64,000 bases of DNA from Eubacteriales bacterium. GTDB taxonomy: Bacteria; Bacillota; Clostridia; Oscillospirales; CAG-272. The stretch covers positions 1,590-65,589 of the forward strand of contig JAZSHT010000104.1 in the NCBI GenBank assembly GCA_045533435.1, in the 5' to 3' direction. The notes beneath the pieces were generated by a model that was not told the DNA's origin, searched no databases, and saw nothing but the letters and a program-made list of their open reading frames with translations. This document shows, in pieces, positions 1 through 64,000 of the stretch; the first letter of the stretch is position 1, and each line of letters opens with the position of its first letter. The translations under genes and the position numbers were made by a program.

Positions 1-2
1 AA

Positions 3-281
3 AACATCAATGCAGTAATTGATGCTGATACTACCGAAAAGCTGTCCTCAACACGAATAAATAAATGGCTAACCGACAAAGGCTTTTTTGAATCTAGAAA
101 GGTTCAAACAGTAGTTAATAAAACTGTATTAACACCATCCAAGCTTGCAAACAAAATAGGAATTACCTGCGAGGACTCAGTTGACAAAAAGACAGGCGAA
201 GTAAAATCGCAAATAAAGCTTGAGCCAAGCGCACAGCTATTTATAGTAGAAAATCTAGAGGAAATTATTTCAAGCACATAA
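3..281 (+). CDS. C-terminal fragment of a protein that starts upstream of the window (possibly a RecQ-type helicase tail; uncertain)
   Basis: Frame 3 is open from the window edge to TAA at 279-281 (...INKWLTDKGFFESRKV...IVENLEEIISST*). The functional guess rests only on my recollection of similar helicase C-termini. Confidence 0.35.
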   Translation, partial: NINAVIDADTTEKLSSTRINKWLTDKGFFESRKVQTVVNKTVLTPSKLANKIGITCEDSVDKKTGEVKSQIKLEPSAQLFIVENLEEIISST

Positions 282-352
282 ATATTTAACCCTATTATGA
301 ATATGCATACCTTTGTTGCAATTTAAACGAAAATAATTAAAGGAGTTAACCT

Positions 353-661
353 ATGAGCGAATATCAAAACCCAATTGATGCATTATTTGATGAAGAAAAC
401 AATGATGCAATCGTACTCTTTAACGAAAGGGGAGAGGAAATAGCATTTGAACAAATTGCGCTAATTCCATTAAATGAAAGAGTATATGCAATTTTAAAGC
501 CTGTAATGCCCCTTGAAGGCTTAGGCGAAAACGAAGCGCTCGTTTTCTCTATTGAAGAAAATGATGAAACAAATGAGGAATGCCTTGTATTAGTAGTAGA
601 TGTAGAAATAATTGATAAGGTATTTGATGTGTACGATAAGCTAGTAGAGGATAGCAAATAA
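353..661 (+). CDS. DUF1292 family small acidic protein
   Basis: 102-aa ORF with RBS AAAGGAG upstream. Sequence pattern is typical of DUF1292 (IVLFNERGEEIAFEQIALIPL...YAILKPV). Terminator hairpin directly downstream. Confidence 0.8.
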   Translation: MSEYQNPIDALFDEENNDAIVLFNERGEEIAFEQIALIPLNERVYAILKPVMPLEGLGENEALVFSIEENDETNEECLVLVVDVEIIDKVFDVYDKLVEDSK

Positions 662-688
662 AAAACGGCATTACGCCGTTTTTGTTTT
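662..688 (+). terminator. rho-independent terminator
   Basis: AAAACGGC-ATTAC-GCCGTTTT plus a T-run. Confidence 0.8.
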
Positions 689-689
689 A

Positions 690-721
690 TAAAACAAAAG
701 CGCCTCTTAATAGAAGCGCCT
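690..721 (-). terminator. rho-independent terminator of 734-976
   Basis: Minus strand: GGCGCTTCT-ATTA-AGAGGCGC (8 bp including one G-U pair) plus TTTTGTTTT. Confidence 0.6.
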
Positions 722-733
722 ATGTATTTTAAT

Positions 734-976
734 TTATTCAGCTAAAACTGTAATCTTATTGCTTGTAATTTCTGTAACAAGGTCAATGATCCAGAAAATA
801 AAGCCAAGACCAACGAAATTAAGAATACCAACAACAAGAGTAACGATATTCTTTGTTTCAAGAAAACGAACGATACGGTAAATGCCACCTACTAATGCAC
901 CAAGAAAAAGTTGGATGATAATCTTGATGATCTTTGGGAGTGCTTCGTATTGAGCAGTTAAAGATTGATTTGCCAT
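734..976 (-). CDS. small integral membrane protein (two TM helices), unknown function
   Basis: 80-aa ORF with RBS GAAAGGAG (reverse complement of 983-990). Hydrophobic segments; terminator downstream on the minus strand. Confidence 0.6.
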   Translation of the reverse strand: MANQSLTAQYEALPKIIKIIIQLFLGALVGGIYRIVRFLETKNIVTLVVGILNFVGLGFIFWIIDLVTEITSNKITVLAE

Positions 977-1105
977 AATGATTCTCCTTTCAAAAATTAC
1001 AACGAAACCGCTGTACTTTAATTATATCATATGTCATACCAAAAAATCAAGATACTAAATTAAAGAAATTTAAACAGTTTTCTATAATAATATATTATAA
1101 AAAAC

Positions 1106-1134
1106 TTGATTATTTAACGAAAATGTGTTAAAAT
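1106..1134 (+). promoter_or_regulatory. sigma-A-type promoter upstream of miaB
   Basis: TTGATT, 17 nt, TAAAAT. Confidence 0.55.
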
Positions 1135-1173
1135 AACTTAAATATAATAAAGAATAACATCAAAGAGGAAAAA

Positions 1174-2574
1174 ATGAGCTTTGTCAGTATAGAAGAAATG
1201 AAAAAACAAAAGCTCTTTATAGATAATGTTCGCACACTAATTAACCAAAAAGGACTTAAAGCCTGTGTATTCACTCTTGGCTGTCAGCAAAACGAAGCAG
1301 ATAGTGAAAGAATGAGAGGCATTTTAAAAAGCCTTGGCTATGAAATTACCTATAAGGAGGAAGAGGCAGATTTACTGCTTGTAAACACCTGTGCCATAAG
1401 AGAGCATGCCGAAAGACGCGCCCTTTCCATTATCGGCAGATATAAGCATTATAAAACTAAAAACCCCGACCTTATTATAGGCGTATGCGGATGTATGACC
1501 GCCCAACAGCATAGAATTGACCATTTTAAACGCTCATACCATTATGTTGATTTTGTATTCGGCACAGGCACAATGTATCGCTTGCCCGAATATGTTTCAA
1601 ACGCACTTAATAAAGGCAAAAGATTATTTACAATCGACCCACAAGCACCTGAAATTGCCGAGGGACTTCCAGTAGTCCGCGAAAGCAGCTACAAGGCATG
1701 GGTAAGCATTATGTACGGATGTAATAACTTCTGCACATACTGTATAGTGCCCTATGTTCGTGGTAGAGAGCGAAGCCGTAATATGGAAGATATTCTTGAA
1801 GAAATAAAGGAGCTTGCAAAAGAGGGCTACCACGATATAACATTACTTGGTCAAAATGTAAACTCCTACGGCAAGGATTTAGAAGGAAAGCCAACAATTG
1901 CCGACCTTCTTAACGAAATTGGCAAAATAGAGGGCGACTTCTTAATCCACTTAATGACCTCACACCCTAAGGATGCATCAAATGAAATGATAGAAGCATT
2001 AAAGAATAATAAGCATTGTGCTAATTGCTTCCATCTGCCTTTGCAATCTGGCTCAGATGATATTCTTAAAAAAATGAACCGTCATTACGATACTGAAAAA
2101 TATCTCTCTATCATAGACAAGCTACGAGAATGCAGAGAGGATACAGTTCTTACCACCGACATAATAGTAGGCTTCCCGGGAGAGACCGATGAGGATTTTG
2201 AAAAAACCATTGATATTATCAAAAAGGTAAAATACGACTCAATATTCAGTTTTATCTATTCAAGAAGAAAGGGCACTCCTGCTGACAAAATGGAGGACCA
2301 TATCCCTGAGGAAATAAAGCACATTCGCTATGACCGTCTATGTCAGGTGCAAAACGAAATTTCCTATGAGCTTAACGCCAAATATCTAAACAAAACAGTT
2401 AGAGTATTAGTTGACGGCAAAAGCAAAAATAACGAAAGCGTATATACCTCACGCACAGAGGGTGGCAAAATAGTCCACTTTGAATGCGACACCGACTATA
2501 CGGGACAGTTTATAACAGTAAAAATCATCAAAACAGACACCTTTGCGCTGTATGGTGAAATTATAGAAAAATAA
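1174..2574 (+). CDS. miaB: tRNA-2-methylthio-N6-dimethylallyladenosine synthase (radical SAM methylthiotransferase MiaB)
   Basis: 466 aa. N-terminal TLGCQQNEADSE motif, radical-SAM CNNFCTYC, C-terminal TRAM-like region. Synteny with ymcA-like, mutS and mutL as in Bacillus. Confidence 0.93.
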   Translation: MSFVSIEEMKKQKLFIDNVRTLINQKGLKACVFTLGCQQNEADSERMRGILKSLGYEITYKEEEADLLLVNTCAIREHAERRALSIIGRYKHYKTKNPDLIIGVCGCMTAQQHRIDHFKRSYHYVDFVFGTGTMYRLPEYVSNALNKGKRLFTIDPQAPEIAEGLPVVRESSYKAWVSIMYGCNNFCTYCIVPYVRGRERSRNMEDILEEIKELAKEGYHDITLLGQNVNSYGKDLEGKPTIADLLNEIGKIEGDFLIHLMTSHPKDASNEMIEALKNNKHCANCFHLPLQSGSDDILKKMNRHYDTEKYLSIIDKLRECREDTVLTTDIIVGFPGETDEDFEKTIDIIKKVKYDSIFSFIYSRRKGTPADKMEDHIPEEIKHIRYDRLCQVQNEISYELNAKYLNKTVRVLVDGKSKNNESVYTSRTEGGKIVHFECDTDYTGQFITVKIIKTDTFALYGEIIEK

Positions 2575-2593
2575 TAAAAAGGAGTATAAAATT

Positions 2594-2986
2594 ATGACAA
2601 TTATGGAACTTGCTGCTGAGCTTGGAAAAGCAATTAAGGCAGATGAAAGAATCACAAAAATGAACGAGGCAAGAGAAGCTTACGAAAAGGATGAGGACCT
2701 TCAAAAGCTTATGCTTGAATACAATGTTCAACAAACAGCACTTGCTGAGGAATACAAGAAGGAAACAGTTGACCCAGCAATCATTGAATCAATCGAAGCA
2801 AGACTTGATGCTATCGTTAAGGAAGTAACAGAAAAGGATGTTTTTGTTGCACTTAATGAGGCAAACGAAGCAGTTAACGCTCTTATGCAAGCAGTTAACG
2901 GCGAAATTGAATATAACATCACAGGTCAACGCCCATGTACACACGATTGCCATTCATGTGGCTCAGACTGTGGACACCACCACTAA
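2594..2986 (+). CDS. YlbF/YmcA family protein with a Cys/His-rich C-terminal tail
   Basis: 130 aa with RBS AAAGGAG. Helical YmcA-like sequence located between miaB and mutS. Tail is CTHDCHSCGSDCGHHH. Confidence 0.8.
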   Translation: MTIMELAAELGKAIKADERITKMNEAREAYEKDEDLQKLMLEYNVQQTALAEEYKKETVDPAIIESIEARLDAIVKEVTEKDVFVALNEANEAVNALMQAVNGEIEYNITGQRPCTHDCHSCGSDCGHHH

Positions 2987-3027
2987 TTTAAACTATTAAA
3001 CTAAAACCAAGAGGAAGGTAAAACAAT

Positions 3028-5607
3028 ATGACTCAAATGATGCTACAATATCTCGAGATAAAAAAGCAATATAAGGATTTTATATTGTTTTACCGTCTTG
3101 GAGATTTTTATGAAATGTTCTTTGATGATGCTATTACTGCATCAAGAGAGCTTGAATTAACATTAACAGGTAGAGACTGCGGAGAGCCTGAAAGAGCGCC
3201 AATGTGTGGCGTACCATACCATAGCTGCGAGGGCTATATCGGCAAGCTTATCTCCAAGGGCTATAAGGTTGCAATTTGCGAGCAAATGGAGGACCCCTCA
3301 CAAGCAAAGGGCATTGTAAGGCGTGAGGTTGTAAGAGAAATTACTCCGGGTACAGTAGTTGAAACCAACCTTTTAACTGAAAATAAAAACAACTATCTTT
3401 GCTCACTTTACTTTGAGGGAGATAGCGTAGGCGTATGCTTTGCCGATGTTTCAACAGGCGAAATCTATGCTACTACCATTGAAAATGAGCAAGCTAAGCT
3501 TTTAAATGAGCTTGGCACATATGCGCCAAAGGAAATCATAACCAACATACCTAAGCTTGCAGGCGGATATATTGGCGAGTTTGCAAAATCAAGACTTAGC
3601 GCGCTTTGCGGCTTTGAAATGACAGAGTATTTTAACAAAAACGAGTGCGATGACAGAGTATTTTGTCAATTCGGTCAGGACTTTATAAACAAATACGAGT
3701 CTGACAGCCACCTAATGTGTGCCATCGGCGCAATCTTAGAGTACATATTAAAAACTCAAAAAACAGATATTTCATATATCAACAACATAAGCATTTACGG
3801 TGAGGGACAATATCTTGAAATGGACCTTAACACTCGCCGTAACCTTGAATTATGCGAGTCAATGAGAACTAAGGAAAAGCGCGGAAGCCTTTACTGGGTT
3901 CTTGACAAAACAAAAACATCAATGGGCGCAAGAATGCTTCGCCATTTCGTTGAGCATCCGCTAATTGATGTGCAAAGAATTATTGCCCGCCAAGGCGCAA
4001 TAAACACCCTTTATTCTAATATGGTGCTAAGAGATGAAATCTCAAAGCTTTTATCAAGCGTTCTTGACCTTGAAAGACTTATGACAAAGGTAGTATATGG
4101 CACCGCGAATGGAAAGGATGCAAGAGCAATCGCATCCACAATAAAGGTAATTCCTGAAATTAAAAACCTTCTCTATACAGTAAACGATAGAGAGCTTTCC
4201 GAAATTAGAGAAAATCTTGATACCCTTGAGGATATCTATACACTAATTGATGATATGCTTATAGAGCTTCCACCATTCTCTGTAAGAGAGGGCGGCTTTA
4301 TTAAGGATGGCTACAATAAGGATATTGACTATCTCCGTACAGTAATGAGTGATGGTAAGGGCTGGATTTCTAAAATTGAAGAGGGAGAAAGAGAGCTCAC
4401 AGGAATTAAAACACTTAAAATAGGCTATAACAGAGTATTTGGCTACTATATAGAGGTAACAAAATCCTTTATAAACCAAGTGCCTGATAGATATATAAGA
4501 AAGCAAACATTATCCAACTGTGAAAGATACATCACAGAGGATTTAAAAAATATGGAATCAACGGTGTTAGGAGCAAAGGACAAGCTCTGTACCCTTGAAT
4601 ATGAGCTTTTTGTAGCACTTCGCGCCAAGCTTGAGGAAAACCTAAAGCGTGTTCAAAAATCTGCAAATATGCTTGCAAAATTAGATACCTATATCTCACT
4701 TGCCGAGGTAGCAATTAAGAATAACTATGTTTGCCCTGAGGTTGATTATAGCGATATAATCGACATTAAGGACGGCAGACATCCGGTAGTTGAGCAATTT
4801 GTTAAGGATAGCTATTTTGTTCCAAACGACACCTATCTTAATACCACAAGCGACCGCTTAGCGCTTATTACAGGACCGAATATGGCAGGTAAATCAACAT
4901 ATATGCGCCAAAGTGCTTTAATAGTTTTAATGGCACAAATCGGCTCATTTGTTCCCGCTAAGCAAGCAAGAATAGGCATAGTAGATAAATTATTTACAAG
5001 AGTAGGCGCATCTGATGACTTAGCGTCAGGTCAGTCAACATTTATGCTTGAAATGACCGAGGTTGCCTACATTCTTGCAAATGCAACTAAAAAGAGCTTT
5101 ATCATTTATGATGAAATCGGCAGAGGCACATCAACCTATGATGGTATGAGCATAGCAAGAGCTATTGCCGAATATACCGCAGGCAAAAAAATCGGTGCAA
5201 AATCAATGTTTGCCACCCACTACCACGAGCTAACATCACTTGAAAACGGACAAAATGGTATAGTAAACTACAATATTGCCGCTAAAAAGCGTGGCGAGGA
5301 TATTATATTCCTTCGTAAAATCGTTAAAGGTCCAACAGATGATAGCTACGGTATTGAGGTTGCCAAATTAGCAGGCGTGCCAAATGAGGTAGTTAAACGC
5401 GCAAAGAGTATTCTTGCTGAAATGATAGAAAATGGCGTTGTTACCGAAAAAGCTCCTAAACCAAAAACAACCGAAATCGGTATGGAAATGTCCTTTGAGG
5501 ATATGAGTGTTTACGAGGCAGCCGACAGAATTAAAAAGGTAGATATAAACACATTAACACCAATCGAGGCCATGAACTTCATATTTGAGCTTAAAAAGCT
5601 TTTTTAG
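3028..5607 (+). CDS. mutS: DNA mismatch repair protein MutS
   Basis: 859 aa with N-terminal mismatch-binding motif (FYRLGDFYEMF) and Walker A GPNMAGKST. The TAG stop is the first unit of a TAGCCGT array. Confidence 0.97.
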   Translation: MTQMMLQYLEIKKQYKDFILFYRLGDFYEMFFDDAITASRELELTLTGRDCGEPERAPMCGVPYHSCEGYIGKLISKGYKVAICEQMEDPSQAKGIVRREVVREITPGTVVETNLLTENKNNYLCSLYFEGDSVGVCFADVSTGEIYATTIENEQAKLLNELGTYAPKEIITNIPKLAGGYIGEFAKSRLSALCGFEMTEYFNKNECDDRVFCQFGQDFINKYESDSHLMCAIGAILEYILKTQKTDISYINNISIYGEGQYLEMDLNTRRNLELCESMRTKEKRGSLYWVLDKTKTSMGARMLRHFVEHPLIDVQRIIARQGAINTLYSNMVLRDEISKLLSSVLDLERLMTKVVYGTANGKDARAIASTIKVIPEIKNLLYTVNDRELSEIRENLDTLEDIYTLIDDMLIELPPFSVREGGFIKDGYNKDIDYLRTVMSDGKGWISKIEEGERELTGIKTLKIGYNRVFGYYIEVTKSFINQVPDRYIRKQTLSNCERYITEDLKNMESTVLGAKDKLCTLEYELFVALRAKLEENLKRVQKSANMLAKLDTYISLAEVAIKNNYVCPEVDYSDIIDIKDGRHPVVEQFVKDSYFVPNDTYLNTTSDRLALITGPNMAGKSTYMRQSALIVLMAQIGSFVPAKQARIGIVDKLFTRVGASDDLASGQSTFMLEMTEVAYILANATKKSFIIYDEIGRGTSTYDGMSIARAIAEYTAGKKIGAKSMFATHYHELTSLENGQNGIVNYNIAAKKRGEDIIFLRKIVKGPTDDSYGIEVAKLAGVPNEVVKRAKSILAEMIENGVVTEKAPKPKTTEIGMEMSFEDMSVYEAADRIKKVDINTLTPIEAMNFIFELKKLF

Positions 5608-5646
5608 CCGTTAGCCGTTAGCCGTTAGCTGTTAGCGAGTAACTCT
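5605..5646 (+). repeat. heptamer array, class TAGCCGT (about 5 units: 3 x TAGCCGT, TAGCTGT, TAGCGAG)
   Basis: Read directly. The first TAG is the mutS stop codon. Confidence 0.9.
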
Positions 5647-5694
5647 AACGCCTTTTCCTACCCATTCCCCCCCTACTACGAAAGGAAGGTCAAA

Positions 5695-7686
5695 ATGCCA
5701 AAAATTAATGTATTAGGCTTTGATATTGCCAATTTAATAGCCGCAGGCGAGGTTGTTGACCGTCCTTCCTCTGTGGTTAAGGAGTTACTTGAAAACGCCA
5801 TAGACTCAGGCGCAGACAAGATAACAGTAGAAATTAAAAACGGTGGCACATCCTTTATAAGAATTGCCGATAACGGATGCGGCATTGAATACGAGGATTT
5901 ACCAACTGCGCTTTTACGCCATGCCACAAGCAAAATTAAGGAAGCATCGGACCTTGATAGCATAATTACCTTAGGCTTTAGAGGTGAAGCACTTGCTGCC
6001 ATCTCATCAGTATCCAAGGTAAGAATTTTATCTAAAACAAAAAATAATGAAATGGGCGCAATGCTTGAAGCACATGCGGGTAAGGTTTTAACTCACATAA
6101 ATGCAGGCTGTCAAGAGGGTACAACAGTAATTGTTGAGGACTTATTTTATAATGTCCCTGCAAGAAAAAAATTCTTAAAGCGTGATGCAACCGAAGCATC
6201 CTATATAACATCAATAGTTGAAAAGGTTGCAATGTCTCGCCCTGATATTTCCTTTAAATACATAATTGACGGCGAGGTTAAGTTTATAACCTCAGGCGAT
6301 AACAGTACCCAAAATGCAATCTATGCAATTTTAGGTAGTGATGTAGCCAAGAAAATAATTAAGGTTTTCCGTGAGGAAAACGGCATTAAAATTGAAGGCT
6401 TTATCTCATCCCCTAACCTAAACAGAAGCAACAGAAACCTTGAAATTTTTTACATAAACTCACGCTATATAAGAAGCGCCGTTATGGTAAAGGCGCTTGA
6501 GCAAGCATTTGACTCTTATATACCAGGCGATAAATTCCCCGTTTGTGTAATCAATGTAGAAATTGACCCAAGATATGTAGATGTCAATGTTCATCCATCT
6601 AAGTTAGAGGTTAAATTTTCAAACGAGCAAGTAATTTTTGATGCAATATATTATGCCGTAAGAACAGCATTAGCCACAAAAATTGAACGCCCAACGCTCT
6701 TTAACGAGCCAAAGGAAAGCATTGCAAATGCACCATTTAAGGCATTTGATAGAGAAGCACCTAAAAATGAAAAAATCGTATTTGATACAAATGGTAATAT
6801 AGGCACAGAAAATAAGGATAAAACCATATCCTATATTCAACCAATACAACCTATACAAAAAACAGAGGCTCAAAGCAAACCAATACAGACAACAAAAATA
6901 GAGCTACCAAGCGAGGATGATTTCGTTCCCGATTTCCTTAGAAAGTATGATAACCCTGTATCATCACAGTTAAAGGTATCTGCATCATTTACTCCAAGAG
7001 CTACAACCGAGAATAATAAAGCTATCATTCCCGAAATCAAGGTAGATGAAGCACAAGAAGCACCAAAAGAAGAAATAAAAGAAGAAATCATAGCTCCCAA
7101 AATAGTCCCCGACTATAAAATCATAGGCGAAGCATTTAATTCCTATGTAATCGTAGAATTAGGCGAAATACTTTATCTTATAGATAAGCATGCCGCCCAC
7201 GAAAGAATTATTTTTGAGGACTTAAAAAAGAAAATAAGCGAAGCAAATCCATCATCGCAAATGCTCTTAATTCCTCTTGAAATTTCCCTTGCAAGTGAGG
7301 AAATAGCTGCACTAAACGAGTACAAGGAAGAAATAAATAAAACAGGCTACGGCTTTACAATTGAAGAAAGATGCGCATATGTAAACGAAATCCCATCTGA
7401 AATCGAAGTGAGTGCAGGCACAGATGCATTTTTAGAGCTTGTATCAAAGCTTGCAAGCGGCAAGGAAGCATCAAAGTCAAGATACGAAATATTTGAAAAA
7501 GCGCTTTATCAATCATCATGCAAAGCAGCAATTAAGGCGGGCAGAATTTACGATAGCGCCCATATTAAATGGATAGTTGAAAGAACACTAACTCTCGATA
7601 ATATCAAATATTGCCCACACGGTCGCCCCGTAGCATTTGAAATTACAAAGCACTTCCTTGAAAAGGAATTTGAGCGCATTAAATAA
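5695..7686 (+). CDS. mutL: DNA mismatch repair protein MutL
   Basis: 663 aa. GHKL ATPase N-terminus (IAAGEVVDRPSSVVKELLENAIDSGA), low-complexity linker, C-terminal dimerisation/endonuclease region. Confidence 0.96.
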   Translation: MPKINVLGFDIANLIAAGEVVDRPSSVVKELLENAIDSGADKITVEIKNGGTSFIRIADNGCGIEYEDLPTALLRHATSKIKEASDLDSIITLGFRGEALAAISSVSKVRILSKTKNNEMGAMLEAHAGKVLTHINAGCQEGTTVIVEDLFYNVPARKKFLKRDATEASYITSIVEKVAMSRPDISFKYIIDGEVKFITSGDNSTQNAIYAILGSDVAKKIIKVFREENGIKIEGFISSPNLNRSNRNLEIFYINSRYIRSAVMVKALEQAFDSYIPGDKFPVCVINVEIDPRYVDVNVHPSKLEVKFSNEQVIFDAIYYAVRTALATKIERPTLFNEPKESIANAPFKAFDREAPKNEKIVFDTNGNIGTENKDKTISYIQPIQPIQKTEAQSKPIQTTKIELPSEDDFVPDFLRKYDNPVSSQLKVSASFTPRATTENNKAIIPEIKVDEAQEAPKEEIKEEIIAPKIVPDYKIIGEAFNSYVIVELGEILYLIDKHAAHERIIFEDLKKKISEANPSSQMLLIPLEISLASEEIAALNEYKEEINKTGYGFTIEERCAYVNEIPSEIEVSAGTDAFLELVSKLASGKEASKSRYEIFEKALYQSSCKAAIKAGRIYDSAHIKWIVERTLTLDNIKYCPHGRPVAFEITKHFLEKEFERIK

Positions 7687-7703
7687 AAGAAAAGGAAACA
7701 GAA

Positions 7704-8840
7704 ATGTTAAAAATATTAAAAACTGACGGCAGAGCAAGAAGATGTGAATTTGAAACAGTTCACGGAACAATTCAAACACCTGTCTTTATGAATGTAGGCA
7801 CATGCGCCGCAATCAAGGGCGGTATATCCTCAATGGACTTAAAGGATGTAAAATGTCAGGTTGAATTATCAAATACATACCACCTACACATTCGCCCGGG
7901 TGATAGACTTATTCACGATTTAGGCGGACTTCATAAGTTTATGAATTGGGATAAGCCAATCTTAACCGATAGCGGCGGATTTCAGGTTTTCTCCCTTGCT
8001 CAATTACGCAAAATAACCGAAGAGGGCGTTAAATTCGCATCTCACATTGATGGTAAGCGTATTTTTATGGGTCCTGAGGAATCAATGCAAATTCAATCAA
8101 ACCTAGGCTCAACAATCGCTATGGCATTTGATGAATGTATTGAAAACCCTGCCAAATATGACTATACCAAGCAGTCCTGCGACCGTACAGTAAGATGGTT
8201 AAAGCGTTGTAAGGTAGAACTTGACAGACTTAATTCACTTCCCGATACAATCAATAAAAACCAAATGCTTTTCGGTATTAACCAAGGTAGCACATACGAG
8301 GATTTAAGAATTAAGCATATGCAAGAAATTGCAGAGCTTGACCTTGACGGCTACGCAATCGGTGGTCTTGCCGTAGGCGAGGAAACTGAGGAAATGTATC
8401 GTATAATTGACATCGTAGAGCCACATATGCCTGTAAATAAGCCAAGATACCTAATGGGCGTAGGCACACCCTGTAACATTCTTGAAGCGGTACATCGCGG
8501 TATTGACTTCTTTGACTGTGTAATGCCATCAAGAAACGCAAGACACGGTAACCTCTTTACATGGCACGGTAAAATGAATATCATGAACGAAAAATACCGT
8601 GATGATGCGAAGCCAATAGATGAAAACTGTAAATGCCCTGCTTGTCAGCATTATTCAAGAGCATATATAAGACATCTTATCAAGGCAAAGGAAACACTCG
8701 GTATGCGCCTTTGCGTGCTTCATAACCTCTATTTCTATAATGACCTTATGGAAAAAATCAGAGAAGCGCTTGATAATGACTACTTTGAAAGCTTCTACCA
8801 AAAGTATCGCAATATCTTAGGCGATAGAAGCACTAACTAG
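7704..8840 (+). CDS. tgt: queuine tRNA-ribosyltransferase (tRNA-guanine transglycosylase)
   Basis: 378 aa with TPVFMNVGT, DSGGFQV and the Zn site CxCxxC...H (CKCPACQHYSRAYIRH). The TAG stop is followed directly by 6 x TGGTCAG. Confidence 0.96.
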   Translation: MLKILKTDGRARRCEFETVHGTIQTPVFMNVGTCAAIKGGISSMDLKDVKCQVELSNTYHLHIRPGDRLIHDLGGLHKFMNWDKPILTDSGGFQVFSLAQLRKITEEGVKFASHIDGKRIFMGPEESMQIQSNLGSTIAMAFDECIENPAKYDYTKQSCDRTVRWLKRCKVELDRLNSLPDTINKNQMLFGINQGSTYEDLRIKHMQEIAELDLDGYAIGGLAVGEETEEMYRIIDIVEPHMPVNKPRYLMGVGTPCNILEAVHRGIDFFDCVMPSRNARHGNLFTWHGKMNIMNEKYRDDAKPIDENCKCPACQHYSRAYIRHLIKAKETLGMRLCVLHNLYFYNDLMEKIREALDNDYFESFYQKYRNILGDRSTN

Positions 8841-8882
8841 TGGTCAGTGGTCAGTGGTCAGTGGTCAGTGGTCAGTGGTCAA
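8838..8882 (+). repeat. heptamer array, class TGGTCAG (TAG + 5 x TGGTCAG + TGGTCAA)
   Basis: Read directly. Starts at the tgt TAG stop. Followed by hairpins CCTTCTCC-TTGA-GGAGAAGG (8886-8905) and GTCAAC-TTT-GTTGAC (8907-8921). Confidence 0.95.
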
Positions 8883-8954
8883 CAGCCTTCTCCTTGAGGA
8901 GAAGGTGTCAACTTTGTTGACGGATGAGGTGTAAATAAAGAAAGGGAAAAAACT

Positions 8955-9779
8955 ATGACAAACAATTTTATGTGTTATCCAAATTGGAAGGAAAAAGCAT
9001 TAACCTTCAGCTACGATGATGGAAACATCAAGGATAGAGACTTAGTAGCATTATTTAATAAATACGGAGTTAAAGGTACATTTAATTTAAATAGTGAAAT
9101 TTTCGCTGAAAATGGAAAGCCAAACAACATTTCTAAAACTGAGGTAAAGGAGCTCTATAAGGGACACGAGGTAGCTGTTCACACAGTTACACACCCACGC
9201 TTAGAGCTTTTACCAAGCAACCTTATTTCCCAGGAAATAACTGAGGATAAAGCCAACCTTGAAGCACTTTCCGACACCATAGTACAAGGTATGGCATACC
9301 CATTTGGTACATATAACGATAATGTTGTAGATATCTGTGGTAAAGCTGGTATTAAATATTCAAGAACAGTACATTCCACACACAATTTTGAAGTTACACA
9401 CGATTGGCTAAGACTCCCTGCAACATGCCATCACGCCGATGATAAGCTCTTTGAGCTTGCAGAAAAATTCATAGCAGGCGAGCCTAGCAAGGAATGGTTT
9501 AAATACACAGGATGGCTCTTTTATGTATGGGGACACTCTTACGAATTCAGAACAGAAGAGGATTGGCTCCGTATGGAGGGCTTTGTATCAATGGTATCAA
9601 ATCGTGAGGACACATGGTACGCAACCAATATTGAAATTTACGAATATGTAGAAGCATATCGTAATCTTATCTACTCACAAGATAAATCAAAGGTATATAA
9701 CCCATCAGCGCTTCCCGTATATATGATCCACGAAGGCAAAAAATACGTAGTAAACCCTGGCGAAACAGTAACATTCTAA
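8955..9779 (+). CDS. polysaccharide deacetylase (NodB-homology) family protein
   Basis: 274 aa with FSYDDG and VAVHTVTHP motifs and no signal peptide. Perfect 18-bp terminator follows. Confidence 0.75.
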   Translation: MTNNFMCYPNWKEKALTFSYDDGNIKDRDLVALFNKYGVKGTFNLNSEIFAENGKPNNISKTEVKELYKGHEVAVHTVTHPRLELLPSNLISQEITEDKANLEALSDTIVQGMAYPFGTYNDNVVDICGKAGIKYSRTVHSTHNFEVTHDWLRLPATCHHADDKLFELAEKFIAGEPSKEWFKYTGWLFYVWGHSYEFRTEEDWLRMEGFVSMVSNREDTWYATNIEIYEYVEAYRNLIYSQDKSKVYNPSALPVYMIHEGKKYVVNPGETVTF

Positions 9780-9780
9780 A

Positions 9781-9824
9781 AACAATCTCTCCATTAGGTC
9801 TGCCTAATGGAGAGATTGTTTTAT
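9781..9824. terminator. bidirectional terminator
   Basis: Perfect 18-bp stem AACAATCTCTCCATTAGG / CCTAATGGAGAGATTGTT with loop TCTG. Lies between convergent genes. Confidence 0.85.
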
Positions 9825-10177
9825 TAAAAATTAAAGAAATCGGAAAAATATTCTTTTCCATATTTGTTTCTGAATATATTAATATCTAATCTGAATGATT
9901 TTGAGCTTCTTTTATCAATAAAAATTTCAGGAATATTGTGTATAGCATCAGCAAAATCAAATATTTTTTCATTATTTCCTTCATTTAGACAATTAAATAA
10001 TGTATCTATGCAGTATATTAGAATTGAGTAATCATTATTCGAAGAAAATTGTTCTTTTATCTGTTTTAAACTTTTAATTTCTTTATCTAATTCGTCTTTA
10101 TTGTAGTGACCGGTTGTATGATAAAATCGCACCATAATAAAGCTATGTTGTAGCTTTTCAAACACCGAAATATCCAT
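9824..10177 (-). CDS. hypothetical protein
   Basis: 117-aa ORF with RBS AAGGGGGA. No recognisable motifs. Shares a bidirectional terminator with the upstream gene. Confidence 0.55.
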   Translation of the reverse strand: MDISVFEKLQHSFIMVRFYHTTGHYNKDELDKEIKSLKQIKEQFSSNNDYSILIYCIDTLFNCLNEGNNEKIFDFADAIHNIPEIFIDKRSSKSFRLDINIFRNKYGKEYFSDFFNF

Positions 10178-10336
10178 AAAATCCCCCTTGCGATTTTTTT
10201 ACATTATAGCACATAGATAAAAACAAATCAATCGAAATAATAAAAATTACATAAAAGCGGAGCTTTTGGCTTGCTTTTGCGATAGTAGCAGCTTTCAAAG
10301 TAGCAAACCCCGTTTTCCATGTTGGAAGCTTTTTAG

Positions 10337-10376
10337 CGTGGGATGTGGGAAAATCTTGATTTTTCCACTTTCCACG
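10337..10376 (+). repeat. imperfect hairpin built from GTGGGAT/GTGGGAA units and their complement
   Basis: CGTGGGATGTGGGAAAA / TTTTCCACTTTCCACG gives 17 pairs with 1 mismatch and 2 G-T pairs (favouring a plus-strand RNA fold). Its end lies 1 nt upstream of the -35 box at 10378. Confidence 0.75.
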
Positions 10377-10377
10377 A

Positions 10378-10406
10378 TTGACAATATTCTTATTTAGTTG
10401 TATAAT
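10378..10406 (+). promoter_or_regulatory. consensus sigma-A promoter for the PHP/DMT operon
   Basis: TTGACA, 17 nt, TATAAT. Confidence 0.7.
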
Positions 10407-10436
10407 CTACTTATAAAATAAAGAAGGAAAATTATT

Positions 10437-11132
10437 ATGGCAAGCTATAAATATCAAATGCATATTCACACATCCCCTTGCTCAGCCTGTGGCAGAATGT
10501 CCCCTGCCGAGTTATGTCAAGCACTGTACGAAAAAGGATACAAAGGCACAGTTTTAACAAACCACTTTTACCACGGAAACTCAGGTGTTGACAGAAGCTT
10601 ATCATGGAACGATTTTGTATCCGCATATGAAAAGGACTACCTTGAATGCTTAGAGGAAGCAAAAAAATACGACCTTGACATTATCTTTAGCGTTGAAGAG
10701 GTGCTTATTCCGGGTCTTGAAATTCTTTGCTATGGCGTAACACCTGAAATTCTTTACGCTAACCCCGAGCTAAGAGACTGTACTCCTGAAAGAAAGGTGG
10801 AAATTTTACGCCAAAATGGAGTATTACTTATCCAACCTCACCCGTTTAGAGAGGCGTTTTACATTCCCAATCCGGGACATTTACCGCTTGAATCTATAGA
10901 CGGCGTTGAGGTTTACAACAGAGGAAATAGCACACAGGAAATGAACCAAAAGGCAGTAGATTTTGCAAACGAAAACCCACACCTTATAAAAACCTCAAGC
11001 GCAGATGCCCATACGGTAGATAGAGTTGATTGTGGCGGTATTATCACAGAAAAGCGCATTAAAAATCCAAAGGATTTAGTATCAACACTTCGTAATGGCA
11101 ACTATACATTAATCATTCCGGAGCAAGAGTAA
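10437..11132 (+). CDS. PHP-domain metal-dependent phosphoesterase
   Basis: 231 aa with N-terminal HIHT motif. A consensus sigma-A promoter lies 30 nt upstream. Confidence 0.75.
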   Translation: MASYKYQMHIHTSPCSACGRMSPAELCQALYEKGYKGTVLTNHFYHGNSGVDRSLSWNDFVSAYEKDYLECLEEAKKYDLDIIFSVEEVLIPGLEILCYGVTPEILYANPELRDCTPERKVEILRQNGVLLIQPHPFREAFYIPNPGHLPLESIDGVEVYNRGNSTQEMNQKAVDFANENPHLIKTSSADAHTVDRVDCGGIITEKRIKNPKDLVSTLRNGNYTLIIPEQE

Positions 11133-11135
11133 TTT

Positions 11136-12008
11136 ATGACATTTATACCTGCATTGCTTTTATTTTGTAGCGCACTGCTCGGAGCTACCAAGAATGTTTT
11201 AATTAAAGGATTTTCGGGATATTCAATTAAAACCCGTGAATTTTTTATGCTTCAAGCATCACTTTTTGGTGCAGGCGCAGTAGTGCTAACAGTAATAAAT
11301 CTGTTTACCTTTAATGGATTATCACTCTATACAGTTATTTGTTCATTACTTTATGCCATAATGCTTTTAGGTGGCTTATGGGGATACACATTAGCGCTTA
11401 GCCAAGGTAAAACCGCAGTTTGCGCAACAGTCTATTCCTTTGGCTTTATTGTGCCAACACTTTCAGGTACTTTATTTTGGAACGAAACCATTTCAGTTTT
11501 CGGCTACTTAGGTATTATTACCTTAATTCCTATCCTTATAATTTCAGGCACAAGTCCTAAAAAACAGGATAATAAGCAAACAACAAAAGCATTCATTATT
11601 CCACTCATAATTGCGCTTCTATCATCGGGCGGACTTGGTGTTATGCAAAAAATACACCAAAAATCAGATAGTGCAAGCCAAATGAACACTTTTTTATTGC
11701 TCTCGTTTATATTTGCATTTATTGTATCACTTATATTTACACTTGCATTAAAGAAGGGACAAAGCTTAATCGAGAAAAAAACCGCCATATCCTCATTATC
11801 AGTAGGAGCAATTTTCTCAATCTGCAATATTTTAAATACATACTTAGCAGGAGTCCTTGATAGCGCCGTATTATTCCCGGTTTTAAATATCGGCACAATT
11901 TTAATATCACTTGCACTTAGCGTGATCATCTATAAAGAAAGGCTTGACAAACGCGATACAATTATCATAATTTTAGGTGCATTAGCAATAATTTTAGTAA
12001 ACCTTTAA
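11136..12008 (+). CDS. polytopic membrane protein, DMT/EamA-like transporter
   Basis: 290 aa with about 10 hydrophobic helices. Tightly coupled to the PHP gene (3-nt gap). Confidence 0.6.
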   Translation: MTFIPALLLFCSALLGATKNVLIKGFSGYSIKTREFFMLQASLFGAGAVVLTVINLFTFNGLSLYTVICSLLYAIMLLGGLWGYTLALSQGKTAVCATVYSFGFIVPTLSGTLFWNETISVFGYLGIITLIPILIISGTSPKKQDNKQTTKAFIIPLIIALLSSGGLGVMQKIHQKSDSASQMNTFLLLSFIFAFIVSLIFTLALKKGQSLIEKKTAISSLSVGAIFSICNILNTYLAGVLDSAVLFPVLNIGTILISLALSVIIYKERLDKRDTIIIILGALAIILVNL

Positions 12009-12020
12009 AATTGCATAGCA

Positions 12021-12056
12021 AAAAAAGAATTTGCAAAGTTGCAAATTCTTTTTTTG
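12021..12056. terminator. bidirectional terminator
   Basis: A-run, GAATTTGC-AAAGTT-GCAAATTC, T-run. Confidence 0.75.
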
Positions 12057-12130
12057 TGCTAAAAATCTATAAAAAACGCCAAAAATATAGTAAATATATG
12101 AACATATTCGCATATAATAATATAAAAAAC

Positions 12131-12172
12131 AACAAAAAACAAAGCAAATCGGCATAAAATCAACCGATTTGC
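12131..12172 (-). terminator. terminator of 12181-14235
   Basis: GCAAATCGG / CCGATTTGC stem, followed on the minus strand by TTTGTTTTTT. Confidence 0.7.
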
Positions 12173-12180
12173 TCCAATTT

Positions 12181-14235
12181 TTATCGTTCAATCAAAATTG
12201 CATTAAGTCCACTAACAGTAAACTCCTCGCCATCAAGCTTAAAGCTAACCGCCTCATTTTCGGGATTAACAATGATATATGCACTTTTACCATAATCGCC
12301 TTCCCAAACAGAAGAAAGCAATCTTGGAAGAAAAGCACTCTTGCGACCTCTAAAAAGCGGAATTTCAATAGTATCACATTCAATGGTATTTGCATATTTC
12401 ATTTTACCACTATAAAGATATTTCTTGCCAGCCTCATTATAGAACCTCATCACATTTTTAATAAATTTAAGTGTCAAATCAAAATCAGGCTTATTTTCAA
12501 AATCGTGTGTACCCCAATGGCTCATAAGTCCACCGTAAGGATTTAAAATAAGTGTCATCATATCTCCAATGGAGAATGAATAAGCAAGACGATATCTTAA
12601 TGTGTCAACACTTGGTTCAAATGGACAACCGCATTGATTTCCCATAAAGTTTCTTAAATATTCGTGGTAAATAAAAGCAAAAAGCGGCACCACATCACCA
12701 AATGGATAGTTTAATTCAAATCTGTTATCACTCATTAAAAGATTGCCGATAAATGGCTCTGCCGCAGTGCTTTCACAACCGAAAATCATATTAGGATTAT
12801 CCTTATTCCACTGAGATAAAAGCTCTTGCATATTTGTAGTCATCCATTCTCCAGGCATAGGTGGATGATTATGCTCCCTTGCAAAGCACATATATTGACC
12901 GCCACCGTGATTTTGGTCAAGAATTTGCGCATAGTCAACACCGCTTTCAAATAGAGGCTTAAATCCCTCATTTATAATCTCACGACCACGCTTAGAGGCA
13001 GGGCAAATATCATATCCATATCTTTGATAAGGCGTACAGGTTTTACCAAGCTCAGGCCTATTTTCAGGAGAGCAGCATACACCCTCAAGAACATTATCAT
13101 CCTTGATTTTTTGCTCACAGTCATAGTCCATTAAGGTGCTTCGTAATGTGTAGCCAAATCCCGAGCAATAAACTCCAAGCAAATCTCCGTTTTTATGTAG
13201 TGTGTCTCTAAATTCATTAAACATATCAATACCGCCATAAGGTGGCCAAACATAAGGCGGAGCCCAAGGTGCTGTGCCCTCCCAATGCATAAGTAGAGAC
13301 ATTAAACGGCAATTTGTTTCCTTCTTGATTTTATCAAAAATAGGCAATACATTTTTGTATGGAAACAAAGGATTAGGCTCCATCTTGTCCATATCAAAAA
13401 TTCCCCTTACAGGATAGGTAACAATTAAAGGTATATCCTCATACCATTTCGGTAAGGACTTATTTTCCTTAGTTGGCACAACATTAGATGGTAAATTTTT
13501 CTCAAACCAGCTTCTGTAAATTTCCGCACTTGCTCTCCAATCCCCACAAGATACCTGCCATACAATAGGATAATCAGTCTTAAATCCGTCCCCATAGTTA
13601 GCACCCGAATATAAACGAATTTGCAAGGCAAGTCCATCATTATAAGGATAAAAATCAATTCCCTTTAAAGCTCTTTTTGTATCATGTGCGCCAATGTAAA
13701 GTCCAAAGTCCTCAAATAAATACGACATAAACTGAGATGATACCATATTAGGAAACATAAAGTAAGCACCCGAGGAAGGAAATTCCATCTCATATCTTGG
13801 CAGTAGCTTCTCATCTGAAACAATCATTCCCTCATTATATGGAAACAAAATTCTACCACCGTTTTTATCGTTTTGGGTTAAACGGGGTAAGCATATTTTA
13901 GGAAATTCTACATACTCAATAGCATACTTATCGCACACACCTTGAATTTCTATTCCCCAGGAAATATTTTCTCCCTCTAAAACGCTTACAGTAACAAAAA
14001 TATCCCCATATGTGTCGCTAAAACCACCATATATAAAGCCAACTCCACCCATGGAAAGTAGCTTTCCCTCAGTAGAATTTATGTAATAGCATTTTCCCTC
14101 TAAATCACGAAGTCTAATAACAAAAATAGGGCATTTATCTACACAGACCTCACGATTTTTTATTTTTAGAGATGAAATAACACCATTTTCTGTGTCAATC
14201 TCTAAATTTAAATCGCTACATGAAAAAATTCTCAT
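12181..14235 (-). CDS. large cytosolic DUF6259-like protein, putative glycoside hydrolase
   Basis: The ORF track starts at 14274, but the ATG at 14235 has RBS AAGGAG (MRIFSCSDLNL...). No signal peptide. Function is inferred only weakly from composition and context. Confidence 0.7.
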   Translation of the reverse strand: MRIFSCSDLNLEIDTENGVISSLKIKNREVCVDKCPIFVIRLRDLEGKCYYINSTEGKLLSMGGVGFIYGGFSDTYGDIFVTVSVLEGENISWGIEIQGVCDKYAIEYVEFPKICLPRLTQNDKNGGRILFPYNEGMIVSDEKLLPRYEMEFPSSGAYFMFPNMVSSQFMSYLFEDFGLYIGAHDTKRALKGIDFYPYNDGLALQIRLYSGANYGDGFKTDYPIVWQVSCGDWRASAEIYRSWFEKNLPSNVVPTKENKSLPKWYEDIPLIVTYPVRGIFDMDKMEPNPLFPYKNVLPIFDKIKKETNCRLMSLLMHWEGTAPWAPPYVWPPYGGIDMFNEFRDTLHKNGDLLGVYCSGFGYTLRSTLMDYDCEQKIKDDNVLEGVCCSPENRPELGKTCTPYQRYGYDICPASKRGREIINEGFKPLFESGVDYAQILDQNHGGGQYMCFAREHNHPPMPGEWMTTNMQELLSQWNKDNPNMIFGCESTAAEPFIGNLLMSDNRFELNYPFGDVVPLFAFIYHEYLRNFMGNQCGCPFEPSVDTLRYRLAYSFSIGDMMTLILNPYGGLMSHWGTHDFENKPDFDLTLKFIKNVMRFYNEAGKKYLYSGKMKYANTIECDTIEIPLFRGRKSAFLPRLLSSVWEGDYGKSAYIIVNPENEAVSFKLDGEEFTVSGLNAILIER

Positions 14236-14300
14236 AATACGCTCCTTGAAAAAAAGTATAGTAAAATTATACATTAAATCAAAGCATAATTCAATATCAA

Positions 14301-14340
14301 AATAAAAAATCGTTATACAGACATAAGCCTGTATAACGAT
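14301..14340 (-). terminator. terminator of the DUF11 gene
   Basis: 12-bp stem ATCGTTATACAG / CTGTATAACGAT, with a T-run on the minus strand. Confidence 0.8.
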
Positions 14341-14346
14341 TTAAAG

Positions 14347-15198
14347 CTATATTGTACCGGTAACTACAACAGTAGATGTGCCAGGAGTAACATTCCAAGC
14401 ACCTGTTATTGGGTCTTGAGTAAATGTTGCAGCAGGTACAGTAATGCTTCCTGCCACGCTCTCAAATAAACCAGTAGCCTCAGTATAGTTGTAATCTGTG
14501 CCCTCGGTCCATAATGTGCCGTTGAATGTTGCGCTTACATTAGAAAGTGTTGGGTCAAATAAATCTGTAATAAATGAATTATCAGTTGACACAACAGGAG
14601 TATTACCTGTATTTTGAATAACAAATGTGTATGTTACAACACCATTATCATTTACAGGCACTGGACTAATTGACTTAGTAATTGTTAAGCTTGGTGCACT
14701 TGCAACAGTAATTGTTTCATCATCTGTAACTGGAGTAAAGCCATTTCCTGATACTGTGGCGGTATTTGTAATCGTAGAGTCAAGGGATAGCGGAGCAAAT
14801 TCATTTGTAGATACCTCATAAACTAAGGTAGCATTACCATTTGCAGGAACGGAAATACCGTTTATTGTTAAATCTCCAACTGCACTAACCGTAGGAGCAG
14901 GCTGCAAGACACCATTGACATAATATCTAATTGTTCCATCAGTATAGGTAAGAGGAACAAGTGTACCAACGGTTGATGAATACGCGCCTAAATTATCGTT
15001 TAAGGTAAGCCCTGTAATAGCAGTAGCACCTGTATTAACAATGCTTACAATATAGGTTACAGTATCATTAGAGCCATATATATTTGAAACAGCAGTTTTG
15101 CTTACAGAAAGCACCTCTAAAACCTCGCCAACTGCAATATTTGAGTTGGTAACAGTATCTCTGTAAGTCAACTGTGCTTGATTAGTAAAGCTTGCCAT
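14347..15198 (-). CDS. DUF11 / conserved-repeat beta-sandwich protein without a signal peptide
   Basis: 283 aa, Thr/Asn/Val-rich, with two repeats of the pattern TYT(F/I)V(I/S)(Q/V)NTGN(T/A). Has an RBS and its own terminator. Confidence 0.7.
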   Translation of the reverse strand: MASFTNQAQLTYRDTVTNSNIAVGEVLEVLSVSKTAVSNIYGSNDTVTYIVSIVNTGATAITGLTLNDNLGAYSSTVGTLVPLTYTDGTIRYYVNGVLQPAPTVSAVGDLTINGISVPANGNATLVYEVSTNEFAPLSLDSTITNTATVSGNGFTPVTDDETITVASAPSLTITKSISPVPVNDNGVVTYTFVIQNTGNTPVVSTDNSFITDLFDPTLSNVSATFNGTLWTEGTDYNYTEATGLFESVAGSITVPAATFTQDPITGAWNVTPGTSTVVVTGTI

Positions 15199-15271
15199 AA
15201 TAATTCCTTTCCGAGAGGAAACCTCTCATCTATATATTATGACAAAAATACAAAAATGACAATGTTAAGCT

Positions 15272-16516
15272 CTAATAATTCATTCCTCTGCAAAGTCGCA
15301 TAAGAGTAACTCTGTTTCGTACTAACGGAGAATATTCAAGCAAAATATCAAGCCTATTTTCCGAAATTCCAATATCATTAAGAGAGGAATATGCACCAAG
15401 CACGCTGTACTTTTCTAAAAGCTCCTCATATGTAGGAATAGATTCAATAATTTTGCATATTTCATCCCACTTATTTAAAATATCACTTGCTTTTATATTA
15501 GAAGCGCAATCGCTTTCATTTTCATGAATTATAGAAAGACTTAATCTGTCCCCAAACATTTTATAAATGTATTCATCATCAGCTTTTTTGTAGTCCTTCC
15601 ATGATGAAATATCGCAGCATTTTATTCTGTGGTATTCCTTGCATGCAAGTAAAGTGCCAACGCCAACCTTTTCTCCATGTAAAGCATCGCTACAAGCATC
15701 TAAGCCCTCTGGCTGCATCTCAATTAGATGCGAAATATGATGCTCAGCACCTGAAGCGCACCTTGAATTACCAAGCAACTGCATTGCAAGCCCCGACATT
15801 AAAAGCCCGTAAATAAGCTTTTCAAATGCAGAGAGGTCTCCATTTTTAATTGCTTCTGTGCTTTCTATAACAGCTTTCGTAGCGTTTAATGTCATATCGT
15901 GTATGGTAGAACAAAAATATTCTCCCGTCAAAGCATGAGCGATTTTCCAATCTGCTAAAGCAATAAATTTTCCTATCATATCGCCAAAACCCGAATTAGT
16001 AAGAAAAGAAGGTGCTTTTGATATTATATCAAGGTCCGCAACAACAATTTTAGGTGCAACAGCAGTAAAGGTCTTTTTAAAACCATCCCAAGTCATAGCT
16101 GCAACGGAAGAACAAAAGCCATCAACACTTGCAGCAGTCGGACATGAAATAAATGGTACATTTTTATTGTAAGCAATGTATCTCGTAATATCATGTACAG
16201 TACCAGACCCCACCGCAATTAAATAATCAAAATTTAAAGGCAGCTGCGCCATAGCAAGAGCCACACCGTGATTATCTGCATGTAACCCATCTGGGCAGAG
16301 TATAATTTCCTTATCTGCATAAGGATGCACTCCATCAGTTGCGCGATATGTATTTTCATCATATATAGCCACACAATAACCACTCAAACCACAGTTTTTA
16401 ATATAAGTGCCTATATTCTTTAAAGCACCCGCCTCAATGAAGCACGCTTCCGTTGTCATTTCATGCTTTTTACCGCATGGGCAATCAATATTATATTTTT
16501 TGCTATCTATAATCAT
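15272..16516 (-). CDS. AraM-like sn-glycerol-1-phosphate dehydrogenase (iron-containing alcohol dehydrogenase superfamily), paralog 1
   Basis: 414 aa. Motifs shared with B. subtilis AraM: AVGSGTVHDITRY, PTAASVDGF, GFGDMIGK, ASGAEHHISHLIEM. Confidence 0.8.
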   Translation of the reverse strand: MIIDSKKYNIDCPCGKKHEMTTEACFIEAGALKNIGTYIKNCGLSGYCVAIYDENTYRATDGVHPYADKEIILCPDGLHADNHGVALAMAQLPLNFDYLIAVGSGTVHDITRYIAYNKNVPFISCPTAASVDGFCSSVAAMTWDGFKKTFTAVAPKIVVADLDIISKAPSFLTNSGFGDMIGKFIALADWKIAHALTGEYFCSTIHDMTLNATKAVIESTEAIKNGDLSAFEKLIYGLLMSGLAMQLLGNSRCASGAEHHISHLIEMQPEGLDACSDALHGEKVGVGTLLACKEYHRIKCCDISSWKDYKKADDEYIYKMFGDRLSLSIIHENESDCASNIKASDILNKWDEICKIIESIPTYEELLEKYSVLGAYSSLNDIGISENRLDILLEYSPLVRNRVTLMRLCRGMNY

Positions 16517-16802
16517 AAAAGCTCCTAGATATGTAAAATTGTAATAAATCTATTTTAGCATAACATCACGATTTTTTCAATCATTATAAGCAAATTTAAA
16601 AGCTATAAAAGCAGTATAATAAAAGCAGCATTATCATTTATAAAGACTATTTTCGCCGACTGTTTAATTATTCCATAACCGCCGACTTGTACGCCATATA
16701 AGCACCAATTTATGAAAGAAACTAAATCAAAATAATAGTTTTGTTTACTTTTAGCGCAGCGCCAAAAAGTAAAAGCCCGATTAATTTTTAGCATAAAGCG
16801 AT

Positions 16803-16902
16803 GACAATGTTGTGGGAAACTCCACAGTAAATTAAATTTATCAAATTAAATTTTCAATTTAAACAAGCATAAATTTTACTAAGAGTTTTCCATCGCATTG
16901 TC
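16803..16902 (+). repeat. 20-bp inverted repeat (GACAATGTTGTGGGAAACTC / GAGTTTTCCATCGCATTGTC) with a 60-nt AT-rich loop
   Basis: Paired by hand: 20 positions, 1 mismatch, 3 G-T pairs. Shares the GTGGGAAA/TTTTCCAT motif with 10311-10376. Confidence 0.7.
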
Positions 16903-17221
16903 AAAAAATTAATTTGCGCCGGCTCGAGGCGCTTCTTTTAGAAATCAACTAACAGCTTAGGCTAAACTATCCCGCTTTTCTGTTCCTAAGAAAAGCACAA
17001 TTAAAACTAACAACAGCACCATCGGTATATTAAGCGTCCAGCTTTTATTATCGTAAATTAACGGAAATGAATGTATTTGGCAAACTTCATGCAATAAATA
17101 CAAAAAAATAGGCTCTCCAACAAATCGGGGCGCTCAAAATAGCGTTGCCCTCATATCAGGAAAAGCCTACAGTTATAGTGTAGCAGATTTTATACAAAAA
17201 GTCAAGGGCACTTTTGTGTGG

Positions 17222-17236
17222 TCGAGATAATAGGAT
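17222..17236 (-). repeat. duplicated copy of the 3' end of tRNA-Pro (att-like direct repeat)
   Basis: TCGAGATAATAGGAT matches TCGAGATGATAGGAT at 17398-17412 in 14 of 15 positions, same orientation, 176 bp apart. Confidence 0.6.
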
Positions 17237-17328
17237 GACTTCGCTTCGCTCGTAACACCTCACTTGGCGTTGGTGAACAAGCTCCCCACGCCTGCGTGGG
17301 CTAGGCGAACCTAATTCAAGCAAAGCTT

Positions 17329-17354
17329 GAGGTAGGTTCAAATCCACATCATCG
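17329..17354 (+). pseudogene. degenerate tRNA 3'-half-like fragment (T-loop GGTTCAAATCC plus acceptor-like tail)
   Basis: GAGGTAGGTTCAAATCCACATCATCG mirrors the tRNA-Pro T-arm/acceptor in the opposite orientation. The T-stem does not pair and no 5' half is present. Confidence 0.4.
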
Positions 17355-17360
17355 TAAAAC

Positions 17361-17392
17361 AAAAATACCGTACCAAAAGGTACGGTATTTTT
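17361..17392. terminator. terminator downstream of tRNA-Pro
   Basis: AAAATACCGTACC-AAAA-GGTACGGTATTTT. Confidence 0.85.
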
Positions 17393-17397
17393 ATTTA

Positions 17398-17470
17398 TCG
17401 AGATGATAGGATTCGAACCTACGGCATCATGGTCCCAAACCATGCGCGCTACCAACTGCGCTACATCTCG
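17398..17470 (-). tRNA. tRNA-Pro (anticodon UGG)
   Basis: The reverse complement folds as a cloverleaf: acceptor CGAGATG/CATCTCG, D arm GCGC-AGTTGGTA-GCGC, anticodon stem CATGG/CCATG with loop TTTGGGA, T arm GTAGG-TTCGAAT-CCTAT. CCA is not encoded. A terminator lies downstream. Confidence 0.93.
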
Positions 17471-17639
17471 ATAGGTGCTTTTCTTGATTGCCTACATATT
17501 ATAGCAGACAAATATCTATTTGTCAATAGTAAATTTAATTTTTTTGAAAATATTTTTTACAAGCAAAAATATCCATCAAAATCAACAAATTTACGCTTAT
17601 TTATGCTATACTTAAGTAAATAAAATATGAGGATCTATT

Positions 17640-18998
17640 ATGGAAAGCATTAAATTATCAATAGAAGCGCTACTTAAAAATGTAGCCGCAAAAAATATAA
17701 GCCTATATTCTAAATTAACTGATGTAGCCTACCTAACAGACTACAAGTCAAACAACGGAATTTGGACAGAAGCATTTCAAGCTGCTCTTAACGAACATCA
17801 AATTGTCATTATTCCAAGCGCCAATGAGCCATACTATATTGATAACTCCATCATAATTCCATCAAACCGCAGAATTATAGCCGAAGCAGGCGCTGTTATT
17901 CGCTTAACAGATACAACAAAGGTTTTAATGCTCCGTAACTCAAACACCGCCGATGGCACTCATATGCCAATTACCTCACCACGCAACCAAAACATCTCAA
18001 TAGAGGGTGGCAGATGGGAGGATTGGTGTCCTCACAGAATGGGTTACGGTAATAGCGGAAAATACGATGAGCAAAGAAGCTTTTACGGCGTATCAACCTA
18101 CATGCTTTTTGAAAATATCGACAACTTAACTCTAAAAAATATGGTCTTTAAAAATTGTGGCGGTTTCGCTATCCAAATAGGCGAAGCAAAAAATATTATA
18201 ATTGAAAATATCGTATTTGAAAACTGCTTTGCAGACGGAATTCATGTTAACGGAAATACAGAAAACATCCACATAAAAAATGTCCGCGGAGAAGTAGGGG
18301 ATGATTTAGTTGCATTTAATATGTTTGACTGGCAAGATTCATCGGTAAATTTTGGGCCTTGTAAAAACGCCATTTGCGAGGATTTAACGCTGTCCTTAAA
18401 TAGCCATTATAAAGCAATTCGCATAGAGCCGGGCATTTATACCTTTGATGATGGCTCAGCCGTTGATTGCTCCCTAACAAACGCAATTTTTCGCCGCATT
18501 CACAACATAAAAACCTTTAAGCTATATTGCCAAACTCCACCGTATTTCCCTGGAAATAACCCCGAAAAAGCAGATGTTGGCAGCGGCAATAACATCTTTT
18601 TTGAAGATATTAGCGTAAATCTTGATGCCCCCATTGACCTAATCGGCGGCTATATAACCAACGATGAAAAAACAGGCACCTTTGCAGCATTTGAGCTTGG
18701 CTTGAATGCCAAAAACATCAGCTTCAAAAATATAAATATTACACTCTACCGTGAAAAGTATCCGTTTTCCTACCTTATCTGCATAGGACCAAAATCCGTT
18801 CGCTTCGATGATGGCAGAGAGGTCTTCGACCCCTATTTTTCATCAACTGTCGAAAATATCCACCTCGAAAACATTACCGTAAACGGAGAAAAACCAGCAG
18901 ATATAACACCATTTGTAAAACAAATAGAGTTTAACAACCTCTATACAGACATTCCTTCCACAGCTAACGGCAAAATTCAAAACATAATCTATAAATAA
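17640..18998 (+). CDS. right-handed parallel beta-helix protein (pectate-lyase/GH28-like fold)
   Basis: 452 aa with repeated NI(x)I(x)N-type beta-helix rungs (NLTLKNMVFKNCGGFAIQIGEAKNIIIENIVFENCFADGIHVNG). No signal peptide. Confidence 0.7.
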   Translation: MESIKLSIEALLKNVAAKNISLYSKLTDVAYLTDYKSNNGIWTEAFQAALNEHQIVIIPSANEPYYIDNSIIIPSNRRIIAEAGAVIRLTDTTKVLMLRNSNTADGTHMPITSPRNQNISIEGGRWEDWCPHRMGYGNSGKYDEQRSFYGVSTYMLFENIDNLTLKNMVFKNCGGFAIQIGEAKNIIIENIVFENCFADGIHVNGNTENIHIKNVRGEVGDDLVAFNMFDWQDSSVNFGPCKNAICEDLTLSLNSHYKAIRIEPGIYTFDDGSAVDCSLTNAIFRRIHNIKTFKLYCQTPPYFPGNNPEKADVGSGNNIFFEDISVNLDAPIDLIGGYITNDEKTGTFAAFELGLNAKNISFKNINITLYREKYPFSYLICIGPKSVRFDDGREVFDPYFSSTVENIHLENITVNGEKPADITPFVKQIEFNNLYTDIPSTANGKIQNIIYK

Positions 18999-19034
18999 AA
19001 AATGCTTGTTGCCAAGTGCAACAAGCATTTTCTA

Positions 19035-19757
19035 TTATAGTAAAGCCTCTACAACCTTGTAAAAATCTCTGTAATCATCAATAGTCAAATAATTAAAGTC
19101 CGACTTATAAACTGATTCATCATTACCACCATATCCGTAATCATCGCCAATGTAAACTACATTTTCATGACTCAAACCGTTTTCCTTGCAATATAAGTCC
19201 AATGCATAATACTTGTTATATGGCTTAGGCGACATATCAAATGATGAAGACCCACCAACAAATACATTGTAATCACTAAAAACAGAGCATACCTCATCAT
19301 AAAATAATCTGCGTTTACTTCTGTCAGGGTCAAAGGATAGCTTTTCCTCTTGTATAGCCTTAGTTCCTAAAATAGGAAAAGTAACACAGCCTGAAGCATG
19401 GTATTCCACATTATCCCCACGATACTCCGTATATCCATACTTTTCTCTGAAAAAATTAACCTTGCTTTCAATACTGTCTTTATCCACATCAAAGGTCATA
19501 TCCCTTTTAATATCCATAGTGCAAGTGTCCCTATTATAAGTAGCATATTGCAATCCGTAGTTACCGATTATATCAATAGGAAACTTATCCATTTGATTGA
19601 AAATTCTCATAACCTGACCTGCACCCACCATAATAAGCTTATATCTTTGTGCAAGCTTACTTAAAATTTCTCTATGCTTTTCGCTTAGCTTTTCCTTATG
19701 CTGTGTTAGTGTTCCATCAAGGTCCATTGCCACAACCTTAATTTTGCTTATATCCAT
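19035..19757 (-). CDS. HAD-IIB family hydrolase (sugar-phosphate phosphatase-like)
   Basis: 240 aa with DLDGTL motif I and C-terminal GDDYGYGGND. Immediately downstream of AraM-like paralog 2 on the same strand. Confidence 0.8.
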   Translation of the reverse strand: MDISKIKVVAMDLDGTLTQHKEKLSEKHREILSKLAQRYKLIMVGAGQVMRIFNQMDKFPIDIIGNYGLQYATYNRDTCTMDIKRDMTFDVDKDSIESKVNFFREKYGYTEYRGDNVEYHASGCVTFPILGTKAIQEEKLSFDPDRSKRRLFYDEVCSVFSDYNVFVGGSSSFDMSPKPYNKYYALDLYCKENGLSHENVVYIGDDYGYGGNDESVYKSDFNYLTIDDYRDFYKVVEALL

Positions 19758-19777
19758 TGTAAATTACTCCAATTTAA

Positions 19778-21049
19778 TTATTCAATTTCATCTTTTACGC
19801 CAAATAAATCATAGTATAACCAAAGAACCGTATATCTGTCCTTTAAGTCCTTAGCATAGTGAACAGCAGTATTGATTTTATCCTTGCCATATAATTTATA
19901 AAACTCACTCAAATCAATTTCTGCAATTTCAAGCATCTTAATAATTTCACAAGGCGCAGGCATCTCTCTTAAAATACCTCTAATTTCATCCTCTTTTTCT
20001 TTATATGTAGAAAGTCTATCCTTGTAATTGCCAATTCTATCCTGCAATTTAATACATTCCTCTGCAATTACACTGTAAACATCCTTCATCTTGCTTTCAT
20101 AATCGCTTCTATCCATCTTATAACTTACAGACGGAAACTCATTATTTAAAATGAACTCTCTTATCTTACTTGTAATGACAGTAGAGTAAACCACATCAAT
20201 TCCATGTGGAAAATATTCCTCACCATTAATAATTCCTGTAATCTCAAAAAAGTGTGATAAATGATGCTCACTACCTGAAGCAGGTCTTGATGTTGTAGCA
20301 AAGCTCATCATAATTCCCACAATCATAAGCGCCTCAGTTAAAATCTTAACGCTATTTTCATCTCTTTCTAAAAGTCCTGATGCTACATTAAGTGTCTTTA
20401 AAATCATATCATATGTAGTGTCATAAATATACTTACAAAAATATTCGCCGTTTACACATGTTGCAAGCTTCCAGTCATTAAGTGCAGAGTATTTACCGAT
20501 AATATCCCCATATCCCGCCTTAATCATATCCATTGGCGCATTTTTTAAAACCTCAGTATCTGCTATAATTGCATATGGCAAGGAAGCAGGCACAGTTTCC
20601 TTCATTCCTTTAAGTATCATTGCCGCACCACTTGAAGCATAACCGTCCATTGATGGAGCAGTTGCCACTATCATATAAGGTATGTGAGCAAAATGAGCAA
20701 CATATTTACATAAATCCTGCATAACGCCTGAGCCAATACCGATAATTAAATCAACACCCTCAAGCTCATTTCTTACACACTCGATAGCATTTTCATCAGG
20801 TATTACAACACTCTTACCGCTAAAAATAACCTTTTTATATTCCTTACCGCAAAGAGCAGACTCAACCTGCTTTCCACTTGCGTTAAAGGTATTTTCGTCA
20901 GCCACAATTAAAATTTTATTGTAGCCCACACATAAATCCGTTAAATGCTTGCAAGCATCCTTTTCAATATATATATATTTAATAGTACAATCGTGCATTT
21001 TTCCACATGCATCACATTTTACACCACTTAAAATTGAGTTAATATCCAT
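19778..21049 (-). CDS. AraM-like sn-glycerol-1-phosphate dehydrogenase family protein, paralog 2
   Basis: The ORF track starts at 21073, but the ATG at 21049 has RBS GGGGAGA (MDINSILSG...). Motifs: GIGSGVMQDLCKY, ATAPSMDGY, GYGDIIGK, ASGSEHHLSHFFE. Confidence 0.8.
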   Translation of the reverse strand: MDINSILSGVKCDACGKMHDCTIKYIYIEKDACKHLTDLCVGYNKILIVADENTFNASGKQVESALCGKEYKKVIFSGKSVVIPDENAIECVRNELEGVDLIIGIGSGVMQDLCKYVAHFAHIPYMIVATAPSMDGYASSGAAMILKGMKETVPASLPYAIIADTEVLKNAPMDMIKAGYGDIIGKYSALNDWKLATCVNGEYFCKYIYDTTYDMILKTLNVASGLLERDENSVKILTEALMIVGIMMSFATTSRPASGSEHHLSHFFEITGIINGEEYFPHGIDVVYSTVITSKIREFILNNEFPSVSYKMDRSDYESKMKDVYSVIAEECIKLQDRIGNYKDRLSTYKEKEDEIRGILREMPAPCEIIKMLEIAEIDLSEFYKLYGKDKINTAVHYAKDLKDRYTVLWLYYDLFGVKDEIE

Positions 21050-21132
21050 ATTTATCTCCCCGATAGTTGACATTTTACTTTTATTACATTATAATATTTT
21101 TGATGTAAAATTTCAATATAAAAAGGTAAATT

Positions 21133-21759
21133 ATGAAAATACTTTTATTAGCAAACCACAAAAGCGAAAATTATATAAAAGACATCGAAGCCTTTGGTGC
21201 AGAAGCCATTCTAAATCAGGACACAACCGATTGCGACGGACTTATCCTCTGCGGTGGCAACGATATCCAACCCTCATATTACGGCGAAAATATAAATGGT
21301 AGCTATGATTTTGATATAGAGAGGGATAAAAGAGAATTTGAAATTACAAAAAAATTCCTTGAAACAGGCAAGCCTATTTTAGGAATATGCCGAGGTCATC
21401 AGCTTTTAAATGTCATTTTAGGTGGCAATCTTATTCAGCACCTATCAAATGCATCTGACCATACTTCAAAAAATGGCAGTGATAACATTCACACATTAAA
21501 GGCTAATCCTAAAAGCGTGTTATTTAATCTGTACGGCGATTATTTCTTTGTCAATAGCTCCCACCACCAAGCCATAAAGAATTTAGGAGAGGGACTTATA
21601 GCAACCGCCTATTCAATGGATGGAGTAATTGAAGCAATTGAGCACATTTCAAAGCCCTACTTAACCGTTCAATTCCACCCCGAAAGAATGACCACCGATA
21701 AAACCGAAAACGGATTAGAAATTTTCAAATATTTCATTGACCTTTGTAAGAAAATATGA
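21133..21759 (+). CDS. class I glutamine amidotransferase / peptidase C26 (gamma-glutamyl-GABA hydrolase-like)
   Basis: 208 aa with GICRGHQLLNV (Cys nucleophile), SSHHQA and QFHPE motifs. Confidence 0.85.
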   Translation: MKILLLANHKSENYIKDIEAFGAEAILNQDTTDCDGLILCGGNDIQPSYYGENINGSYDFDIERDKREFEITKKFLETGKPILGICRGHQLLNVILGGNLIQHLSNASDHTSKNGSDNIHTLKANPKSVLFNLYGDYFFVNSSHHQAIKNLGEGLIATAYSMDGVIEAIEHISKPYLTVQFHPERMTTDKTENGLEIFKYFIDLCKKI

Positions 21760-21801
21760 TATCATAAAGACGTAGAACAGTATGTGAAAAGGAGAAGCAG
21801 T

Positions 21802-22761
21802 ATGATTTTTGAAAAGCAAATTTTAAACCTATATAAGAGTATGATGCATAAAAGATGCGATGATACTGAAACTGTATTCTATTTTTCAAACGAGGATTTT
21901 AAAGGACTTCAAAAAACAGCGCACTCCTTTAAATCATCTAAGAATCATACACTTAAAGGCTACTTTTATCAGTACGAAAATCCAATTCCAAACAGATTAG
22001 TAATTTTTGACCACGGCTTTGGCGGTGGACACAGAGCATATATGAAGGAAATTGAGCTTTTATGCAGACACGGCTACAAGGTTTTTTCCTACGACCATAC
22101 AGGATGTATGGAATCCGAGGGCGAAACTCCAAACGGTCTTGCTCAATCCTTATGCGACCTTAACGATTGTATTACCATGCTTAAATCCCACGATGAATAT
22201 GCATCATACGACATTTCAGTAATGGGACATAGCTGGGGCGCGTTTTCTACGTTAAATATTACCGCATTACATTCCGACATTTCGCATATTGTAGCAATGT
22301 GCGGCTTTGTATCGGTTGATAAAATGATAGGCACGTTCTTCCCAGGAATATTAAAAGGATATCGCAAGACCATTGTAGACTTTGAAAGACAGTGTAATCC
22401 AAAATTTGTTGAATTTAATTCCTTAGAATCACTAAGCAACTCAAATGTAAAGGCACTTCTGATTTATTCTGAGGATGACCAAATGTGCAAAAAATTACAT
22501 TATGATATACTAAAAAACGGACTTGAAGATAAGAAAAACATAAAATTCTTGCTTGCTCAAAATAAGGGACATAATCCAAATTATACAGAAAATGCAGTGA
22601 AATATCTTCAAGAATTCGGTAAAAAAAGAGCAAAGCTTGCCCGTAATAAAAAAGCAACAAAGGAAGAAAAATCGCTTTTTGTTTCGTCATTTGATTGGGA
22701 TAAAATGACTGAGCAGGACGAAACTGTTTGGAACGAAATATTTAACCACTTAGACAGTTAA
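21802..22761 (+). CDS. alpha/beta hydrolase
   Basis: The ATG at 21802 is preceded by AAAGGAGAAG; the track's GTG at 21784 lacks an RBS. Nucleophile elbow GHSWG. Confidence 0.75.
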   Translation: MIFEKQILNLYKSMMHKRCDDTETVFYFSNEDFKGLQKTAHSFKSSKNHTLKGYFYQYENPIPNRLVIFDHGFGGGHRAYMKEIELLCRHGYKVFSYDHTGCMESEGETPNGLAQSLCDLNDCITMLKSHDEYASYDISVMGHSWGAFSTLNITALHSDISHIVAMCGFVSVDKMIGTFFPGILKGYRKTIVDFERQCNPKFVEFNSLESLSNSNVKALLIYSEDDQMCKKLHYDILKNGLEDKKNIKFLLAQNKGHNPNYTENAVKYLQEFGKKRAKLARNKKATKEEKSLFVSSFDWDKMTEQDETVWNEIFNHLDS

Positions 22762-22771
22762 GGAGAAGACT

Positions 22772-23344
22772 ATGAAAAATAATAAGGACATGATTCGTAA
22801 AATAGCTTTGGTAGGAATTTTAACTGCATTGGCTGCTGTATTGAGCTTTATTAAAATTCCTATTTTTAGCCAAGTTACAATAACTCTTGTGTTACCTGTG
22901 GTGGTAATTGGTGGTGCGTTATGTGGTCCGATAGTTGGAGCATGGCTAACAGTAATCCCGGCAATAGTAGCAATACCGGAAGCAACGTTGTTTGTTCAAT
23001 ACAGTCCAGCAGGTGGAATTGCAACAATGCTATTAAAGGGACTTTTGGCAGGCTTTTTATCTGCACTTGCATATAAGTTGTTATCAAAAAAACATCCAAA
23101 TGGAGCAGTATTTTGCTCTGCAATAATAGCACCGATTGTTAACACTGGTGTTTTCTTCCTTGGCTGTTTCATCTTTATCATTGATGATCTTATGGTATTA
23201 GCAAACGAAGCTGGCGTAGGTATGGGAATGTTATTAGTTGGACTTGGAGGAATTAATTTCGTTATAGAATTAGTATTAAATATTATTCTATGCCCATCTA
23301 TTTTACGCATCATAGAAATCGCCAAAAAAAGATTTGTTAAATAA
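22772..23344 (+). CDS. ECF-transporter S-component-like membrane protein
   Basis: 190 aa with 5-6 TM helices and an N-terminus typical of ECF S components (IALVGILTALAAVLSFIKIPI). RBS AAGGAG. Confidence 0.55.
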   Translation: MKNNKDMIRKIALVGILTALAAVLSFIKIPIFSQVTITLVLPVVVIGGALCGPIVGAWLTVIPAIVAIPEATLFVQYSPAGGIATMLLKGLLAGFLSALAYKLLSKKHPNGAVFCSAIIAPIVNTGVFFLGCFIFIIDDLMVLANEAGVGMGMLLVGLGGINFVIELVLNIILCPSILRIIEIAKKRFVK

Positions 23345-23370
23345 AAATTGCTCTTCGGAGCAATTTTTTC
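23343..23370 (+). terminator. rho-independent terminator
   Basis: AATTGCTC-TTCG-GAGCAATT plus TTTT. Confidence 0.8.
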
Positions 23371-23447
23371 TTTATACTATATTGACATTTTAATATTTAG
23401 TGCTAAAATAAATACCATAAAATCTACAATTATATAAGAGGCGTGAA

Positions 23448-25028
23448 ATGTTTATCAAAAAATATTTAACCATGCTCAAAAATGAGTTTAGTGGTTATAA
23501 TGCAAAAAAATTTTCAAAGGACCTCCTTGCTGGTCTTACAGTTACCGCAGTAGCATTACCACTTGCACTCGCATTCGGTATTCAATGCGGAGCAAGCGCT
23601 GAGGCAGGACTTATTACTGCAATAATCGCAGGACTTATTATTGGCGCATTATCAGGCGCATCATTCCAAATAAGCGGACCGACAGGCGCTATGTCAGCCG
23701 TGCTTATTGGTGTTGTAGGCTCATCCTTAGGACTTAAGGGTGTATTTGTAGTTTCATTCTTTGCCGGCATTTTAATTTTGCTTTGCGCAGTGTTTAAGCT
23801 CGGCAGATTTGTTTCTAAAATTCCACGCCCTGTAATCACAGGCTTTACATCAGGCATTGCTCTTATTATCGCATTCGGTCAGGTTCAAAACTTCTTTGGA
23901 CTTCCAAACCTAGTAGAAAAGCACGAAAACTCCTTTTTAAACATAATCGGTTTTATCAAGGAGGGCTTTCAGTTTAATATCTACTCAGTATTTATGGGCT
24001 TAATTGTCATTGTAGTTATGATAGCTTGGCCTAAAAAGCTAAATGCAGTAGTGCCATCATCATTAGTAGGTATTATTGTTGCTACACTTTTATCCTTAAT
24101 TCCAATTTTCGGTGGCGAAAATATGGCTGTTGTTGGCGACATTCCAAAGAAAATATTCCTTGATGAAAGATTTTCATTTAACTCAATTCAGTGGAAAAGC
24201 TTTTTCTCATACATATCCCCTGCATTTAGCGTGGCAGCGCTTGCTATAATTGAAAGCTTACTTTGTGGCGCATCTGCCTCAAAAATGAAAAATGAAGAAT
24301 TTGATGCAAACCAAGAATTAATCGCACAGGGTGTGGGAAATATAGTAATACCATTCTTTGGTGGCGTACCTGCAACTGCAGCTATTGCAAGAACAAGCGT
24401 AGCTATCAAATCAGGCTGTCAAACAAGAATTGCAGGTATCATTCACGCTCTTGGCTTACTTGCTTCAATGTTCCTTCTAGGCCCTGTAATGGCAAAAATT
24501 CCACTTGCCGCACTTGCAGGTGTATTAATGGTAACTGCATTTAGAATGAACGAATGGAAATCAATTAAAGAAATTTTCTCTAAAAAATACTATATTGCCA
24601 TTGCAGAATTCTTAATCACAATGATTGCAACCGTTGCATTTGATTTAACAATCGCTATTATTATCGGTATCGTATTTTCAATTTTCTCATATCTTATTAC
24701 CGTTAAGTTTAAGCCAACAAAAACAACAGTAGAGCTAAACAGACAGTACATAAGAAGCCAAATTAACATAAACGGCTCAATTTTCTTTAATAATATTGAG
24801 AAAATAGAGAAAGTAATTTTGTCAACTGAAACCACAAATACACTTCTTTCCTTAGAGAATGTAATCTATATTGATGCATCGGGAATTGAAATGCTAACAG
24901 AGGCTAAAAAGCTACTTGAAGAAAACGGAAAAACACTTATTATTCACACACCAAGCCACCAAATTGAAAAAATCATGGCTAAAACAGGTATTGTAGATGA
25001 TTACACCCCTGTAACCTATGAGGAATAA
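23448..25028 (+). CDS. SulP family inorganic anion transporter with C-terminal STAS domain
   Basis: 526 aa with SulP N-terminal motif (DLLAGLTVTAVALPLALAFG), polytopic, C-terminal STAS-like segment. Confidence 0.88.
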   Translation: MFIKKYLTMLKNEFSGYNAKKFSKDLLAGLTVTAVALPLALAFGIQCGASAEAGLITAIIAGLIIGALSGASFQISGPTGAMSAVLIGVVGSSLGLKGVFVVSFFAGILILLCAVFKLGRFVSKIPRPVITGFTSGIALIIAFGQVQNFFGLPNLVEKHENSFLNIIGFIKEGFQFNIYSVFMGLIVIVVMIAWPKKLNAVVPSSLVGIIVATLLSLIPIFGGENMAVVGDIPKKIFLDERFSFNSIQWKSFFSYISPAFSVAALAIIESLLCGASASKMKNEEFDANQELIAQGVGNIVIPFFGGVPATAAIARTSVAIKSGCQTRIAGIIHALGLLASMFLLGPVMAKIPLAALAGVLMVTAFRMNEWKSIKEIFSKKYYIAIAEFLITMIATVAFDLTIAIIIGIVFSIFSYLITVKFKPTKTTVELNRQYIRSQININGSIFFNNIEKIEKVILSTETTNTLLSLENVIYIDASGIEMLTEAKKLLEENGKTLIIHTPSHQIEKIMAKTGIVDDYTPVTYEE

Positions 25029-25029
25029 A

Positions 25030-25683
25030 ATGAATAAGTACACTACTATTTTATTTGACTTGGACGGAACGCTAACCGACCCCGGCGAGGGTATAATCAA
25101 CTCTGTTGAGTATGCTTTAAATAAATATGGTATATCCGTTGAAGACAAAAAATCACTTTGCAAATTTATAGGCCCACCTCTTGTAGATTCATTTTCAAAA
25201 TATTATGGCTTCAATGAAGAAAAATCAAGAAAAGCAATAGAAATTTACAGAGAATACTATAAGGCTAAGGGCATAAACGAGTGCAAGCTTTTTGATGGCA
25301 TTAAGGAGCTTCTTGAATCATTAAAGAATAGCGACTATGAAATTGCCCTGGCCACCTCAAAGCCAGAGCTTTTCGCACACATAGTCCTACAAAATTATGA
25401 TATTCACAAATATTTTGACTTTATCAGCGGCGCAACAATAGATGAAAAAACACGCTATACAAAGGAGCATGTTATTGAATACGCTCTTGATAATATCAAG
25501 GAAAAGGATAGAACAAAAATCCTTATGATAGGCGACAGATGCTTTGACATAAACGGAGCAAAAGCATATAGCCTTGACTCAATTGGCGTAACCTTCGGCT
25601 ATGGCACTTATGAGGAATTAAAGGAAGCGGGAGCTACTTATATTGTGTCATCTCCAAAGGAAATAGAAAATCTACTTGTATAA
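25030..25683 (+). CDS. HAD-IA family hydrolase (phosphoglycolate phosphatase/5'-nucleotidase-like)
   Basis: The ATG at 25030 has RBS GAGGA and gives MNKYTTILFDLDGTLTD. The track start at 25018 overlaps the SulP gene. GDRCFD motif. Confidence 0.85.
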   Translation: MNKYTTILFDLDGTLTDPGEGIINSVEYALNKYGISVEDKKSLCKFIGPPLVDSFSKYYGFNEEKSRKAIEIYREYYKAKGINECKLFDGIKELLESLKNSDYEIALATSKPELFAHIVLQNYDIHKYFDFISGATIDEKTRYTKEHVIEYALDNIKEKDRTKILMIGDRCFDINGAKAYSLDSIGVTFGYGTYEELKEAGATYIVSSPKEIENLLV

Positions 25684-25717
25684 AAAAATGCTACGCATCA
25701 AGCGTAGCATTTTTTTA
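25682..25717. terminator. bidirectional terminator
   Basis: A-run, ATGCTACGC-ATCAA-GCGTAGCAT, T-run. Lies between convergent genes. Confidence 0.85.
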
Positions 25718-27040
25718 ATATTCGTTTATTGCGTCCTTGGTAATAGGTATTTCCACAGTAACATTTTCAACACCTGTTAATGTTGATCTTTCAACTGTAA
25801 CATATAGTGTATCTCCAACTCTTGCATTCAAAAGAAAATCAATGATTTGGTGCTGCTGTGTAATTTCTATTTCCTTATCATTTAATTTAGCAGAAAGTAA
25901 AACATCATTTTTCTTTAGCTTGCCATAAGCAATTCCACCACTATTTACCTCAGAAACAAATACTGTTTCCTTAATCATTACATGTCCATCATCTGTTAAA
26001 TATGCACTTGAATCGGAAATTCCCACGGTAATGTTTAGTAAAGCTCTTTGAACTCTTTCAAGCTCTGTGCCGTAGCAATGGTCAATTATATTGTCAGCCA
26101 CAGCCTTTACAATATTAGATGGAATAGCATATCCAATGTTTTCAAGACTTGTATCACTTGTTTTTGCATTTACAATTCCAATAAGCTTACCATTTTCATT
26201 GTATAGACCACCACCGCTGTTACCGGAGTTAACAGGAGTGTCAATTCTCATAACGCGAAGGGAAACAGCACCGCCAATATTTAAAGTGATATGCTCAGAA
26301 TATACACTTACAATACCGTAAGATGCCGAAATTCCCGCACCATCAGGATTACCAATCGCAATAGCGCTTTGACCTGCATATATTTTGTCCGAGTCATCAA
26401 AATCAGCTTCAATAAATACATTGTTTTTGAAATATTCGCAATTATCAATTCTTAAAACAGCAATATCATAATTGTTTGAACCGCCAACGAATGTAGCAGA
26501 CACCTTCATATCACCATATTCGCTACCGTAAAATAAAACATTAATACTGTCAGCAATACCATTTTTATTTACCGCGTTTTCATTATAAACAACATGATAA
26601 TTTGTAATGATAAATGCGCTGCTTGCTTCCTTATCAATTTTATATATTACGCCGGAGCCGGCAGAAGCAGATGTAGATAAACCACCGTATTTATTGTAAA
26701 CATTATGAACACATTGTATGCTAACCGCGCTGCGAAGACCATTTGCCACAGCAAATGAAGCATCGTTGCTATTTCCGTTTATGTCAACATTTACGCTTCC
26801 ATCTTTACCGACAACACTTCCAAGGTTCTGTACGCTACCATTGGTATAAGTAATTATTAGCTCCCCATCGTTATTTATATCAACAGAGCTTATTTGAAGC
26901 CCCTCGTTTTTATCAGGCTTCATATCATCTGTTGAAGCAGAAGAGTCTAGATAGCTACTAAGAAACATACAGCTTGTCATGCCAAGTACAAATAATAGCG
27001 TTAACATTAAAAGCAAAGCTTTAGAAATTTTTTTGTTCAT
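25715..27040 (-). CDS. trypsin-like (S1C/HtrA-type) serine protease lipoprotein
   Basis: 441 aa with signal peptide and lipobox (LGMTSC). Motifs TNYHV and GNSGGGL (catalytic Ser). Confidence 0.85.
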   Translation of the reverse strand: MNKKISKALLLMLTLLFVLGMTSCMFLSSYLDSSASTDDMKPDKNEGLQISSVDINNDGELIITYTNGSVQNLGSVVGKDGSVNVDINGNSNDASFAVANGLRSAVSIQCVHNVYNKYGGLSTSASAGSGVIYKIDKEASSAFIITNYHVVYNENAVNKNGIADSINVLFYGSEYGDMKVSATFVGGSNNYDIAVLRIDNCEYFKNNVFIEADFDDSDKIYAGQSAIAIGNPDGAGISASYGIVSVYSEHITLNIGGAVSLRVMRIDTPVNSGNSGGGLYNENGKLIGIVNAKTSDTSLENIGYAIPSNIVKAVADNIIDHCYGTELERVQRALLNITVGISDSSAYLTDDGHVMIKETVFVSEVNSGGIAYGKLKKNDVLLSAKLNDKEIEITQQHQIIDFLLNARVGDTLYVTVERSTLTGVENVTVEIPITKDAINEY

Positions 27041-27168
27041 TTAATATATCCTCACAAATCGTCATTAATTTGATTCATAAGCTTATTTTACCACATTTTT
27101 TCAAAAAATGTTCGTTTTTTTCAAAAAATATTAATGAATAAATATTCACAAAAAATTTCAAAAATATA

Positions 27169-27200
27169 TTGACTTGAAAAAATCATTGTGCTATTATAAT
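27169..27200 (+). promoter_or_regulatory. sigma-A promoter of ilvE with a TGn extended -10
   Basis: TTGACT, 17 nt, TATTAT, preceded by TGC. Shares AATCATTGTGCTAT with the typA promoter. Confidence 0.6.
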
Positions 27201-27239
27201 TTACATAGTATTTTAGCAAATTAAAACGAGGATACAACA

Positions 27240-28304
27240 ATGGAAATCACAATTACAAAATCACAAAATAAAACAGAATTACCAAACGAAGCTTCATTAG
27301 GCTTTGGCAAGGTATTTACAGACCATATGTTTATTATGGATTATGAAATGGGTAAAGGATGGCAAAATGCAAGAATTGTACCATTTGGATACCTTTCAAT
27401 CCACCCCGCATCAACTGTTTTACATTACGGCTCTGAGATCTTTGAGGGCTTAAAGGCATATAGAACAGAAAGCGGCGAAATTCGCTTATTTAGACCAATG
27501 GAAAATATCAGAAGAATGAACGCTTCAGCTAACCGTATGTGCTTACCTGAAATTGATGAAAATGACTTCTTACAAGCTCTCACAACATTCGTTGAGCTTG
27601 AAAAGGACTTTGTTCCACACTCATTCGGTACATCATTATACCTTCGCCCATATATGTTCGGTAATGATGAAACATTAGGCGTTCACACAGTACATAGAGC
27701 AACATTTATGATTATTGCATCCCCAAGCGGAAGCTATTATGCAGAGGGAATAAATCCAGTTAAAATTATGATTGAAAACGAGGATGTAAGAGCAGTAAAG
27801 GGCGGTACAGGCGCAGTAAAATGTGGCGGTAACTATGCAGCATCAAACAGAGCAGGCGAAAAGGCAGCTAAGAAGGGCTACTCTCAGGTATTATGGCTTG
27901 ACGGTATTCATAGAAAATATATCGAAGAGGTTGGCGCTATGAATGTTATGTTTAAGCTTGATGGCGAAATCGTAACTCCTGAGCTTTCAGGCTCAATCCT
28001 TCCAGGTATTACAAGAAAATCTTGCATTGAGGTTTTAAAGAAAATGGGCTACAAGGTAAGCGAAAGACTTATTTCTGTCGATGAGCTTATCGAAGCATTA
28101 AAGAACGGCAAATTAGAGGAAGCGTGGGGATGCGGAACAGCCGCAGTTGTTTCTCCAATCGGCAGATTTTTCTATGATGGCGTTGAATATGATGTTAATA
28201 ACGGACAAATCGGTGAGGTTACTCAAAAGCTCTACGATACCTTAACAGGCATCCAATGGGGCAAGCTAAGCGACGACTTTGGATGGATATACAAAATATG
28301 CTAA
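27240..28304 (+). CDS. ilvE: branched-chain amino acid aminotransferase
   Basis: 354 aa, fold-type IV PLP aminotransferase pattern (FEGLKAYR..., GGTGAVKCGGNYAAS). Consensus promoter upstream. Confidence 0.93.
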   Translation: MEITITKSQNKTELPNEASLGFGKVFTDHMFIMDYEMGKGWQNARIVPFGYLSIHPASTVLHYGSEIFEGLKAYRTESGEIRLFRPMENIRRMNASANRMCLPEIDENDFLQALTTFVELEKDFVPHSFGTSLYLRPYMFGNDETLGVHTVHRATFMIIASPSGSYYAEGINPVKIMIENEDVRAVKGGTGAVKCGGNYAASNRAGEKAAKKGYSQVLWLDGIHRKYIEEVGAMNVMFKLDGEIVTPELSGSILPGITRKSCIEVLKKMGYKVSERLISVDELIEALKNGKLEEAWGCGTAAVVSPIGRFFYDGVEYDVNNGQIGEVTQKLYDTLTGIQWGKLSDDFGWIYKIC

Positions 28305-28440
28305 AATTAGAGGGGATGTTGCAATAAGAACCTGCTACGCAGAACCTTGTTACTCGCAGGCTCGTAATAAGCACAGACCAAAAACAGACACATATCTCAT
28401 AAAAAAGTTCTATTTGTAATTCAAAATATTCTTTAATGTT

Positions 28441-28478
28441 GAGAACTTGCATTTTTTTGCAAGTTCTCTTCATTTTTA
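28441..28478 (+). terminator. terminator-like hairpin about 140 nt downstream of ilvE
   Basis: 11-bp stem GAGAACTTGCA / TGCAAGTTCTC with a T6 loop, then TTCATTTTT. Confidence 0.55.
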
Positions 28479-28490
28479 TGTCTGTTTTTT

Positions 28491-28644
28491 AGACGCGAAC
28501 ACAGGCGGTCATAGGGCCCCCCGTAAAAATCTGTCAAGATTTTTGGGGAATGACTATTCCGTACGCAAGTACGCTTACGAGAACCCCCTAAACTCATACT
28601 TCGTTTTGGGGAACCCCTATTACGCTCCGTGTTAAAGCGCGTCT
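28491..28644 (+). ncRNA. candidate structured RNA (closing helix plus three internal hairpins, one with a GCAA tetraloop)
   Basis: P1 is AGACGCG/AACAC (28491-28502) pairing with GTGTT/CGCGTCT (28629-28644). P2 is 28519-28548, P3 is CGTAC-GCAA-GTACG at 28560-28573, P4 is 28585-28611. It sits between two terminator-like hairpins. I recognise no family. Confidence 0.3.
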
Positions 28645-28671
28645 TCTGCACTCATTTCACTATCCCCATTC

Positions 28672-28715
28672 AAAAAAGGGGCTTTTGCTTAACGCAACAG
28701 CCCCTTTTATTTTTG
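28672..28715 (+). terminator. rho-independent terminator
   Basis: AAAAGGGGC ... GCCCCTTTT plus a T-run. Confidence 0.7.
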
Positions 28716-28744
28716 TTGACAACTCTATAATATAATGATATACT
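28716..28744 (+). promoter_or_regulatory. sigma-A promoter of the GH38/CotH operon
   Basis: TTGACA, 17 nt, TATACT. Confidence 0.65.
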
Positions 28745-28778
28745 GAGTATAACTACGGACAAACAAGGGCGGTTTATT

Positions 28779-31196
28779 ATGAAAAAAAGAATACACTTAG
28801 TATGTAATGCCCACATTGACCCTATTTGGCAATGGGACTGGCCTGAGGGAGTTAGCGCAACACTCTCCACCTTCTATACGGCAGCAAGACTTTGTGATGA
28901 ATTTGACTATATTTTTTGCCATAACGAAGTAACGGTTTACAAATATATTGAGGAGTATGCTCCGGAGCTTTTTGAAAAAATCAAAGAGCTTGTAAAGCTA
29001 GGCAAGTGGCACATAATGGGTGGCTGGTATTTACAGCCAGACTGTAATTTGATTTGTGGAGAGAGCTTCGTAAGACAAATAAGAGAGGGACAACGATACT
29101 TTAAGGAAAAGTTCGGCGTTTGTCCTAAAACTGCCATAAACCTTGACCCATTCGGCCACACGGTGGGTCTTGTTCAAATTGTAAAAAAGTGCGGTCAGGA
29201 CAGCTATTTATTCATGCGTCCCTACGGTAGCGAAATATCGTTACCAAGCGACCACTTTATTTGGCGTGGACTTGACGGCAGCGAAATAAAGGCTGTAAGA
29301 ATTACAGGCGGCTATAACACACCTCTTGGCAAAAGCGCAGAATCCCTTTACCATAAAACAAAGTGGCAGCCCTTTGACGTGGGCGTGGCTCTTTGGGGTG
29401 TTGGTAATCACGGCGGTGGTCCTTCAAAAAAGGATTTAGAGGACATTAAAAATCAGCTTTTATGCAATACCGAAAAGGAATTTATCCACTCTACTCCCGA
29501 TAAATTTTTCAGCGAAATAGAGCCAAGTGATGTTGTTGATACCTCACTTCGCATTTCTATGCCCGGCTGCTATACGTCTATGTACCGTGTAAAGAAGCTA
29601 CACGCTCAGCTTGAAAATGAAATTTTAATGGCGGAAAAAATTGCATCTGTGGCTTATCTAAAGGGAGCTATTGATACCTATCCCGAAAAGGAAATAAAAA
29701 TCGCAACCGAGGATTTATTAAACGCTCAGTTCCACGATGTATTACCCGGCACATCCGTTCAATGCGGAGAGGACGCAGGTCTTAGATACTTAAATCACGG
29801 CATGCTTGAAGCTGAAAGAGTTAAAATTAAGTCTTATTTTGCACTTTCTCAGGAGCAGGGAGTTGCAAAGGAAGGGGAATATCCATTCGTAATATTCAAC
29901 CCTAATCCATATGAGCTATGTGATAACGTGGAGTGTGAATTTACTCTCGCCGACCAAAACTGGAATGAGAATATAAATTCCGTTTTAAGAGTCGTTGACG
30001 AAAACGGAAACGCAGTTCCTTACCAAATTATAAAAGAGGATAGCAACCTTAATCTTGACTGGCGTAAGCGCGTTATTTTCGAGGCAAAATTAAAGCCAAT
30101 GTCCTTGGCGCGTTACAGCGTTTACGTTGATTTTAAGGATAAAGAGGAAAAGTCCCTTGACTCCGTATTTACATACGATAACGGAAGAAAGCACGTTGAA
30201 ATAGACAAAAACACAGGTCTTTTAAAATCATATAAAATTGACGGTATTGAATATTTAAAAGACGGTTTTGGTTTATGCAGTTTTGACGATAACGCTGACC
30301 CATGGGGAATGGGCAAAAATCAGCTTTTAAGAGTGGGCGAAAATGAAAAACCCTTCTCCCTCTCAAAAAATCCTCACGGCGTATTTGATGGCATGAAGTC
30401 CGTGCAGATTATCGAAAACGGCGATATTTACCTAGGCATTGAAGCGTTTTTTGAGTGTGATGACACCAAGGCTAGAATTTTATACAAGATTTATAAAAAC
30501 AACGATAACGTTGATATTGACGTTAATCTGTATTTAGGCGATGTTAATAAGATAATCAAGCTAAAAGTACCATTTAATGCTTCGGGCAGCCTTATGGGTC
30601 AAACTGCATTCGGCACGCAGGAGCTATTTACTGATGGCAGAGAAAACGTTGCACATCGCTTTGTTGCTCTTGACATGGGAGAAAAGTGCGTATCATTTAT
30701 GAATACAAGCGTTTACGGCAGCCACTTTGAAAATAACGCTCTTTATATGTCCCTTGTCCGCGGCGTTACCTACTGCGCACATCCTATTGGGGAAAGAGAG
30801 CTTATCCCAAGCGACAGATTTACAAAGAAAATCGACCAAGGGGAAAATAATTATTCATTTAGACTTACAGTAACAAACAGAAGTCAGCTTGAAAGAAAAG
30901 CAAGTGAGTTTATTTCAAAGCCTTACGCTCTTAACATTTTCCCAATTCCAAATAGCAAGTCGTTATCAAGCCTTGATATACGTGTAGGCGGAGAGGTAAT
31001 TTCATTAGTAACAATGAAAAAAGCATACGATAAGGATGCAGTTATTTTCCGTTTAATAAACAACACTCCATGCACCGAAAAATCATATATAAAGGTAAAC
31101 AATACCCAGCTTGACCTATCCTTTGGCAAATACGAGGTAAAAACAGTAGTTTACGAAAACGGAGCTTTAACCGAAAGCTATGAGCTACTGATATAA
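28779..31196 (+). CDS. GH38 family alpha-mannosidase (cytosolic)
   Basis: 805 aa with N-terminal HLVCNAHIDPIWQW and DPFGH motifs. Consensus promoter TTGACA-17-TATACT upstream. Confidence 0.88.
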   Translation: MKKRIHLVCNAHIDPIWQWDWPEGVSATLSTFYTAARLCDEFDYIFCHNEVTVYKYIEEYAPELFEKIKELVKLGKWHIMGGWYLQPDCNLICGESFVRQIREGQRYFKEKFGVCPKTAINLDPFGHTVGLVQIVKKCGQDSYLFMRPYGSEISLPSDHFIWRGLDGSEIKAVRITGGYNTPLGKSAESLYHKTKWQPFDVGVALWGVGNHGGGPSKKDLEDIKNQLLCNTEKEFIHSTPDKFFSEIEPSDVVDTSLRISMPGCYTSMYRVKKLHAQLENEILMAEKIASVAYLKGAIDTYPEKEIKIATEDLLNAQFHDVLPGTSVQCGEDAGLRYLNHGMLEAERVKIKSYFALSQEQGVAKEGEYPFVIFNPNPYELCDNVECEFTLADQNWNENINSVLRVVDENGNAVPYQIIKEDSNLNLDWRKRVIFEAKLKPMSLARYSVYVDFKDKEEKSLDSVFTYDNGRKHVEIDKNTGLLKSYKIDGIEYLKDGFGLCSFDDNADPWGMGKNQLLRVGENEKPFSLSKNPHGVFDGMKSVQIIENGDIYLGIEAFFECDDTKARILYKIYKNNDNVDIDVNLYLGDVNKIIKLKVPFNASGSLMGQTAFGTQELFTDGRENVAHRFVALDMGEKCVSFMNTSVYGSHFENNALYMSLVRGVTYCAHPIGERELIPSDRFTKKIDQGENNYSFRLTVTNRSQLERKASEFISKPYALNIFPIPNSKSLSSLDIRVGGEVISLVTMKKAYDKDAVIFRLINNTPCTEKSYIKVNNTQLDLSFGKYEVKTVVYENGALTESYELLI

Positions 31197-31205
31197 GGAG
31201 ATTTT

Positions 31206-33173
31206 ATGGTAAATAAAAAGCTATTTTTGGCGCTTTGCTTTATTATAGCGTTGCTTGCCTTAGCATCATGCTATAACACTACGCCAAATGACACAATATC
31301 AACTGATACTGAAATTATAGACACATTACCTAGCGAAACGGACACGGATACTGAAAATACAGACAAGGAGCAAGGCTATTTTGTGGCAACCGTTGCTAAA
31401 AGCGAATATTTTGTAGCCACTCCATACACCGATGGTAACGAGGTTGAAAATGAGCTAAAAGGCATTTTCTACTCAGCAGACTCTCCTGGTGGAAAGCCAA
31501 AAAATGATGGGAGCGGTAAAATATATCTTTCAGTAAAGCCACAAAAAACATACAATGTAACAAAATTAGTAATTGGTGGAGAATATTCATCCGTTGAAAA
31601 AATCGGTATGGATTTGTGGTGTATTCACGGTGTTAAGTCCGACCTTACAGTAAATGCCAACACAATTACAATGATTTCTACTCAAAAGGAATATTTTAAG
31701 GACTACGGCTATTATATTTCCGATGATGGCAAGCTATCTATTTCTTGGATGGAAAGCGAAAACGACCCACTTCGCTATGTGGAAATAAGCTACAATGATA
31801 AATATGGCTCATATACCTCTTATGTGGATGCTAAGGAATATAAAAAAGAGCTTTTTACAATGAATGAAAACGAGGTTTACTCAGTTTCTATAAGAGCCGT
31901 GGGAGAGACGCGTTTAGGCAAGAAAATTGACCTTTCCTGTTGCTTTATGAAAGCACCAAAGGATGTAAAATTCCCACGAATTGAAATCACTACTGAAAAT
32001 TATGTATTGCCAAGCTGTGATTTTGTTTCATCCCCTGAGGGATGCTGGGGTGCAGGAATTACAAATGCGCTTTACGAAAGGTGTGTGGCTGTAATTTATA
32101 ACGAAAATAACGAAATTGTTTATTCCTCAGCCGATACGCAAGACGACATATATCAAGGCGCAAAGCTAAAAATTAGAGGAAACACAAGCGCAAGATACGC
32201 TTCAAGCGGTAGATTTCCGTATAAATTAAAGCTTGATAAAAAGTCCGACCTTTTAGCTCCCCTTATTGGCAGAATCGATGATAGCAACATTTACGCGGAT
32301 AAGGATTGGCTTTTACTTAACTACGGAAGTGATGGCTACCGTATCCTTGGAGATGCTATTGCAGATGGCGTAAATACAGAGTGGTCTCCCGATTATTGCT
32401 ATGTTACATTATACATAAATGGCGAATACAGAGGGCTTTATGTTTTATCAGAGGCAGTTGAAGAGGGAAGCGGAAACGAAGAGGACAGATGGCGTGTAAA
32501 TGTTGATGCAGATGGCTATGTGTTTGAATGTGATGCATATTGGTGGAATGAGGAGCACTATTTTAGCACGCCCTTAACTGAAAATACACCTATGTATTTT
32601 ACATTTAAGTATCCCGACCCCGATTTAGCTCCCGACTACACATATTTAAGAGATTATTTGATTAAATTTGAGGAAGCCTTAATGAAGGATGATGATTCCT
32701 ACCTTGAATATATCGACCTTGATTCCTTTGTTAAGTGGCTGCTTGTGTCCGATATACTTTGTATTGAGGATGGCGGCGGATGTAATCTATTCCTTTATAA
32801 AAAGAATTCAAGCGATGACACAAAAATCTGTATGGGACCCAACTGGGATTTTGACTCCTATATGGGAAGCGTTGATGGTCTTTCAGTAATTAGAATGAAA
32901 TGGAATGGCGCGCCATTTTATTATCAATACTTAATTGAAAAAGAGTCATTTGTTAAGCGCTACACCGAGCTATTTTATCAGGTTAAGGACAATTTAGCTA
33001 AGTATGTAAACGCTGAATTTGACAAAATTGACATAGAAGCACATTCACTTCTTTTAAATTATGACAACATGCGCTTTGGTACATCAAAAACAACGCTAAG
33101 CACAAGAAAGCAACGCTTTTTAACATGGCTTGCGGAGCATATTGCTTGGATGGAAACACAATTTCCGCAATAA
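31206..33173 (+). CDS. CotH kinase-family lipoprotein
   Basis: 655 aa with lipobox LALASC. CotH-type motifs LKIRGNTSARY and YVTLYINGEYRGLYVLSE. Confidence 0.82.
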   Translation: MVNKKLFLALCFIIALLALASCYNTTPNDTISTDTEIIDTLPSETDTDTENTDKEQGYFVATVAKSEYFVATPYTDGNEVENELKGIFYSADSPGGKPKNDGSGKIYLSVKPQKTYNVTKLVIGGEYSSVEKIGMDLWCIHGVKSDLTVNANTITMISTQKEYFKDYGYYISDDGKLSISWMESENDPLRYVEISYNDKYGSYTSYVDAKEYKKELFTMNENEVYSVSIRAVGETRLGKKIDLSCCFMKAPKDVKFPRIEITTENYVLPSCDFVSSPEGCWGAGITNALYERCVAVIYNENNEIVYSSADTQDDIYQGAKLKIRGNTSARYASSGRFPYKLKLDKKSDLLAPLIGRIDDSNIYADKDWLLLNYGSDGYRILGDAIADGVNTEWSPDYCYVTLYINGEYRGLYVLSEAVEEGSGNEEDRWRVNVDADGYVFECDAYWWNEEHYFSTPLTENTPMYFTFKYPDPDLAPDYTYLRDYLIKFEEALMKDDDSYLEYIDLDSFVKWLLVSDILCIEDGGGCNLFLYKKNSSDDTKICMGPNWDFDSYMGSVDGLSVIRMKWNGAPFYYQYLIEKESFVKRYTELFYQVKDNLAKYVNAEFDKIDIEAHSLLLNYDNMRFGTSKTTLSTRKQRFLTWLAEHIAWMETQFPQ

Positions 33174-33238
33174 AATCAGAGCCGCAGTAAGCATAATAGC
33201 TCACAAAATTTTAAAATTAAGATATTTTTGAGGTTTTT

Positions 33239-33424
33239 ATGAGAAATAAAGAAAACAAGCATCTTGGAATAGAAATTGACAAGGAATTACATTACAAATT
33301 GCATTATATTTCAAAATACTACGGCAGAAGTGCCAATGGAGAAATCTTATTTTTAATAAGACAGGCAATTAAGGAATTTGAAAAGCTTGAGGGCGAAATT
33401 GATTTTCCACCAAAGGAAGACTAA
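33239..33424 (+). CDS. ribbon-helix-helix (Arc/CopG-like) small DNA-binding protein
   Basis: 61 aa. A beta-strand then two helices pattern (LGIEIDKELHYKLHYISKYYGRSANGEILFLIRQAIKEFEK). Confidence 0.6.
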   Translation: MRNKENKHLGIEIDKELHYKLHYISKYYGRSANGEILFLIRQAIKEFEKLEGEIDFPPKED

Positions 33425-33433
33425 GAGGTAAAA

Positions 33434-33676
33434 ATGAACATAGGAGCAGCTACAAGATTGCGTATTATTGAGCTATGCGAGCAAAAAAACATAACCCTAA
33501 ACAAGCTATCAACCATTTGTGGAATTACTCAATCAACACTTAACAATATCGTATGTGGCAGAAATAAAAGCACAACTATTTCAACCATTAAAAAAATTTG
33601 TGATGGCTTAGAGATTGATGTTCGTGAATTTTTTAATTCCAAGCTATTTGACAACTTAGAGCAAGAAATAAAATAG
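33434..33676 (+). CDS. XRE-family helix-turn-helix protein
   Basis: 80 aa with HTH_3 pattern (ITLNKLSTICGITQSTLNNIVCGRN), RBS AAGAGG, terminator follows. Confidence 0.8.
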   Translation: MNIGAATRLRIIELCEQKNITLNKLSTICGITQSTLNNIVCGRNKSTTISTIKKICDGLEIDVREFFNSKLFDNLEQEIK

Positions 33677-33683
33677 AAGTAAG

Positions 33684-33709
33684 GAGCAGAGAAATCTGCT
33701 CTTTATTTT
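33684..33709 (+). terminator. rho-independent terminator
   Basis: GAGCAGA-GAAA-TCTGCTC plus TTTATTTT. Confidence 0.75.
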
Positions 33710-33710
33710 A

Positions 33711-33739
33711 TTGACAGGCTTTTATTTGTGTGATAAAAT
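33711..33739 (+). promoter_or_regulatory. sigma-A promoter of the serine hydrolase gene
   Basis: TTGACA, 17 nt, TAAAAT. Confidence 0.65.
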
Positions 33740-33772
33740 GCTTATATAATATTATTTAAGGTAGGTAGAGTT

Positions 33773-35245
33773 ATGTTTAGAAATGTAACGCCAGAAAGCG
33801 TTGGTGTTGACTCTAAAAATCTTTTTAAGCTTATAAAAAGGCTAAACGCCTTGCATATGCACAGCCTTTTAGTAGCAAGGGGCAACGATATTTTTTGCGA
33901 ATGCTATTGGAAGCCATTTGATAAGGACTTTAACCACAGAATGTATTCTGTTACAAAGAGCTTTGTGTCGGTTGCAATCGGTCTATGTGTAGAGGATGGC
34001 TTGCTTGAATTAGATGACCCAATTATAGAATATTTTCCTGAAAAAATCAAAAAAGAGCCAGGGGAGTATCTAAAAAAGCAAACAATTCGCGATATGCTTA
34101 CCATGACAACGGTAGGATTTTGTCAAGATTGGTTTAAAGAAAAGCCTTATGACAGAACGGAATTTTATTTAAATGACCAAAACAAAAAGCATCCAAGCGG
34201 AACACTTTGGGAATATGATAGCGCAGGGTCGCAGGTGCTTTCATCATTGGTTGAAAAGGTAACAGGCAAGAGCATTTTTGATTTCTTAAATGAAAGAATT
34301 TTCACAAAATTAGATGCATTTAAAAATGCCACCATATTAAAGACACCTAACGGCGATAGCTGGGGCGATTCGGCTCTTATTTGCACACCGAGGGATTTAC
34401 TCGCATTTGCTCGCTTCGTGTTAAATTACGGCGTATATAACGGCGAAAGGCTGATGAATGAGGACTATCTAAGAGAAGCAACCGCAAGACATAAGGATAA
34501 CTCTCCATCTGCCCACAGGGATTCCTTGCACCGTGGCTACGGCTATCAATTTTGGCGCGCGCCCAATGATAGCTTTGCATTTGTGGGAATGGGAAATCAG
34601 CTTGCTATTTGTGTGCCAGGCAAGGACTTAATTTTCGTTTGCACCGCAGACAATCAAGGCAGTGAATTTTCAACAGAGCTTATTGTAAACGGCTTTTATG
34701 AGTACATTGTTGATGAAATAAGCGACACTCCCCTGCCTGAAAATGAAAATAATTCAAAAATGCTTAATTCTCTCATAAATTCCCTTGAGCTTTACTGTGA
34801 ATACGGCTATGTTGACTCCCCATACCGTGAAATTATAAATGGCGTAACATATAAGTGCGAGGAAAATCAAATGGGAATTAAAAGCTTCCGCTTTGATTTT
34901 GCAAACGATAAAGAGGGAACACTTACATACGAAAATGAAAACGGTACAATGGTATTGCCATTTAAGATAAACTCAAACTATTTTGGTAAGTTCCCTGAGG
35001 AAGGCTATTCCAACGAATATGGCTCTTTACGCACACAGGATGGCTTTAAATATAACTGTGCAACAAGTGGTGCTTGGACACAAACGGACAAAATAACAGT
35101 ATTTTCACAAATTATTGATAAATACTTCGGCAATGTAACATTTTCATTCTATTTTAAGGATGATTTAGCATTTTTAAGATGCGAAAAAACTGCCGAGGAC
35201 TTCCTTTGGCAATACAAAGGCGACGCCGTTGGCGTCAGGGTATAG
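33773..35245 (+). CDS. serine hydrolase, beta-lactamase/transpeptidase-like family
   Basis: 490 aa with SxxK motif (SVTKSF). The last codons and the TAG stop are encoded by a TAGGGTA-class heptamer array. Confidence 0.82.
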   Translation: MFRNVTPESVGVDSKNLFKLIKRLNALHMHSLLVARGNDIFCECYWKPFDKDFNHRMYSVTKSFVSVAIGLCVEDGLLELDDPIIEYFPEKIKKEPGEYLKKQTIRDMLTMTTVGFCQDWFKEKPYDRTEFYLNDQNKKHPSGTLWEYDSAGSQVLSSLVEKVTGKSIFDFLNERIFTKLDAFKNATILKTPNGDSWGDSALICTPRDLLAFARFVLNYGVYNGERLMNEDYLREATARHKDNSPSAHRDSLHRGYGYQFWRAPNDSFAFVGMGNQLAICVPGKDLIFVCTADNQGSEFSTELIVNGFYEYIVDEISDTPLPENENNSKMLNSLINSLELYCEYGYVDSPYREIINGVTYKCEENQMGIKSFRFDFANDKEGTLTYENENGTMVLPFKINSNYFGKFPEEGYSNEYGSLRTQDGFKYNCATSGAWTQTDKITVFSQIIDKYFGNVTFSFYFKDDLAFLRCEKTAEDFLWQYKGDAVGVRV

Positions 35246-35263
35246 GATATAGGGTATAGGGGT
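35236..35263 (+). repeat. heptamer array, class TAGGGTA (CAGGGTA TAGGATA TAGGGTA TAGGGGT)
   Basis: Read directly. Supplies the last codons and the TAG stop (35243-35245) of the upstream CDS. Confidence 0.85.
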
Positions 35264-35383
35264 TCACTTCGCTCACAGGGGTAATTTCCTACTAAGAAGT
35301 AATAATCTCGCTACGAAACGAAGTTGAGTAATTTCGCTATTATTGCATAACACTTAACAAAGTTAAGTTCATAACTTAAAACA

Positions 35384-35414
35384 AAAAATCCTATGCACTC
35401 GCATAGGATTTTTG
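35384..35414. terminator. bidirectional terminator
   Basis: AAAAAATCCTATGC-ACTC-GCATAGGATTTTT. Confidence 0.85.
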
Positions 35415-35417
35415 TTA

Positions 35418-36149
35418 TTAAAATTTTGGTTCAAAGCAAGGCATAAGCTCCAATTTGAATAGGTTGTTTTTATGCTTTCTATCAATGATTTCCTTTTTAT
35501 TTAAATCATCAATTTCGCCGGTGCGGATATATCTATCTAGCTCTGCATAGGTAAAGCCGAGATTTTCCTCATCGGTTTTTCCGCAAAGGCCGTCAATAGG
35601 CACCTTTTCAACAAGCTCATAGGGCAAATTAAGAAGATGTCCAATCTCCTTGACCTCTGTTACAGTAAGTCTTGAAAGAGGGCTAAAATCGCCTACGGAA
35701 TCGCCATAGCGTGTTGAGTATCCAACCCAATCCTCTGAAAGATTACATGTATTTGCAACTCTGCCGTTACAGCTTTGGGAAACTGCATAAACTGTCGCCA
35801 TACGGATTCTTGCAGGGAGATTTTGAAGAGTCATAGGTGTTAATTCAAGGTCAGATGGAATGCTATTTATAACTCCATCAACCGCATCCTTGATATTAAC
35901 AACATAGTGCTTAATTCCTAAATGATTTACTAATTTATATGATGCGGAAATGTCCTTTTGCTCACCCTGTGGCATTAAAACGCCTATAACTCTGTCCTTG
36001 CCAAGGGCCTCAACACAAAGTGCCGCCACGATTGAGCTATCCTTTCCGCCTGAAACTCCAAGCACCGCATTACAGCCTTTACCGTTTTTTTCAAAAAAAT
36101 CTCTTATCCATTCTACACATTCATTTTTTATCTTTTCTGCATTAAACAT
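35418..36149 (-). CDS. nadE: ammonia-dependent NAD+ synthetase
   Basis: The ATG at 36149 has RBS GAGGT (MFNAEKIKNECVEWIRDFF). PP-loop motif GVSGGKDSS. Confidence 0.92.
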   Translation of the reverse strand: MFNAEKIKNECVEWIRDFFEKNGKGCNAVLGVSGGKDSSIVAALCVEALGKDRVIGVLMPQGEQKDISASYKLVNHLGIKHYVVNIKDAVDGVINSIPSDLELTPMTLQNLPARIRMATVYAVSQSCNGRVANTCNLSEDWVGYSTRYGDSVGDFSPLSRLTVTEVKEIGHLLNLPYELVEKVPIDGLCGKTDEENLGFTYAELDRYIRTGEIDDLNKKEIIDRKHKNNLFKLELMPCFEPKF

Positions 36150-36238
36150 AAATATTACCTCACAATTTTTATATATAAATTTTATCATAACAGAGCTTTT
36201 GTGTCAAGAAATTTAATGGAATAATTACCTAATAATTA

Positions 36239-36267
36239 TTGACAAAGCTTGCGCGCCGTATTAAAAT
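36239..36267 (+). promoter_or_regulatory. sigma-A promoter of the CopZ-like gene
   Basis: TTGACA, 17 nt (GC-rich AAGCTTGCGCGCCGTAT), TAAAAT. Confidence 0.6.
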
Positions 36268-36298
36268 AAATACATAAAACAATATAGGAGTATATAAT

Positions 36299-36556
36299 AT
36301 GATAGAAACAACATTAAAAATTGATGGCATGATGTGTCCACATTGCGAAAATCATGTAAACGAAACAATACGAAACGGCTTTAATGTAAAAAGCGTAAGG
36401 TCCTCACATAAGGATGGCACAACAGTAATTACATCAAAGAATAAAATTGAGAAAATCGCTCTTGAAAAAGCAGTTACTGCCCTTGGCTATAAGCTGCTTG
36501 ATGTTAGCGAAAGAGAAGTTGAAAAGAAATGTATTTTTTCCTTCTTAAAAAAGTAA
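36299..36556 (+). CDS. heavy-metal-associated (HMA) domain protein, CopZ-like metallochaperone
   Basis: 85 aa with GMMCPHC metal-binding motif. Consensus promoter TTGACA-17-TAAAAT at 36239-36267. Confidence 0.82.
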   Translation: MIETTLKIDGMMCPHCENHVNETIRNGFNVKSVRSSHKDGTTVITSKNKIEKIALEKAVTALGYKLLDVSEREVEKKCIFSFLKK

Positions 36557-36558
36557 AA

Positions 36559-36597
36559 TAGCCGCCAGCCGTTAGCAGCCAGCGGTCAGCCGTTAAC
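36559..36597 (+). repeat. heptamer array, class TAGCCGT (TAGCCGC CAGCCGT TAGCAGC CAGCGGT CAGCCGT TAAC)
   Basis: Read directly. Starts 2 nt after the TAA stop of the CopZ-like gene. Confidence 0.85.
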
Positions 36598-36643
36598 AAA
36601 TCTTATGATATTAAAGAATAGGCGCTACAATATCGAATAAAAC

Positions 36644-36676
36644 AAAATTCCCACACAGGTGTGTGGGAATTTTTTT
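36644..36676. terminator. bidirectional terminator
   Basis: AAAATTCCCACAC-AGGT-GTGTGGGAATTTT. Confidence 0.85.
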
Positions 36677-36682
36677 ACTTAA

Positions 36683-36904
36683 TTAGATATCGAGACTGTT
36701 AAGTAATTCTTTGAGGTTCTTCATTTCTACCTCTGTAAGAGTAATACCCTTGCCAAGCTTATCGTGGCCCTCTTGCCATACACGGATATCATATACTGGC
36801 TCTTTTTCGTTCCAGCTAACTAAGTTAACTTCCTTAACCCATCCGCTCTTATTTTCTGAAATAAGACCAAAGCTTTTTACAATGTCAAACTTGAATTCTG
36901 GCAT
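36683..36904 (-). CDS. YdbC-like PC4-fold single-stranded DNA-binding protein
   Basis: 73 aa starting at the ATG at 36904 with RBS AAGGAGGG (MPEFKFDIVKSFGLISENKSGWVKEVNLVSWN...GKGITLT). The 157-aa track ORF is an upstream extension without support. Confidence 0.82.
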   Translation of the reverse strand: MPEFKFDIVKSFGLISENKSGWVKEVNLVSWNEKEPVYDIRVWQEGHDKLGKGITLTEVEMKNLKELLNSLDI

Positions 36905-37028
36905 AGTAATCAATCCCTCCTTAAGAATTTTTGACAGTCCCCTGTCAGTTATCCTCATTGTATCACATATTTTTCCAAATTGCAATATATTATTATAATA
37001 TTTTTTATATTTTTTATATAATATATAT

Positions 37029-37070
37029 AAATGTAGAAAATCACGCACGCGCGTGAGATTTTCTACATTT
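37029..37070. other. 18-bp-stem palindrome in the divergent promoter region
   Basis: AAATGTAGAAAATCACGC / GCGTGAGATTTTCTACATTT: 14 + 4 bp with a 2-nt bulge and a 4-nt loop. Confidence 0.7.
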
Positions 37071-37265
37071 ATGCTTGATGTGGCAACATCGTTTAATAAC
37101 ATAAAATTAAATAGCTTTTTCTCACAAAATGCAAAATAAAGCGCTCTATTTTGCATTTTTTGCTAAAATAGATACGGTTATTTTGCACTTTTTGATATTT
37201 ATTTTGATTGTAAAGTATGGTATAATTATTACAACATAGATAATTGAGCTTTAGGGGGGCGTTAT

Positions 37266-37889
37266 ATGGGAGCAATGTATTATTTAGTTTATTGCTTAAT
37301 TGCCATAGTTTTACTTGGTATATTTTTGCCAAATGATATAGGCGGAGAAATACATAATCCATATTTATTGCTTTTCCTTTCAATAGTGGCGGTAACTATT
37401 TTAGCAGTTAAATTTTTTAAGTATCTGCATTTTTGCTTATCCGTTAAAAAGGAGCTTAAAAGCAAATGCTACGAAATCATTCATTTTAGTATAATGCCTA
37501 TTCCTTTAAGAAAAAAGCAAAGCATTATTGCAAAAAAGAATGAAAAAACGGTTAGTGTATCGCTAATTTATGTTACAAGGAAGTATTTAAGATACCATTT
37601 TGAAAGCATAAATAGGATCGAGCTATATAAATCAACAAGGTTAGCAATTAAGCCAAGTCCAAGGCAAGCAAATATGATTTCCTCTAAGGTTGAAACAAGA
37701 AATGTGTCAACCAAAATTTTAAAGTGGGAAGAAAGCGCAGAGGAGCAAACAAAATTAGTTGTATTTAATGTCTTTCCTAACCTAATTACAGACACATATA
37801 GCCACGAAGGACTTTATTTTGGCGATAAAATCGCAAAGGAATGTTATCTTTACGATTTAAAGCATTTAGACAAATTTGCCGGCTTGTAA
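37266..37889 (+). CDS. hypothetical membrane-anchored protein
   Basis: 207 aa with two N-terminal TM helices and a basic soluble C-terminal domain. No recognisable motif. Confidence 0.55.
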   Translation: MGAMYYLVYCLIAIVLLGIFLPNDIGGEIHNPYLLLFLSIVAVTILAVKFFKYLHFCLSVKKELKSKCYEIIHFSIMPIPLRKKQSIIAKKNEKTVSVSLIYVTRKYLRYHFESINRIELYKSTRLAIKPSPRQANMISSKVETRNVSTKILKWEESAEEQTKLVVFNVFPNLITDTYSHEGLYFGDKIAKECYLYDLKHLDKFAGL

Positions 37890-37976
37890 ACCACAGGTTA
37901 GCAAGATGTAACCTTAGGTTGCTTGAAAAAACAAAAAACATATATTACAATATACAAAAAGTACAAGGAGATAAAA

Positions 37977-39623
37977 ATGAAAGAACAAACATCAACATTA
38001 TTATTAAAAATCCTATTTGCCGTGATTTTGGTGGCACTTGTAGGTTACGCTATATTCTATTTTGCATTACCTGCATTTAACTTCCGCTCCCCTGGATTTT
38101 ACATTTATATTTCAATTCTTGCTATTGTAGGTGCGTTACCGTTTACGGGATTTAGAATTAACCACCAACGAAACAAAGTTAAAAAAGGTAACAGAAATTA
38201 TTATCAATCATCATATCACGTTGACTTTAACAAGTGGACACTTTTTGCTTTAATTCCTCTTGCGGTTTTGATTTTAGGTCTTATCTTTTCATCCACATTC
38301 TTTAATGCAAGACGCTATGCAGATGTAATTGAGGTTAAGGAAGCAGATTTTGCTACCGATTTACCCGAAACCACGGAAATTACAAATATCGCACTTATGG
38401 ATACTGCATCTGCTAAAATCTTAGGCAACCGTACACTTGGCTCACTTTCCAATGTGGTATCTCAATACACCTTAAACGATTATTATACTCAAATAAACTA
38501 CAAGGGGTCCCCTAAAAAGGTTACAACCCTTGAATATGATGGATTTTTCAAATGGGCAATTAACAATCACGAGGGTATTCCCGGTATGGTTATGGTTGAC
38601 CCTGTAAAAAGTAGTGCAGAGTATGTGAAATTTGAAAATCCTATATTCTATACAGAAAGCGGATATTTCAAAGAAGACCTTCAGAGAAAATTAAGATTTG
38701 AATATCCAACAAAGATTTTTCAGTCCATCAGCTTTGAAATTGATGATAACGGTCAACCGTTCTATATAGTATCCTGTGCTAAACCAAAGGTATCACTTTT
38801 TGGTGCTATGGATATAAATGAAGTAATTATTTTTAACCCAACAAACGGCGAAAGCGAAATTTACTCTCTTGAAAATACACCCTCTTGGATTGACATTGTT
38901 TATACAGGCGATTTAGCATGTAAAAAATACGACTGGCACGGCGAGCTTTCCGGTGGCTTCTTTAATAGCATTATCGGTAATGTAGGCTGTAAGCATTCAA
39001 CTGATGACTTCGGTTATATTGTTATCGGCGATGATGTGTGGTATTTTACCGGTGTAACATCTGCCGTTTCAAACGATAAATCAAATATCGGTTTCTTACT
39101 CACAAATGCAAGAACAGGCGAATATAAATTTTATTCCGTAATTGGCGCAGAGGAGCATTCCGCAATGGATGCAGCAGAGGGCGAAGTACAAGAAAAGGGC
39201 TATGTAGCATCCTTCCCATCCCTTGTTAATATTTCAGGTCAAGCAACCTATATTATGGTATTAAAGGATGATGCAGGACTTGTTAAGCTATACGCGTTAG
39301 TTAATGTGGAAAATTACAGTATTGTAGCCACAGGCTCAACTCAAGCAGATGCAATGAGTGCATACAAAAAGCTCTTAAAGCAAAACAATATTGATATCGG
39401 TGCAGATACAAGCGTTGATATTACAGTAGAAAATGTTCGTATTGCATTAGTATCAGGAGTTTCAACAGTTTATATCACATCAACCGATGGCAAGGTATAT
39501 AAGGGCTATCTTGAAGCAGATGAATCACTTATTCTAGTCCGCCAAGGAGATAAATTAAATATTTCCTACACCGAAAGCGATAAGAAGGATATTTTCATAA
39601 TTTCTTCGTGGAGGTTTAATTAG
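37977..39623 (+). CDS. hypothetical membrane-anchored protein with a large extracytoplasmic domain
   Basis: The ATG at 37977 has RBS AAGGAG (MKEQTSTLLLKILF...); the track's TTG start at 37923 is unsupported. 3 TM segments then about 420 aa. The TAG stop abuts a conserved box and a heptamer array. Confidence 0.7.
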   Translation: MKEQTSTLLLKILFAVILVALVGYAIFYFALPAFNFRSPGFYIYISILAIVGALPFTGFRINHQRNKVKKGNRNYYQSSYHVDFNKWTLFALIPLAVLILGLIFSSTFFNARRYADVIEVKEADFATDLPETTEITNIALMDTASAKILGNRTLGSLSNVVSQYTLNDYYTQINYKGSPKKVTTLEYDGFFKWAINNHEGIPGMVMVDPVKSSAEYVKFENPIFYTESGYFKEDLQRKLRFEYPTKIFQSISFEIDDNGQPFYIVSCAKPKVSLFGAMDINEVIIFNPTNGESEIYSLENTPSWIDIVYTGDLACKKYDWHGELSGGFFNSIIGNVGCKHSTDDFGYIVIGDDVWYFTGVTSAVSNDKSNIGFLLTNARTGEYKFYSVIGAEEHSAMDAAEGEVQEKGYVASFPSLVNISGQATYIMVLKDDAGLVKLYALVNVENYSIVATGSTQADAMSAYKKLLKQNNIDIGADTSVDITVENVRIALVSGVSTVYITSTDGKVYKGYLEADESLILVRQGDKLNISYTESDKKDIFIISSWRFN

Positions 39624-39636
39624 TTCGCTTCGCTCA

Positions 39637-39671
39637 CAGCGGTCAGCCGTTAGCCGTTAGCGGTTAGCGAG
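39637..39671 (+). repeat. heptamer array, class TAGCCGT (CAGCGGT CAGCCGT TAGCCGT TAGCGGT TAGCGAG)
   Basis: Read directly. Preceded by the TAG stop (39621-39623) and the box TTCGCTTCGCTCACAG. Confidence 0.88.
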
Positions 39672-39795
39672 ATTTGTTTAGCGAATGTAGCTTCACTCTG
39701 ATTTAATACTAAATTTTTCTATGGCAGAGAAGGGGGAAAACCGCCACCTCCTGCGGTCCCCTCTCTCTGTCTTTTTGCAAAGAAAGGAGCGGATT

Positions 39796-40335
39796 ATGAA
39801 AAACAGAATTTATGCACCAAAGCAATCAAAGAGCATTTTTATAGTTGGAATCGCTTTTTTCATATTTTCTATGATTTTAAGCATATTTATAGTCGCTCTG
39901 ACATTTTCAAGTGAAGATATTGTTGCTTCCATTGTGTTGTCAATTATCATTTTTTCTTTTTCCATCTCTATGTTAATAAGCTGTTTATTTGTTATGAACA
40001 GAGAATGTGGCAAAATGTGGTATGATACGGAAAGCAAGGAAATATGCAGAGAAGGGTACATAAAATTCTTTAAGCATACGGTAAAATTAGAAAACATTAA
40101 AGACATTATAATAATACCAATATACAGAGCCGGTCTTTATTTTCAGCTTGTGGAAGAAGATAACGAAAATTGTAGCAAAGCATCAAAAAAGCATCCTATC
40201 CGCTTGCCATTAACCGATAAAAGCATTGAATTTATAAAAGTGTTTTGGGATAAGCCAATAACACATAAATTAGATTCCCACGGCAATGTATTAGATATTA
40301 CCGATTACGAAAGAAGACTTTACGGCTTGAAATAA
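39796..40335 (+). CDS. hypothetical membrane protein (TM hairpin plus small cytosolic domain)
   Basis: The ATG at 39796 has RBS AAAGGAG (MKNRIYAPKQ...). The track start at 39721 would read through a hairpin in the spacer. Confidence 0.6.
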   Translation: MKNRIYAPKQSKSIFIVGIAFFIFSMILSIFIVALTFSSEDIVASIVLSIIIFSFSISMLISCLFVMNRECGKMWYDTESKEICREGYIKFFKHTVKLENIKDIIIIPIYRAGLYFQLVEEDNENCSKASKKHPIRLPLTDKSIEFIKVFWDKPITHKLDSHGNVLDITDYERRLYGLK

Positions 40336-40353
40336 AATCATTTTACTAATTTG

Positions 40354-40388
40354 CTGACCACCGACCACTAAACACTGACCACTAAAAA
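40354..40388 (-). repeat. heptamer array, reverse orientation of class TGGTCAG (CTGACCA CCGACCA CTAAACA CTGACCA CTAAAAA)
   Basis: Read directly. Overlaps the start of a rho-independent terminator. Confidence 0.8.
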
Positions 40389-40419
40389 TACAGGATGTAA
40401 CCCACATCCTGTATTTTTT
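40386..40419 (+). terminator. rho-independent terminator
   Basis: AATACAGGATGT-AACCC-ACATCCTGTATT plus TTTT. Confidence 0.85.
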
Positions 40420-40501
40420 GTTAAAAAAGTCTTGCAATTTAATTACATTTATTTTATTATATATATAACTATAACTTTTTGAATTCTCGGGGAGAAATAT
40501 T

Positions 40502-41947
40502 ATGAAAATTGACGAAAGAAAATTAACCTTGCTTTGCGACTTTTACGAGCTTACTATGGCAAGAGGATATTTTCACTCTGAAATTAAGGACAAGATTGCA
40601 TACTTTGATGTGTTTTTTAGAAAAGTGCCAGACAATGGCGGTTATGCTATTTTCTGCGGTCTTGAACAAATTATTGAATATATTAAGTCTATCAAATTTG
40701 AGGATGATGATATTGAATATCTTCGTTCAAAGGGAATTTTTGACGAGGAATTTTTAGCTTACTTAAAGGACTTTAAGTTCAGAGGCGACATTTGGAGCGT
40801 TCCTTCAGGCACGGTAATTTTCCCAAATGAGCCTATTATGACTGTTCGCGGAACTGCTATGGAAGCACAATTTATTGAAACATTTATTCTTTTAGTTGTA
40901 AACCATCAAAGCTTAGTTGCAACTAAAGCATCAAGAATTGTAAGAGCCGCAAATGGCAGACCTGTATCCGAATTTGGAGCAAGACGCGCCCACGGTCCTG
41001 ATGCTGCAATTTATGGCTCACGAGCTGCATATATTGGCGGATGTGCATCTACATCATGCGCTATTTCCGATAAAATGTTTGGCGCAAAGGCAGGTGGCAC
41101 TATGGCGCACTCCTGGATTCAAATGTTTGACACAGAGTACGATGCTTTTAAAACCTACTGCACTCTCTATCCCGATAATCCAACGCTTTTAATTGATACC
41201 TACGATGTATTAAACAGCGGTCTTCCAAATGCTATTAAAGCATTCAAGGACTGTCTAAGTGAGGAGCAAAGAGAGCATTGCGCTATCCGCATTGATAGCG
41301 GCGATATTACCTATCTTACAAAAAAGATAAGAAAAATCCTTGATAATAGCGGACTTACAAAATGCAAGATTGTAGTTTCTAACTCCCTTGATGAATACAT
41401 TATAAGAGATATTCTTTTACAAGGCGCGCAGATTGATATGTTTGGCGTTGGCGAAAGACTTATTACTGCAAAGAGCGAGCCTGTTTTCGGTGGTGTATAT
41501 AAGCTATGCGCAGTTGAGGATGAAAGAGGAATTACACCAAAAATCAAAATAAGTGAAAATGCCGCAAAGATTACAAATCCCGACTTTAAAAAGGTATATC
41601 GCTTCTATTCAAAGGACACAGGCAAGGCAGAGGCAGACCTTCTTACAATTCATGATGAGGTTATTGATACATCAAAGCCTTATGAGCTTTTTGACCCAGA
41701 CCACACATGGAAGCGTAAGGTAATGGATAATTACACATTAAGAGAATTACTTGTTCCTGTATTTGTAAAAGGCGAATGTGTTTACGAAAATCCAACCATT
41801 GAAGAAATTCGCGCATACTGTCAAAGGGAGCTTGATTCCATGTGGGATGAGGTGCTTCGCTTTGAAAATCCACATAATTATTATGTTGACTTGTCTCAAA
41901 AATTGTTTGATGAGAAGCATAAATTACTTCGTCAAGGACGGAAGTAA
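40502..41947 (+). CDS. pncB: nicotinate phosphoribosyltransferase
   Basis: 481 aa with a typical NAPRTase N-terminus (LTLLCDFYELTMARGYF) and the HSWIQ motif. Confidence 0.93.
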   Translation: MKIDERKLTLLCDFYELTMARGYFHSEIKDKIAYFDVFFRKVPDNGGYAIFCGLEQIIEYIKSIKFEDDDIEYLRSKGIFDEEFLAYLKDFKFRGDIWSVPSGTVIFPNEPIMTVRGTAMEAQFIETFILLVVNHQSLVATKASRIVRAANGRPVSEFGARRAHGPDAAIYGSRAAYIGGCASTSCAISDKMFGAKAGGTMAHSWIQMFDTEYDAFKTYCTLYPDNPTLLIDTYDVLNSGLPNAIKAFKDCLSEEQREHCAIRIDSGDITYLTKKIRKILDNSGLTKCKIVVSNSLDEYIIRDILLQGAQIDMFGVGERLITAKSEPVFGGVYKLCAVEDERGITPKIKISENAAKITNPDFKKVYRFYSKDTGKAEADLLTIHDEVIDTSKPYELFDPDHTWKRKVMDNYTLRELLVPVFVKGECVYENPTIEEIRAYCQRELDSMWDEVLRFENPHNYYVDLSQKLFDEKHKLLRQGRK

Positions 41948-41949
41948 TT

Positions 41950-41983
41950 TAGTGGTCAGTGATCAGTGGTCAGTGATCAGTAG
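41950..41983 (+). repeat. heptamer array, left arm of an inverted pair (TAG TGGTCAG TGATCAG TGGTCAG TGATCAG TAG)
   Basis: Starts 2 nt after the pncB TAA. Complementary to 42073-42103. Confidence 0.92.
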
Positions 41984-42072
41984 ATTTCTTGACAATTGTA
42001 ACTAAAAAAGAATAGTAAGGATAAGCTTTTAAGCAGTACAGCTTTCGTTGTTTTTGGTCGTTTGCTAAACAT

Positions 42073-42103
42073 CTGACCACTGACCACTGACTACTGACCA
42101 CTG
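42073..42103 (-). repeat. heptamer array, right arm of an inverted pair (CTGACCA CTGACCA CTGACTA CTGACCA CTG)
   Basis: Ends 17 nt before the ymdB ATG. The reverse complement matches the left arm except at 2-3 positions. Confidence 0.92.
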
Positions 42104-42120
42104 CTTAAAGCGGATATATT

Positions 42121-42918
42121 ATGAACAACCTAAGACTTCTAGCAATCGGCGATATTGTAGGGCCGAGTGCGGTAGAATATATAAGAAAAAATTTATGGGC
42201 AATAAGAAAAAAGTACAAGATTGATGGTGTTATTGCCAACGGCGAAAATGCGTCTGAGCCAAACGGTATTGACAGGCAAACTGCCGAAACGCTTTTTGAA
42301 AGCGGTGTTGATGCAATCACAACAGGAAATCATGTATTTAGAAAAACTACGGTTTTTAAATATCTTGATGATGAGGATAGAATTTTACGCCCTCTCAATT
42401 TTGTTTCATCTTGTCCCGGACATGGAGATGCAATAATAAATATAAACGGCTATAAAATGCTACTTTTAAATGCTTTAGGTCAGGTTTATTCCGATAATCC
42501 ACCTAACTGCCCCTTTGAAGCCATAGAAAAAGCACTCAAAAGAAACGAGGGCGACTATGATTTTGCGGTTTTAGATTTTCATGCAGAGGCAACGGGAGAA
42601 AAGAAAGCAATCGCTTACAATTTTGCCGACAAAATAGGCGTAATATTCGGCACTCACACTCATATTCAAACTAATGACGCAAGAATACTTGAGGGTAAAT
42701 GCGCATATGTTACCGACATTGGTATGTGTGGCGCATATGATAGCATTTTAGGTGTTAAAAAGGAAGCTATTATATTTAAGTTAAAAAATAAAATGCTTTC
42801 AAAATTTGATTTTGCAGAAGGCGAGATTGAATTTAACGGAGCAATTTTTGAAATAGACACAGACACAGGAAAAGGCATTTCCTGTGAATTAGTAAACATT
42901 AAAGGAGATATAAAATGA
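42121..42918 (+). CDS. ymdB: YmdB-family metallophosphoesterase (2',3'-cyclic-nucleotide phosphodiesterase-like)
   Basis: 265 aa with motifs LAIGDIVG, ANGENA, TTGNH, GTHTHIQTND. Confidence 0.9.
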   Translation: MNNLRLLAIGDIVGPSAVEYIRKNLWAIRKKYKIDGVIANGENASEPNGIDRQTAETLFESGVDAITTGNHVFRKTTVFKYLDDEDRILRPLNFVSSCPGHGDAIININGYKMLLLNALGQVYSDNPPNCPFEAIEKALKRNEGDYDFAVLDFHAEATGEKKAIAYNFADKIGVIFGTHTHIQTNDARILEGKCAYVTDIGMCGAYDSILGVKKEAIIFKLKNKMLSKFDFAEGEIEFNGAIFEIDTDTGKGISCELVNIKGDIK

Positions 42919-44195
42919 AAACAACTGAGCTTTTAAATTATGTAAAAAACGGAGAATTAAACGCTAAGCTTAACGATATTTACGGCGAGGAAAATGTTGA
43001 AAGCCAAAAAGCAAGATACGAGGAAGCAATTAACGACTTTTTAAATATTTACGGAGATAGAGAGGTTTCAATTTTCTCAGTTCCAGGCAGAAGCGAAATT
43101 TCAGGTAACCATACCGACCATAACCACGGTAAGGTGCTTGCAGGCTCAATTAACCTTGATATTATTGCTATTGCATCAAAGACAGATGATGGTGTAATTA
43201 GAATTAAGTCAAAGGGTTTTGATGAGGATAAAATCGACACAAATACATATACAGAGCCAAATGAAAAGGACTTTTTCAAATCAGGCGCTTTAATTGCAGG
43301 TATGGCAAAAGCATTTACAAATGCAGGCTACAACAAGGGCGGTTATATCGCCTATACAACATCAAATGTATTTAAGGGCTCAGGACTTTCTTCCTCTGCG
43401 GCATTTGAGGTTATGGTTGGTAATATCCTTAACTATTTCTATAATGACGGCAAGGTTGACAATGTAGAAATTGCAAAAATGGCGCAATTTTCAGAGAATG
43501 TATTCTTTGGTAAGCCTTGCGGACTTATGGACCAAATGGCTTGCGCAGTTGGTGGCTTTGTTTATATTGACTTTGAGGACACAAAAAATCCTAAGATTGA
43601 AAAAATTGACTTTAACCTAAGTGGTGCAGGCTATGCGCTTTGTATTGTAAATACAGGTGGCAACCACGCAGACTTAAACGATGATTATGCTTCAGTTCCA
43701 AGTGAAATGAAAGCAGTTGCAAAGGAGCTTGGCTGCGAATATTTAAGACAAACCTGTCTTGGCGAGGTTATGGCAAATATAAAGGAGCTTCGCGAAAAGG
43801 TTGGCGACCGTGCAATTTTAAGAGCATATCACTTCTTTAACGAAAACGATAGAGTATCAGCCCAAGCAAGCTACTTAAAGGAAAATGATGTTGAAAGCTT
43901 CCTTGAATTTGTATTAAAGTCAGGAAATTCAAGCTTTAAATTCTTACAAAATGTATATACAACAAAGAATGTAAGTGAGCAGGGGCTTTCCCTTGCGCTT
44001 GCAATTACTGAAAATATCCTTTGTGATACAGGCGCAGCTTGGCGTGTTCACGGTGGTGGCTTTGCAGGTACAATTCAAGCATTCGTACCTTTTGCACAGG
44101 TTTCCGCTTATAAGGAAGAAATTGATGCAGCACTTGGCGAGGGCGCTTGTCATATTTTAAGAATCCGTCCTTACGGCGCAATTCAAGTAATGTAA
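42915..44195 (+). CDS. galactokinase-family GHMP kinase
   Basis: 426 aa with GRSEISGNHTDHNHG (galactokinase signature-like) and GHMP motif GSGLSSSAA. Overlaps the ymdB stop by 4 nt. Confidence 0.8.
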   Translation: MKTTELLNYVKNGELNAKLNDIYGEENVESQKARYEEAINDFLNIYGDREVSIFSVPGRSEISGNHTDHNHGKVLAGSINLDIIAIASKTDDGVIRIKSKGFDEDKIDTNTYTEPNEKDFFKSGALIAGMAKAFTNAGYNKGGYIAYTTSNVFKGSGLSSSAAFEVMVGNILNYFYNDGKVDNVEIAKMAQFSENVFFGKPCGLMDQMACAVGGFVYIDFEDTKNPKIEKIDFNLSGAGYALCIVNTGGNHADLNDDYASVPSEMKAVAKELGCEYLRQTCLGEVMANIKELREKVGDRAILRAYHFFNENDRVSAQASYLKENDVESFLEFVLKSGNSSFKFLQNVYTTKNVSEQGLSLALAITENILCDTGAAWRVHGGGFAGTIQAFVPFAQVSAYKEEIDAALGEGACHILRIRPYGAIQVM

Positions 44196-44203
44196 TATTA
44201 TTA

Positions 44204-44376
44204 GTTATGAATCCGCTATGCGAATGTTATGAACTTGCTACGCAAGCGTTATGAATTTTGCGAAACAAAATGTTATGATATGATTGCCAAACGCCGTCAG
44301 GCTCATAACACGCGTAGCGTTCATAACGACGAAGTCTCATAACTTGTCCTGAGGCTTCGCGGAAGGCAATCATAAC
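44204..44376. repeat. zipper element: 4 x GTTATGA then 4 x TCATAAC, each separated by 8-26 nt
   Basis: GTTATGA at 44204, 44226, 44248, 44272. TCATAAC at 44303, 44321, 44337, 44370. Spacers contain mini-hairpins (CTTGC-TAC-GCAAG). Confidence 0.85.
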
Positions 44377-44377
44377 T

Positions 44378-44410
44378 GTTCTCCTTTCGGAGAACGAAAG
44401 GAGAACTATG
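44378..44410 (+). promoter_or_regulatory. alternative hairpins involving the Shine-Dalgarno sequence of the MBL gene
   Basis: GTTCTCCTTTC (44378-44388) is exactly complementary to GAAAGGAGAAC (44396-44406, the RBS). Its first 7 nt also pair with GGAGAAC (44389-44395). Confidence 0.5.
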
Positions 44411-45181
44411 ATTACTGCATACACACTTTTCTCAGGCTCAGGTGGGAACTGTACATATGTAACAGATGGAAAAGCAAAAATACTTATTGATGCCGGAAAG
44501 AGCTGTCTTGCCATTGAAAAAGCTCTTAATGCTCTTGGCGCATCACTTTCAAGCATCAACGATATTTTTGTAACTCACGAGCATAGCGACCACACCGTAG
44601 GGCTTGAGGTAATTTCTAAAAAATATAATATTCCTGTGCATTTTGCTTACCCTTCATACGATAAGGCAATTCAAAACACCACATATTTAAAGCGTAGTGC
44701 TATTCGCCACGAGGTGCTTTTTGAGAAAAAGGTGGGGGATGTGTTAATAAAATCCTTTGAGGTGCCACACGATAGTATGCAAAATCTTGGCTACATAATA
44801 AGTGATGGCGAGGACACCTTCGGCACTGCTACCGATATGGGACATGTTACCGAAAGCCTTGCAAATGAGCTTATAAAATGTAGATGTGTTTTAATTGAAG
44901 CAAACCACGATAAAAAGATGCTTAAGGAAGGAAAGTATCCACAGTTTTTAAAGGATAGAATTTTGTCCCCACACGGACATTTATCAAATGAAAACTGCGC
45001 CCGCCTTGCTTGCTATCTTGCAGATAACGGAGTTAAATGCATCACTCTTGGGCATTTAAGCAAGGAAAATAATTTACCAAAAATTGCACTTGACACAGTA
45101 AATAACTTACTTGAAGCAAATAATTTATCCGTCGATTTATCTGTCGCTTCATCTGAAGAAGCGGTATTGCTTACAAGGTAA
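44408..45181 (+). CDS. MBL-fold metallo-hydrolase (YycJ/WalJ-like)
   Basis: 257 aa with HEHSDH motif. The RBS is embedded in alternative hairpins. Confidence 0.85.
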   Translation: MITAYTLFSGSGGNCTYVTDGKAKILIDAGKSCLAIEKALNALGASLSSINDIFVTHEHSDHTVGLEVISKKYNIPVHFAYPSYDKAIQNTTYLKRSAIRHEVLFEKKVGDVLIKSFEVPHDSMQNLGYIISDGEDTFGTATDMGHVTESLANELIKCRCVLIEANHDKKMLKEGKYPQFLKDRILSPHGHLSNENCARLACYLADNGVKCITLGHLSKENNLPKIALDTVNNLLEANNLSVDLSVASSEEAVLLTR

Positions 45182-45187
45182 GCAATA

Positions 45188-45218
45188 TAGTGGTCAGTGG
45201 CTAGTGGTCAGTGGTCAG
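45188..45218 (+). repeat. heptamer array, left arm (TAG TGGTCAG TGGCTAG TGGTCAG TGGTCAG)
   Basis: Starts 6 nt after the TAA of the MBL gene. Complementary to 45330-45356. Confidence 0.92.
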
Positions 45219-45329
45219 TAAGCTTGCTATACGACTTTTACAACTAACCGCTAATTATGTACCGCTTATTAAAATGACGTTTAACGCTTATCTTTGTTTT
45301 TGTTCGTGTTCTTTGGTCTATCCGCTTGT

Positions 45330-45356
45330 CACTGACCACTGACCACTGATCACTAC
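45330..45356 (-). repeat. heptamer array, right arm (CA CTGACCA CTGACCA CTGATCA CTAC)
   Basis: Followed by AAAA and then CGACTGAAAGGAG (45361-45373) and the rsmG ATG. Confidence 0.92.
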
Positions 45357-45378
45357 AAAACGACTGAAAGGAGTTTTT

Positions 45379-46098
45379 ATGTTCACAGAAAAACTAATAA
45401 GCGTAGCAAACAGAAACGATGCTACTAAAAACTTAATAAATGAGGAAAATGCACGCAGGCTTGAAGCATTATCAAGCCATATGCTTGAGGTAAATAAAAC
45501 ATTAAATCTTACCGCTATTAAGGATGAGGATGGTGTTATTTTAAAGCACTTAGTTGACTCATCTGCGGTTGTGAATTTCATTCCCGAAAACGCAAGTCTT
45601 TGCGATATTGGCTGTGGTGGTGGCTTTCCATCACTTGTAATTGCAATTTTACGCCCTGATGTGTCTGTATTTTCAGTTGATAGCGTATCAAAAAAGGTTG
45701 CTTATGTTGAAAGCGCTGCACAAAAATTCGGTCTTAAAAACGAAAAAACCTCAAACGAAAGAGCCGAGGCTTTAGGACAAGGCAATAAGCGCGAGAGCTT
45801 TGATGTTGTTACTGCAAGAGCCGTTGGCAGACTTAATCTTATAAGTGAGCTTTGTATTCCGCTAGTTTCGGTAGGTGGCGTATTCCTTGCAATGAAATCC
45901 CTCTCAACTGATGAGGAATTAGAGGAAGCACAAAAAGCCATAGCTTTACTGGGTGGTAAGGTGGAAAATGTGTTTACCTACACGCTTACCGATGACAACG
46001 AGGAAATTGAGCGCTCAATCGTAGTTATACGAAAAATAAAAAACACTCCGCCTAAGTATCCACGAAATAATTCGCAGATTGCAAAGAAGCCGCTTTGA
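45379..46098 (+). CDS. rsmG: 16S rRNA (guanine527-N7)-methyltransferase
   Basis: 239 aa with SAM motif DIGCGGGFPS, typical of RsmG/GidB. Confidence 0.93.
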   Translation: MFTEKLISVANRNDATKNLINEENARRLEALSSHMLEVNKTLNLTAIKDEDGVILKHLVDSSAVVNFIPENASLCDIGCGGGFPSLVIAILRPDVSVFSVDSVSKKVAYVESAAQKFGLKNEKTSNERAEALGQGNKRESFDVVTARAVGRLNLISELCIPLVSVGGVFLAMKSLSTDEELEEAQKAIALLGGKVENVFTYTLTDDNEEIERSIVVIRKIKNTPPKYPRNNSQIAKKPL

Positions 46099-46110
46099 AA
46101 AGGAGTATAT

Positions 46111-47124
46111 ATGTTAATTAACGATAACCATTACTTAACCGTTATAGAAAATATAAAAGCGCAGATAGAAAATTCCCGACATAAGGCAGCTCTCAAGGTT
46201 AATCAAGAGTTAATTTTGCTCTATTACAACATTGGAAAAATCATTAATGAAAATAAATCTTGGGGAAATAAATTTATAGACACACTTGCTAAGGATATAA
46301 AAATAATGTATCCAAGCTCCACGGGATATTCGGTGCGAAATTTGAAATATATGTCAAAATTAGCGGAATCCTACACGGATATAGAATTTGTGCAACAGGC
46401 TGTTGCACAAATTCCTTGGGGACATAATACAGTAATTTTAGATAAAATAGAATCATCCGAATCAAGAAATTGGTACATCCAAAAAACTATTGAAAACGGT
46501 TGGTCCCGTTCTATTCTATCTCATCAAATAGATACCAAGTTATATGAAAGGCAAGCTATCGCTAACAAAGTTTCAAATTTTGAAAAGCAGCTTCCTTCTC
46601 CACAAAGCGAGCTTGCCTCTCAAGCCATGAAGGACCCGTATATATTTGATTTTATTACCTTCAAAGAAGATATGCTTGAAAGAGATTTGGAAAATGAGCT
46701 AATTAAAAAAATCACATCTCTTCTATTAGAATTGGGAACAGGATTTGCTTTCGTTGGAAATCAATATCATATGAATGTCGGCGGCGAAGATTTCTACATC
46801 GACCTTTTATTCTATAACATAAATTTAAGATGCTATGTTGTGATAGAATTAAAAACTGATGACTTTAAGCCAGAATATGCAGGAAAATTAAATTTTTATC
46901 TTTCTGCAGTTGATGACATCTTAAAAAAGGATGGAGACAATCCAACCATAGGACTTTTACTGTGTCAAAGCAAAAATAATATAATTGCCGAATACTCACT
47001 AAGAGATATGTCAAAGCCTATGGGAGTAAGCGAATATAAAATCACTTGTAGCTTGCCTAAAGACTTAGAAAAGCAATTACCTTCCATCGAAGATATTCAA
47101 AAACGCATTTCTAATAAATTTTAA
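46111..47124 (+). CDS. DUF1016 / YhcG-type PD-(D/E)XK nuclease family protein
   Basis: 337 aa with a characteristic DUF1016 N-terminus (...NQELILLYYNIGKII...GYSVRNLKYM...IPWGHN) and a C-terminal D...ELK nuclease core (DLLFYNINLRCYVVIELK). Confidence 0.85.
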   Translation: MLINDNHYLTVIENIKAQIENSRHKAALKVNQELILLYYNIGKIINENKSWGNKFIDTLAKDIKIMYPSSTGYSVRNLKYMSKLAESYTDIEFVQQAVAQIPWGHNTVILDKIESSESRNWYIQKTIENGWSRSILSHQIDTKLYERQAIANKVSNFEKQLPSPQSELASQAMKDPYIFDFITFKEDMLERDLENELIKKITSLLLELGTGFAFVGNQYHMNVGGEDFYIDLLFYNINLRCYVVIELKTDDFKPEYAGKLNFYLSAVDDILKKDGDNPTIGLLLCQSKNNIIAEYSLRDMSKPMGVSEYKITCSLPKDLEKQLPSIEDIQKRISNKF

Positions 47125-47135
47125 GGTATAAAATT

Positions 47136-47495
47136 ATGACCGAGCAAGAAATATTAAATCTTAAAAAATGCGTTGCAAGTGATAATGCTACACAAAAAAA
47201 GATAAATATAAGCGTTTTTTATGTTGCAAGAGCCTCATTTAACGATGAAATGCTTGTGGAAAGCCTTGAAATAAAGATTGAGGACATTAAGGACAAGGAC
47301 CTTTATTGGTTTGACTTATATTTAGGCAGAAAAAGCGACAACAAAATTAAAATTGCCATAGCATATATAGAAAATGAATACATTCATTTTCTTTTTGATG
47401 ATGGCGAAAAAATTAAGGCTGTTAAGAACGCTTACACAGTTTTAGCAAGTGATGACCTTAATGATAGCTACCTAATTGCAACTCATATATGGTAA
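47136..47495 (+). CDS. hypothetical protein
   Basis: 119-aa ORF coupled to the DUF1016 gene, followed by a terminator. No motifs recognised. Confidence 0.55.
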   Translation: MTEQEILNLKKCVASDNATQKKINISVFYVARASFNDEMLVESLEIKIEDIKDKDLYWFDLYLGRKSDNKIKIAIAYIENEYIHFLFDDGEKIKAVKNAYTVLASDDLNDSYLIATHIW

Positions 47496-47516
47496 AATTT
47501 TCACATTAAATTCAAG

Positions 47517-47550
47517 AAAAGAGCGAAATTTAAGCTCTTTTCTGTTTTTG
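47517..47550 (+). terminator. rho-independent terminator
   Basis: AAAAGAGC-GAAATTTAA-GCTCTTTT plus CTGTTTTT. Confidence 0.75.
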
Positions 47551-47697
47551 ATATATATAATGATGAATAAAAATGCAAATTTTATTTAAAAAATGCAACA
47601 AATTTTCATTTGTTAACACATTGTTCATAATTATGTGATAGAATAAAGTATATTTTTTTATTTTATATAATAATTAATTTATATTAGCTTATGATAT

Positions 47698-47735
47698 CTG
47701 CTGACGGCTGACAGCTAACGGCTGGTGGCTGTTCA
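47698..47735 (-). repeat. heptamer array, reverse orientation of class TAGCCGT (CTG CTGACGG CTGACAG CTAACGG CTGGTGG CTGTTCA)
   Basis: Read directly. Lies in the 5' UTR, ending 26 nt before the citrate synthase ATG. Confidence 0.85.
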
Positions 47736-47761
47736 TTTGCGCAAAGCGGAAAGGAACTACT

Positions 47762-49135
47762 ATGGCAAGAGTAAAGAAAGAATTAACACAATTAACTCCA
47801 CAGCTTATGGGTTATGTAGAAAAATGCTCAATCAATACAACTATTGAAGCAGAGCTTTTTGACAAATATAATGTAAAAAGAGGACTTAGAGAAAAGGACG
47901 GTAAGGGTGTAGTTGTAGGTCTTACTGAAATTTCCGAGGTACAGGGCTTTAAGTATGTTGATGGCGTAAGAACTCCTTGCGAGGGCGAGCTTTTCTACCG
48001 TGGTATCAATATTTATGACCTTGTTGATGGATTTTTAAATGATGGCAGACACGGCTACGAGGAAACTATTTACCTTCTTCTTTTCGGTGTTCTTCCAAAT
48101 AAAGAGGAGCTTGATGATTTTATAAAGCTACTTTCAAAATATCGTTCACTTCCAAAGAATTTCGTTCGTGATATTCTTATGAAGGCATCAGGCAAGGACA
48201 TGATGAACTCACTTGCACGAAGCGTGCTTACTCTTTATGCTTATGATGACAAGGCAGATGATACATCAATTCCTAATGTGCTTCGCCAAAGCTTACAGTT
48301 AATTTCAGAGTTTCCACTTTTAGCGGTTTATGCATATCATGCATATGAATTCTATGAAAAGAAAAATAGCTTAGTTATTCGCCCACCAAAGGCGGGACTT
48401 TCAACTGCGGAAAACTTCCTTTATATGCTAAGAAAGGATGGAAAATATACTCCACTTGAAGCAAGAATTCTTGATGTTGCGTTAGTTTTACACGCAGAGC
48501 ACGGTGGCGGTAACAACTCCACCTTTACAACTCATGTTGTTTCATCATCCGGTACAGACACATACTCAACAATTGCCGCATCCCTTGGCTCACTTAAGGG
48601 TCCAAGACACGGTGGCGCTAACATTAAGGTTGTTGAAATGATTGAAGACATTAAGAAAAATGTTAAGGATTGGACAGATGAAAACCAAATTTCCGATTAC
48701 CTAAACAAAATCTTAAATAAAGAAGCATTTGATGGCAAGGGACTTATTTACGGTATGGGACATGCCATTTACTCTAAATCCGACCCAAGAGCTTGTATTT
48801 TAAGAAGATTTGTTGAAAAGCTTTCAAAGGAAAAGGGCAAGGATAAGGACTATAAGCTTTGTCAGTTAATTGAAAGACTTGCACCCAAAATCATCGCAGA
48901 GCATAAAGCAATTTTCAAGGGCGTAAGCGCAAATATTGACTTTTATAGTGGATTTATCTATGATATGCTTGATATTCCTCACGAGCTATATACACCACTC
49001 TTTGCAATTTCTCGTATTGCAGGCTGGAGCGCACACCGCCTTGAGGAAATCTTAATGAACGGTAAAATCATCCGTCCTGCTTATCAGGAAATCATCCCAA
49101 GAGGCACTTATGTTCCTATGGAAGAAAGAAAATAG
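47762..49135 (+). CDS. citrate synthase
   Basis: 457 aa with motifs HAEHGGGNNSTF, GPRHGGAN, GMGHAIY. The TAG stop is followed directly by a TGGTCAG array. Confidence 0.93.
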   Translation: MARVKKELTQLTPQLMGYVEKCSINTTIEAELFDKYNVKRGLREKDGKGVVVGLTEISEVQGFKYVDGVRTPCEGELFYRGINIYDLVDGFLNDGRHGYEETIYLLLFGVLPNKEELDDFIKLLSKYRSLPKNFVRDILMKASGKDMMNSLARSVLTLYAYDDKADDTSIPNVLRQSLQLISEFPLLAVYAYHAYEFYEKKNSLVIRPPKAGLSTAENFLYMLRKDGKYTPLEARILDVALVLHAEHGGGNNSTFTTHVVSSSGTDTYSTIAASLGSLKGPRHGGANIKVVEMIEDIKKNVKDWTDENQISDYLNKILNKEAFDGKGLIYGMGHAIYSKSDPRACILRRFVEKLSKEKGKDKDYKLCQLIERLAPKIIAEHKAIFKGVSANIDFYSGFIYDMLDIPHELYTPLFAISRIAGWSAHRLEEILMNGKIIRPAYQEIIPRGTYVPMEERK

Positions 49136-49163
49136 TGGTCAGTGGCTAGTGATCAGTAGTTAG
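49133..49163 (+). repeat. heptamer array (TAG TGGTCAG TGGCTAG TGATCAG TAG TTAG)
   Basis: The first TAG is the citrate synthase stop. Followed by TTAGCTTTTGCACAACATTACA, which is homologous to the sequence next to the array at 52941-52974. Confidence 0.92.
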
Positions 49164-49191
49164 CTTTTGCACAACATTACACATACTAAAA

Positions 49192-49221
49192 AACGCATAC
49201 ATCTTTTCGGTGTATGCGTTT
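49192..49221 (+). repeat. 30-bp direct repeat copy 1 (terminator hairpin AACGCATACATCTTTTCGGTGTATGCGTTT)
   Basis: Identical 30-mer at 52070-52099. The two copies bracket the R-M cassette. Confidence 0.95.
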
Positions 49222-49344
49222 ATTTTTAGTAAAATGAAAATAATTATTAGAATAGCTCACGATTTTTTAAAATTGCATTTTGGATCTTGATTTTGTTCGA
49301 TAAATAGAATATAATAGACTTATAAAATATAAGGAGACAATTTT

Positions 49345-50415
49345 ATGCTTCAATATATGTCTTGCCGAGATGCTGCCGAAAGATGGAATATATCACAACG
49401 CAGAGTTTCTGTTTTATGCGCTGAAAATCGCATACCCAATGTTGCTATGCTCGGCAATATGTGGATAATTCCCATAAATGCCGAAAAGCCAACGGATGCA
49501 CGAAAAAATAACGGTGCAAAGCCAACTAATGAAAAAGCTCATCCTTTTATAAAATGGGCAGGTGGTAAAACTCAGCTTTTAGATGTACTTAAAAGTAATT
49601 TACCAAGTGGTATTGGTACTACTATTAGAAAATATGCAGAGCCTTTTGTTGGTGGCGGTGCATTCCTTTTCTCTATACTCGAGGAATACAACTTTGAGGA
49701 AATTTACATTAGCGATAACAATAAAGAGCTTATGAATGTTTATGTCGCCATTAGGGATAACTGTAACCAGCTTTTAAATGCTCTCAACACCTTGCAAAAC
49801 GAATATAATGGACTTAGTGCCGAATTGCAAGAGAAATTTTATTATGAAAAGCGCGAGGAATTTAATACAGTTGAATTGACCGATAAAACAAGTGTTCAAA
49901 AGGCTTCATTGTTTATTTTCTTAAATAAATCTTGTTTTAATGGTTTATTTAGGGTTAACAAAAAGGGCAAATATAATGTTCCTTTTGGAAAACACAAGTC
50001 TGTTTCAATTTGCGATAGCGATAATTTAACTAAAATTTCTGCTATGCTACAAAATGTTATAATAAAGGCTTGCGATTATCAAGAGGTTATGAGCTTTGCT
50101 GATAGCTCAACTCTTGTATATTTTGACCCACCATATAGACCCTTGAATGTAACATCAGGCTTTACCTCATATACCGAGGATGATTTTTCTGATAAAAATC
50201 AAATAGATTTAGCAAATTGCTTCAAGGCTCTTTCAAAAAAAGGCGTTAAAGTAATGCTTAGCAACTCAGACCCAAAAAACACAAACGAAAATGACAATTT
50301 CTTTGACGATTTGTATGCAGATTTTAACATTTTGCGTGTTGAAGCCTCTCGTATGATAAACAGTAAAGGCTCATCAAGAGGAAAAATCAAAGAGCTTTTA
50401 ATTAAGAATTATTAA
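49345..50415 (+). CDS. Dam-type N6-adenine DNA methyltransferase (GATC-type) with N-terminal HTH domain
   Basis: 356 aa. The first ~50 aa are HTH-like (CRDAAERWNISQRRVSVLCAENRIPN), followed by the Dam pattern KWAGGK...EPFVGGGA...YFDPPY. Confidence 0.9.
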   Translation: MLQYMSCRDAAERWNISQRRVSVLCAENRIPNVAMLGNMWIIPINAEKPTDARKNNGAKPTNEKAHPFIKWAGGKTQLLDVLKSNLPSGIGTTIRKYAEPFVGGGAFLFSILEEYNFEEIYISDNNKELMNVYVAIRDNCNQLLNALNTLQNEYNGLSAELQEKFYYEKREEFNTVELTDKTSVQKASLFIFLNKSCFNGLFRVNKKGKYNVPFGKHKSVSICDSDNLTKISAMLQNVIIKACDYQEVMSFADSSTLVYFDPPYRPLNVTSGFTSYTEDDFSDKNQIDLANCFKALSKKGVKVMLSNSDPKNTNENDNFFDDLYADFNILRVEASRMINSKGSSRGKIKELLIKNY

Positions 50416-50424
50416 GGAGTAGAT

Positions 50425-51303
50425 ATGAAAAGAAATTTTAACGAATGGCTTGCTAATTTCAGAGAAAGCATAGCTGACTACAAGTATTATATTGATTTTG
50501 ACAAAGTACATAGAAATGTTGATAGCATAAAGATTGAGTTGAATATATTAAATACACTTGTAGGCTCTAAAAACATTGAAGCTGACTTTATAAACTTAGT
50601 AAAGAAATATCCTGAAACATTAAAGGTTATTCCTATTCTACTTGCAAAGAGAGAAAGTGAAATATATTGCCAAGATCAAAATTTAGCACGAACATTTGAA
50701 TTTTCCAAAAATATTCCCATAGATGCAGATGAGAAATTTTTCAAAGAGTATTGCTATTTTATGAGAGAAACAGGGCTTTTTGATCTATTACAAAATCGCA
50801 TTATAAGCAACTTGGTTGATTATGTAACAGGCGTTGAAACAGGCTTGGATTCAAACGGCAGAAAAAACCGTGGCGGTCATTTAATGGAAAATTTAGTTGA
50901 AAGCTATATTCAACAGGCTGGATTTATAAAAAATGAAACTTATTTTAAAGAAATGAACCTTTCAGATATAGAACATCTTTGGGGAATTGACTTATCTGCA
51001 ATTTCAAACACAGGTAAAACGGAAAAACGATTTGATTTTGTAGTGAAAACCAACAACAAAATTTATGGAATAGAAGCAAACTTTTATTCAAGTGGCGGCT
51101 CTAAGCTAAATGAAACAGCAAGAAGCTATAAAAATATAGCTATTGAGTCAAAAGAAATAGATGGGTTTGAATTTGTATGGTTTACCGACGGAAACGGTTG
51201 GAAATCTGCAAGACACAATTTAGAAGAAACCTTTGATGTAATGGAACACATTTATTCTATTGCCGACTTAGAAAACGGCATAGCAAACGAATTATTTAAC
51301 TGA
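50425..51303 (+). CDS. DpnII/MboI-family type II restriction endonuclease (GATC)
   Basis: 292 aa, collinear with my recollection of DpnII: ...LNILNTLVGSKNIE..., NLVDYVTGVETGLDSNGRKNRGG, KRFDFVVK, NFYSSGGSKLNETARSYK. Confidence 0.88.
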   Translation: MKRNFNEWLANFRESIADYKYYIDFDKVHRNVDSIKIELNILNTLVGSKNIEADFINLVKKYPETLKVIPILLAKRESEIYCQDQNLARTFEFSKNIPIDADEKFFKEYCYFMRETGLFDLLQNRIISNLVDYVTGVETGLDSNGRKNRGGHLMENLVESYIQQAGFIKNETYFKEMNLSDIEHLWGIDLSAISNTGKTEKRFDFVVKTNNKIYGIEANFYSSGGSKLNETARSYKNIAIESKEIDGFEFVWFTDGNGWKSARHNLEETFDVMEHIYSIADLENGIANELFN

Positions 51304-51304
51304 T

Positions 51305-52042
51305 ATGGCAAAGAAAATACCTTTACAACCAGAAAATTTTGAGCTTGAAACAAATACTGTTTGGAGCTTTCCAAATAGGGGAAAATGGGCAACTCACGAT
51401 GCCAAATACCGCGGAAATTGGTCGCCTTATATCCCAAGAAATATAATTTTAAGATATTCAAACGAGGGTGATACAGTTCTTGATCAATTTGTTGGCGGTG
51501 GTACAACTATGGTTGAAGCCAAGCTGACAGGCAGAAATGCAATAGGAGTTGATATTAACCCAAATGCAGTTGAATTGTCTTTGAAAAAATGTAATTTTGA
51601 ATACGAATCAAGTTCACAAATTAAAATAATGCAAGGTGATGCAAGATATCTTAATTTAGAGAACGAAAGCATTGATCTTATTTGCACTCATCCACCCTAT
51701 GCTGATATTATCAAGTATAGCGAAGATATTAAAGGCGATTTGTCGCACCTTAAAATAAAAGATTTTTTAACAGAGATCTACAAGGTAGCGCAGGAAAGCT
51801 ATCGAGTTTTGAAAAAAGGCAAGTTTTGTGCTATTTTAATGGGAGATACCCGCAAAAACGGCATGGTTCAACCTCTCGCTTTTGAAACAATGCGTCTTTT
51901 TGAACTTGTTGGATTTAAGACAAAAGAAATTATAATAAAAGAACAACATAATTGTAAAGCAACGGGTTTTTGGAAAACTAATAGCATAAAACACAATTTT
52001 TTGTTACTTGCCCACGAATATTTATTTGTATTCAAAAAATAA
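51305..52042 (+). CDS. second SAM-dependent DNA methyltransferase of the R-M cassette
   Basis: 245 aa with motif I FVGGGTT and motif IV THPPY. Its start is 1 nt after the endonuclease stop codon. Confidence 0.82.
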   Translation: MAKKIPLQPENFELETNTVWSFPNRGKWATHDAKYRGNWSPYIPRNIILRYSNEGDTVLDQFVGGGTTMVEAKLTGRNAIGVDINPNAVELSLKKCNFEYESSSQIKIMQGDARYLNLENESIDLICTHPPYADIIKYSEDIKGDLSHLKIKDFLTEIYKVAQESYRVLKKGKFCAILMGDTRKNGMVQPLAFETMRLFELVGFKTKEIIIKEQHNCKATGFWKTNSIKHNFLLLAHEYLFVFKK

Positions 52043-52069
52043 AATCTTATTTTAAATATTTTAAAAAAT

Positions 52070-52099
52070 AACGCATACATCTTTTCGGTGTATGCGTTT
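52070..52099 (+). repeat. 30-bp direct repeat copy 2
   Basis: Identical to 49192-49221. Also serves as a bidirectional terminator for 51305-52042 (+) and 52101-52433 (-). Confidence 0.95.
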
Positions 52100-52100
52100 T

Positions 52101-52433
52101 TTAGTATTCAATAAAGGTTAGCTTATCTATTTTTTCGCACATATTATAAAATTTTACGGCTTCTGTAAATTGGTCAATGGTTGTTCTGTACGCTTCTATT
52201 TTCTCTTTTTCATAATTTTGCACCATTTCAATTATATCATTTTCCGCACACCTAATAGCATCGTCCACGGTCATAGAGGAGTATTTTTTTATATGCCCTA
52301 TACGGAGAAGTCTGTATGCACAATGATAATATTTATCCTCTAATAGCTCCTTGTGGCAATAAAAATATGCAAGCTCTCTTACTCTTATATAATCAGCCGC
52401 TTGTTCAATCATTCCATCTATTCCGTATAACAT
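52101..52433 (-). CDS. hypothetical protein
   Basis: 110-aa ORF with RBS AGAGGT, divergent from an XRE regulator. No motifs recognised. Confidence 0.55.
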   Translation of the reverse strand: MLYGIDGMIEQAADYIRVRELAYFYCHKELLEDKYYHCAYRLLRIGHIKKYSSMTVDDAIRCAENDIIEMVQNYEKEKIEAYRTTIDQFTEAVKFYNMCEKIDKLTFIEY

Positions 52434-52476
52434 AATTACCTCTCTATCAATTTAAAATGTGTACTAATTATATTAT

Positions 52477-52562
52477 ACATAATTCAATTATGTGTGTCAA
52501 GTATATTCTTTCATTGTATTATGTATAAACCTTATGTGTGTATGATACAATTATACATAAGG
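52477..52562. promoter_or_regulatory. operator-like inverted repeats ACATAATT-C-AATTATGT and CCTTATGT-N17-ACATAAGG between the divergent 110-aa ORF and the XRE gene
   Basis: Perfect 8-bp half sites at 52477-52484/52486-52493 and 52530-52537/52555-52562. The second overlaps the XRE RBS. Confidence 0.5.
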
Positions 52563-52572
52563 TGGTGATTTT

Positions 52573-52881
52573 GTGTTTGATGAACAACTGTTTTATAAAA
52601 GACTAACAGAATTAAGAGTGGCGAAGGATGTTTCTGCAAGAGACATGAGCTTGTCGCTTGGTCAAAGCGAAAACTATATAAACGCTATTGAAAATAAGCG
52701 TGCATTCCCATCTATGCAAGTATTTTTCTATATCTGCGATTATTTTGGTATTTCCCCAATGGAATTCTTTGATTTTGACAACACCAATCCTACTAAGTTA
52801 CAGGAAATTATCAAAAAATTAAAGTCTCTTAACAATGACCAATTAAAGCTTATTGAAACTATGATTGACAACATGAAATAA
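52573..52881 (+). CDS. XRE-family helix-turn-helix transcriptional regulator
   Basis: 102 aa with a GTG start and RBS AAGGTGG. HTH_3 pattern (VSARDMSLSLGQSENYINAIENKR). Confidence 0.8.
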   Translation: MFDEQLFYKRLTELRVAKDVSARDMSLSLGQSENYINAIENKRAFPSMQVFFYICDYFGISPMEFFDFDNTNPTKLQEIIKKLKSLNNDQLKLIETMIDNMK

Positions 52882-52885
52882 AATA

Positions 52886-52911
52886 ACGCATACGGATTTC
52901 CGTATGCGTTT
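52886..52911. terminator. terminator related in sequence to the 30-bp direct repeats
   Basis: AACGCATACGG-ATTT-CCGTATGCGTT. Same ACGCATAC/GTATGCGT stem ends as 49192 and 52070. Confidence 0.8.
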
Positions 52912-52940
52912 TATTATTTGTAAGCTTGTGCAAAATCTAA

Positions 52941-52974
52941 CTGCTGACCGCTGACCACTGATCACTGACCACTA
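52941..52974 (-). repeat. heptamer array (reverse complement: TAG TGGTCAG TGATCAG TGGTCAG CGGTCAG CAG)
   Basis: This TAG is the stop of the minus-strand gene 52972-53847. Inverted counterpart of the array at 49133-49163. Confidence 0.92.
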
Positions 52975-53847
52975 AATATTTATTGTTTGATTTGCGTAAA
53001 TATCCACACATGTGTCGCTATTTTCAAGGATTAAGGACACAGGGGTGTCAAAAATTTCAGTTGGCAAGTCGGTTTTGAGTGTAACCTGTGTGCCGTTTTC
53101 GGTGTTTTCAACTACTAACTCGGAGTTATCACGAAGGTAAATATATTTTACCATATCGTTATATGAGCAGAGCCAAATGTTATTTTTGTTTGCTTGCTCA
53201 GCAAGGTACATACATTCAGGCAAGAATGTTTCGTACTTTTGGGCGTGGTGGGTATCCTGCTCCTTTTTAGAAAGCCAATGGTTCATTTGAACTGTCCAAC
53301 CGCCCTCGCTTATTGTCTTATCAATATTATCAATATATGGCTGTAAATCGTAAACAAAGCGAGTTGTAAATGTGCCAACATCATATAAATTCATGTTATA
53401 TGTGTCGTTAATTCTGTCATTTCCGTTTCGGTTTGAATAGTAATATTCCTTTAAAATGTTCCAACCCTCCTGTGTGCTACCGCCACCGGGAGTTACATAT
53501 GCAATTACAGGTGTGCCGTAAATTTCCTCAAGTTTTTCCTTAGTTTCCTTAGCATCCTTATGTAATTTTTCGGGGTCGGTTTCGCCATTATAGCATAAGC
53601 AATGGTCAATACTGTGTCCGCAAATATCAAAATAGCCCTCGTTAATAAGGTCCTTCCACATTTTAATTATCCATTCGTGCAAGAAGCCAACAGTTTGAGC
53701 AGAGGTAATTTTGATTTTTTGTCCTGTCTTTTCGTAAACCTCTTTTAAATTTTCGTATGCATCAAGAGTTGACTCGCGATAGCATCCATCATCAAATACA
53801 AAGCTGTATGCACTTTTTGCGTTGTTATAGTAAGTTGCAATTTTCAT
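52972..53847 (-). CDS. polysaccharide deacetylase-like protein
   Basis: 291 aa with FVFDDG and GHSIDH motifs. The TAG stop is followed, in gene orientation, by a TGGTCAG array. The 5' UTR carries the CCCTAT array plus CGACTGAAAGGAG. Confidence 0.7.
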   Translation of the reverse strand: MKIATYYNNAKSAYSFVFDDGCYRESTLDAYENLKEVYEKTGQKIKITSAQTVGFLHEWIIKMWKDLINEGYFDICGHSIDHCLCYNGETDPEKLHKDAKETKEKLEEIYGTPVIAYVTPGGGSTQEGWNILKEYYYSNRNGNDRINDTYNMNLYDVGTFTTRFVYDLQPYIDNIDKTISEGGWTVQMNHWLSKKEQDTHHAQKYETFLPECMYLAEQANKNNIWLCSYNDMVKYIYLRDNSELVVENTENGTQVTLKTDLPTEIFDTPVSLILENSDTCVDIYANQTINI

Positions 53848-53874
53848 AATTGTTTTACTCCTTTCAGTCGTAAA

Positions 53875-53910
53875 CAGGGAATAGGGTATAGGGAATAGGA
53901 GATAGGGAAA
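53875..53910 (+). repeat. heptamer array, class TAGGGTA (CAGGGAA TAGGGTA TAGGGAA TAGGAGA TAGGGAA)
   Basis: Lies in the 5' UTR of the minus-strand gene and reads CCCTAT-type in that mRNA. Adjacent to CGACTGAAAGGAG (reverse complement of 53858-53870). Confidence 0.9.
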
Positions 53911-53961
53911 TTTGCCTTACTCCTATTTCATTATAAATATTCTAACATTTTATAATATAAG

Positions 53962-53980
53962 TGTCAATAAAATATTGACA
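53962..53980. promoter_or_regulatory. palindrome TGTCAATAAAATATTGACA carrying back-to-back -35 boxes of divergent promoters
   Basis: Plus strand: TTGACA (53975-53980), 17 nt, TATTAT (53998-54003). Minus strand: TTGACA (reverse complement of 53962-53967), 17 nt, TAGAAT (reverse complement of 53939-53944). Confidence 0.6.
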
Positions 53981-54170
53981 AATAGATAAAAAAGTTGTAT
54001 TATGCTTTGGGAATAATTTTTTAACTAGCAGATGAACACTGACCAGTAATATGCAATCTTCGGTTGATTCCATACAATCCTTGACTGATTGCATATGACC
54101 TTCGGTCAATTCCATACAATGCTTTGCGTTGATTACATACACATCTGCGATGTGATTGCGACTTTGTCGC

Positions 54171-54204
54171 ATCCCTATCCCCTATCCCCTATATCCTATC
54201 CCCC
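54171..54204 (-). repeat. heptamer array, CCCTATC-type (ATCCCTA TCCCCTA TCCCCTA TATCCTA TCCCCC)
   Basis: Lies in the 5' UTR of the transporter gene. Followed by AAAG and then CGACTGAAAGGAG (54209-54221). Confidence 0.9.
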
Positions 54205-54226
54205 AAAGCGACTGAAAGGAGCGAAA

Positions 54227-55345
54227 ATGAAGACCGTATATAAATTTTTTGCAGGTCATGCTGTTTTAACGGTTGCAATGATTATTGCGCTTGTTACAAT
54301 GGTAATTGTGCCGCCTGATGTTACATACTTTGACTACATAGACTTTAAAACGCTTTTCTGTCTTTTTGCTACGCTTCTTGTGGTGTGTGCTTTAAAGAAT
54401 ATTCGCTTTTTTACCTTAATTTCAAGAAAGATTGTTCACGCTACGCCTAACCTTAGAGTATGCGTTTTGGCGCTTTTGTATATCACATTTATTGGCTCAC
54501 TTTTTATTGCCAACGATATGGCGCTTATTACATTTTTGCCCCTTGGATATTTCGTATTAAGCGACACAGGTAACCATAAATATATGGCTTGGGTGTTTGT
54601 TTTACAGAATATTGCCGCAAATTTAGGTGGAATGCTAACACCATTTGGCAATCCTCAAAACCTATATTTATACACTAAATTTAACATACCAACTCTTGAA
54701 TTTATGGGTATTATGGTATTTCCGTTTTTGCTTGCAGTTTTAATGCTAACATTATCCGTGCTATTTTTCCCAAAAACAAAAATGGAATTGTCCATAAGCG
54801 ATGATATAATTGAGTTTAAGCCTAAGCGCACCGCAATTTACATAGTGCTTTTTGCGGTATCAATCCTTGCGGTATTTTCAGTAATTCATTATTTAATTGC
54901 CGCTGTTATAATCGCAGTTGGAATTTTTATGCTTGATAAAAAAGCATTTTTAAAGGTTGACTATCCCTTGCTTTTAACATTTTTAATGTTCTTTATTTTT
55001 GCGGGAAATATGTCAAGAATAGACTTAATTCGTGATTTTATGTCGGGACTTTTAGAAAAAAACACACTTTTAGTGTCCGCTTTATCATGTCAGTTTATTT
55101 CAAATGTGCCATCCGCGGTGTTATTATCTCAGTTTACCGATAACTATAAATCACTTTTGCTTGGCGTTAATATCGGTGGCACAGGCACAATTATAGCATC
55201 CTTAGCAAGCTTAATCACATTTTCGGAGTTTTCACGCTATCAGCCTGAGAATAAAAAGAAATATTTTGGCGTTTTCACGCTTCTAAATGTAATATTTTTG
55301 ATGGTTCTCTTAATTTTTTGTGTTTTTCTTGAAAAAATTTTATAA
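54227..55345 (+). CDS. ArsB/NhaD-superfamily ion transporter (CitMHS-like permease)
   Basis: The ATG at 54227 has RBS GAAAGGAG (MKTVYKFFAG...). The track start at 54089 would translate the heptamer array and leader. Polytopic membrane protein. Confidence 0.75.
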   Translation: MKTVYKFFAGHAVLTVAMIIALVTMVIVPPDVTYFDYIDFKTLFCLFATLLVVCALKNIRFFTLISRKIVHATPNLRVCVLALLYITFIGSLFIANDMALITFLPLGYFVLSDTGNHKYMAWVFVLQNIAANLGGMLTPFGNPQNLYLYTKFNIPTLEFMGIMVFPFLLAVLMLTLSVLFFPKTKMELSISDDIIEFKPKRTAIYIVLFAVSILAVFSVIHYLIAAVIIAVGIFMLDKKAFLKVDYPLLLTFLMFFIFAGNMSRIDLIRDFMSGLLEKNTLLVSALSCQFISNVPSAVLLSQFTDNYKSLLLGVNIGGTGTIIASLASLITFSEFSRYQPENKKKYFGVFTLLNVIFLMVLLIFCVFLEKIL

Positions 55346-55360
55346 AAACACTTTATTTTT

Positions 55361-55380
55361 TGAAATCATTGTGCTATAAT
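55361..55380 (+). promoter_or_regulatory. extended -10 promoter of typA
   Basis: AATCATTGTGCTATAAT, i.e. TGcTATAAT. The -35 is weak. Confidence 0.5.
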
Positions 55381-55491
55381 ATTGCCGCTTTATATTTTAT
55401 ATATAATTTATCTTTATATAAACACTAAATTTAGAGCCTTAGAGAGCGAGGAAAGATGTTTCCAGCCTGTAAGGGTCGCAAAGGAGAATTT

Positions 55492-57318
55492 ATGATTAGA
55501 GACGACTTAAGAAATGTAGCAATTATTGCTCACGTTGACCACGGCAAAACAACTCTTGTTGACGGTATGCTTCAGCAAGGTGGCGCATATCACGAAAACC
55601 AAGCAACTACTGACAGAGTAATGGACTCTAACGCTCTTGAAAAGGAAAGAGGAATTACTATCCTTGCAAAAAATACTGCTATTCACTATGGCGACAAAAA
55701 AATCAATGTAATTGACACCCCAGGCCACGCTGACTTTGGCGGCGAGGTTGAAAGAATTCTTAAAATGGTTAACGGTGTTATCCTTCTTGTTGATGCAGCA
55801 GAGGGACCAATGCCACAAACAAGATTCGTTCTTCGCAAGGCTATGGAATTAAATCACAGAATTATCGTTGTTGTTAATAAGATTGACCGTCCTGATGCTC
55901 GTGTAACTGAGGTTATTGATGAGGTTTTAGAGCTTCTTATTGACTTAAATGCAACTGATGAGCAGCTTGACTCTCCAATGCTTTTCTGCTCAGGTAGAGC
56001 AGGCACAGCGTCATTCTCTCCTGATGTAGAGGGCGAAAACTTAATTCCACTTCTTGATACAATCGTAAATTACATTCCAGCTCCAGAGGGAGAAGAGGAT
56101 GAAAGCCTTCAATTACTCGTTTCATCTATTGACTATAACGAGTATGTTGGTAAAATCGGTGTAGGTAGAATTGAAAGAGGCTCACTTAAGGTAAACCAAG
56201 AGGTTACAGTATGTAACTTCCACTCAGATGAAGCTCCAAGAAGAGCAAAAATCGTTTCAATTTATCAATTTGATGGTCTTTCCCGTACACAGGTACAAAG
56301 TGCAACAGTTGGCGATATCGTATGCTTCTCAGGTGTTGAAGAGCTTTCAATCGGCGATACACTTTGCTCTGCTGGTAATGTTGAGCCACTTGAATTTGTA
56401 AAGGTTTCAGAGCCTACTCTTGAAATGACATTTGCAGTTAACGATAGCCCATTTGCAGGCAAAGAAGGTAAATTCGTAACATCCCGCCAAATTAGAGACC
56501 GCCTTTACAAGGAAACACTTAAGGATGTATCTCTCCGTGTAAGCGATGGCGACACTACCGACTCATTTAGAGTTGCAGGTAGAGGCGAAATGCACTTATC
56601 AATCCTTATTGAAACAATGCGCCGTGAGGGCTTTGAGCTTTGCTGCTCAACTCCAAGAGTGCTTTATAAAACAATTGATGGCATTTTACATGAGCCAATG
56701 GAAAGAGTTTCTATTGATGTACCGGCAGAGAGCGCAGGCGCAGTTATTCAAAAGCTTAGCGCAAGAAAGGGCGAGCTTTTAGAAATGGACCCAACAGGCT
56801 CAAGAACTAAGCTTGAATATATTATTCCATCAAGATGCTTACTTGGTTACAGAAACGAGTTTATGACAGATACAAAGGGCGAGGGCATTTTAAATACACT
56901 CTTTGATGGCTATCAACCATTCAAGGGAGAGGTTGTAACAAGATTTACAGGCTCACTTATCGCATCCGAAACAGGCGAAGCAACATCATACGGTCTATTT
57001 AAGACACAAGACAGAGGCGCTATGTTTATCGGCGTTCAAACTCCTGTTTATGAGGGAATGATTGTTGGCGAATGTCCAAAGATGGAGGATATCGTTCTTA
57101 ATGTTTGCCAAAAGAAGCACTTAACTGCTATTCGTTCAAAGGGCGCAGATGAGGCTTTAATTCTCGTTCCACCAAAGCAATTATCCCTTGAGCAAGCTAT
57201 TGAGTATATTGCGGATGATGAGCTTATTGAGGTAACACCTAAGTCAATTAGATTAAGAAAGAAAATTCTTGATACTGCATTAAGACTTAAGGCGCAAGCG
57301 AAATTAAAAAAGCAGTGA
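55492..57318 (+). CDS. typA: translational GTPase TypA/BipA
   Basis: The ATG at 55492 has RBS AAAGGAG ([24 protein letters not shown]). The TGA stop lies inside the first TGATCAG unit of an array. Confidence 0.95.
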
Positions 57319-57350
57319 TCAGTGGTCAGTGGTCAGTGTTCAGCAGCTAG
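57313..57350 (+). repeat. heptamer array (CAG TGATCAG TGGTCAG TGGTCAG TGTTCAG CAG CTAG)
   Basis: The typA TGA stop (57316-57318) is part of the first unit. Confidence 0.9.
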
Positions 57351-57382
57351 ACTAACGAATAGATTTCAATTAAATACGCAAG

Positions 57383-57404
57383 GCCACTCTGTGAGTGGCT
57401 TTTG
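57383..57404 (+). terminator. typA terminator
   Basis: GCCACTC-TGT-GAGTGGC plus TTTTG. Confidence 0.65.
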
Positions 57405-57468
57405 TGAAATATAATGTAAAAATACAAACGGTTTTGAATAACTACCGTTGTCCCATTTCTTTTGCTAA

Positions 57469-57492
57469 GCTTTTCTTTCTGAAAAGAAAAGC
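57469..57492 (+). promoter_or_regulatory. perfect 10-bp Y-tract/R-tract hairpin abutting the RBS of the ynbB-like gene
   Basis: GCTTTTCTTT-CTGA-AAAGAAAAGC, followed directly by GGAAAGGA and the ATG at 57507. Confidence 0.5.
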
Positions 57493-57506
57493 GGAAAGGA
57501 TAGAAA

Positions 57507-58754
57507 ATGTTTTCAGAAAAGATATTAAATATAGCATCTGAGGCGGAAAGGGAGCTTGCTCCGATTTTTGCTAAGATTGATGAAATTTCATTTAAAAATA
57601 CACAAAGAGTGCTTGAAAGCTTTAAGGAATTTAAGGTTGCCGAGAGTATGTTTGCAGGCACAACTGGTTATGGCTACGATGATATTGGCAGAGACACACT
57701 TGATAAAATTTATGCCGATGTTTTCGGAGCAGAAAGTGCATTTGTAAGACACTCAATAGCCAACGGCACAAGCGCACTTACAATCGGATTGTTTGGACTT
57801 TTAAGACCAAATGATGTGCTTTTATCAGTTACAAATCAACCATATGATACTCTTTGCGAGGTAATCGGCATTAACGGTGCAAACGGAGATGGCTCACTTG
57901 CGGATTTTGGTGTAAAATACGATCAGGTTGACTTTAAAAACGAGGAAATTGACTTTGAGGGAATTGAGAAAAAGCTCAATGAATATGGAGATAGCGTTAA
58001 GGTTGTTTTCATTCAACGCTCAAAGGGATATTTAAATAGACCGACACTTACAATAGACCAAATTGGCGAAATTTGCGATTTTGTTCACAAAAGAAGCAAA
58101 TCGTATGTGGTTGTTGACAACTGCTATGGCGAATTTTGCGAGGATAGAGAGCCTTGCCATGTGGGAGCAGATATGATAATCGGCTCACTTATTAAAAATC
58201 CAGGTGGCGGAATTGCCGAAAGCGGTGGATATATTGCAGGCACAAAAAGAGCAGTTGAGTTAGCTTCCTACCGTTTAACCTCTGCCGGCACAGGATGCGA
58301 GGTAGGTGCATCTTTAGGTCAAAACAGAAATATGTTCAAGGGATTTTTCTTAGCACCTCACATTGTGGCTCAGGCTATTAAAACTGCACATTTTGCCGCA
58401 TATGTGTTTGAAAAATTAGGCTTTGATGTATCTCCAAGGTATAACGAAATGCGCTCGGATATTATCCAAACAATTAAGTTTGGATACGCTGATGGTCTTA
58501 TTAAATTCTGCCAAGGAATTCAAAGCGCATCCCCTGTTGACTCTTATGTAACTCCTGTGCCATGGGCAATGCCAGGCTATCAGGATGAGGTAATTATGGC
58601 AGCAGGCGCATTTACTCAAGGCTCATCAATAGAAATTTCAGCAGACGGTCCTATTCGCATACCATATACCGCATTTTTACAAGGCGGTCTAACCTTTGAA
58701 AGCGGAAAAATCGCAATATTAACAGCAGCTTCGCTGCTAGGGGATAGGATATAG
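57507..58754 (+). CDS. YnbB / aluminium-resistance family PLP-dependent (Met gamma-lyase-like) protein
   Basis: 415 aa with the typical FAGTTGYGYDDIGRDTLD N-terminal region. The last 4-5 codons and the TAG stop are encoded by the TAGGGGA/TAGGATA array. Confidence 0.85.
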   Translation: MFSEKILNIASEAERELAPIFAKIDEISFKNTQRVLESFKEFKVAESMFAGTTGYGYDDIGRDTLDKIYADVFGAESAFVRHSIANGTSALTIGLFGLLRPNDVLLSVTNQPYDTLCEVIGINGANGDGSLADFGVKYDQVDFKNEEIDFEGIEKKLNEYGDSVKVVFIQRSKGYLNRPTLTIDQIGEICDFVHKRSKSYVVVDNCYGEFCEDREPCHVGADMIIGSLIKNPGGGIAESGGYIAGTKRAVELASYRLTSAGTGCEVGASLGQNRNMFKGFFLAPHIVAQAIKTAHFAAYVFEKLGFDVSPRYNEMRSDIIQTIKFGYADGLIKFCQGIQSASPVDSYVTPVPWAMPGYQDEVIMAAGAFTQGSSIEISADGPIRIPYTAFLQGGLTFESGKIAILTAASLLGDRI

Positions 58755-58772
58755 GATATAGGGGATAGGGAT
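58738..58772 (+). repeat. heptamer array (TAGGGGA TAGGATA TAGGATA TAGGGGA TAGGGAT)
   Basis: Spans the end of the ynbB-like CDS (stop TAG at 58752-58754) and the entire 18-nt spacer up to the rlmH ATG at 58773. Confidence 0.92.
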
Positions 58773-59255
58773 ATGTTGAATATCAAAATTATAGCCACAG
58801 GCGATGTAAAGGAAGCATATTGGCAAAACGCCATTAAGGAATATCAAAAAAGACTTGGCGCTTGGTGCAAAATTGAGGAAATTATTTTAAAGGAAGAAAG
58901 ACTTCCCGATAATCCCACACAATCACAAATTGACAAAGCCCTTGAATGTGAGGAAAAGCGAATTTTAGAAAAGCTTTCCTCAAAATCATATGTGATTGCA
59001 ATGTGCGTTGAGGGTAAGCAGTTATCAAGCGAGGAGCTTGCCTCAAAGATAACCGATATAACAAATTTAGGCAAAAGCGAGATAGTTTTTATCATCGGCT
59101 CATCCTTTGGTCTATCCAAAAAGGTCAAGGAAGTGTCTGATTTTAAGCTCTCAATCTCAAAATTAACCTTCCCACATCAATTATTAAGAGTTATTTTACA
59201 CGAAACGATTTATAGGTCATTAAGTATTATTTATGGTACGAAGTACCATAAATAA
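58773..59255 (+). CDS. rlmH: 23S rRNA (pseudouridine1915-N3)-methyltransferase
   Basis: 160 aa in the SPOUT family (IGSSFGLS...LSISKLTFPHQL). The start codon directly follows the heptamer array. Confidence 0.92.
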   Translation: MLNIKIIATGDVKEAYWQNAIKEYQKRLGAWCKIEEIILKEERLPDNPTQSQIDKALECEEKRILEKLSSKSYVIAMCVEGKQLSSEELASKITDITNLGKSEIVFIIGSSFGLSKKVKEVSDFKLSISKLTFPHQLLRVILHETIYRSLSIIYGTKYHK

Positions 59256-59287
59256 GCGGTCAGCCGTTAGCAGTTAGCTGTTAGCAG
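59256..59287 (+). repeat. heptamer array, class TAGCCGT (GCGGT CAGCCGT TAGCAGT TAGCTGT TAGCAG)
   Basis: Starts immediately after the rlmH TAA. Confidence 0.88.
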
Positions 59288-59353
59288 ATTTACTTATGAT
59301 TTTTTAACAATTTATTCAATGTTTTCAACTCAATAAATCAAAATTGTTACTTG

Positions 59354-59381
59354 CTGTAAGCTGGCGGCTGGCGGCTATAAC
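59354..59381 (-). repeat. heptamer array, reverse-type (CTGTAAG CTGGCGG CTGGCGG CTATAAC)
   Basis: Partially complementary to 59256-59287, separated by a 66-nt AT-rich loop. Confidence 0.8.
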
Positions 59382-59619
59382 AAAAAGCTTCGGCAAAACC
59401 AGAAGCTCAGAGGGTGAGGGAAAATTCGTGAACGCGTACACGTCGGCGTACTGGTGTACGACAGAGTAGCGGTCGCGAATAGAAAAGCAAAAATGGAATT
59501 TCTCCCAAAGGGAAAATTCCTTCCTTGAATAGCTTCTTTATCGTATTGAAAAACAGGCAGCAATATATATTTTGCTTTTCGGTTTCACCAGCCTGTGAGT
59601 TTCTCATTGGAGGATTTAT

Positions 59620-61494
59620 ATGAAATCAGCACAGATATGCGTAATAGGCGCAGGCCACGCAGGAATAGAAGCATCTTTAGCATCCGCAAGAATGGGAATG
59701 GACACCATTCTTTTCACAATGTCCCTAGATGCTATTGCAAATATGCCTTGCAATCCATCAATCGGTGGTACTGCAAAGGGTCATTTAGTATATGAAATTG
59801 ACGCTCTTGGCGGAGAAATGGGCAGAGGCGCAGATAATGTTACCTTGCAATCAAGAACATTAAATTTAGGCAAGGGTGCGGCTGTTTACTCAAAGAGAGT
59901 ACAAGCGGACAGAATGAAATACCGTGATATAATGAAGTCCACTCTTGAAAATACGCCTAACCTTCGTGTAATTCAAGCAGAAATTGTTGATATTAAAACA
60001 ATAGAGGAAAACGGTATTAAGAAAATTGATAGCGTGATTACCCGTTTAGGCGAGGAATATAAGACACAGTGTGCCATTATTTGCACAGGTACATATCTTA
60101 ATGCCACCATTCACACAGGTAATATCTGTTATCAAAGCGGACCGGACTCCCTTTCAGGGGCTAATTTCTTAACGGAAGCGTTAAAGCGTGAGGGTATAAA
60201 TCTTATGCGCTTTAAAACAGGCACGCCTTCAAGAATTCATGCGGACAGTATTGATTATTCTAAGCTTGAAATTCAAGAGGGAGAAAGCGACACTCTTCCT
60301 TTCTGCTGGGAAACCGATGAAAAGGAATACCAAAAAAAGAGCCAAATTCCTTGCTATATCGTTTATACAAACTTAAATACTCACGAAATTATAAAGTCTA
60401 ACATAAAGAAAAGTGCAATGTATTCAGGCAATATTACAGGCACAGGTCCAAGATATTGCCCATCTATTGAAGACAAAATCGTGCGCTTTGCCGACAAGGA
60501 AAGACATCAGCTTTTCGTTGTGCCTATGGGCTTAAATACTAAGGAAATTTACTTACAAGGCTTTTCAACAAGTATGCCTATTGATGTTCAAGAAAAGATG
60601 GTACACTCTCTGGTTGGCTTTGAAAATGCAAAAATTATGCGTTATGCATACGCAATTGAATATGATTGCACCGACCCACAAGAGCTGCTTGCCACCCTTG
60701 AATACAAAAAAATCAGTGGTTTATACGGCGCAGGACAGTTTAATGGTACATCAGGCTATGAGGAAGCCGCAGCCCAAGGACTTGTGGCAGGTATCAATGC
60801 TGTATTAAAAATCAAAGGCGAAGAGCCTATGATTTTACCTCGTTCATCATCATATATTGGCACTTTAATTGATGACCTTGTAACAAAGGGCACAAATGAG
60901 CCATACAGAATGATGACCTCACGAAGCGAATACCGTTTGCTTTTACGCCAAGACAATGCGGACAAGCGTTTAACTCCTATCGGCCGCCGTGTAGGTCTTG
61001 TAAGTGATAAGCAATGGGACTACTACCAAAGAAAGCAACAAGCAATCGAAGCGGAAAAGGAAAGACTAAAAACCGTTCACATTAAGCCATCAAAAGAGGT
61101 AAATGAGGTAGTTGAAGCATTAGGCACAACTCCGCTTTATGCAGGAATGACTCTTTATGAGCTTATTAAAAGACCTCAAATTGACCTTAACAATATGGCA
61201 AAATTCGACACATCCCGCCCAATTTTGCCTCAAAGTGTAGTTTTCACCGCTCAAACAGACATTAAATACGATGGCTATGTAAAAAAACAGTTAGCCGAGG
61301 TTGCCCGTACCGAAAAATTAGAGGAAAAGCCTCTCCCCGCCGACCTTGATTACACCGAAATCAAAGGACTTCGCATAGAAGCATGTCAAAAGCTAAACAA
61401 GGTAAAGCCATTAACCTTAGGTCAAGCATCTCGTATCAGCGGCGTTTCCCCTGCGGACATTTCCGTTCTTTTGATTTACTTACAATCGAAATAG
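59620..61494 (+). CDS. mnmG: tRNA uridine-5-carboxymethylaminomethyl(34) synthesis enzyme MnmG (GidA)
   Basis: 624 aa with FAD motif VIGAGHAGIEA and the GTGPRYCPSIEDK motif. Confidence 0.96.
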   Translation: MKSAQICVIGAGHAGIEASLASARMGMDTILFTMSLDAIANMPCNPSIGGTAKGHLVYEIDALGGEMGRGADNVTLQSRTLNLGKGAAVYSKRVQADRMKYRDIMKSTLENTPNLRVIQAEIVDIKTIEENGIKKIDSVITRLGEEYKTQCAIICTGTYLNATIHTGNICYQSGPDSLSGANFLTEALKREGINLMRFKTGTPSRIHADSIDYSKLEIQEGESDTLPFCWETDEKEYQKKSQIPCYIVYTNLNTHEIIKSNIKKSAMYSGNITGTGPRYCPSIEDKIVRFADKERHQLFVVPMGLNTKEIYLQGFSTSMPIDVQEKMVHSLVGFENAKIMRYAYAIEYDCTDPQELLATLEYKKISGLYGAGQFNGTSGYEEAAAQGLVAGINAVLKIKGEEPMILPRSSSYIGTLIDDLVTKGTNEPYRMMTSRSEYRLLLRQDNADKRLTPIGRRVGLVSDKQWDYYQRKQQAIEAEKERLKTVHIKPSKEVNEVVEALGTTPLYAGMTLYELIKRPQIDLNNMAKFDTSRPILPQSVVFTAQTDIKYDGYVKKQLAEVARTEKLEEKPLPADLDYTEIKGLRIEACQKLNKVKPLTLGQASRISGVSPADISVLLIYLQSK

Positions 61495-61496
61495 CC

Positions 61497-61637
61497 CTTA
61501 CTTTTTCTTTGGAAAAAGAAAAAGTAGGCAAAAAGAAATCGAAAGGTACACACAAACAAAATCGTTAGTTTTCTTATTCTTTGGAAAAAGAAAAAGTAAG
61601 CAAAAAGAAATCAAAAAGACATACAAACATAAAAATT
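61497..61637 (+). repeat. tandem duplication, period about 72 bp, 2 copies, each starting with a Y-tract/R-tract hairpin
   Basis: The core CTTTGGAAAAAGAAAAAGTA(G/A)GCAAAAAGAAATC(G/A)AAA occurs at 61506 and 61578. Confidence 0.85.
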
Positions 61638-61670
61638 AAGCCCTGCTGATTTTGTCAGTAGGGCTTTGTT
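61638..61670. terminator. bidirectional terminator
   Basis: AGCCCTGCTGA-TTTTG-TCAGTAGGGCT (1 mismatch) plus TTTGTTTT. Confidence 0.75.
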
Positions 61671-62135
61671 TTATCCATTGTAATATGCATTTATTGCTTC
61701 AATAAGCTGTGGATTATTTATGTATATCAATTCCTTTTTAAAGATATAAAGCTTCATTTTATTTTTAACTAAAATGCTTTCGTTGTGCAATACTATAAAA
61801 TCATATTCTGTATATCCCGTTCCAAAGGGAACTAACACCTTTAAAGCGCTTTTTCTTACCTTTGACAAGTCCATAGAATTAACGATTTTTTCGCCATAAT
61901 AAACGGTAATTATGTTGTCCTTTATAGTTGCTTTTCTAAAATACATTCTTTTTTCGGCATATAATATAATCGGACATATTAGCAATAACGGAGCCATTAT
62001 TAAACAACATATAAAAAGCTCATTTACAAATATTGTGCAAATAATAAACGCAGCTTCAATCAATATTAAAACAATGGACAAATAAAGATAACCATAATAG
62101 TTGCTTCTTACATTTTTGTTATATATGTATTCCAT
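61671..62135 (-). CDS. hypothetical membrane protein (TM hairpin plus small domain)
   Basis: 154 aa with RBS AAAGGAG. Architecture resembles the protein at 39796-40335. Confidence 0.6.
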   Translation of the reverse strand: MEYIYNKNVRSNYYGYLYLSIVLILIEAAFIICTIFVNELFICCLIMAPLLLICPIILYAEKRMYFRKATIKDNIITVYYGEKIVNSMDLSKVRKSALKVLVPFGTGYTEYDFIVLHNESILVKNKMKLYIFKKELIYINNPQLIEAINAYYNG

Positions 62136-62314
62136 GGTATCTCCTTTAAATAATTTTCCTTATGTATAAATTATATCATTTTCCTTTATAAAAATAAATA
62201 GCACCAAACGCAAAATAAGGGCGTTTATTTTGCAAAAAGTGCAAAATATACGGCGGTATTTCTCAAAACTGAATTTTTCTTGACAAAAACATATTATTTA
62301 TGTATAATTAAATT

Positions 62315-62425
62315 AGAAAGAATAGATTTTGTAAGACAATGTTCATAAATAAATGACTATGTAACCTGTTGCCTTAAACTAATATAGCATATGAACAGCG
62401 TTTTACTGCTCATATGCTATTTTTT
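62315..62425 (+). ncRNA. candidate ~110-nt transcript (leader or sRNA) defined by a consensus promoter and a strong terminator
   Basis: Promoter TTGACA-17-TATAAT at 62280-62308. Terminator with a 15-bp stem (1 mismatch) at 62384-62420 plus TTTTT. Upstream of the lipoprotein gene. Confidence 0.35.
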
Positions 62426-62504
62426 GTTATTTTTAAATGGGAGTTGATTAAAGTGGGATATTTTTTAAATAAGTTATTGTGATTTTTAAAAAAGAGGTGA
62501 TATT

Positions 62505-63458
62505 ATGAAAAAATTTTTATTGATATTGTTGATGCTCATTTTAGCATTTTCTCTCATTGCTTGTAGTGTTGATGGTCCAGATACCGACACAAGCACAGAT
62601 AATCAGCCAACCGATAGCAACACAAATAAGGAACTTACCGAAAATACATTTGTGGTAAATAAAATTTACGACAGATATTTTGATAAGATTACGCCTGCAC
62701 CTGCGTATTTACTTGATGATATGGAAGAAATAAGAGGCTCATATAAAATCATAAAAACACATGAGGAATATGCGACCTGTGTAGATAAAACCGACGGTGT
62801 TAACGCTGAATTATTTAACGATAACTGTATTTTGATAGTTAAAAGCTCTACCACTGATTTTCACGCTGTTAAGCTTGACAATGTTTTAACCGAAAAAACT
62901 GTTGTTGTAGATGTTCAAAGCACTCTCGAGGCTGTACCTGCTTACATAATAGATCCAAATGCTGATTCCCAGAGATTATTATATAACATTTTTTTAGTTA
63001 TTCCAAAAAATTATGTACCGGAAAATATTGATTTACTTGGAAGACTAACATTTGAAATTAGTTCTTTTAAGGGATATTCATTTGAAGCTGAAGGTATTCA
63101 AAATTTAAATTCTGAAAATCTTAAGAAAAATGATGCTTTTGTATTTGATAACGCAAATGAATATTTAAGCTTTTTACAACAAATAAGCGGTGATGATTTT
63201 TATAGTATTATGGATAATAACTCATATGTTTTAGCCTTTTATTATGATATTAAAGATTCATCAACAATTAAAATATTCAAGAGCTTTTCTATTGATGGCT
63301 CAAATGTATATTTAACCTTAGATATCTATGACGCAATATCAAGCGAAGCAAATGAAGACAATGTTTTCTTTGTAAAAATTCCAAAAGAAAATGTTGAGGA
63401 AGTAAACCTTCCTGAAAATCCAATTTTCCATATTACAATTAATCAATATTATGACTAA
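62505..63458 (+). CDS. hypothetical lipoprotein
   Basis: 317 aa with signal peptide and lipobox (FSLIACS). RBS AAGAGGTG. Confidence 0.7.
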   Translation: MKKFLLILLMLILAFSLIACSVDGPDTDTSTDNQPTDSNTNKELTENTFVVNKIYDRYFDKITPAPAYLLDDMEEIRGSYKIIKTHEEYATCVDKTDGVNAELFNDNCILIVKSSTTDFHAVKLDNVLTEKTVVVDVQSTLEAVPAYIIDPNADSQRLLYNIFLVIPKNYVPENIDLLGRLTFEISSFKGYSFEAEGIQNLNSENLKKNDAFVFDNANEYLSFLQQISGDDFYSIMDNNSYVLAFYYDIKDSSTIKIFKSFSIDGSNVYLTLDIYDAISSEANEDNVFFVKIPKENVEEVNLPENPIFHITINQYYD

Positions 63459-63462
63459 ACAT

Positions 63463-63494
63463 AAAAAACTCGCACCGTGTGTGCGAGTTTTTTA
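63463..63494. terminator. bidirectional terminator
   Basis: AAAAAACTCGCAC-CGTGT-GTGCGAGTTTTTT. Confidence 0.8.
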
Positions 63495-64000
63495 GTTATT
63501 CATTAGCTTTCTATACTTTTTCTCATCAATTTTGCCTTCGGCAATCATTCTTTCACTCCAGATTTGGAGTGCTTCAACTGCCATTGAGATTTGTTCAAGC
63601 TCCTTTTGAATTTCGACAAAGTCCTCAAGCTCGGTGTCATCAACCATTCCGTCTCTTGCAATTTGCAAAATTCTTATTTTTTGCTCATCTAATGCATTTA
63701 AGGAAGCAAGCATTTCAACGGTTATTTCCTTAATACCCTCAATTTTAACCTCAGGCACATATTTCATACCGATAGGGCAATCGTTTGTGCAATAATGGTT
63801 GCAAATCATTGGCTCCTTGTATGCTTCTGCCATTGCCACAACATCATATGCATCAATTTTATTTATTTTTTCGTTTTCAATTCTTTCTATTCTTGATTGC
63901 TCAATGCCGGTAAGCTCACTTGCTTTCTCACGGCTAAGTCCTAATTTTTCTCTTGCTATTTGATATGTAGTCTTATTATCTTTTGTAGATGATTTTCCCA
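63492..64000 (-). CDS. XRE-family regulator with a Cys-containing C-terminal domain (N-terminus beyond the window)
   Basis: The reading frame stays open upstream of the track's GTG to the window edge and encodes an HTH (TTYQIAREKLGLSREKASELTGIEQSRIERIENEK). C-terminal part: CNHYCTNDCPIG... Confidence 0.7.
   Translation of the reverse strand, partial: GKSSTKDNKTTYQIAREKLGLSREKASELTGIEQSRIERIENEKINKIDAYDVVAMAEAYKEPMICNHYCTNDCPIGMKYVPEVKIEGIKEITVEMLASLNALDEQKIRILQIARDGMVDDTELEDFVEIQKELEQISMAVEALQIWSERMIAEGKIDEKKYRKLMNN

Follow-up and report, generated by a model that had tools for sequence, protein, structure and literature searches.

The 13-nt sequence CGACTGAAAGGAG was found to be coupled to period-7 repeat arrays in an intergenic cassette that occurs across phyla and in phages, and is thus not just a 5′-UTR feature of one genome, as which a first-pass annotation had recorded it. 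Comparison of its copies gives about an even chance that the 13-mer forms the constant right-hand terminus of a small mobile cassette that is non-autonomous, depends on DNA structure and carries stop codons and a ribosome site. In its full form, the cassette opens with a purine-rich array that either starts at the stop codon of the upstream gene or provides it; a loop of 12–182 nt, a complementary G-poor array, a linker of 2–6 nt, the motif CGACYRAARGGAG, a spacer of 4–10 nt and the start codon come next, while half cassettes, such as those at 53.9–54.2 kb, consist of the G-poor array and the motif in a 5′ leader.

Within the window, that is, the whole 64-kb stretch of DNA analysed, exact CGACTGAAAGGAG occurs three times, at 45361–45373 (+), 53858–53870 (−) and 54209–54221 (+), and no further site was found when up to two mismatches were allowed. 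Each of the three identical copies lies behind a G-poor heptamer array, as annotated, and the layout was confirmed; the constant 4-nt linker and the 5–9 nt distance to the ATG were not, since the linkers (acaaaa, gttta and caaag) span 4–6 nt and the 13-mers precede the start codons at 45379, 53847 (minus strand) and 54227 by 5, 10 and 5 nt, respectively. Statistically, 22 window genes have an AAGGAG Shine-Dalgarno (SD) and a start codon, and an upstream period-7 array was present at all three that are preceded by cgactga versus none of the other 19 (period-7 scores of 0.83–0.94 and at most 0.67, respectively). The chance probability of this split is 1/1540, and the association between array and 13-mer in the window is more than chance. 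The contrary outcome foreseen at first pass, a 13-mer that is merely a common ribosome-binding context with no link to arrays, was encountered neither in the window nor in any public collection scanned.

In the genome scan, whose 13-mer matches are mostly chance occurrences and make up an unbiased sample rather than a genome-wide count, arrays were present at 23 of 124 instances among the matches listed. The array-positive ones listed came from Halopseudomonas, Gallionellaceae, alpha- and delta-proteobacteria, Oscillospiraceae/Clostridia, Selenomonadales, Saccharimonas, Meiothermus, Chloroflexia, Pyrinomonadaceae and Bacteroidales; in the Bacteroidales the 13-mer lies between arrays and does not adjoin a start codon. 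The metagenome scan gave arrays at 51 of 125 instances, and across all fetched loci arrays accompanied 42% of the motif-bearing SDs vs 3.6% of other strong SDs. The layout was seen in at least seven phyla (Pseudomonadota, Bacillota, Patescibacteria, Deinococcota, Chloroflexota, Acidobacteriota and Bacteroidota) and in the structural operons of tailed phages. Phage contigs contain 3–10 modules each in head and tail gene operons, with modules placed after the major head and major tail protein genes and, in one structural operon, at nearly every gene junction; modules were also found inside compact ribosomal-protein and isc operons. The genes downstream of modules have no common function, and those flanking the modules in the window are housekeeping genes in conserved synteny.

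The anatomy was similar throughout these collections. An upstream stop codon fell between −7 and +6 nt from the 5′ arm in approximately 17/40 cases, and an ATG followed the motif by 4–12 nt in 65/76. Pooled arrays 5′ of the motif contain 12.8% G, with C exceeding G in 66/76, and the arms have a median length of 26.5 nt (42 modules); a clear complementary partner array was found for about a third of the array-positive modules. Fold and duplex energies separated positives from negatives after shuffle normalisation, not as raw values. Array GC content was partially correlated with host GC content (slope 0.46), which is not decisive for a foreign origin. A conserved left-end motif, or CAGTCG mirroring CGACTG, was rejected on account of being confined to one array class (loci L087 and L240). 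A phage module region had no BLAST match among cultured phages, and no recurrent protein family was present in the flanks of 67 positive loci. Rfam at the gathering threshold reported one tRNA in the window, one in 18 module-bearing loci and no cis-regulatory RNA, and nothing credible at permissive E-values.

Inspection of the motif revealed that positions 5 and 9 covary and that its actual form is CGACYRAARGGAG. Array-linked instances numbered 29/111 for T5/A9 and 17/110 for C5/G9, compared with 2/105 and 0/59 for the single-change intermediates C5/A9 and T5/G9, and wobble was not tolerated, with no array-linked wobble form. That both paired forms are array-linked and the intermediates are not implies a mini-hairpin overlapping the SD, in which C4-G10 and Y5-R9 pairs would close a GAA-type triloop and the 3′ strand would be the SD itself. 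Single phage contigs contain both paired forms; the covariation has two principal allelic states behind it, and part of it could stem from a pair of master copies. RNA folding predicted the SD to be free in all three window modules. Two other readings of the motif were discarded: an upstream open reading frame ending at the internal TGA, whose frame was no more open than the other two, and, by reasoning, pairing of CGACU with the 16S 3′ end, in which only GAAAGGAG would pair and the dependency between positions 5 and 9 would go unexplained.

Two half cassettes face outward at 53.9–54.2 kb. On the plus strand, the 13-mer at 54209–54221, comprising the mini-hairpin and SD and predicted to be unpaired, stands before a CitMHS-family transporter gene (PF03600), and the 5′ leader of that gene bears a G-poor heptamer array of the CCCTATC class at 54173–54203 (TRF, 4.4 copies; unpaired in the centroid fold). 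On the minus strand, the 13-mer at 53858–53870 precedes a divergent deacetylase-like gene (52972–53847; the assignment rests on a weak PF01522 match in an ortholog), with a G-poor array at 53876–53909 in its leader, which TRF reports as AGGGAAT on the plus strand and which is of the CCCTATC class on the sense strand. Both G-poor leaders are unpaired in the predicted folds. The annotated inverted repeat is present, the array arms (53877–53908 and 54172–54203) being 88% and the motif arms (53853–53870 and 54209–54226) 89% complementary. Its interpretation as two outward modules around a palindromic promoter region likewise agrees with the promoter matches: between 53939 and 54003 lie divergent sigma-70-like promoters, TTGACA-17-TATTAT and TTGACA-17-TAGAAT (11/12 matches each), whose −35 boxes together form the palindrome TGTCAATAAAATATTGACA (53962–53980). 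The plus-strand promoter has TTGACA at 53975 and a −10 box ending at 54003; the minus-strand promoter has TTGACA at 53967 and TG-TAGAAT ending at 53939. This region is conserved in L120, L121, L122 and L253–257, including relatives without arrays. By sequence and folding, the transporter leader at 54010–54172 (+) is structured, with UUCG-loop hairpins and repeated TTCCATACAAT, and is wholly different in a 91%-identical relative (L120). No intrinsic terminator (a G+C-rich stem with a U tract) was found in 53800–54300, and the 3′ arm is followed by CGACTGAAAGGAG and no T tract.

Two further TRF arrays relate to this locus. A purine-strand class-A array (52944–52973, −) abuts the deacetylase-like stop codon, at the 3′ end of the transcript to which the module at 53858 belongs. 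A purine-strand class-B array of ATAGGGG/ATAGGAT units (58744–58774, +) provides both the MGL-like stop codon and the rlmH ATG; it is class-complementary to the array at 54173 and lies on the same strand, 4.5 kb downstream.

A full cassette lies before rsmG (TIGR00138). Its 5′ arm, a purine-strand TRF array of the AGTGGTC class (45189–45219, +), starts 7 nt after the stop codon of an MBL-fold gene, and its 3′ arm is a G-poor TRF array of the CACTGAC class (45330–45354, +), followed by the 13-mer at 45361–45373. The loop between them (45220–45329) is homologous to the loops of other class-A copies. The two arrays are predicted to form a 31-bp stem that leaves the SD free; pairing of the C-rich tract with a G-rich array, one of two partners proposed at first pass, is thus predicted here, and pairing with the SD, the other, is not. 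A second class-A cassette (41951–42120, +) stands before a YmdB-like gene and consists of an AGTGGTC array, a loop containing a promoter-like site, a CTGACCA array and a degenerate motif, cttaaagcgga. In total, TRF found head-to-tail heptamers (period 7, 3.6–6.1 copies) at approximately 18 window sites, including 45330, 53876 and 54173, and 17 of 18 arrays follow a strand rule, with G-rich sense after stops and C-rich sense before starts.

Comparison with relatives showed that cassette sites exist in filled and empty states. The spacer between the MBL-fold gene and rsmG is 7 nt in L122 versus a 190-nt cassette in the window, and class-A copies whose interiors are homologous precede two genes of the window, the YmdB-like gene and rsmG, as well as mnmG of L120. 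Close relatives without a module at the same genes exist, and array copy number differs between relatives. At the orthologous deacetylase–CitMHS site of seven relatives, class B or class C arrays are joined to the 13-mer or to another ribosome-binding block, and all four combinations were found. Similarly, the iscS–iscU junctions of seven Gallionellaceae-like loci keep the 13-mer with four array classes, whose distribution is incongruent with iscU identity. Array class and motif are shown to reassort independently at one site, and both junctions support and greatly extend the first-pass claim of a conserved flank with a variable array class. No target-site duplication was visible at the rsmG and mnmG sites, where boundaries are blurred because the comparators are only 77–91% identical, and neither a transposase nor a precise empty/filled pair at near-identical sequence was found at the loci examined; we therefore infer mobility from comparative patterns only.

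If the cassette is mobile, it would spread by copy-and-replace between intergenic sites, with DNA hairpins, single-stranded or cruciform, being read by a putative enzyme that would act in trans, and with phages as vehicles. Its 5′ end would bring stop codons and its 3′ end a strong, accessible SD at the right distance, and the long stem would place the downstream start near the upstream stop; in the transcript, the same stem may also serve as a processing or stability hairpin. Because it thus carries the very signals that would otherwise be lost when DNA is inserted between genes, the cassette would be tolerated or could even be useful. Among 74 transition mismatches in the arms, 36 were of the G:T type and 38 of the A:C type, and this symmetric spectrum, a test of modest power, together with the lack of tolerated wobble at positions 5 and 9, points to constraint on the DNA rather than on the RNA. 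The same counts, read as G:U against A:C, gave no support to selection on the arms as RNA. More tentatively, the elements may form a new, domain-wide class of non-autonomous, phage-carried plug-in cassettes whose fixed part is the 13-nt hairpin with its ribosome site and whose exchangeable arms are read as DNA structure by a broadly distributed putative enzyme. We judge this wider proposal possible rather than probable; if true, such a cassette would rewire translation initiation and operon junctions, and would also explain the heptamer repeats of cyanobacteria, Xanthomonas, Beggiatoaceae and others.

Selection for a function in the host or phage could equally account for the saturation of a phage structural operon and for the modules inside ribosomal-protein and isc operons. 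The strongest competing explanation, to which we give a clearly smaller though appreciable chance, is an RNA device selected by host or phage, whose copies would have spread because they are useful and not as a selfish element. The array stem would be an intercistronic hairpin for processing or stability, which RNase III would cut or which would stop 3′ exonucleases, as happens at T7 R sites, and the G-poor array with the motif would act as an unstructured, strong-SD leader to boost translation or to couple it. Besides the placement after major head and tail genes and within compact operons, the 31-bp stem with free SD before rsmG and the unpaired G-poor leaders of both divergent 5′ UTRs favour this explanation, and heptamer arrays of Xanthomonas are transcribed (PMC4692102). 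However, there was no G:U excess among the arm mismatches and no array-linked wobble form of the motif, close relatives lack the module at the same genes, and convergent selection alone hardly accounts for a 13-mer that is the same across seven or more phyla. With a T7-type RNase III site, only the anatomy fits, namely intercistronic stems predicted at 20 bp or more.

Less probable still, at what we regard as a small chance, is that the motif hairpin, the heptamers or both are binding sites for a trans-acting protein (of the cold-shock-domain, S1-like or CsrA-like type) or a small RNA, and thereby define a post-transcriptional regulon. The 7-nt periodicity, the single-stranded G-poor arrays and the conserved structured 13-mer with an exposed GGA would suit such a factor, and S1, Csp and CsrA have been proposed for the TAACTGA repeats (PMC4679880). 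Nevertheless, the heptamers are wholly different between loci and freely swapped, which speaks against any factor that would read the array sequence; the genes downstream share no function, and no candidate factor is common to all the phyla involved. Finally, replication-slippage microsatellites that merely adjoin a common strong ribosome site and act by phase variation or as G-quadruplex/i-motif structures of GGG units are very improbable: in many prokaryotes, heptamers are indeed more frequent than any other long simple-sequence repeat (Mrazek 2007, as cited in PMC4679880), AGGGTAT, the class B unit, matches the G3N4 quadruplex pattern like the Xanthomonas and Nostoc repeats (PMC4692102), and array copy number varies between relatives, but this reading is already largely refuted by the highly non-random association of motif and array within and across genomes, and classes without G runs behave alike, the genes concerned are housekeeping genes, whole classes are exchanged beyond unit numbers, and unit changes in arrays upstream of the SD leave the SD–ATG spacing unaltered.

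Heptamer arrays as such are already known, and their link to CGACYRAARGGAG is new within the literature searched, where no description of an array-linked motif was found. Cyanobacterial STRRs are arrays of this kind, and we know of no function or mode of spread that decades of cataloguing heptamer arrays have established. The 13-mer string itself retrieved only unrelated eukaryotic contexts, and a search on MITEs, SD and tandem repeats retrieved nothing relevant. Published examples include GGGAATC and GGGGA(C/T)T arrays in Xanthomonas and Nostoc (PMC4692102) and TAACTGA repeats in Beggiatoaceae, cyanobacteria and Bacteroidetes (PMC4679880). Like the present arrays, they are short, intergenic tandem arrays of 7-nt units, frequently in convergent pairs with possible stem-loops, and their patchy phylogenetic distribution suggests horizontal spread; G-rich sense lies within 50 nt after or over a stop and C-rich sense just upstream of starts, the same rule as reported for Xanthomonas and Nostoc (PMC4692102). 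In contrast, a conserved flanking motif is unreported in PMC4679880 and PMC4692102, whereas the present arrays are coupled to the covarying motif, array classes are exchanged at fixed sites, and hosts include Clostridia, Patescibacteria, Deinococcota, Chloroflexota, Acidobacteriota and tailed phages. Further, the Beggiatoaceae repeats mostly replace an SD, whereas the arrays here precede a strong one. The motif is short and structured, and its identity from Clostridia through Saccharimonas and Meiothermus to tailed phages makes it a handle for finding every member; it exposes the swapping of arrays as modules and suggests recognition of DNA hairpins as the mechanism. Were the cassettes mobile and a source of ribosome sites, they would offer a general route for rewriting operon junctions and 5′ leaders, and a natural host-independent translation-initiation part for synthetic biology.

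REP/BIME (with RAYT), ERIC, Correia, RUP/BOX and MITE elements resemble the cassette in being short, non-coding, co-transcribed hairpin elements with many intergenic copies and differences in presence between strains. REP/BIME, ERIC, Correia and RUP/BOX elements affect mRNA stability or processing and occasionally carry outward promoters, and REP hairpins are read as DNA by a trans-acting HUH enzyme. As in MITEs, there are terminal inverted repeats (the 88% arms at 53877/54172 and the 31-bp stem at 45189/45330) and homologous, strain-polymorphic copies at unrelated loci. The known families, however, are lineage-specific with fixed arms, while the arms here are interchangeable tandem heptamers, the GTAG signature of REP palindromes is absent, the only constant part is a one-sided 13-nt block containing the ribosome site, and neither a target-site duplication at the sites compared nor a cognate transposase in the flanks searched was seen. 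T7 RNase III sites and the T4-type PeSL “mobile regulatory cassettes” are repeated units of hairpin and expression signal at phage gene junctions, with a protective 3′ hairpin upstream and a ribosome site freed downstream, and are thought to mediate modular shuffling. As with the present cassettes, a phage genome repeats such a unit at many of its junctions between genes, but the T7 and PeSL units are specific to one phage group, whereas the present motif also occurs in cellular genomes from many phyla. Integron attC sites, which are recombined as folded single-stranded DNA, lie like the cassettes between a stop codon and the gene that follows; both are imperfect inverted repeats defined by structure and variable in sequence. 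Unlike attC sites, the cassettes have no RYYYAAC/GTTRRRY core sites and no integrase or attI context; their ends are a stop codon with an array and CGACYRAARGGAG, their arms are tandem heptamers and their flanks are housekeeping genes.

The C5/G9 form of the motif, C-GAA-G with a further C-G pair, resembles the d(GCGAAGC)/GCGNAGC mini-hairpins, a physico-chemical motif described at a few phage origins and promoters (PMC13037366). Such mini-hairpins are not known within a repeated genomic element, and the T5/A9 form, which is the more frequent of the two, is closed by a weaker pair. Canonical GCGAAGC copies adjoin arrays at window positions 39624 and 35263, and also in L076 and L253.

The 13-mer CGACTGAAAGGAG, which carries a Shine-Dalgarno (SD) sequence just before ATG, was matched exactly at 45361–45373 (plus strand), 53858–53870 (minus) and 54209–54221 (plus), and no fourth site was found in the window with two mismatches permitted. 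Tandem Repeats Finder detected a period-7 array by each copy, namely CACTGAC ×3.6 (45330–45354), AGGGAAT ×4.9 (53876–53909; CCCTATC-type on the minus strand) and CCCTATC ×4.4 (54173–54203), which confirms the claim of the first-pass annotation that an identical 13-mer precedes three genes, each time downstream of a period-7 array. The spacings held only approximately: in the sense direction the arrays lie 4–6 nt before the 13-mer at all three copies (4 had been claimed), and the ATG follows after 5 nt at the two plus-strand copies and 10 nt at the minus-strand copy (5–9 had been claimed). The genes behind the 13-mer are rsmG (TIGR00138), a CitMHS-family transporter (PF03600) and a third with a weak polysaccharide-deacetylase match, seen in its ortholog. 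Among the 22 genes of the window with an AAGGAG SD and a nearby start codon, only the 3 with a preceding cgactga have an upstream period-7 array (array scores of 0.83–0.94 versus ≤0.67 for the other AAGGAG genes; probability of the split, 1/1540). This indicates that the 13-mer in the window is not a generic ribosome-site context lacking a link to arrays.

The window (G+C 36%; relatives carry the label uncultured Clostridia) holds about 18 heptamer arrays, mainly of the classes AGTGGTC (class A), AGGGTAT/ATAGGGG (class B, CCCTATC on the G-poor strand) and AGCCGTT. In 17 of the 18, the sense strand is either purine/G-rich where the array directly follows or overlaps a stop codon, or G-poor where it lies just ahead of a start codon, the same strand rule as described for Xanthomonas and Nostoc heptamers (Rehm et al., PMC4692102). 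The sole array against the rule, a C-strand class A array (CACCGACCACTAAACACTGACCACTAAA) at 40359–40386, lies past the stop of a plus-strand gene, and immediately 3′ of it come a hairpin and T tract that resemble a terminator. At 57313–57343 the array extends into the coding end of typA, whose TGA stop belongs to the first CAGTGAT unit, while typA in relatives without the array ends GGC TAA; at 58744–58774 an ATAGGGG array gives both the TAG stop of an MGL-like gene and the rlmH ATG. Intergenic tandem units of 31–32 nt, about 1.9 copies each, were also seen at 37133–37194 (AAAATAGAAACGCTTATTTTGCACTTTTTGCT) and 62210–62268 (GCAAAATAACGGCGTGTATTTCGCAAAAAGT).

Before rsmG, an AGTGGTC array (45189–45219) starts 7 nt past the upstream stop codon and is predicted to pair with the CACTGAC array in a 31-bp stem with a 110-nt loop, leaving the 13-mer unpaired. 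At 53.9–54.2 kb, two modules point outward from two predicted divergent promoters (TTGACA-17-TATTAT and TTGACA-17-TG-TAGAAT, 11/12 matches each), the −35 boxes of which together form the palindrome TGTCAATAAAATATTGACA; the shared palindromic promoter region that had been proposed is thus supported. The inverted repeat noted there is likewise real at the DNA level, with complementarity of 88% for the arrays and 89% for the motif arms, and the centroid structures predicted for the two 5′ leaders leave array and 13-mer unpaired. The promoter of this region is conserved in 8/8 genomes and the transporter side is variable: class B with the 13-mer (window and the relatives' locus L120), class C with the 13-mer (L257), class B with CGAGGTACGAGCG (L256), class C with CGAGGTACGAGCG (L253–255) or nothing (L121), the linker AAAG being kept throughout these variants. 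A variable array class within a common module, as the first-pass annotation had suggested, was found at one and the same site. The other side in L257 has class C with CGACCAAAGGGAG. In the transporter leader (54040–54170) a unit made up of a UUCG-loop hairpin (caatcttcggttg / gaccttcggtc) and then TTCCATACAAT is present twice, with further small hairpins after it; the leader's interior in L120 (91% identical) is wholly different, a GTAGGAT array hairpin.

Array-adjacent variants of the motif, CGACCGAAGGGAG, CGACCAAAGGGAG and CGACTGGAAGGAG, were found independently of the search string. We compared four motif versions followed by N4-10 ATG in viral contigs, and arrays were present at 29/111 sites for T/A at positions 5/9 (CGACTGAAAGGAG), 17/110 for C/G (CGACCGAAGGGAG), 2/105 for C/A (CGACCGAAAGGAG) and 0/59 for T/G (CGACTGAAGGGAG) (Fisher tests, P = 1e-7 to 7e-4), with the T/A and C/G forms occurring together in single phage contigs. 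Each intermediate has the SD core of one paired form, so the difference is not due to SD strength, and positions 5 and 9 act as a Watson-Crick pair. From this covariation we infer that the motif would form a mini stem-loop (C4-G10, Y5-R9, GAA/AAA/GGA triloop) with the SD as its 3′ strand. Its C/G form shares the core C-GAA-G with GCGNAGC, a DNA mini-hairpin of very high stability (PMC13037366), and the canonical GCGAAGC recurs adjoining arrays in the window and in two fetched loci (L076, L253). TTCGCTTCGCTCAC, the reverse complement of GTGAGCGAAGCGAA, holds this mini-hairpin at 39624–39637, 35263–35276 and 17240–17253, the first two directly adjoining purine-strand arrays; with ≤3 mismatches it gave 10 matches versus 3.3 expected. 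In Bacteroidales (L076), related gagcgaagcgaac blocks adjoin the 13-mer.

When one genome per species was scanned for the 13-mer followed by N4-10 TG, the matches listed were mostly by chance, and 23/124 instances among them had a period-7 array directly upstream. Array-bearing taxa among these matches were Halopseudomonas salina (an isolate), Gallionellaceae, alpha- and delta-proteobacteria, Oscillospiraceae, Clostridia, Selenomonadales, Saccharimonas, Meiothermus, Chloroflexia, Pyrinomonadaceae and Bacteroidales, and the genes behind the modules were mutually unrelated (IscU, Frr, NrdB, OsmC-like, ribosomal proteins S3/S8, carboxyltransferase). The usual layout runs from the stop codon of the upstream gene through a purine-rich array, a loop and the complementary G-poor array to 2–4 nt, the 13-mer, 4–10 nt and the ATG. 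A metagenome scan (CTG+13-mer+C) found arrays in 51/125 instances, and across the fetched DNA as a whole arrays accompanied 42% of the strong SDs that bear the motif versus 3.6% of the others in the same loci. A 5.4-kb Saccharimonas contig has 3 modules within an otherwise tightly packed ribosomal-protein operon. Viral contigs bear modules as well, one with homologous ~110-nt cassettes at about 10 consecutive structural-operon junctions and another with 3, after major head protein and head-tail adaptor genes. Conservation about the anchor is limited to the 13-mer, the C after it and, weakly, CTG/CAG before it.

Turnover was also evident elsewhere. Between the MBL gene and rsmG, L122 has a spacer of 7 nt and the window a 190-nt cassette ending exactly at the conserved tttttATG; in L120 (4505–4635) the spacer has a G+C-rich nested palindrome (gtaggggaggggttatccctccc ... 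gggagggataacccctcccctac) without a heptamer cassette, so that the site seems prone to gaining more than one kind of hairpin element. Class A cassettes with a common interior lie in front of two window genes, rsmG and YmdB, and of mnmG in L120. Gallionellaceae-like iscS→iscU junctions have the 13-mer in 7/7 with four array classes, the distribution of which does not follow iscU identity: the two most similar (89% identical) differ in class. No recurrent protein family was found in the flanks of the 67 positive loci, the isc operon excepted.

A significantly complementary upstream partner was found in about one third of array-positive modules versus 4% of controls, which separates hairpin modules from array-only ones, the divergent pair at 53.9–54.2 kb being among the latter. 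For the 42 modules whose inverted partner is clear (arms of 26.5 nt and loops of 34 nt, both medians), the arms had 1000 Watson-Crick positions and 36 G:T-type, 38 A:C-type and 90 transversion mismatches. Had the sense RNA been under selection, G:U should be in excess in these arms; it is not, and a wobble form of the motif is missing as well, which together point to DNA, or to both strands, as the level of the constraint or origin. The best-supported reading, at about even confidence, is a phage-carried, non-autonomous intergenic cassette; we infer its mobility and mechanism. A process reading DNA hairpins would copy and replace it from site to site, with phages as carriers, and it would be tolerated or useful by supplying stop codons and a strong ribosome site, its stem bringing the stop of one gene near the start of the next. 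The main rival, a selected RNA device combining a processing/stability hairpin with a translational leader, is possible though doubtful, and is compatible with a mobile cassette. A working expression signal fits the upstream stop codon at −7 to +6 nt from the 5′ arm (~17/40, often array-supplied), the ATG downstream of the motif (65/76 array-positive cases), the G-poor array before it (12.8% G; C>G in 66/76) and the accessible SD in predicted folds; the missing G:U excess speaks against selection at the level of the sense RNA. Simple slippage, quadruplex formation and phase variation are together very improbable, given that the motif association is specific and whole array classes are exchanged. 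A uORF was rejected, since the frame of the TGA proved no more open than either of the remaining frames, and a described RNA family because Rfam gave no match.

Heptamer arrays, the strand rule, convergent pairs and their puzzling distribution have been published (PMC4679880, PMC4692102), as has earlier array work (STRR; Mrazek 2007) as cited in those papers. Neither paper mentions a conserved motif flanking arrays, and in the searchable part of the literature the CGACTGAAAGGAG string occurs in two unrelated eukaryotic papers only; within that part, the linked, covarying motif, its occurrence across phyla and in phages, and the modular array exchange thus appear to be new.

Array-less copies of the 13-mer also form the loops of short hairpins such as ggctggctg-CGACTGAAAGGAG-cagccag (L163, L172, L237, L245, also L005, L053, L062, L090 and L104), in several metagenome contigs and other phyla. 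A G+C-rich conserved leader (...cgccctctcggcgacttagggcgggttgaacttccgccgggaggcgccacctattacaatg...) ending in ctgCGACTGAAAGGAGcaggccATGttcatcc, in metagenome contigs L142, L157, L222, L233 and L243, may be a structured 5′ leader that is unrelated to the module and uses the same ribosome site. ‘Spaced’ arrays, in which small palindromic spacers separate the copies of a heptamer (GTTATGA, AGTGAAG, AATTCAT or ATATCGA) and complementary heptamers likewise spaced follow, were seen in the window (44196–44407), L120 (5733–6137 and 14480–14679) and L253 (2560–2872). The last part of the copies at 44196–44407 and L120 5733–6137 is another conserved block with a ribosome site, GTTCTCCTTTCGG(G)AGAACGAAAGGAGAAC, with two mutually exclusive possible folds, SD free or SD paired.

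Follow-up and report, generated by a model that had tools for sequence, protein, structure and literature searches.

Tandem arrays of seven-nucleotide units mark gene boundaries in the window, the whole 64-kb stretch of DNA analysed here. They are probably STRR-type heptanucleotide repeats, akin to cyanobacterial STRR and the TAACTGA repeats of Beggiatoaceae, that populate untranslated spacers in an uncultured Clostridia lineage of the animal gut and show polar docking and fast turnover. The arrays share one anatomy and one polarity, leave the positions of stop codons conserved, change among relatives and follow the same grammar in many unrelated contigs. Their supply of TAG stop codons is likely a by-product of docking rather than a selected function.

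Array anatomy and placement

In the window there are 19 YAG(N4-YAG)n arrays where chance would give about two. Runs of at least three YAG triplets at 7-nt spacing number 19 against 1.9 in Markov shuffles, runs of at least four number 18 against 0.0, and TRF and period-7 scans return 14-19 head-to-tail arrays of 3-6 units each. Three unit families coexist, namely YAGTGGT (family 1), YAGCNGT (family 2) and TAGGGNA (family 3); the YAG triplet is the invariant part of the unit and the 4-nt spacer differs by family. Arrays occur about once per 3 kb, and about 23% of genes have one at the stop. The counts rest on a sample limited to the 64-kb window and about 120 kb from close relatives.

Every window array is confined to a spacer or reaches no further than five codons into the end of a gene. 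Twelve of the 19 are on the sense strand of the upstream gene, and every one of these begins between -14 and +16 nt from the stop of that gene, whereas 20,000 random placements in intergenic DNA gave 1.5 stop-docked arrays on average and never more than 8. The stop codon itself is contained in the array in seven of the 12. The individual arrays are as follows.

5605-5639, plus strand: mutS stop array, family 2 (TAGCCGT three times, TAGCTGT, TAGCGAG); the first TAG is the stop.
8838-8879, plus strand: tgt stop array, family 1 (TAGTGGT, then CAGTGGT five times); the first TAG is the stop, and the other two frames have no stops.
35236-35263, plus strand: serine hydrolase array, family 3 (CAGGGTA, TAGGATA, TAGGGTA, TAGGGGT); the gene ends GTC AGG GTA TAG, with its stop in array unit 2.
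36559-36593, plus strand: family-2 array that follows the TAA of the CopZ-like (HMA) gene (36299-36556) by 2 nt; terminator at 36644-36673.
39621-39671, plus strand: TAG stop (39621-39623), 13-nt box TTCGCTTCGCTCA (39624-39636) and family-2 array (39637-39671).
40364-40384, minus strand: short reverse family-1 array, 24 nt past the stop of the gene at 39721-40335 and directly before a terminator.
41950-41984, plus strand, and 42069-42103, minus strand: pncB-ymdB inverted pair, family 1, with a stem of about 30 bp, bounded by the pncB TAA (41945-41947, array 2 nt later) and the ymdB ATG (42121).
45188-45222, plus strand, and 45328-45355, minus strand: inverted pair between the MBL gene and rsmG, family 1, bounded by the MBL TAA (45179-45181, array 6 nt later) and the rsmG ATG (45379); the RBS box GACTGAAAGGAG at 45362, after the pair, is common to two other loci.
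47697-47731, minus strand: reverse family-2 array in the citrate synthase 5'UTR, 100% identical in the relatives L001 and L161.
49133-49167, plus strand: citrate synthase stop array, family 1; the first TAG is the stop; terminator at 49191-49221.
52933-52974, minus strand: stop array, family 1/2, of a polysaccharide deacetylase gene on the minus strand; terminator at 52910-52885.
53875-53909, plus strand, and 54171-54198, minus strand: inward-facing family-3 pair flanking the divergent promoters of the deacetylase (minus strand) and the CitMHS gene (true ATG at 54227); each array lies in reverse orientation in the 5'UTR of a different gene.
57313-57354, plus strand: typA array, family 1 (CAGTGAT, CAGTGGT, CAGTGGT, CAGTGTT, CAGCAGC, TAGACTA); the first CAG is the ancestral last Gln codon and the stop is the TGA at 57316-57318.
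58738-58772, plus strand: family-3 array (TAGGGGA, TAGGATA, TAGGATA, TAGGGGA, TAGGGAT) at the junction of a ynbB-like gene and rlmH.
59254-59377: rlmH inverted pair, family 2; the forward array (AAGCGGT, CAGCCGT, TAGCAGT, TAGCTGT, TAGCAGA) is fused to the TAA at 59253-59255, and the reverse array is at 59350-59377.

The edge of an array that faces the gene has its own character. TAG is the first unit in 24 of 32 arrays, compared with 38 of 102 internal units, and this holds even where the TAG is neither the stop nor in frame. Arrays are flush on the gene side only, with gaps of 22-50 nt to terminators on the inner side. Directional growth, with crisp outer and decayed inner units, was considered and dropped, as its initially strong significance was a phase artefact of the YAG(N4-YAG)n layout; first and last array spacers carry 0.62 and 0.75 mean mismatches, which is no difference. 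The inner-end box AGCGAGATTTG is not enriched outside arrays (22 matches, 19.7 expected).

Polarity across genes and lineages

The arrays are strand-polar, in that the YAG strand is directed from the edge of the gene towards the spacer. In the window all 12 stop-adjacent arrays are forward and all six start-adjacent arrays, 17-37 nt upstream of start codons, are reverse; the array at 40364-40384 is the sole exception to the orientation rule. Neighbouring pairs within the clade face inward in 10 cases and outward in none. The same preference was found in a set of 158 unrelated viral-collection contigs (158 IMG/VR loci, GC 32-72%), where stop-adjacent arrays point inward in 185 versus 37 cases, start-adjacent arrays in 142 versus 23 and neighbouring pairs in 170 versus 31. 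The commonest offset there is the one in which the stop is the first TAG unit, and ORF calling in these contigs involves some circularity, since stops occur within the arrays themselves. Searching these contigs against named phages with BLAST gave no useful match. Their arrays also contain the unit CAGTTAT beside CAGTGGT; CAGTTAT does not occur in the window.

The rule extends to units of other sequence. The unrelated heptamers GAATGCG and GAATTCG, found in other relatives, likewise have their G-rich strand running inward, and in related lineages the stop-free heptamers GAATGCG and AAGTGCG are found at equivalent sites with identical polarity. Avoidance of start codons was rejected as the cause of polarity, as families 2 and 3 have no start codons on either strand.

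Stop codons and protein ends

Array-bearing genes end in TAG far more often than other genes, in 7 of 11 versus 3 of 42 cases in the window (Fisher p=2e-4) and 14 of 24 versus 12 of 104 in the clade (p=4e-6). TAG makes up 77 of 847 stops (9%) in 74 more distant array-free relatives, and array-free orthologs have TAA or TGA at the same stop position. No unit family is built on TAA, the majority stop. The association of TAG with arrays, which the sequence-only reading had pointed out, is thus confirmed. Its individual observations also hold: the TAG stops of mutS (5605), tgt (8838), citrate synthase (49133) and the deacetylase (52972-52974) are the first unit of their arrays, the TAG at 39621 is fused to a box that precedes its array, the typA TGA (57316) lies inside the unit CAG-TGA-T, and four genes ending in TAA are followed by an array 0-6 nt on (CopZ-like 2, pncB 2, MBL 6 and rlmH 0-5 nt).

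The same reading held that TAG at every seventh nucleotide places a stop in all three frames within 21 nt. This arithmetic is borne out in three of the 12 stop-adjacent arrays (mutS, serine hydrolase and ynbB, all-TAG) and not in the other nine, since CAG is the prevailing internal unit in families 1 and 2; one or two frames remain open in the arrays of tgt, pncB and typA.

Comparison with orthologs indicates that protein ends are largely ancestral. The stop keeps its ancestral codon position in five of the seven stop-containing cases (tgt, serine hydrolase, citrate synthase, deacetylase and typA), and changes in these genes are confined to stop identity (TAA or TGA to TAG) and repeat family. 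Citrate synthase ends in MEERK in the window, where TAG is followed by family 1, and in the relatives L001, L019 and L002, the first two with TAA and family 2 and the third with TAG and another family. TypA ends in KKQ with TGA in the window and TAA in relatives, with or without an array, and the deacetylase stop falls at the same codon in six genomes. The tgt tail LGDRSTN equals LGERSQS and LGERNPD in length; a metagenome scan found no tgt relative closer than 86%, and this comparison was therefore used for C-terminal length only. The end of the serine hydrolase (AGG GTA TAG, stop 35243-35245) does lie within the array on direct reading, but its tail GVRV corresponds to GVRK or AIRV in orthologs, so the R and V that had been called array-encoded are ancestral residues. 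The 94% relative P0121, whose serine hydrolase is one residue apart from that of the window, has a TAG stop joined to a family-2 array. Between the mutS tail and those of distant orthologs the difference is 1-3 residues at most, the MBL protein of the window, where the array pair is present, is one residue shorter than its L001 and L019 counterparts, and L165 retains the pncB junction TAA TT TAG, both arms of its array pair being family 2.

The ynbB-like gene (Met_gamma_lyase family) has the sole genuinely rewritten tail. Direct reading of 58738-58773 bears out that its 3' end (CTG CTA GGG GAT AGG ATA TAG) is array sequence coding the final L-G-D-R-I, that unit 3 supplies its TAG stop (58752-58754) and that the array occupies the whole 18-nt spacer up to the rlmH ATG at 58773, with SD-like GGGGA/AGGGA upstream of rlmH. 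In most relatives ynbB overlaps rlmH (tail AATGCTTAA; NA in outgroups), an ancestral overlap that the array split. Tails in the array clade are LGDRE, LGDRA or LGDRI, and the L001 protein, 99% identical, ends in LAASRQ from a different array family. The residues L, G and D are also found in array-free orthologs.

Turnover among relatives

Whether a site carries an array is better conserved than the sequence of that array, a sign of turnover in place. Strain-level relatives were sought by exact-protein look-up, which led to contigs through CitS and YmdB only and gave no record for rlmH, tgt, typA, rsmG or the deacetylase. L161, with 99.2% nucleotide identity and an identical CitS protein, has one extra unit in the citrate synthase stop array. 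Its contig ends inside an array, and contigs tend to break at arrays. In L001 (about 94% nucleotide identity) all 12 arrays found in 21 kb belong to family 2. Family replacement was seen in L001, L019, L162 and L165 and, with L019 as outgroup, ran both ways; unit preference shifts genome-wide between close relatives.

These observations suggest how stops probably come to be supplied. Owing to array polarity, the sense strand at the 3' end of a gene starts abruptly with YAG, usually TAG. With the array flush with the reading frame, the first TAG (or the TGA in CAG-TGA-T) probably takes the role of stop at the ancestral position; with a register shifted inward by one or two units, the gene's final codons are array units as well. 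Gain and loss of units, together with genome-wide family replacement, flip stop identity from TAA or TGA to TAG and rarely alter protein length. Treating TAG supply as a by-product leaves unaccounted for the TAG-first bias, also seen out of frame, and the abrupt flush docking.

RNA structure

The arrays may act at the RNA level as UTR elements. Neighbouring arrays that face each other can form stems of 25-30 bp (folding energies -60, -59 and -41 kcal/mol; z-scores -4.7, -2.6 and -3.1). Inward-facing pairs would give long stems reaching from the footprint of the terminating ribosome to beside the next RBS, and such stems could stabilise, process or insulate mRNA; the arrays may also serve as binding sites. 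Nine of the 12 stop-adjacent window arrays have no reverse partner, and the stem model therefore covers a minority. No pair-specific complementarity or covariation was detected, as true partner arms scored -30.4 kcal/mol and non-partner arms from the same contig -31.9 kcal/mol. Sense and antisense folding energies are inconsistent, with an advantage in three of four tandem pairs, two of which are orthologous, and a G-U-based sense folding advantage was dropped on these mixed results.

Several known functions can be set aside. Paired arrays are followed by CUUAAAGCGG or CAAAACGACUG with no U-run, unlike an intrinsic terminator, and solitary arrays have a separate canonical terminator 22-50 nt further on. 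Pairing of GUGAUC in family 1 with the 16S rRNA 3' tail is not preserved by the variants GUGGCC and GUAAUC. The 7-nt units are contiguous and have no spacers of the CRISPR kind. Rfam 15, at the gathering threshold and E<=0.05, returned tRNA-Pro only.

Comparison with known repeats

Mazel et al. are said to have described in 1990 the cyanobacterial STRR (short tandemly repeated repetitive) heptanucleotides CCCCAGT, TTGGTCA and CAACAGT. STRR repeats are used in the literature as a fingerprinting target. The window arrays have each of the STRR-like features: tandem 7-nt units, dispersal over many intergenic sites and variation between strains. STRR1 and STRR3, with the units reported for them, share the CAGT core of family 1 (CAGTGGT) in the same register. 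The window arrays differ in belonging to Clostridia, in their other unit sequences and in the coexistence of three families; systematic fusion to stop codons and TAG enrichment are documented here for the window arrays.

Enterobacterial REP/BIME elements are abundant, structured extragenic repeats of transcribed spacers, often near stops, and are thought to stabilise or modulate mRNA. REP units are about 35 nt, individually palindromic and linked to RAYT transposases. The window arrays are similarly abundant, extragenic and often stop-proximal, but their units are 7 nt and non-palindromic, and their stems arise only between oppositely oriented arrays. TRAP, encoded by mtrB, binds 9-11 (G/U)AG triplets with 2-3 nt spacers in Bacillus trp leaders. 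Such sites share with the arrays a conserved xAG triplet, short variable spacers and a place in untranslated mRNA, whereas the arrays have a 4-nt spacer, a C/U-AG triplet and hundreds of sites at unrelated housekeeping genes.

TAACTGA direct repeats occur in marine Beggiatoaceae, Cyanobacteria and Bacteroidetes, where they are intergenic, oriented toward start codons, mainly just upstream of them, and form single direct arrays of 2-6 copies (MacGregor 2015, PMC4679880). Thirteen sets overlap the upstream stop because the unit carries stops (PMC4679880). The reverse complement of TAACTGA in YAG register is CAGTTAT, and both systems have a strong orientation relative to genes. The window units YAGTGGT, YAGCNGT and TAGGGNA are not TAACTGA. 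The six reverse arrays upstream of starts have the equivalent orientation, but 12 arrays are at stops instead, inward pairs are common and TAG is supplied rather than TAA or TGA.

Alternative explanations

Two proposals of the sequence-only reading give the stop codons the leading role. Selected stop pads, catching ribosomes that read through or frameshift at gene ends, would fit the all-TAG arrays, the TAG enrichment in the first unit and the reverse arrays of families 1 and 2, which carry TGA or TAA in each unit just upstream of the next RBS. This is extremely unlikely, as three-frame closure within 21 nt in only 3 of 12 arrays means that the arrays are not stop pads, the reverse family-3 arrays (CCCTATC) have no stops, and stop-free heptamers take equal positions and polarity in related lineages. 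Routine C-terminal remodelling, by arrays inserted at the 3' ends of coding sequences or growing into them, is suggested by the varying ynbB tails of near-identical genomes (LGDRI, LGDRA, LGDRE, LAASRQ), the shorter MBL protein and the one-residue difference in P0121. It too is very unlikely: ynbB is truly rewritten but is the exception against five genes with ancestral stop positions, mutS differs by 1-3 residues at most, and the serine hydrolase R and V and the ynbB L, G and D are present in array-free orthologs. The ortholog and stop-usage comparison thus speaks against remodelling, with C-termini the same, and for the link of TAG with arrays.

Three further explanations concern the arrays as such. 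Ends of MITE-, REP- or PATE-like mobile elements, integrating at a TAG or TA target that is often a stop, could account for the resemblance of inverted pairs to terminal inverted repeats, for the MBL-rsmG junction with its new RBS box (present in the window, absent from L001 and L019), and for different families at one site in close relatives with unit usage shifting genome-wide. This origin is nonetheless quite improbable. BLAST of four pair interiors and five other array-flanking spacers against the fetched sequence returned orthologous spacers only, and about 2.5 Mb of related sequence yielded no paralogs of the pair interiors; array boundaries have no target-site duplications, and 20 array-flanking genes scanned with Pfam contain no transposase or RAYT domain. 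TAG and TA are common across AT-rich spacers, yet arrays occur only at the real stop, and occupancy that outlasts sequence indicates turnover in place. Neutral, slippage-prone microsatellites, tolerated in the few unconstrained gene-adjacent bases and pushed toward the stop by deletion bias, would explain strain-level copy-number variation; heptamers are, according to a passage of PMC4679880 citing other work, the commonest long SSR class in prokaryotes, and mutS and mutL are intact, so that no special mutator is needed. There is little chance of this, since random orientation is predicted and 12:0 and 6:0 (window) and 185:37 (IMG/VR) were seen, docking is flush on the gene side only, and the few unit families in use include none based on TAA. 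Binding sites for a trans-acting oligomeric protein that reads YAG at 7-nt spacing, in the manner of TRAP, or polar insulators of transcription or translation are a minor possibility. The unit family would then co-evolve with its factor, which suits the invariant YAG beside a family-specific spacer, the genome-wide shifts in unit preference, the strict polarity conserved across phyla and the density of arrays in compact viral contigs; a binding protein has likewise been proposed for TAACTGA repeats (PMC4679880). Against it, no candidate protein was identified, three families are used at once in the window, reverse arrays would not show YAG on the mRNA, and other lineages have units lacking YAG in the same positions.

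A wider proposal is that all YAG-N4 arrays, STRR and TAACTGA included, form one cross-phylum gene-boundary grammar read by conserved or horizontally spreading trans-acting machinery. We regard this as rather doubtful. If it were true, coding sequences would be marked at either end by a polar element whose YAG strand invariably runs from gene to spacer, the reader would be an oligomer binding RNA or single-stranded DNA or an RNase III-type processing of array stems, the TAG at the array edge would be a designed junction of termination and element, and family switches would reflect co-evolution with the reader.

Significance

Heptanucleotide repeats have been known from cyanobacteria since 1990 and from sulfur bacteria since 2015. 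To this the analysis adds their abundance in uncultured gut Clostridia, a simple and strong polarity rule, valid also in 158 unrelated viral-collection contigs, and the finding that arrays drive stop-codon identity and rarely change proteins. In such genomes the repeats bias both gene callers and statistics on stop-codon usage, and they are markers at strain level. Arrays supply the majority of this genome's TAG stops, with protein ends mostly unchanged. Should a reader protein or an RNA-processing system underlie the polarity, the lineage would offer many natural variants for tests.

Arrays at Stop Codons

At 36% GC, the window encodes housekeeping functions of a Clostridia lineage that lives uncultured in animal guts, and the nearest genomes are MAGs from faeces of ruminant, deer and human. 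Pfam confirmed mutS, mutL, tgt, two polysaccharide deacetylases, a beta-lactamase-family serine hydrolase, pncB, ymdB, galK, an MBL-fold gene, rsmG, citrate synthase, a CitMHS transporter, typA, a Met_gamma_lyase (YnbB-like) gene, rlmH and mnmG. TRF and a period-7 autocorrelation scan detected numerous short 7-nt arrays, whose shared feature is YAG, either TAG or CAG, recurring at 7-nt intervals. A YAG-run scan gave 19 runs, 18 of which have at least four triplets; Markov shuffles yield 1.9 and 0.0, respectively. The units are YAGTGGT (family 1, 9 arrays), YAGCNGT (family 2, 6 arrays) and TAGGGNA (family 3, 4 arrays).

Twelve arrays lie on the sense strand behind an upstream gene, and all 12 start -14 to +16 nt from its stop; when 19 arrays were placed randomly in intergenic DNA, stop-adjacent cases averaged 1.5 and reached at most 8 in 20,000 trials. 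The sequence-only reading had described arrays that begin at or supply stop codons; every coordinate it gave was correct on checking, and the observation itself is confirmed, with strong statistical support. The stop is the first TAG unit in 4/12 arrays and internal to the array in 3/12. In another four, TAA is followed by the array 0-6 nt later, and in one a 13-nt box intervenes.

Window stop codons that form part of an array
5605, mutS, first TAG unit
8838, tgt, first TAG unit
49133, citrate synthase, first TAG unit
52972-52974, minus strand, deacetylase, first TAG unit
35243, serine hydrolase, internal
57316, typA (TGA), internal
58752, ynbB, internal

The proposed link between TAG and the arrays also holds, since TAG ends 7 of 11 array-bearing genes in the window versus 3 of 42 others (p=2e-4). 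Across the wider clade the counts are 14/24 versus 12/104, and in 74 array-free relatives TAG accounts for 9% of stops. Clade arrays begin abruptly with YAG as the first triplet, which is TAG in 24 of 32 arrays versus 38 of 102 internal triplets. An apparent outer-to-inner decay gradient proved to be a phase artefact. A box, TTCGCTTCGCTCA (variants TTCACTTCGCTCA and TTCGCGTTGCTCA), sits between a TAG stop or unit and the next array at 39624-39636, 35263-35275 and 17240-17251, and near 2050 in the relative's contig L162.

Orientation and Pairing

At 12/12 stops and 6/6 starts in the window, the G-rich YAG strand runs away from the closest gene boundary, toward the interior of the spacer. The other seven arrays are oppositely oriented, six of them 17-37 nt upstream of a start codon; the array at 40364 is the sole exception to the rule. 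Just beyond three of the six start-adjacent reverse arrays lies a shared RBS box, GACTGAAAGGAG. With the sequence (A)CGACTGAAAGGAG, the ribosome-binding box stands behind the reverse arrays of rsmG, the CitMHS gene and the deacetylase, upstream of each gene (window 45362, 54210, 53858 (reverse complement)), and is found in relatives L003, upstream of mnmG, and L019, which suggests that array and box travel together or are selected together. The true start of the CitMHS gene is ATG 54227, not the TTG at 54089.

The orientation rule makes arrays that neighbour each other within 300 nt point inward: the clade has 10 such pairs and 0 that point outward. Folding gives 25-30 bp stems for three tandem-gene spacers, pncB-ymdB, MBL-rsmG and rlmH-mnmG, predicted to start 0-6 nt past the stop and finish 17-25 nt before the next ATG. 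In the fourth pair, divergent promoters lie between the arms, which therefore belong to different transcripts. Solitary forward arrays follow the stop and precede a distinct canonical terminator, located 22-50 nt beyond. Near-identical terminator hairpins, ACGCATAC...GTATGCGT, occur three times (49193-49219, 52071-52097 and 52886-52909), the last being bidirectional.

Gene Ends in Relatives

Two explanations had been offered: that the arrays remodel C-termini, or that they are selected as three-frame stop pads. Stop pads are not supported, as only 3 of 12 arrays place a stop in all frames within 21 nt; internal units are mostly CAG, so that one or two frames stay open in the arrays of tgt, pncB and typA. 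Stop-less heptamer arrays (GAATGCG, AAGTGCG, GAATTCG) occupy the same places in related lineages.

Remodelling was assessed from orthologous gene ends in relatives at 99% to 60% identity. Citrate synthase ends in MEERK* in all compared genomes, with TAG and family 1 in the window, TAA and family 2 in L001 and L019, and TAG and a TAGGATG array in L002. The typA terminus is KKQ*, with TGA within the array in the window and L019, and TAA in L001 (with a family-2 array) and in L003 and L005 (without an array). The deacetylase stop has an identical position in six genomes, TAG in five with an array and TAA in one without. Array-free orthologs match tgt in length (...LGDRSTN* versus ...LGERSQS*) and likewise the serine hydrolase (...GVRV* versus ...GVRK* and ...AIRV*), whose "array-encoded" R and V are thus ancestral residues; in three independent samples, a serine hydrolase of 94% identity ends in ...VRC TAG fused to a family-2 array. 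The mutS tail is within 1-3 residues of its orthologs, of which only distant ones are comparable. The rule from these comparisons is that stop position is kept and that stop identity and the array behind it change. Relative to array-lacking genomes, gene ends are mostly unchanged, which counts against remodelling, but stop identity shifts with the array.

Remodelling does stand for one or two genes, and the ynbB-rlmH junction is the true exception. The two genes overlap in most relatives (...AAT GCT TAA, with the rlmH ATG inside), so the pair was ancestrally translationally coupled; the overlap in most of L013-L031 reads ATGCTTAA or TAATG. In the array clade the two genes have become uncoupled. 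The ynbB tail is LGDRE* in L019 (2 units, TAATG overlap), LGDRA* in L003 (4 units) and LGDRI* in the window (5 units), and its L, G and D still agree with outgroup tails such as ...LLLGDNNA. The L001 protein is 99% identical over residues 1-411, yet ends in LAASRQ*, a tail encoded by a family-2 array that occupies the identical nucleotide position.

Turnover of Arrays

Array sequence is less conserved than site occupancy. At 99.2% nucleotide identity, a contig encoding the very same CitS protein carries one extra unit in the array of the citS stop, within which the contig breaks off, and relatives at ~94-96% nucleotide identity carry other families at the same sites. Family 2 accounts for 12/12 arrays in L001, and with L019 as outgroup, families have been replaced in both lineages. 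After pncB, the relative L165 keeps the "TAA TT TAG" boundary with both arms of family 2, versus family 1 in the window. Within a contig, partner arms match one another no better than they match arms outside the pair, so the coordinated switch reflects a genome-wide unit preference rather than pair-specific covariation. No paralogs of pair interiors were found in about 2.5 Mb of related sequence, so the elements are unlikely to be MITEs.

Other Repeats and Leaders

A second repeat type lies in the galK-MBL spacer (44196-44407), where a constant word is followed each time by a different mini-palindrome: GTTATGA at 44204, 44226, 44248 and 44272, and a mirror half with TCATAAC at 44303, 44321, 44337 and 44370. 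Spacers of L002, L004 and L033 share this architecture with other words (CAATTCATG, ACTTCAC, GATGAAATC, ATATCGA, GATGATATAC), often at junctions that hold heptamer arrays in the window. A conserved double-hairpin box, GCCTTCTCC-TTGA-GGAGAAGG, then GTCAAC-TTT-GTTGAC, then GGATGAGGTG, lies after the tgt array (8885-8931) and after ynbB in L006, L010, L011, L014 and L027, thus at different junctions in different relatives. A ~72-nt tandem duplication (61495-61670) with palindrome CTTTTTCTTTGGAAAAAGAAAAAG at 61507 and 61579 follows mnmG (TAG stop 61492-61494); relatives have one or two copies, and the mnmG stop alternates between TAG and TAA. Unusual G/C-run hairpins occur in long spacers (28305-28778 and 16517-17390; e.g. 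GGGCCCCCCGTAAAAATCTGTCAAGATTTTTGGGG at 28513), and L030 has a comparable piece after ynbB. Between the reverse array and the mnmG start is a ~220-nt stretch (59400-59619), conserved in L001, L019 and L005 (AGAAGCTCAGAGGGTGAGGGAAAATT...GTCGGCGTACTGGTGTACG...), which may be a structured leader. Rfam gave no match for the double-hairpin box at 8885-8931, both G/C-run spacers or the mnmG leader.

Arrays Beyond the Clade

Pattern searches of IMG/VR turned up 107 stretches with YAGTGGT-type arrays and 51 with YAGCCGT-type arrays, the contigs having 32-72% GC. Among 660 arrays at these 158 loci, 185 conform to the rule at stops versus 37 that do not, and 142 versus 23 at starts, although ORF calling is partly circular as arrays themselves carry stops; their reverse strand holds more stops than the forward, so this bias opposes the observed polarity. 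Pairs face inward in 170 cases and outward in 31, and a stop codon formed by the first TAG unit is the most frequent configuration. Some contigs have nearly every spacer filled with a forward array and, right behind it, a reverse one. Nearly all tandem-gene spacers of L173 (61% GC) and L177 (57% GC) consist only of such abutting arrays, amounting to 35-60 bp stems whose units are CAGTGGY or CAGTAAT. The CAGT core of family 1 is also present in the cyanobacterial heptanucleotide repeats STRR1 (CCCCAGT) and STRR3 (CAACAGT). CAGTTAT and CAGTAAT, also among the IMG/VR units, are the reverse-complement register of TAACTGA repeats. The latter occur in Beggiatoaceae, Cyanobacteria and Bacteroidetes, and 13 sets overlap upstream stop codons (PMC4679880).

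Interpretation

Polar, flush docking of STRR-like arrays at coding-sequence ends best explains the overlap with stop codons, which would be its by-product. As the outermost triplet is a valid stop, it would substitute for TAA or TGA and leave the protein end unmoved; with the register one or two units inside the gene, the final codons would coincide with units. Neutral slippage accounts for neither the cause of docking nor the inward YAG strand. A putative RNA-level role is plausible, with the arrays as arms of long intercistronic or 3'-terminal stems, a model that applies to a minority of the window's arrays only, or as binding sites for a YAG-triplet reader. The arrays belong to the bacterial heptanucleotide repeats, a class that is known but still lacks an explanation, to which this analysis adds occurrence in gut Clostridia, a clear rule of polarity and a pronounced influence on which stop codons are used.
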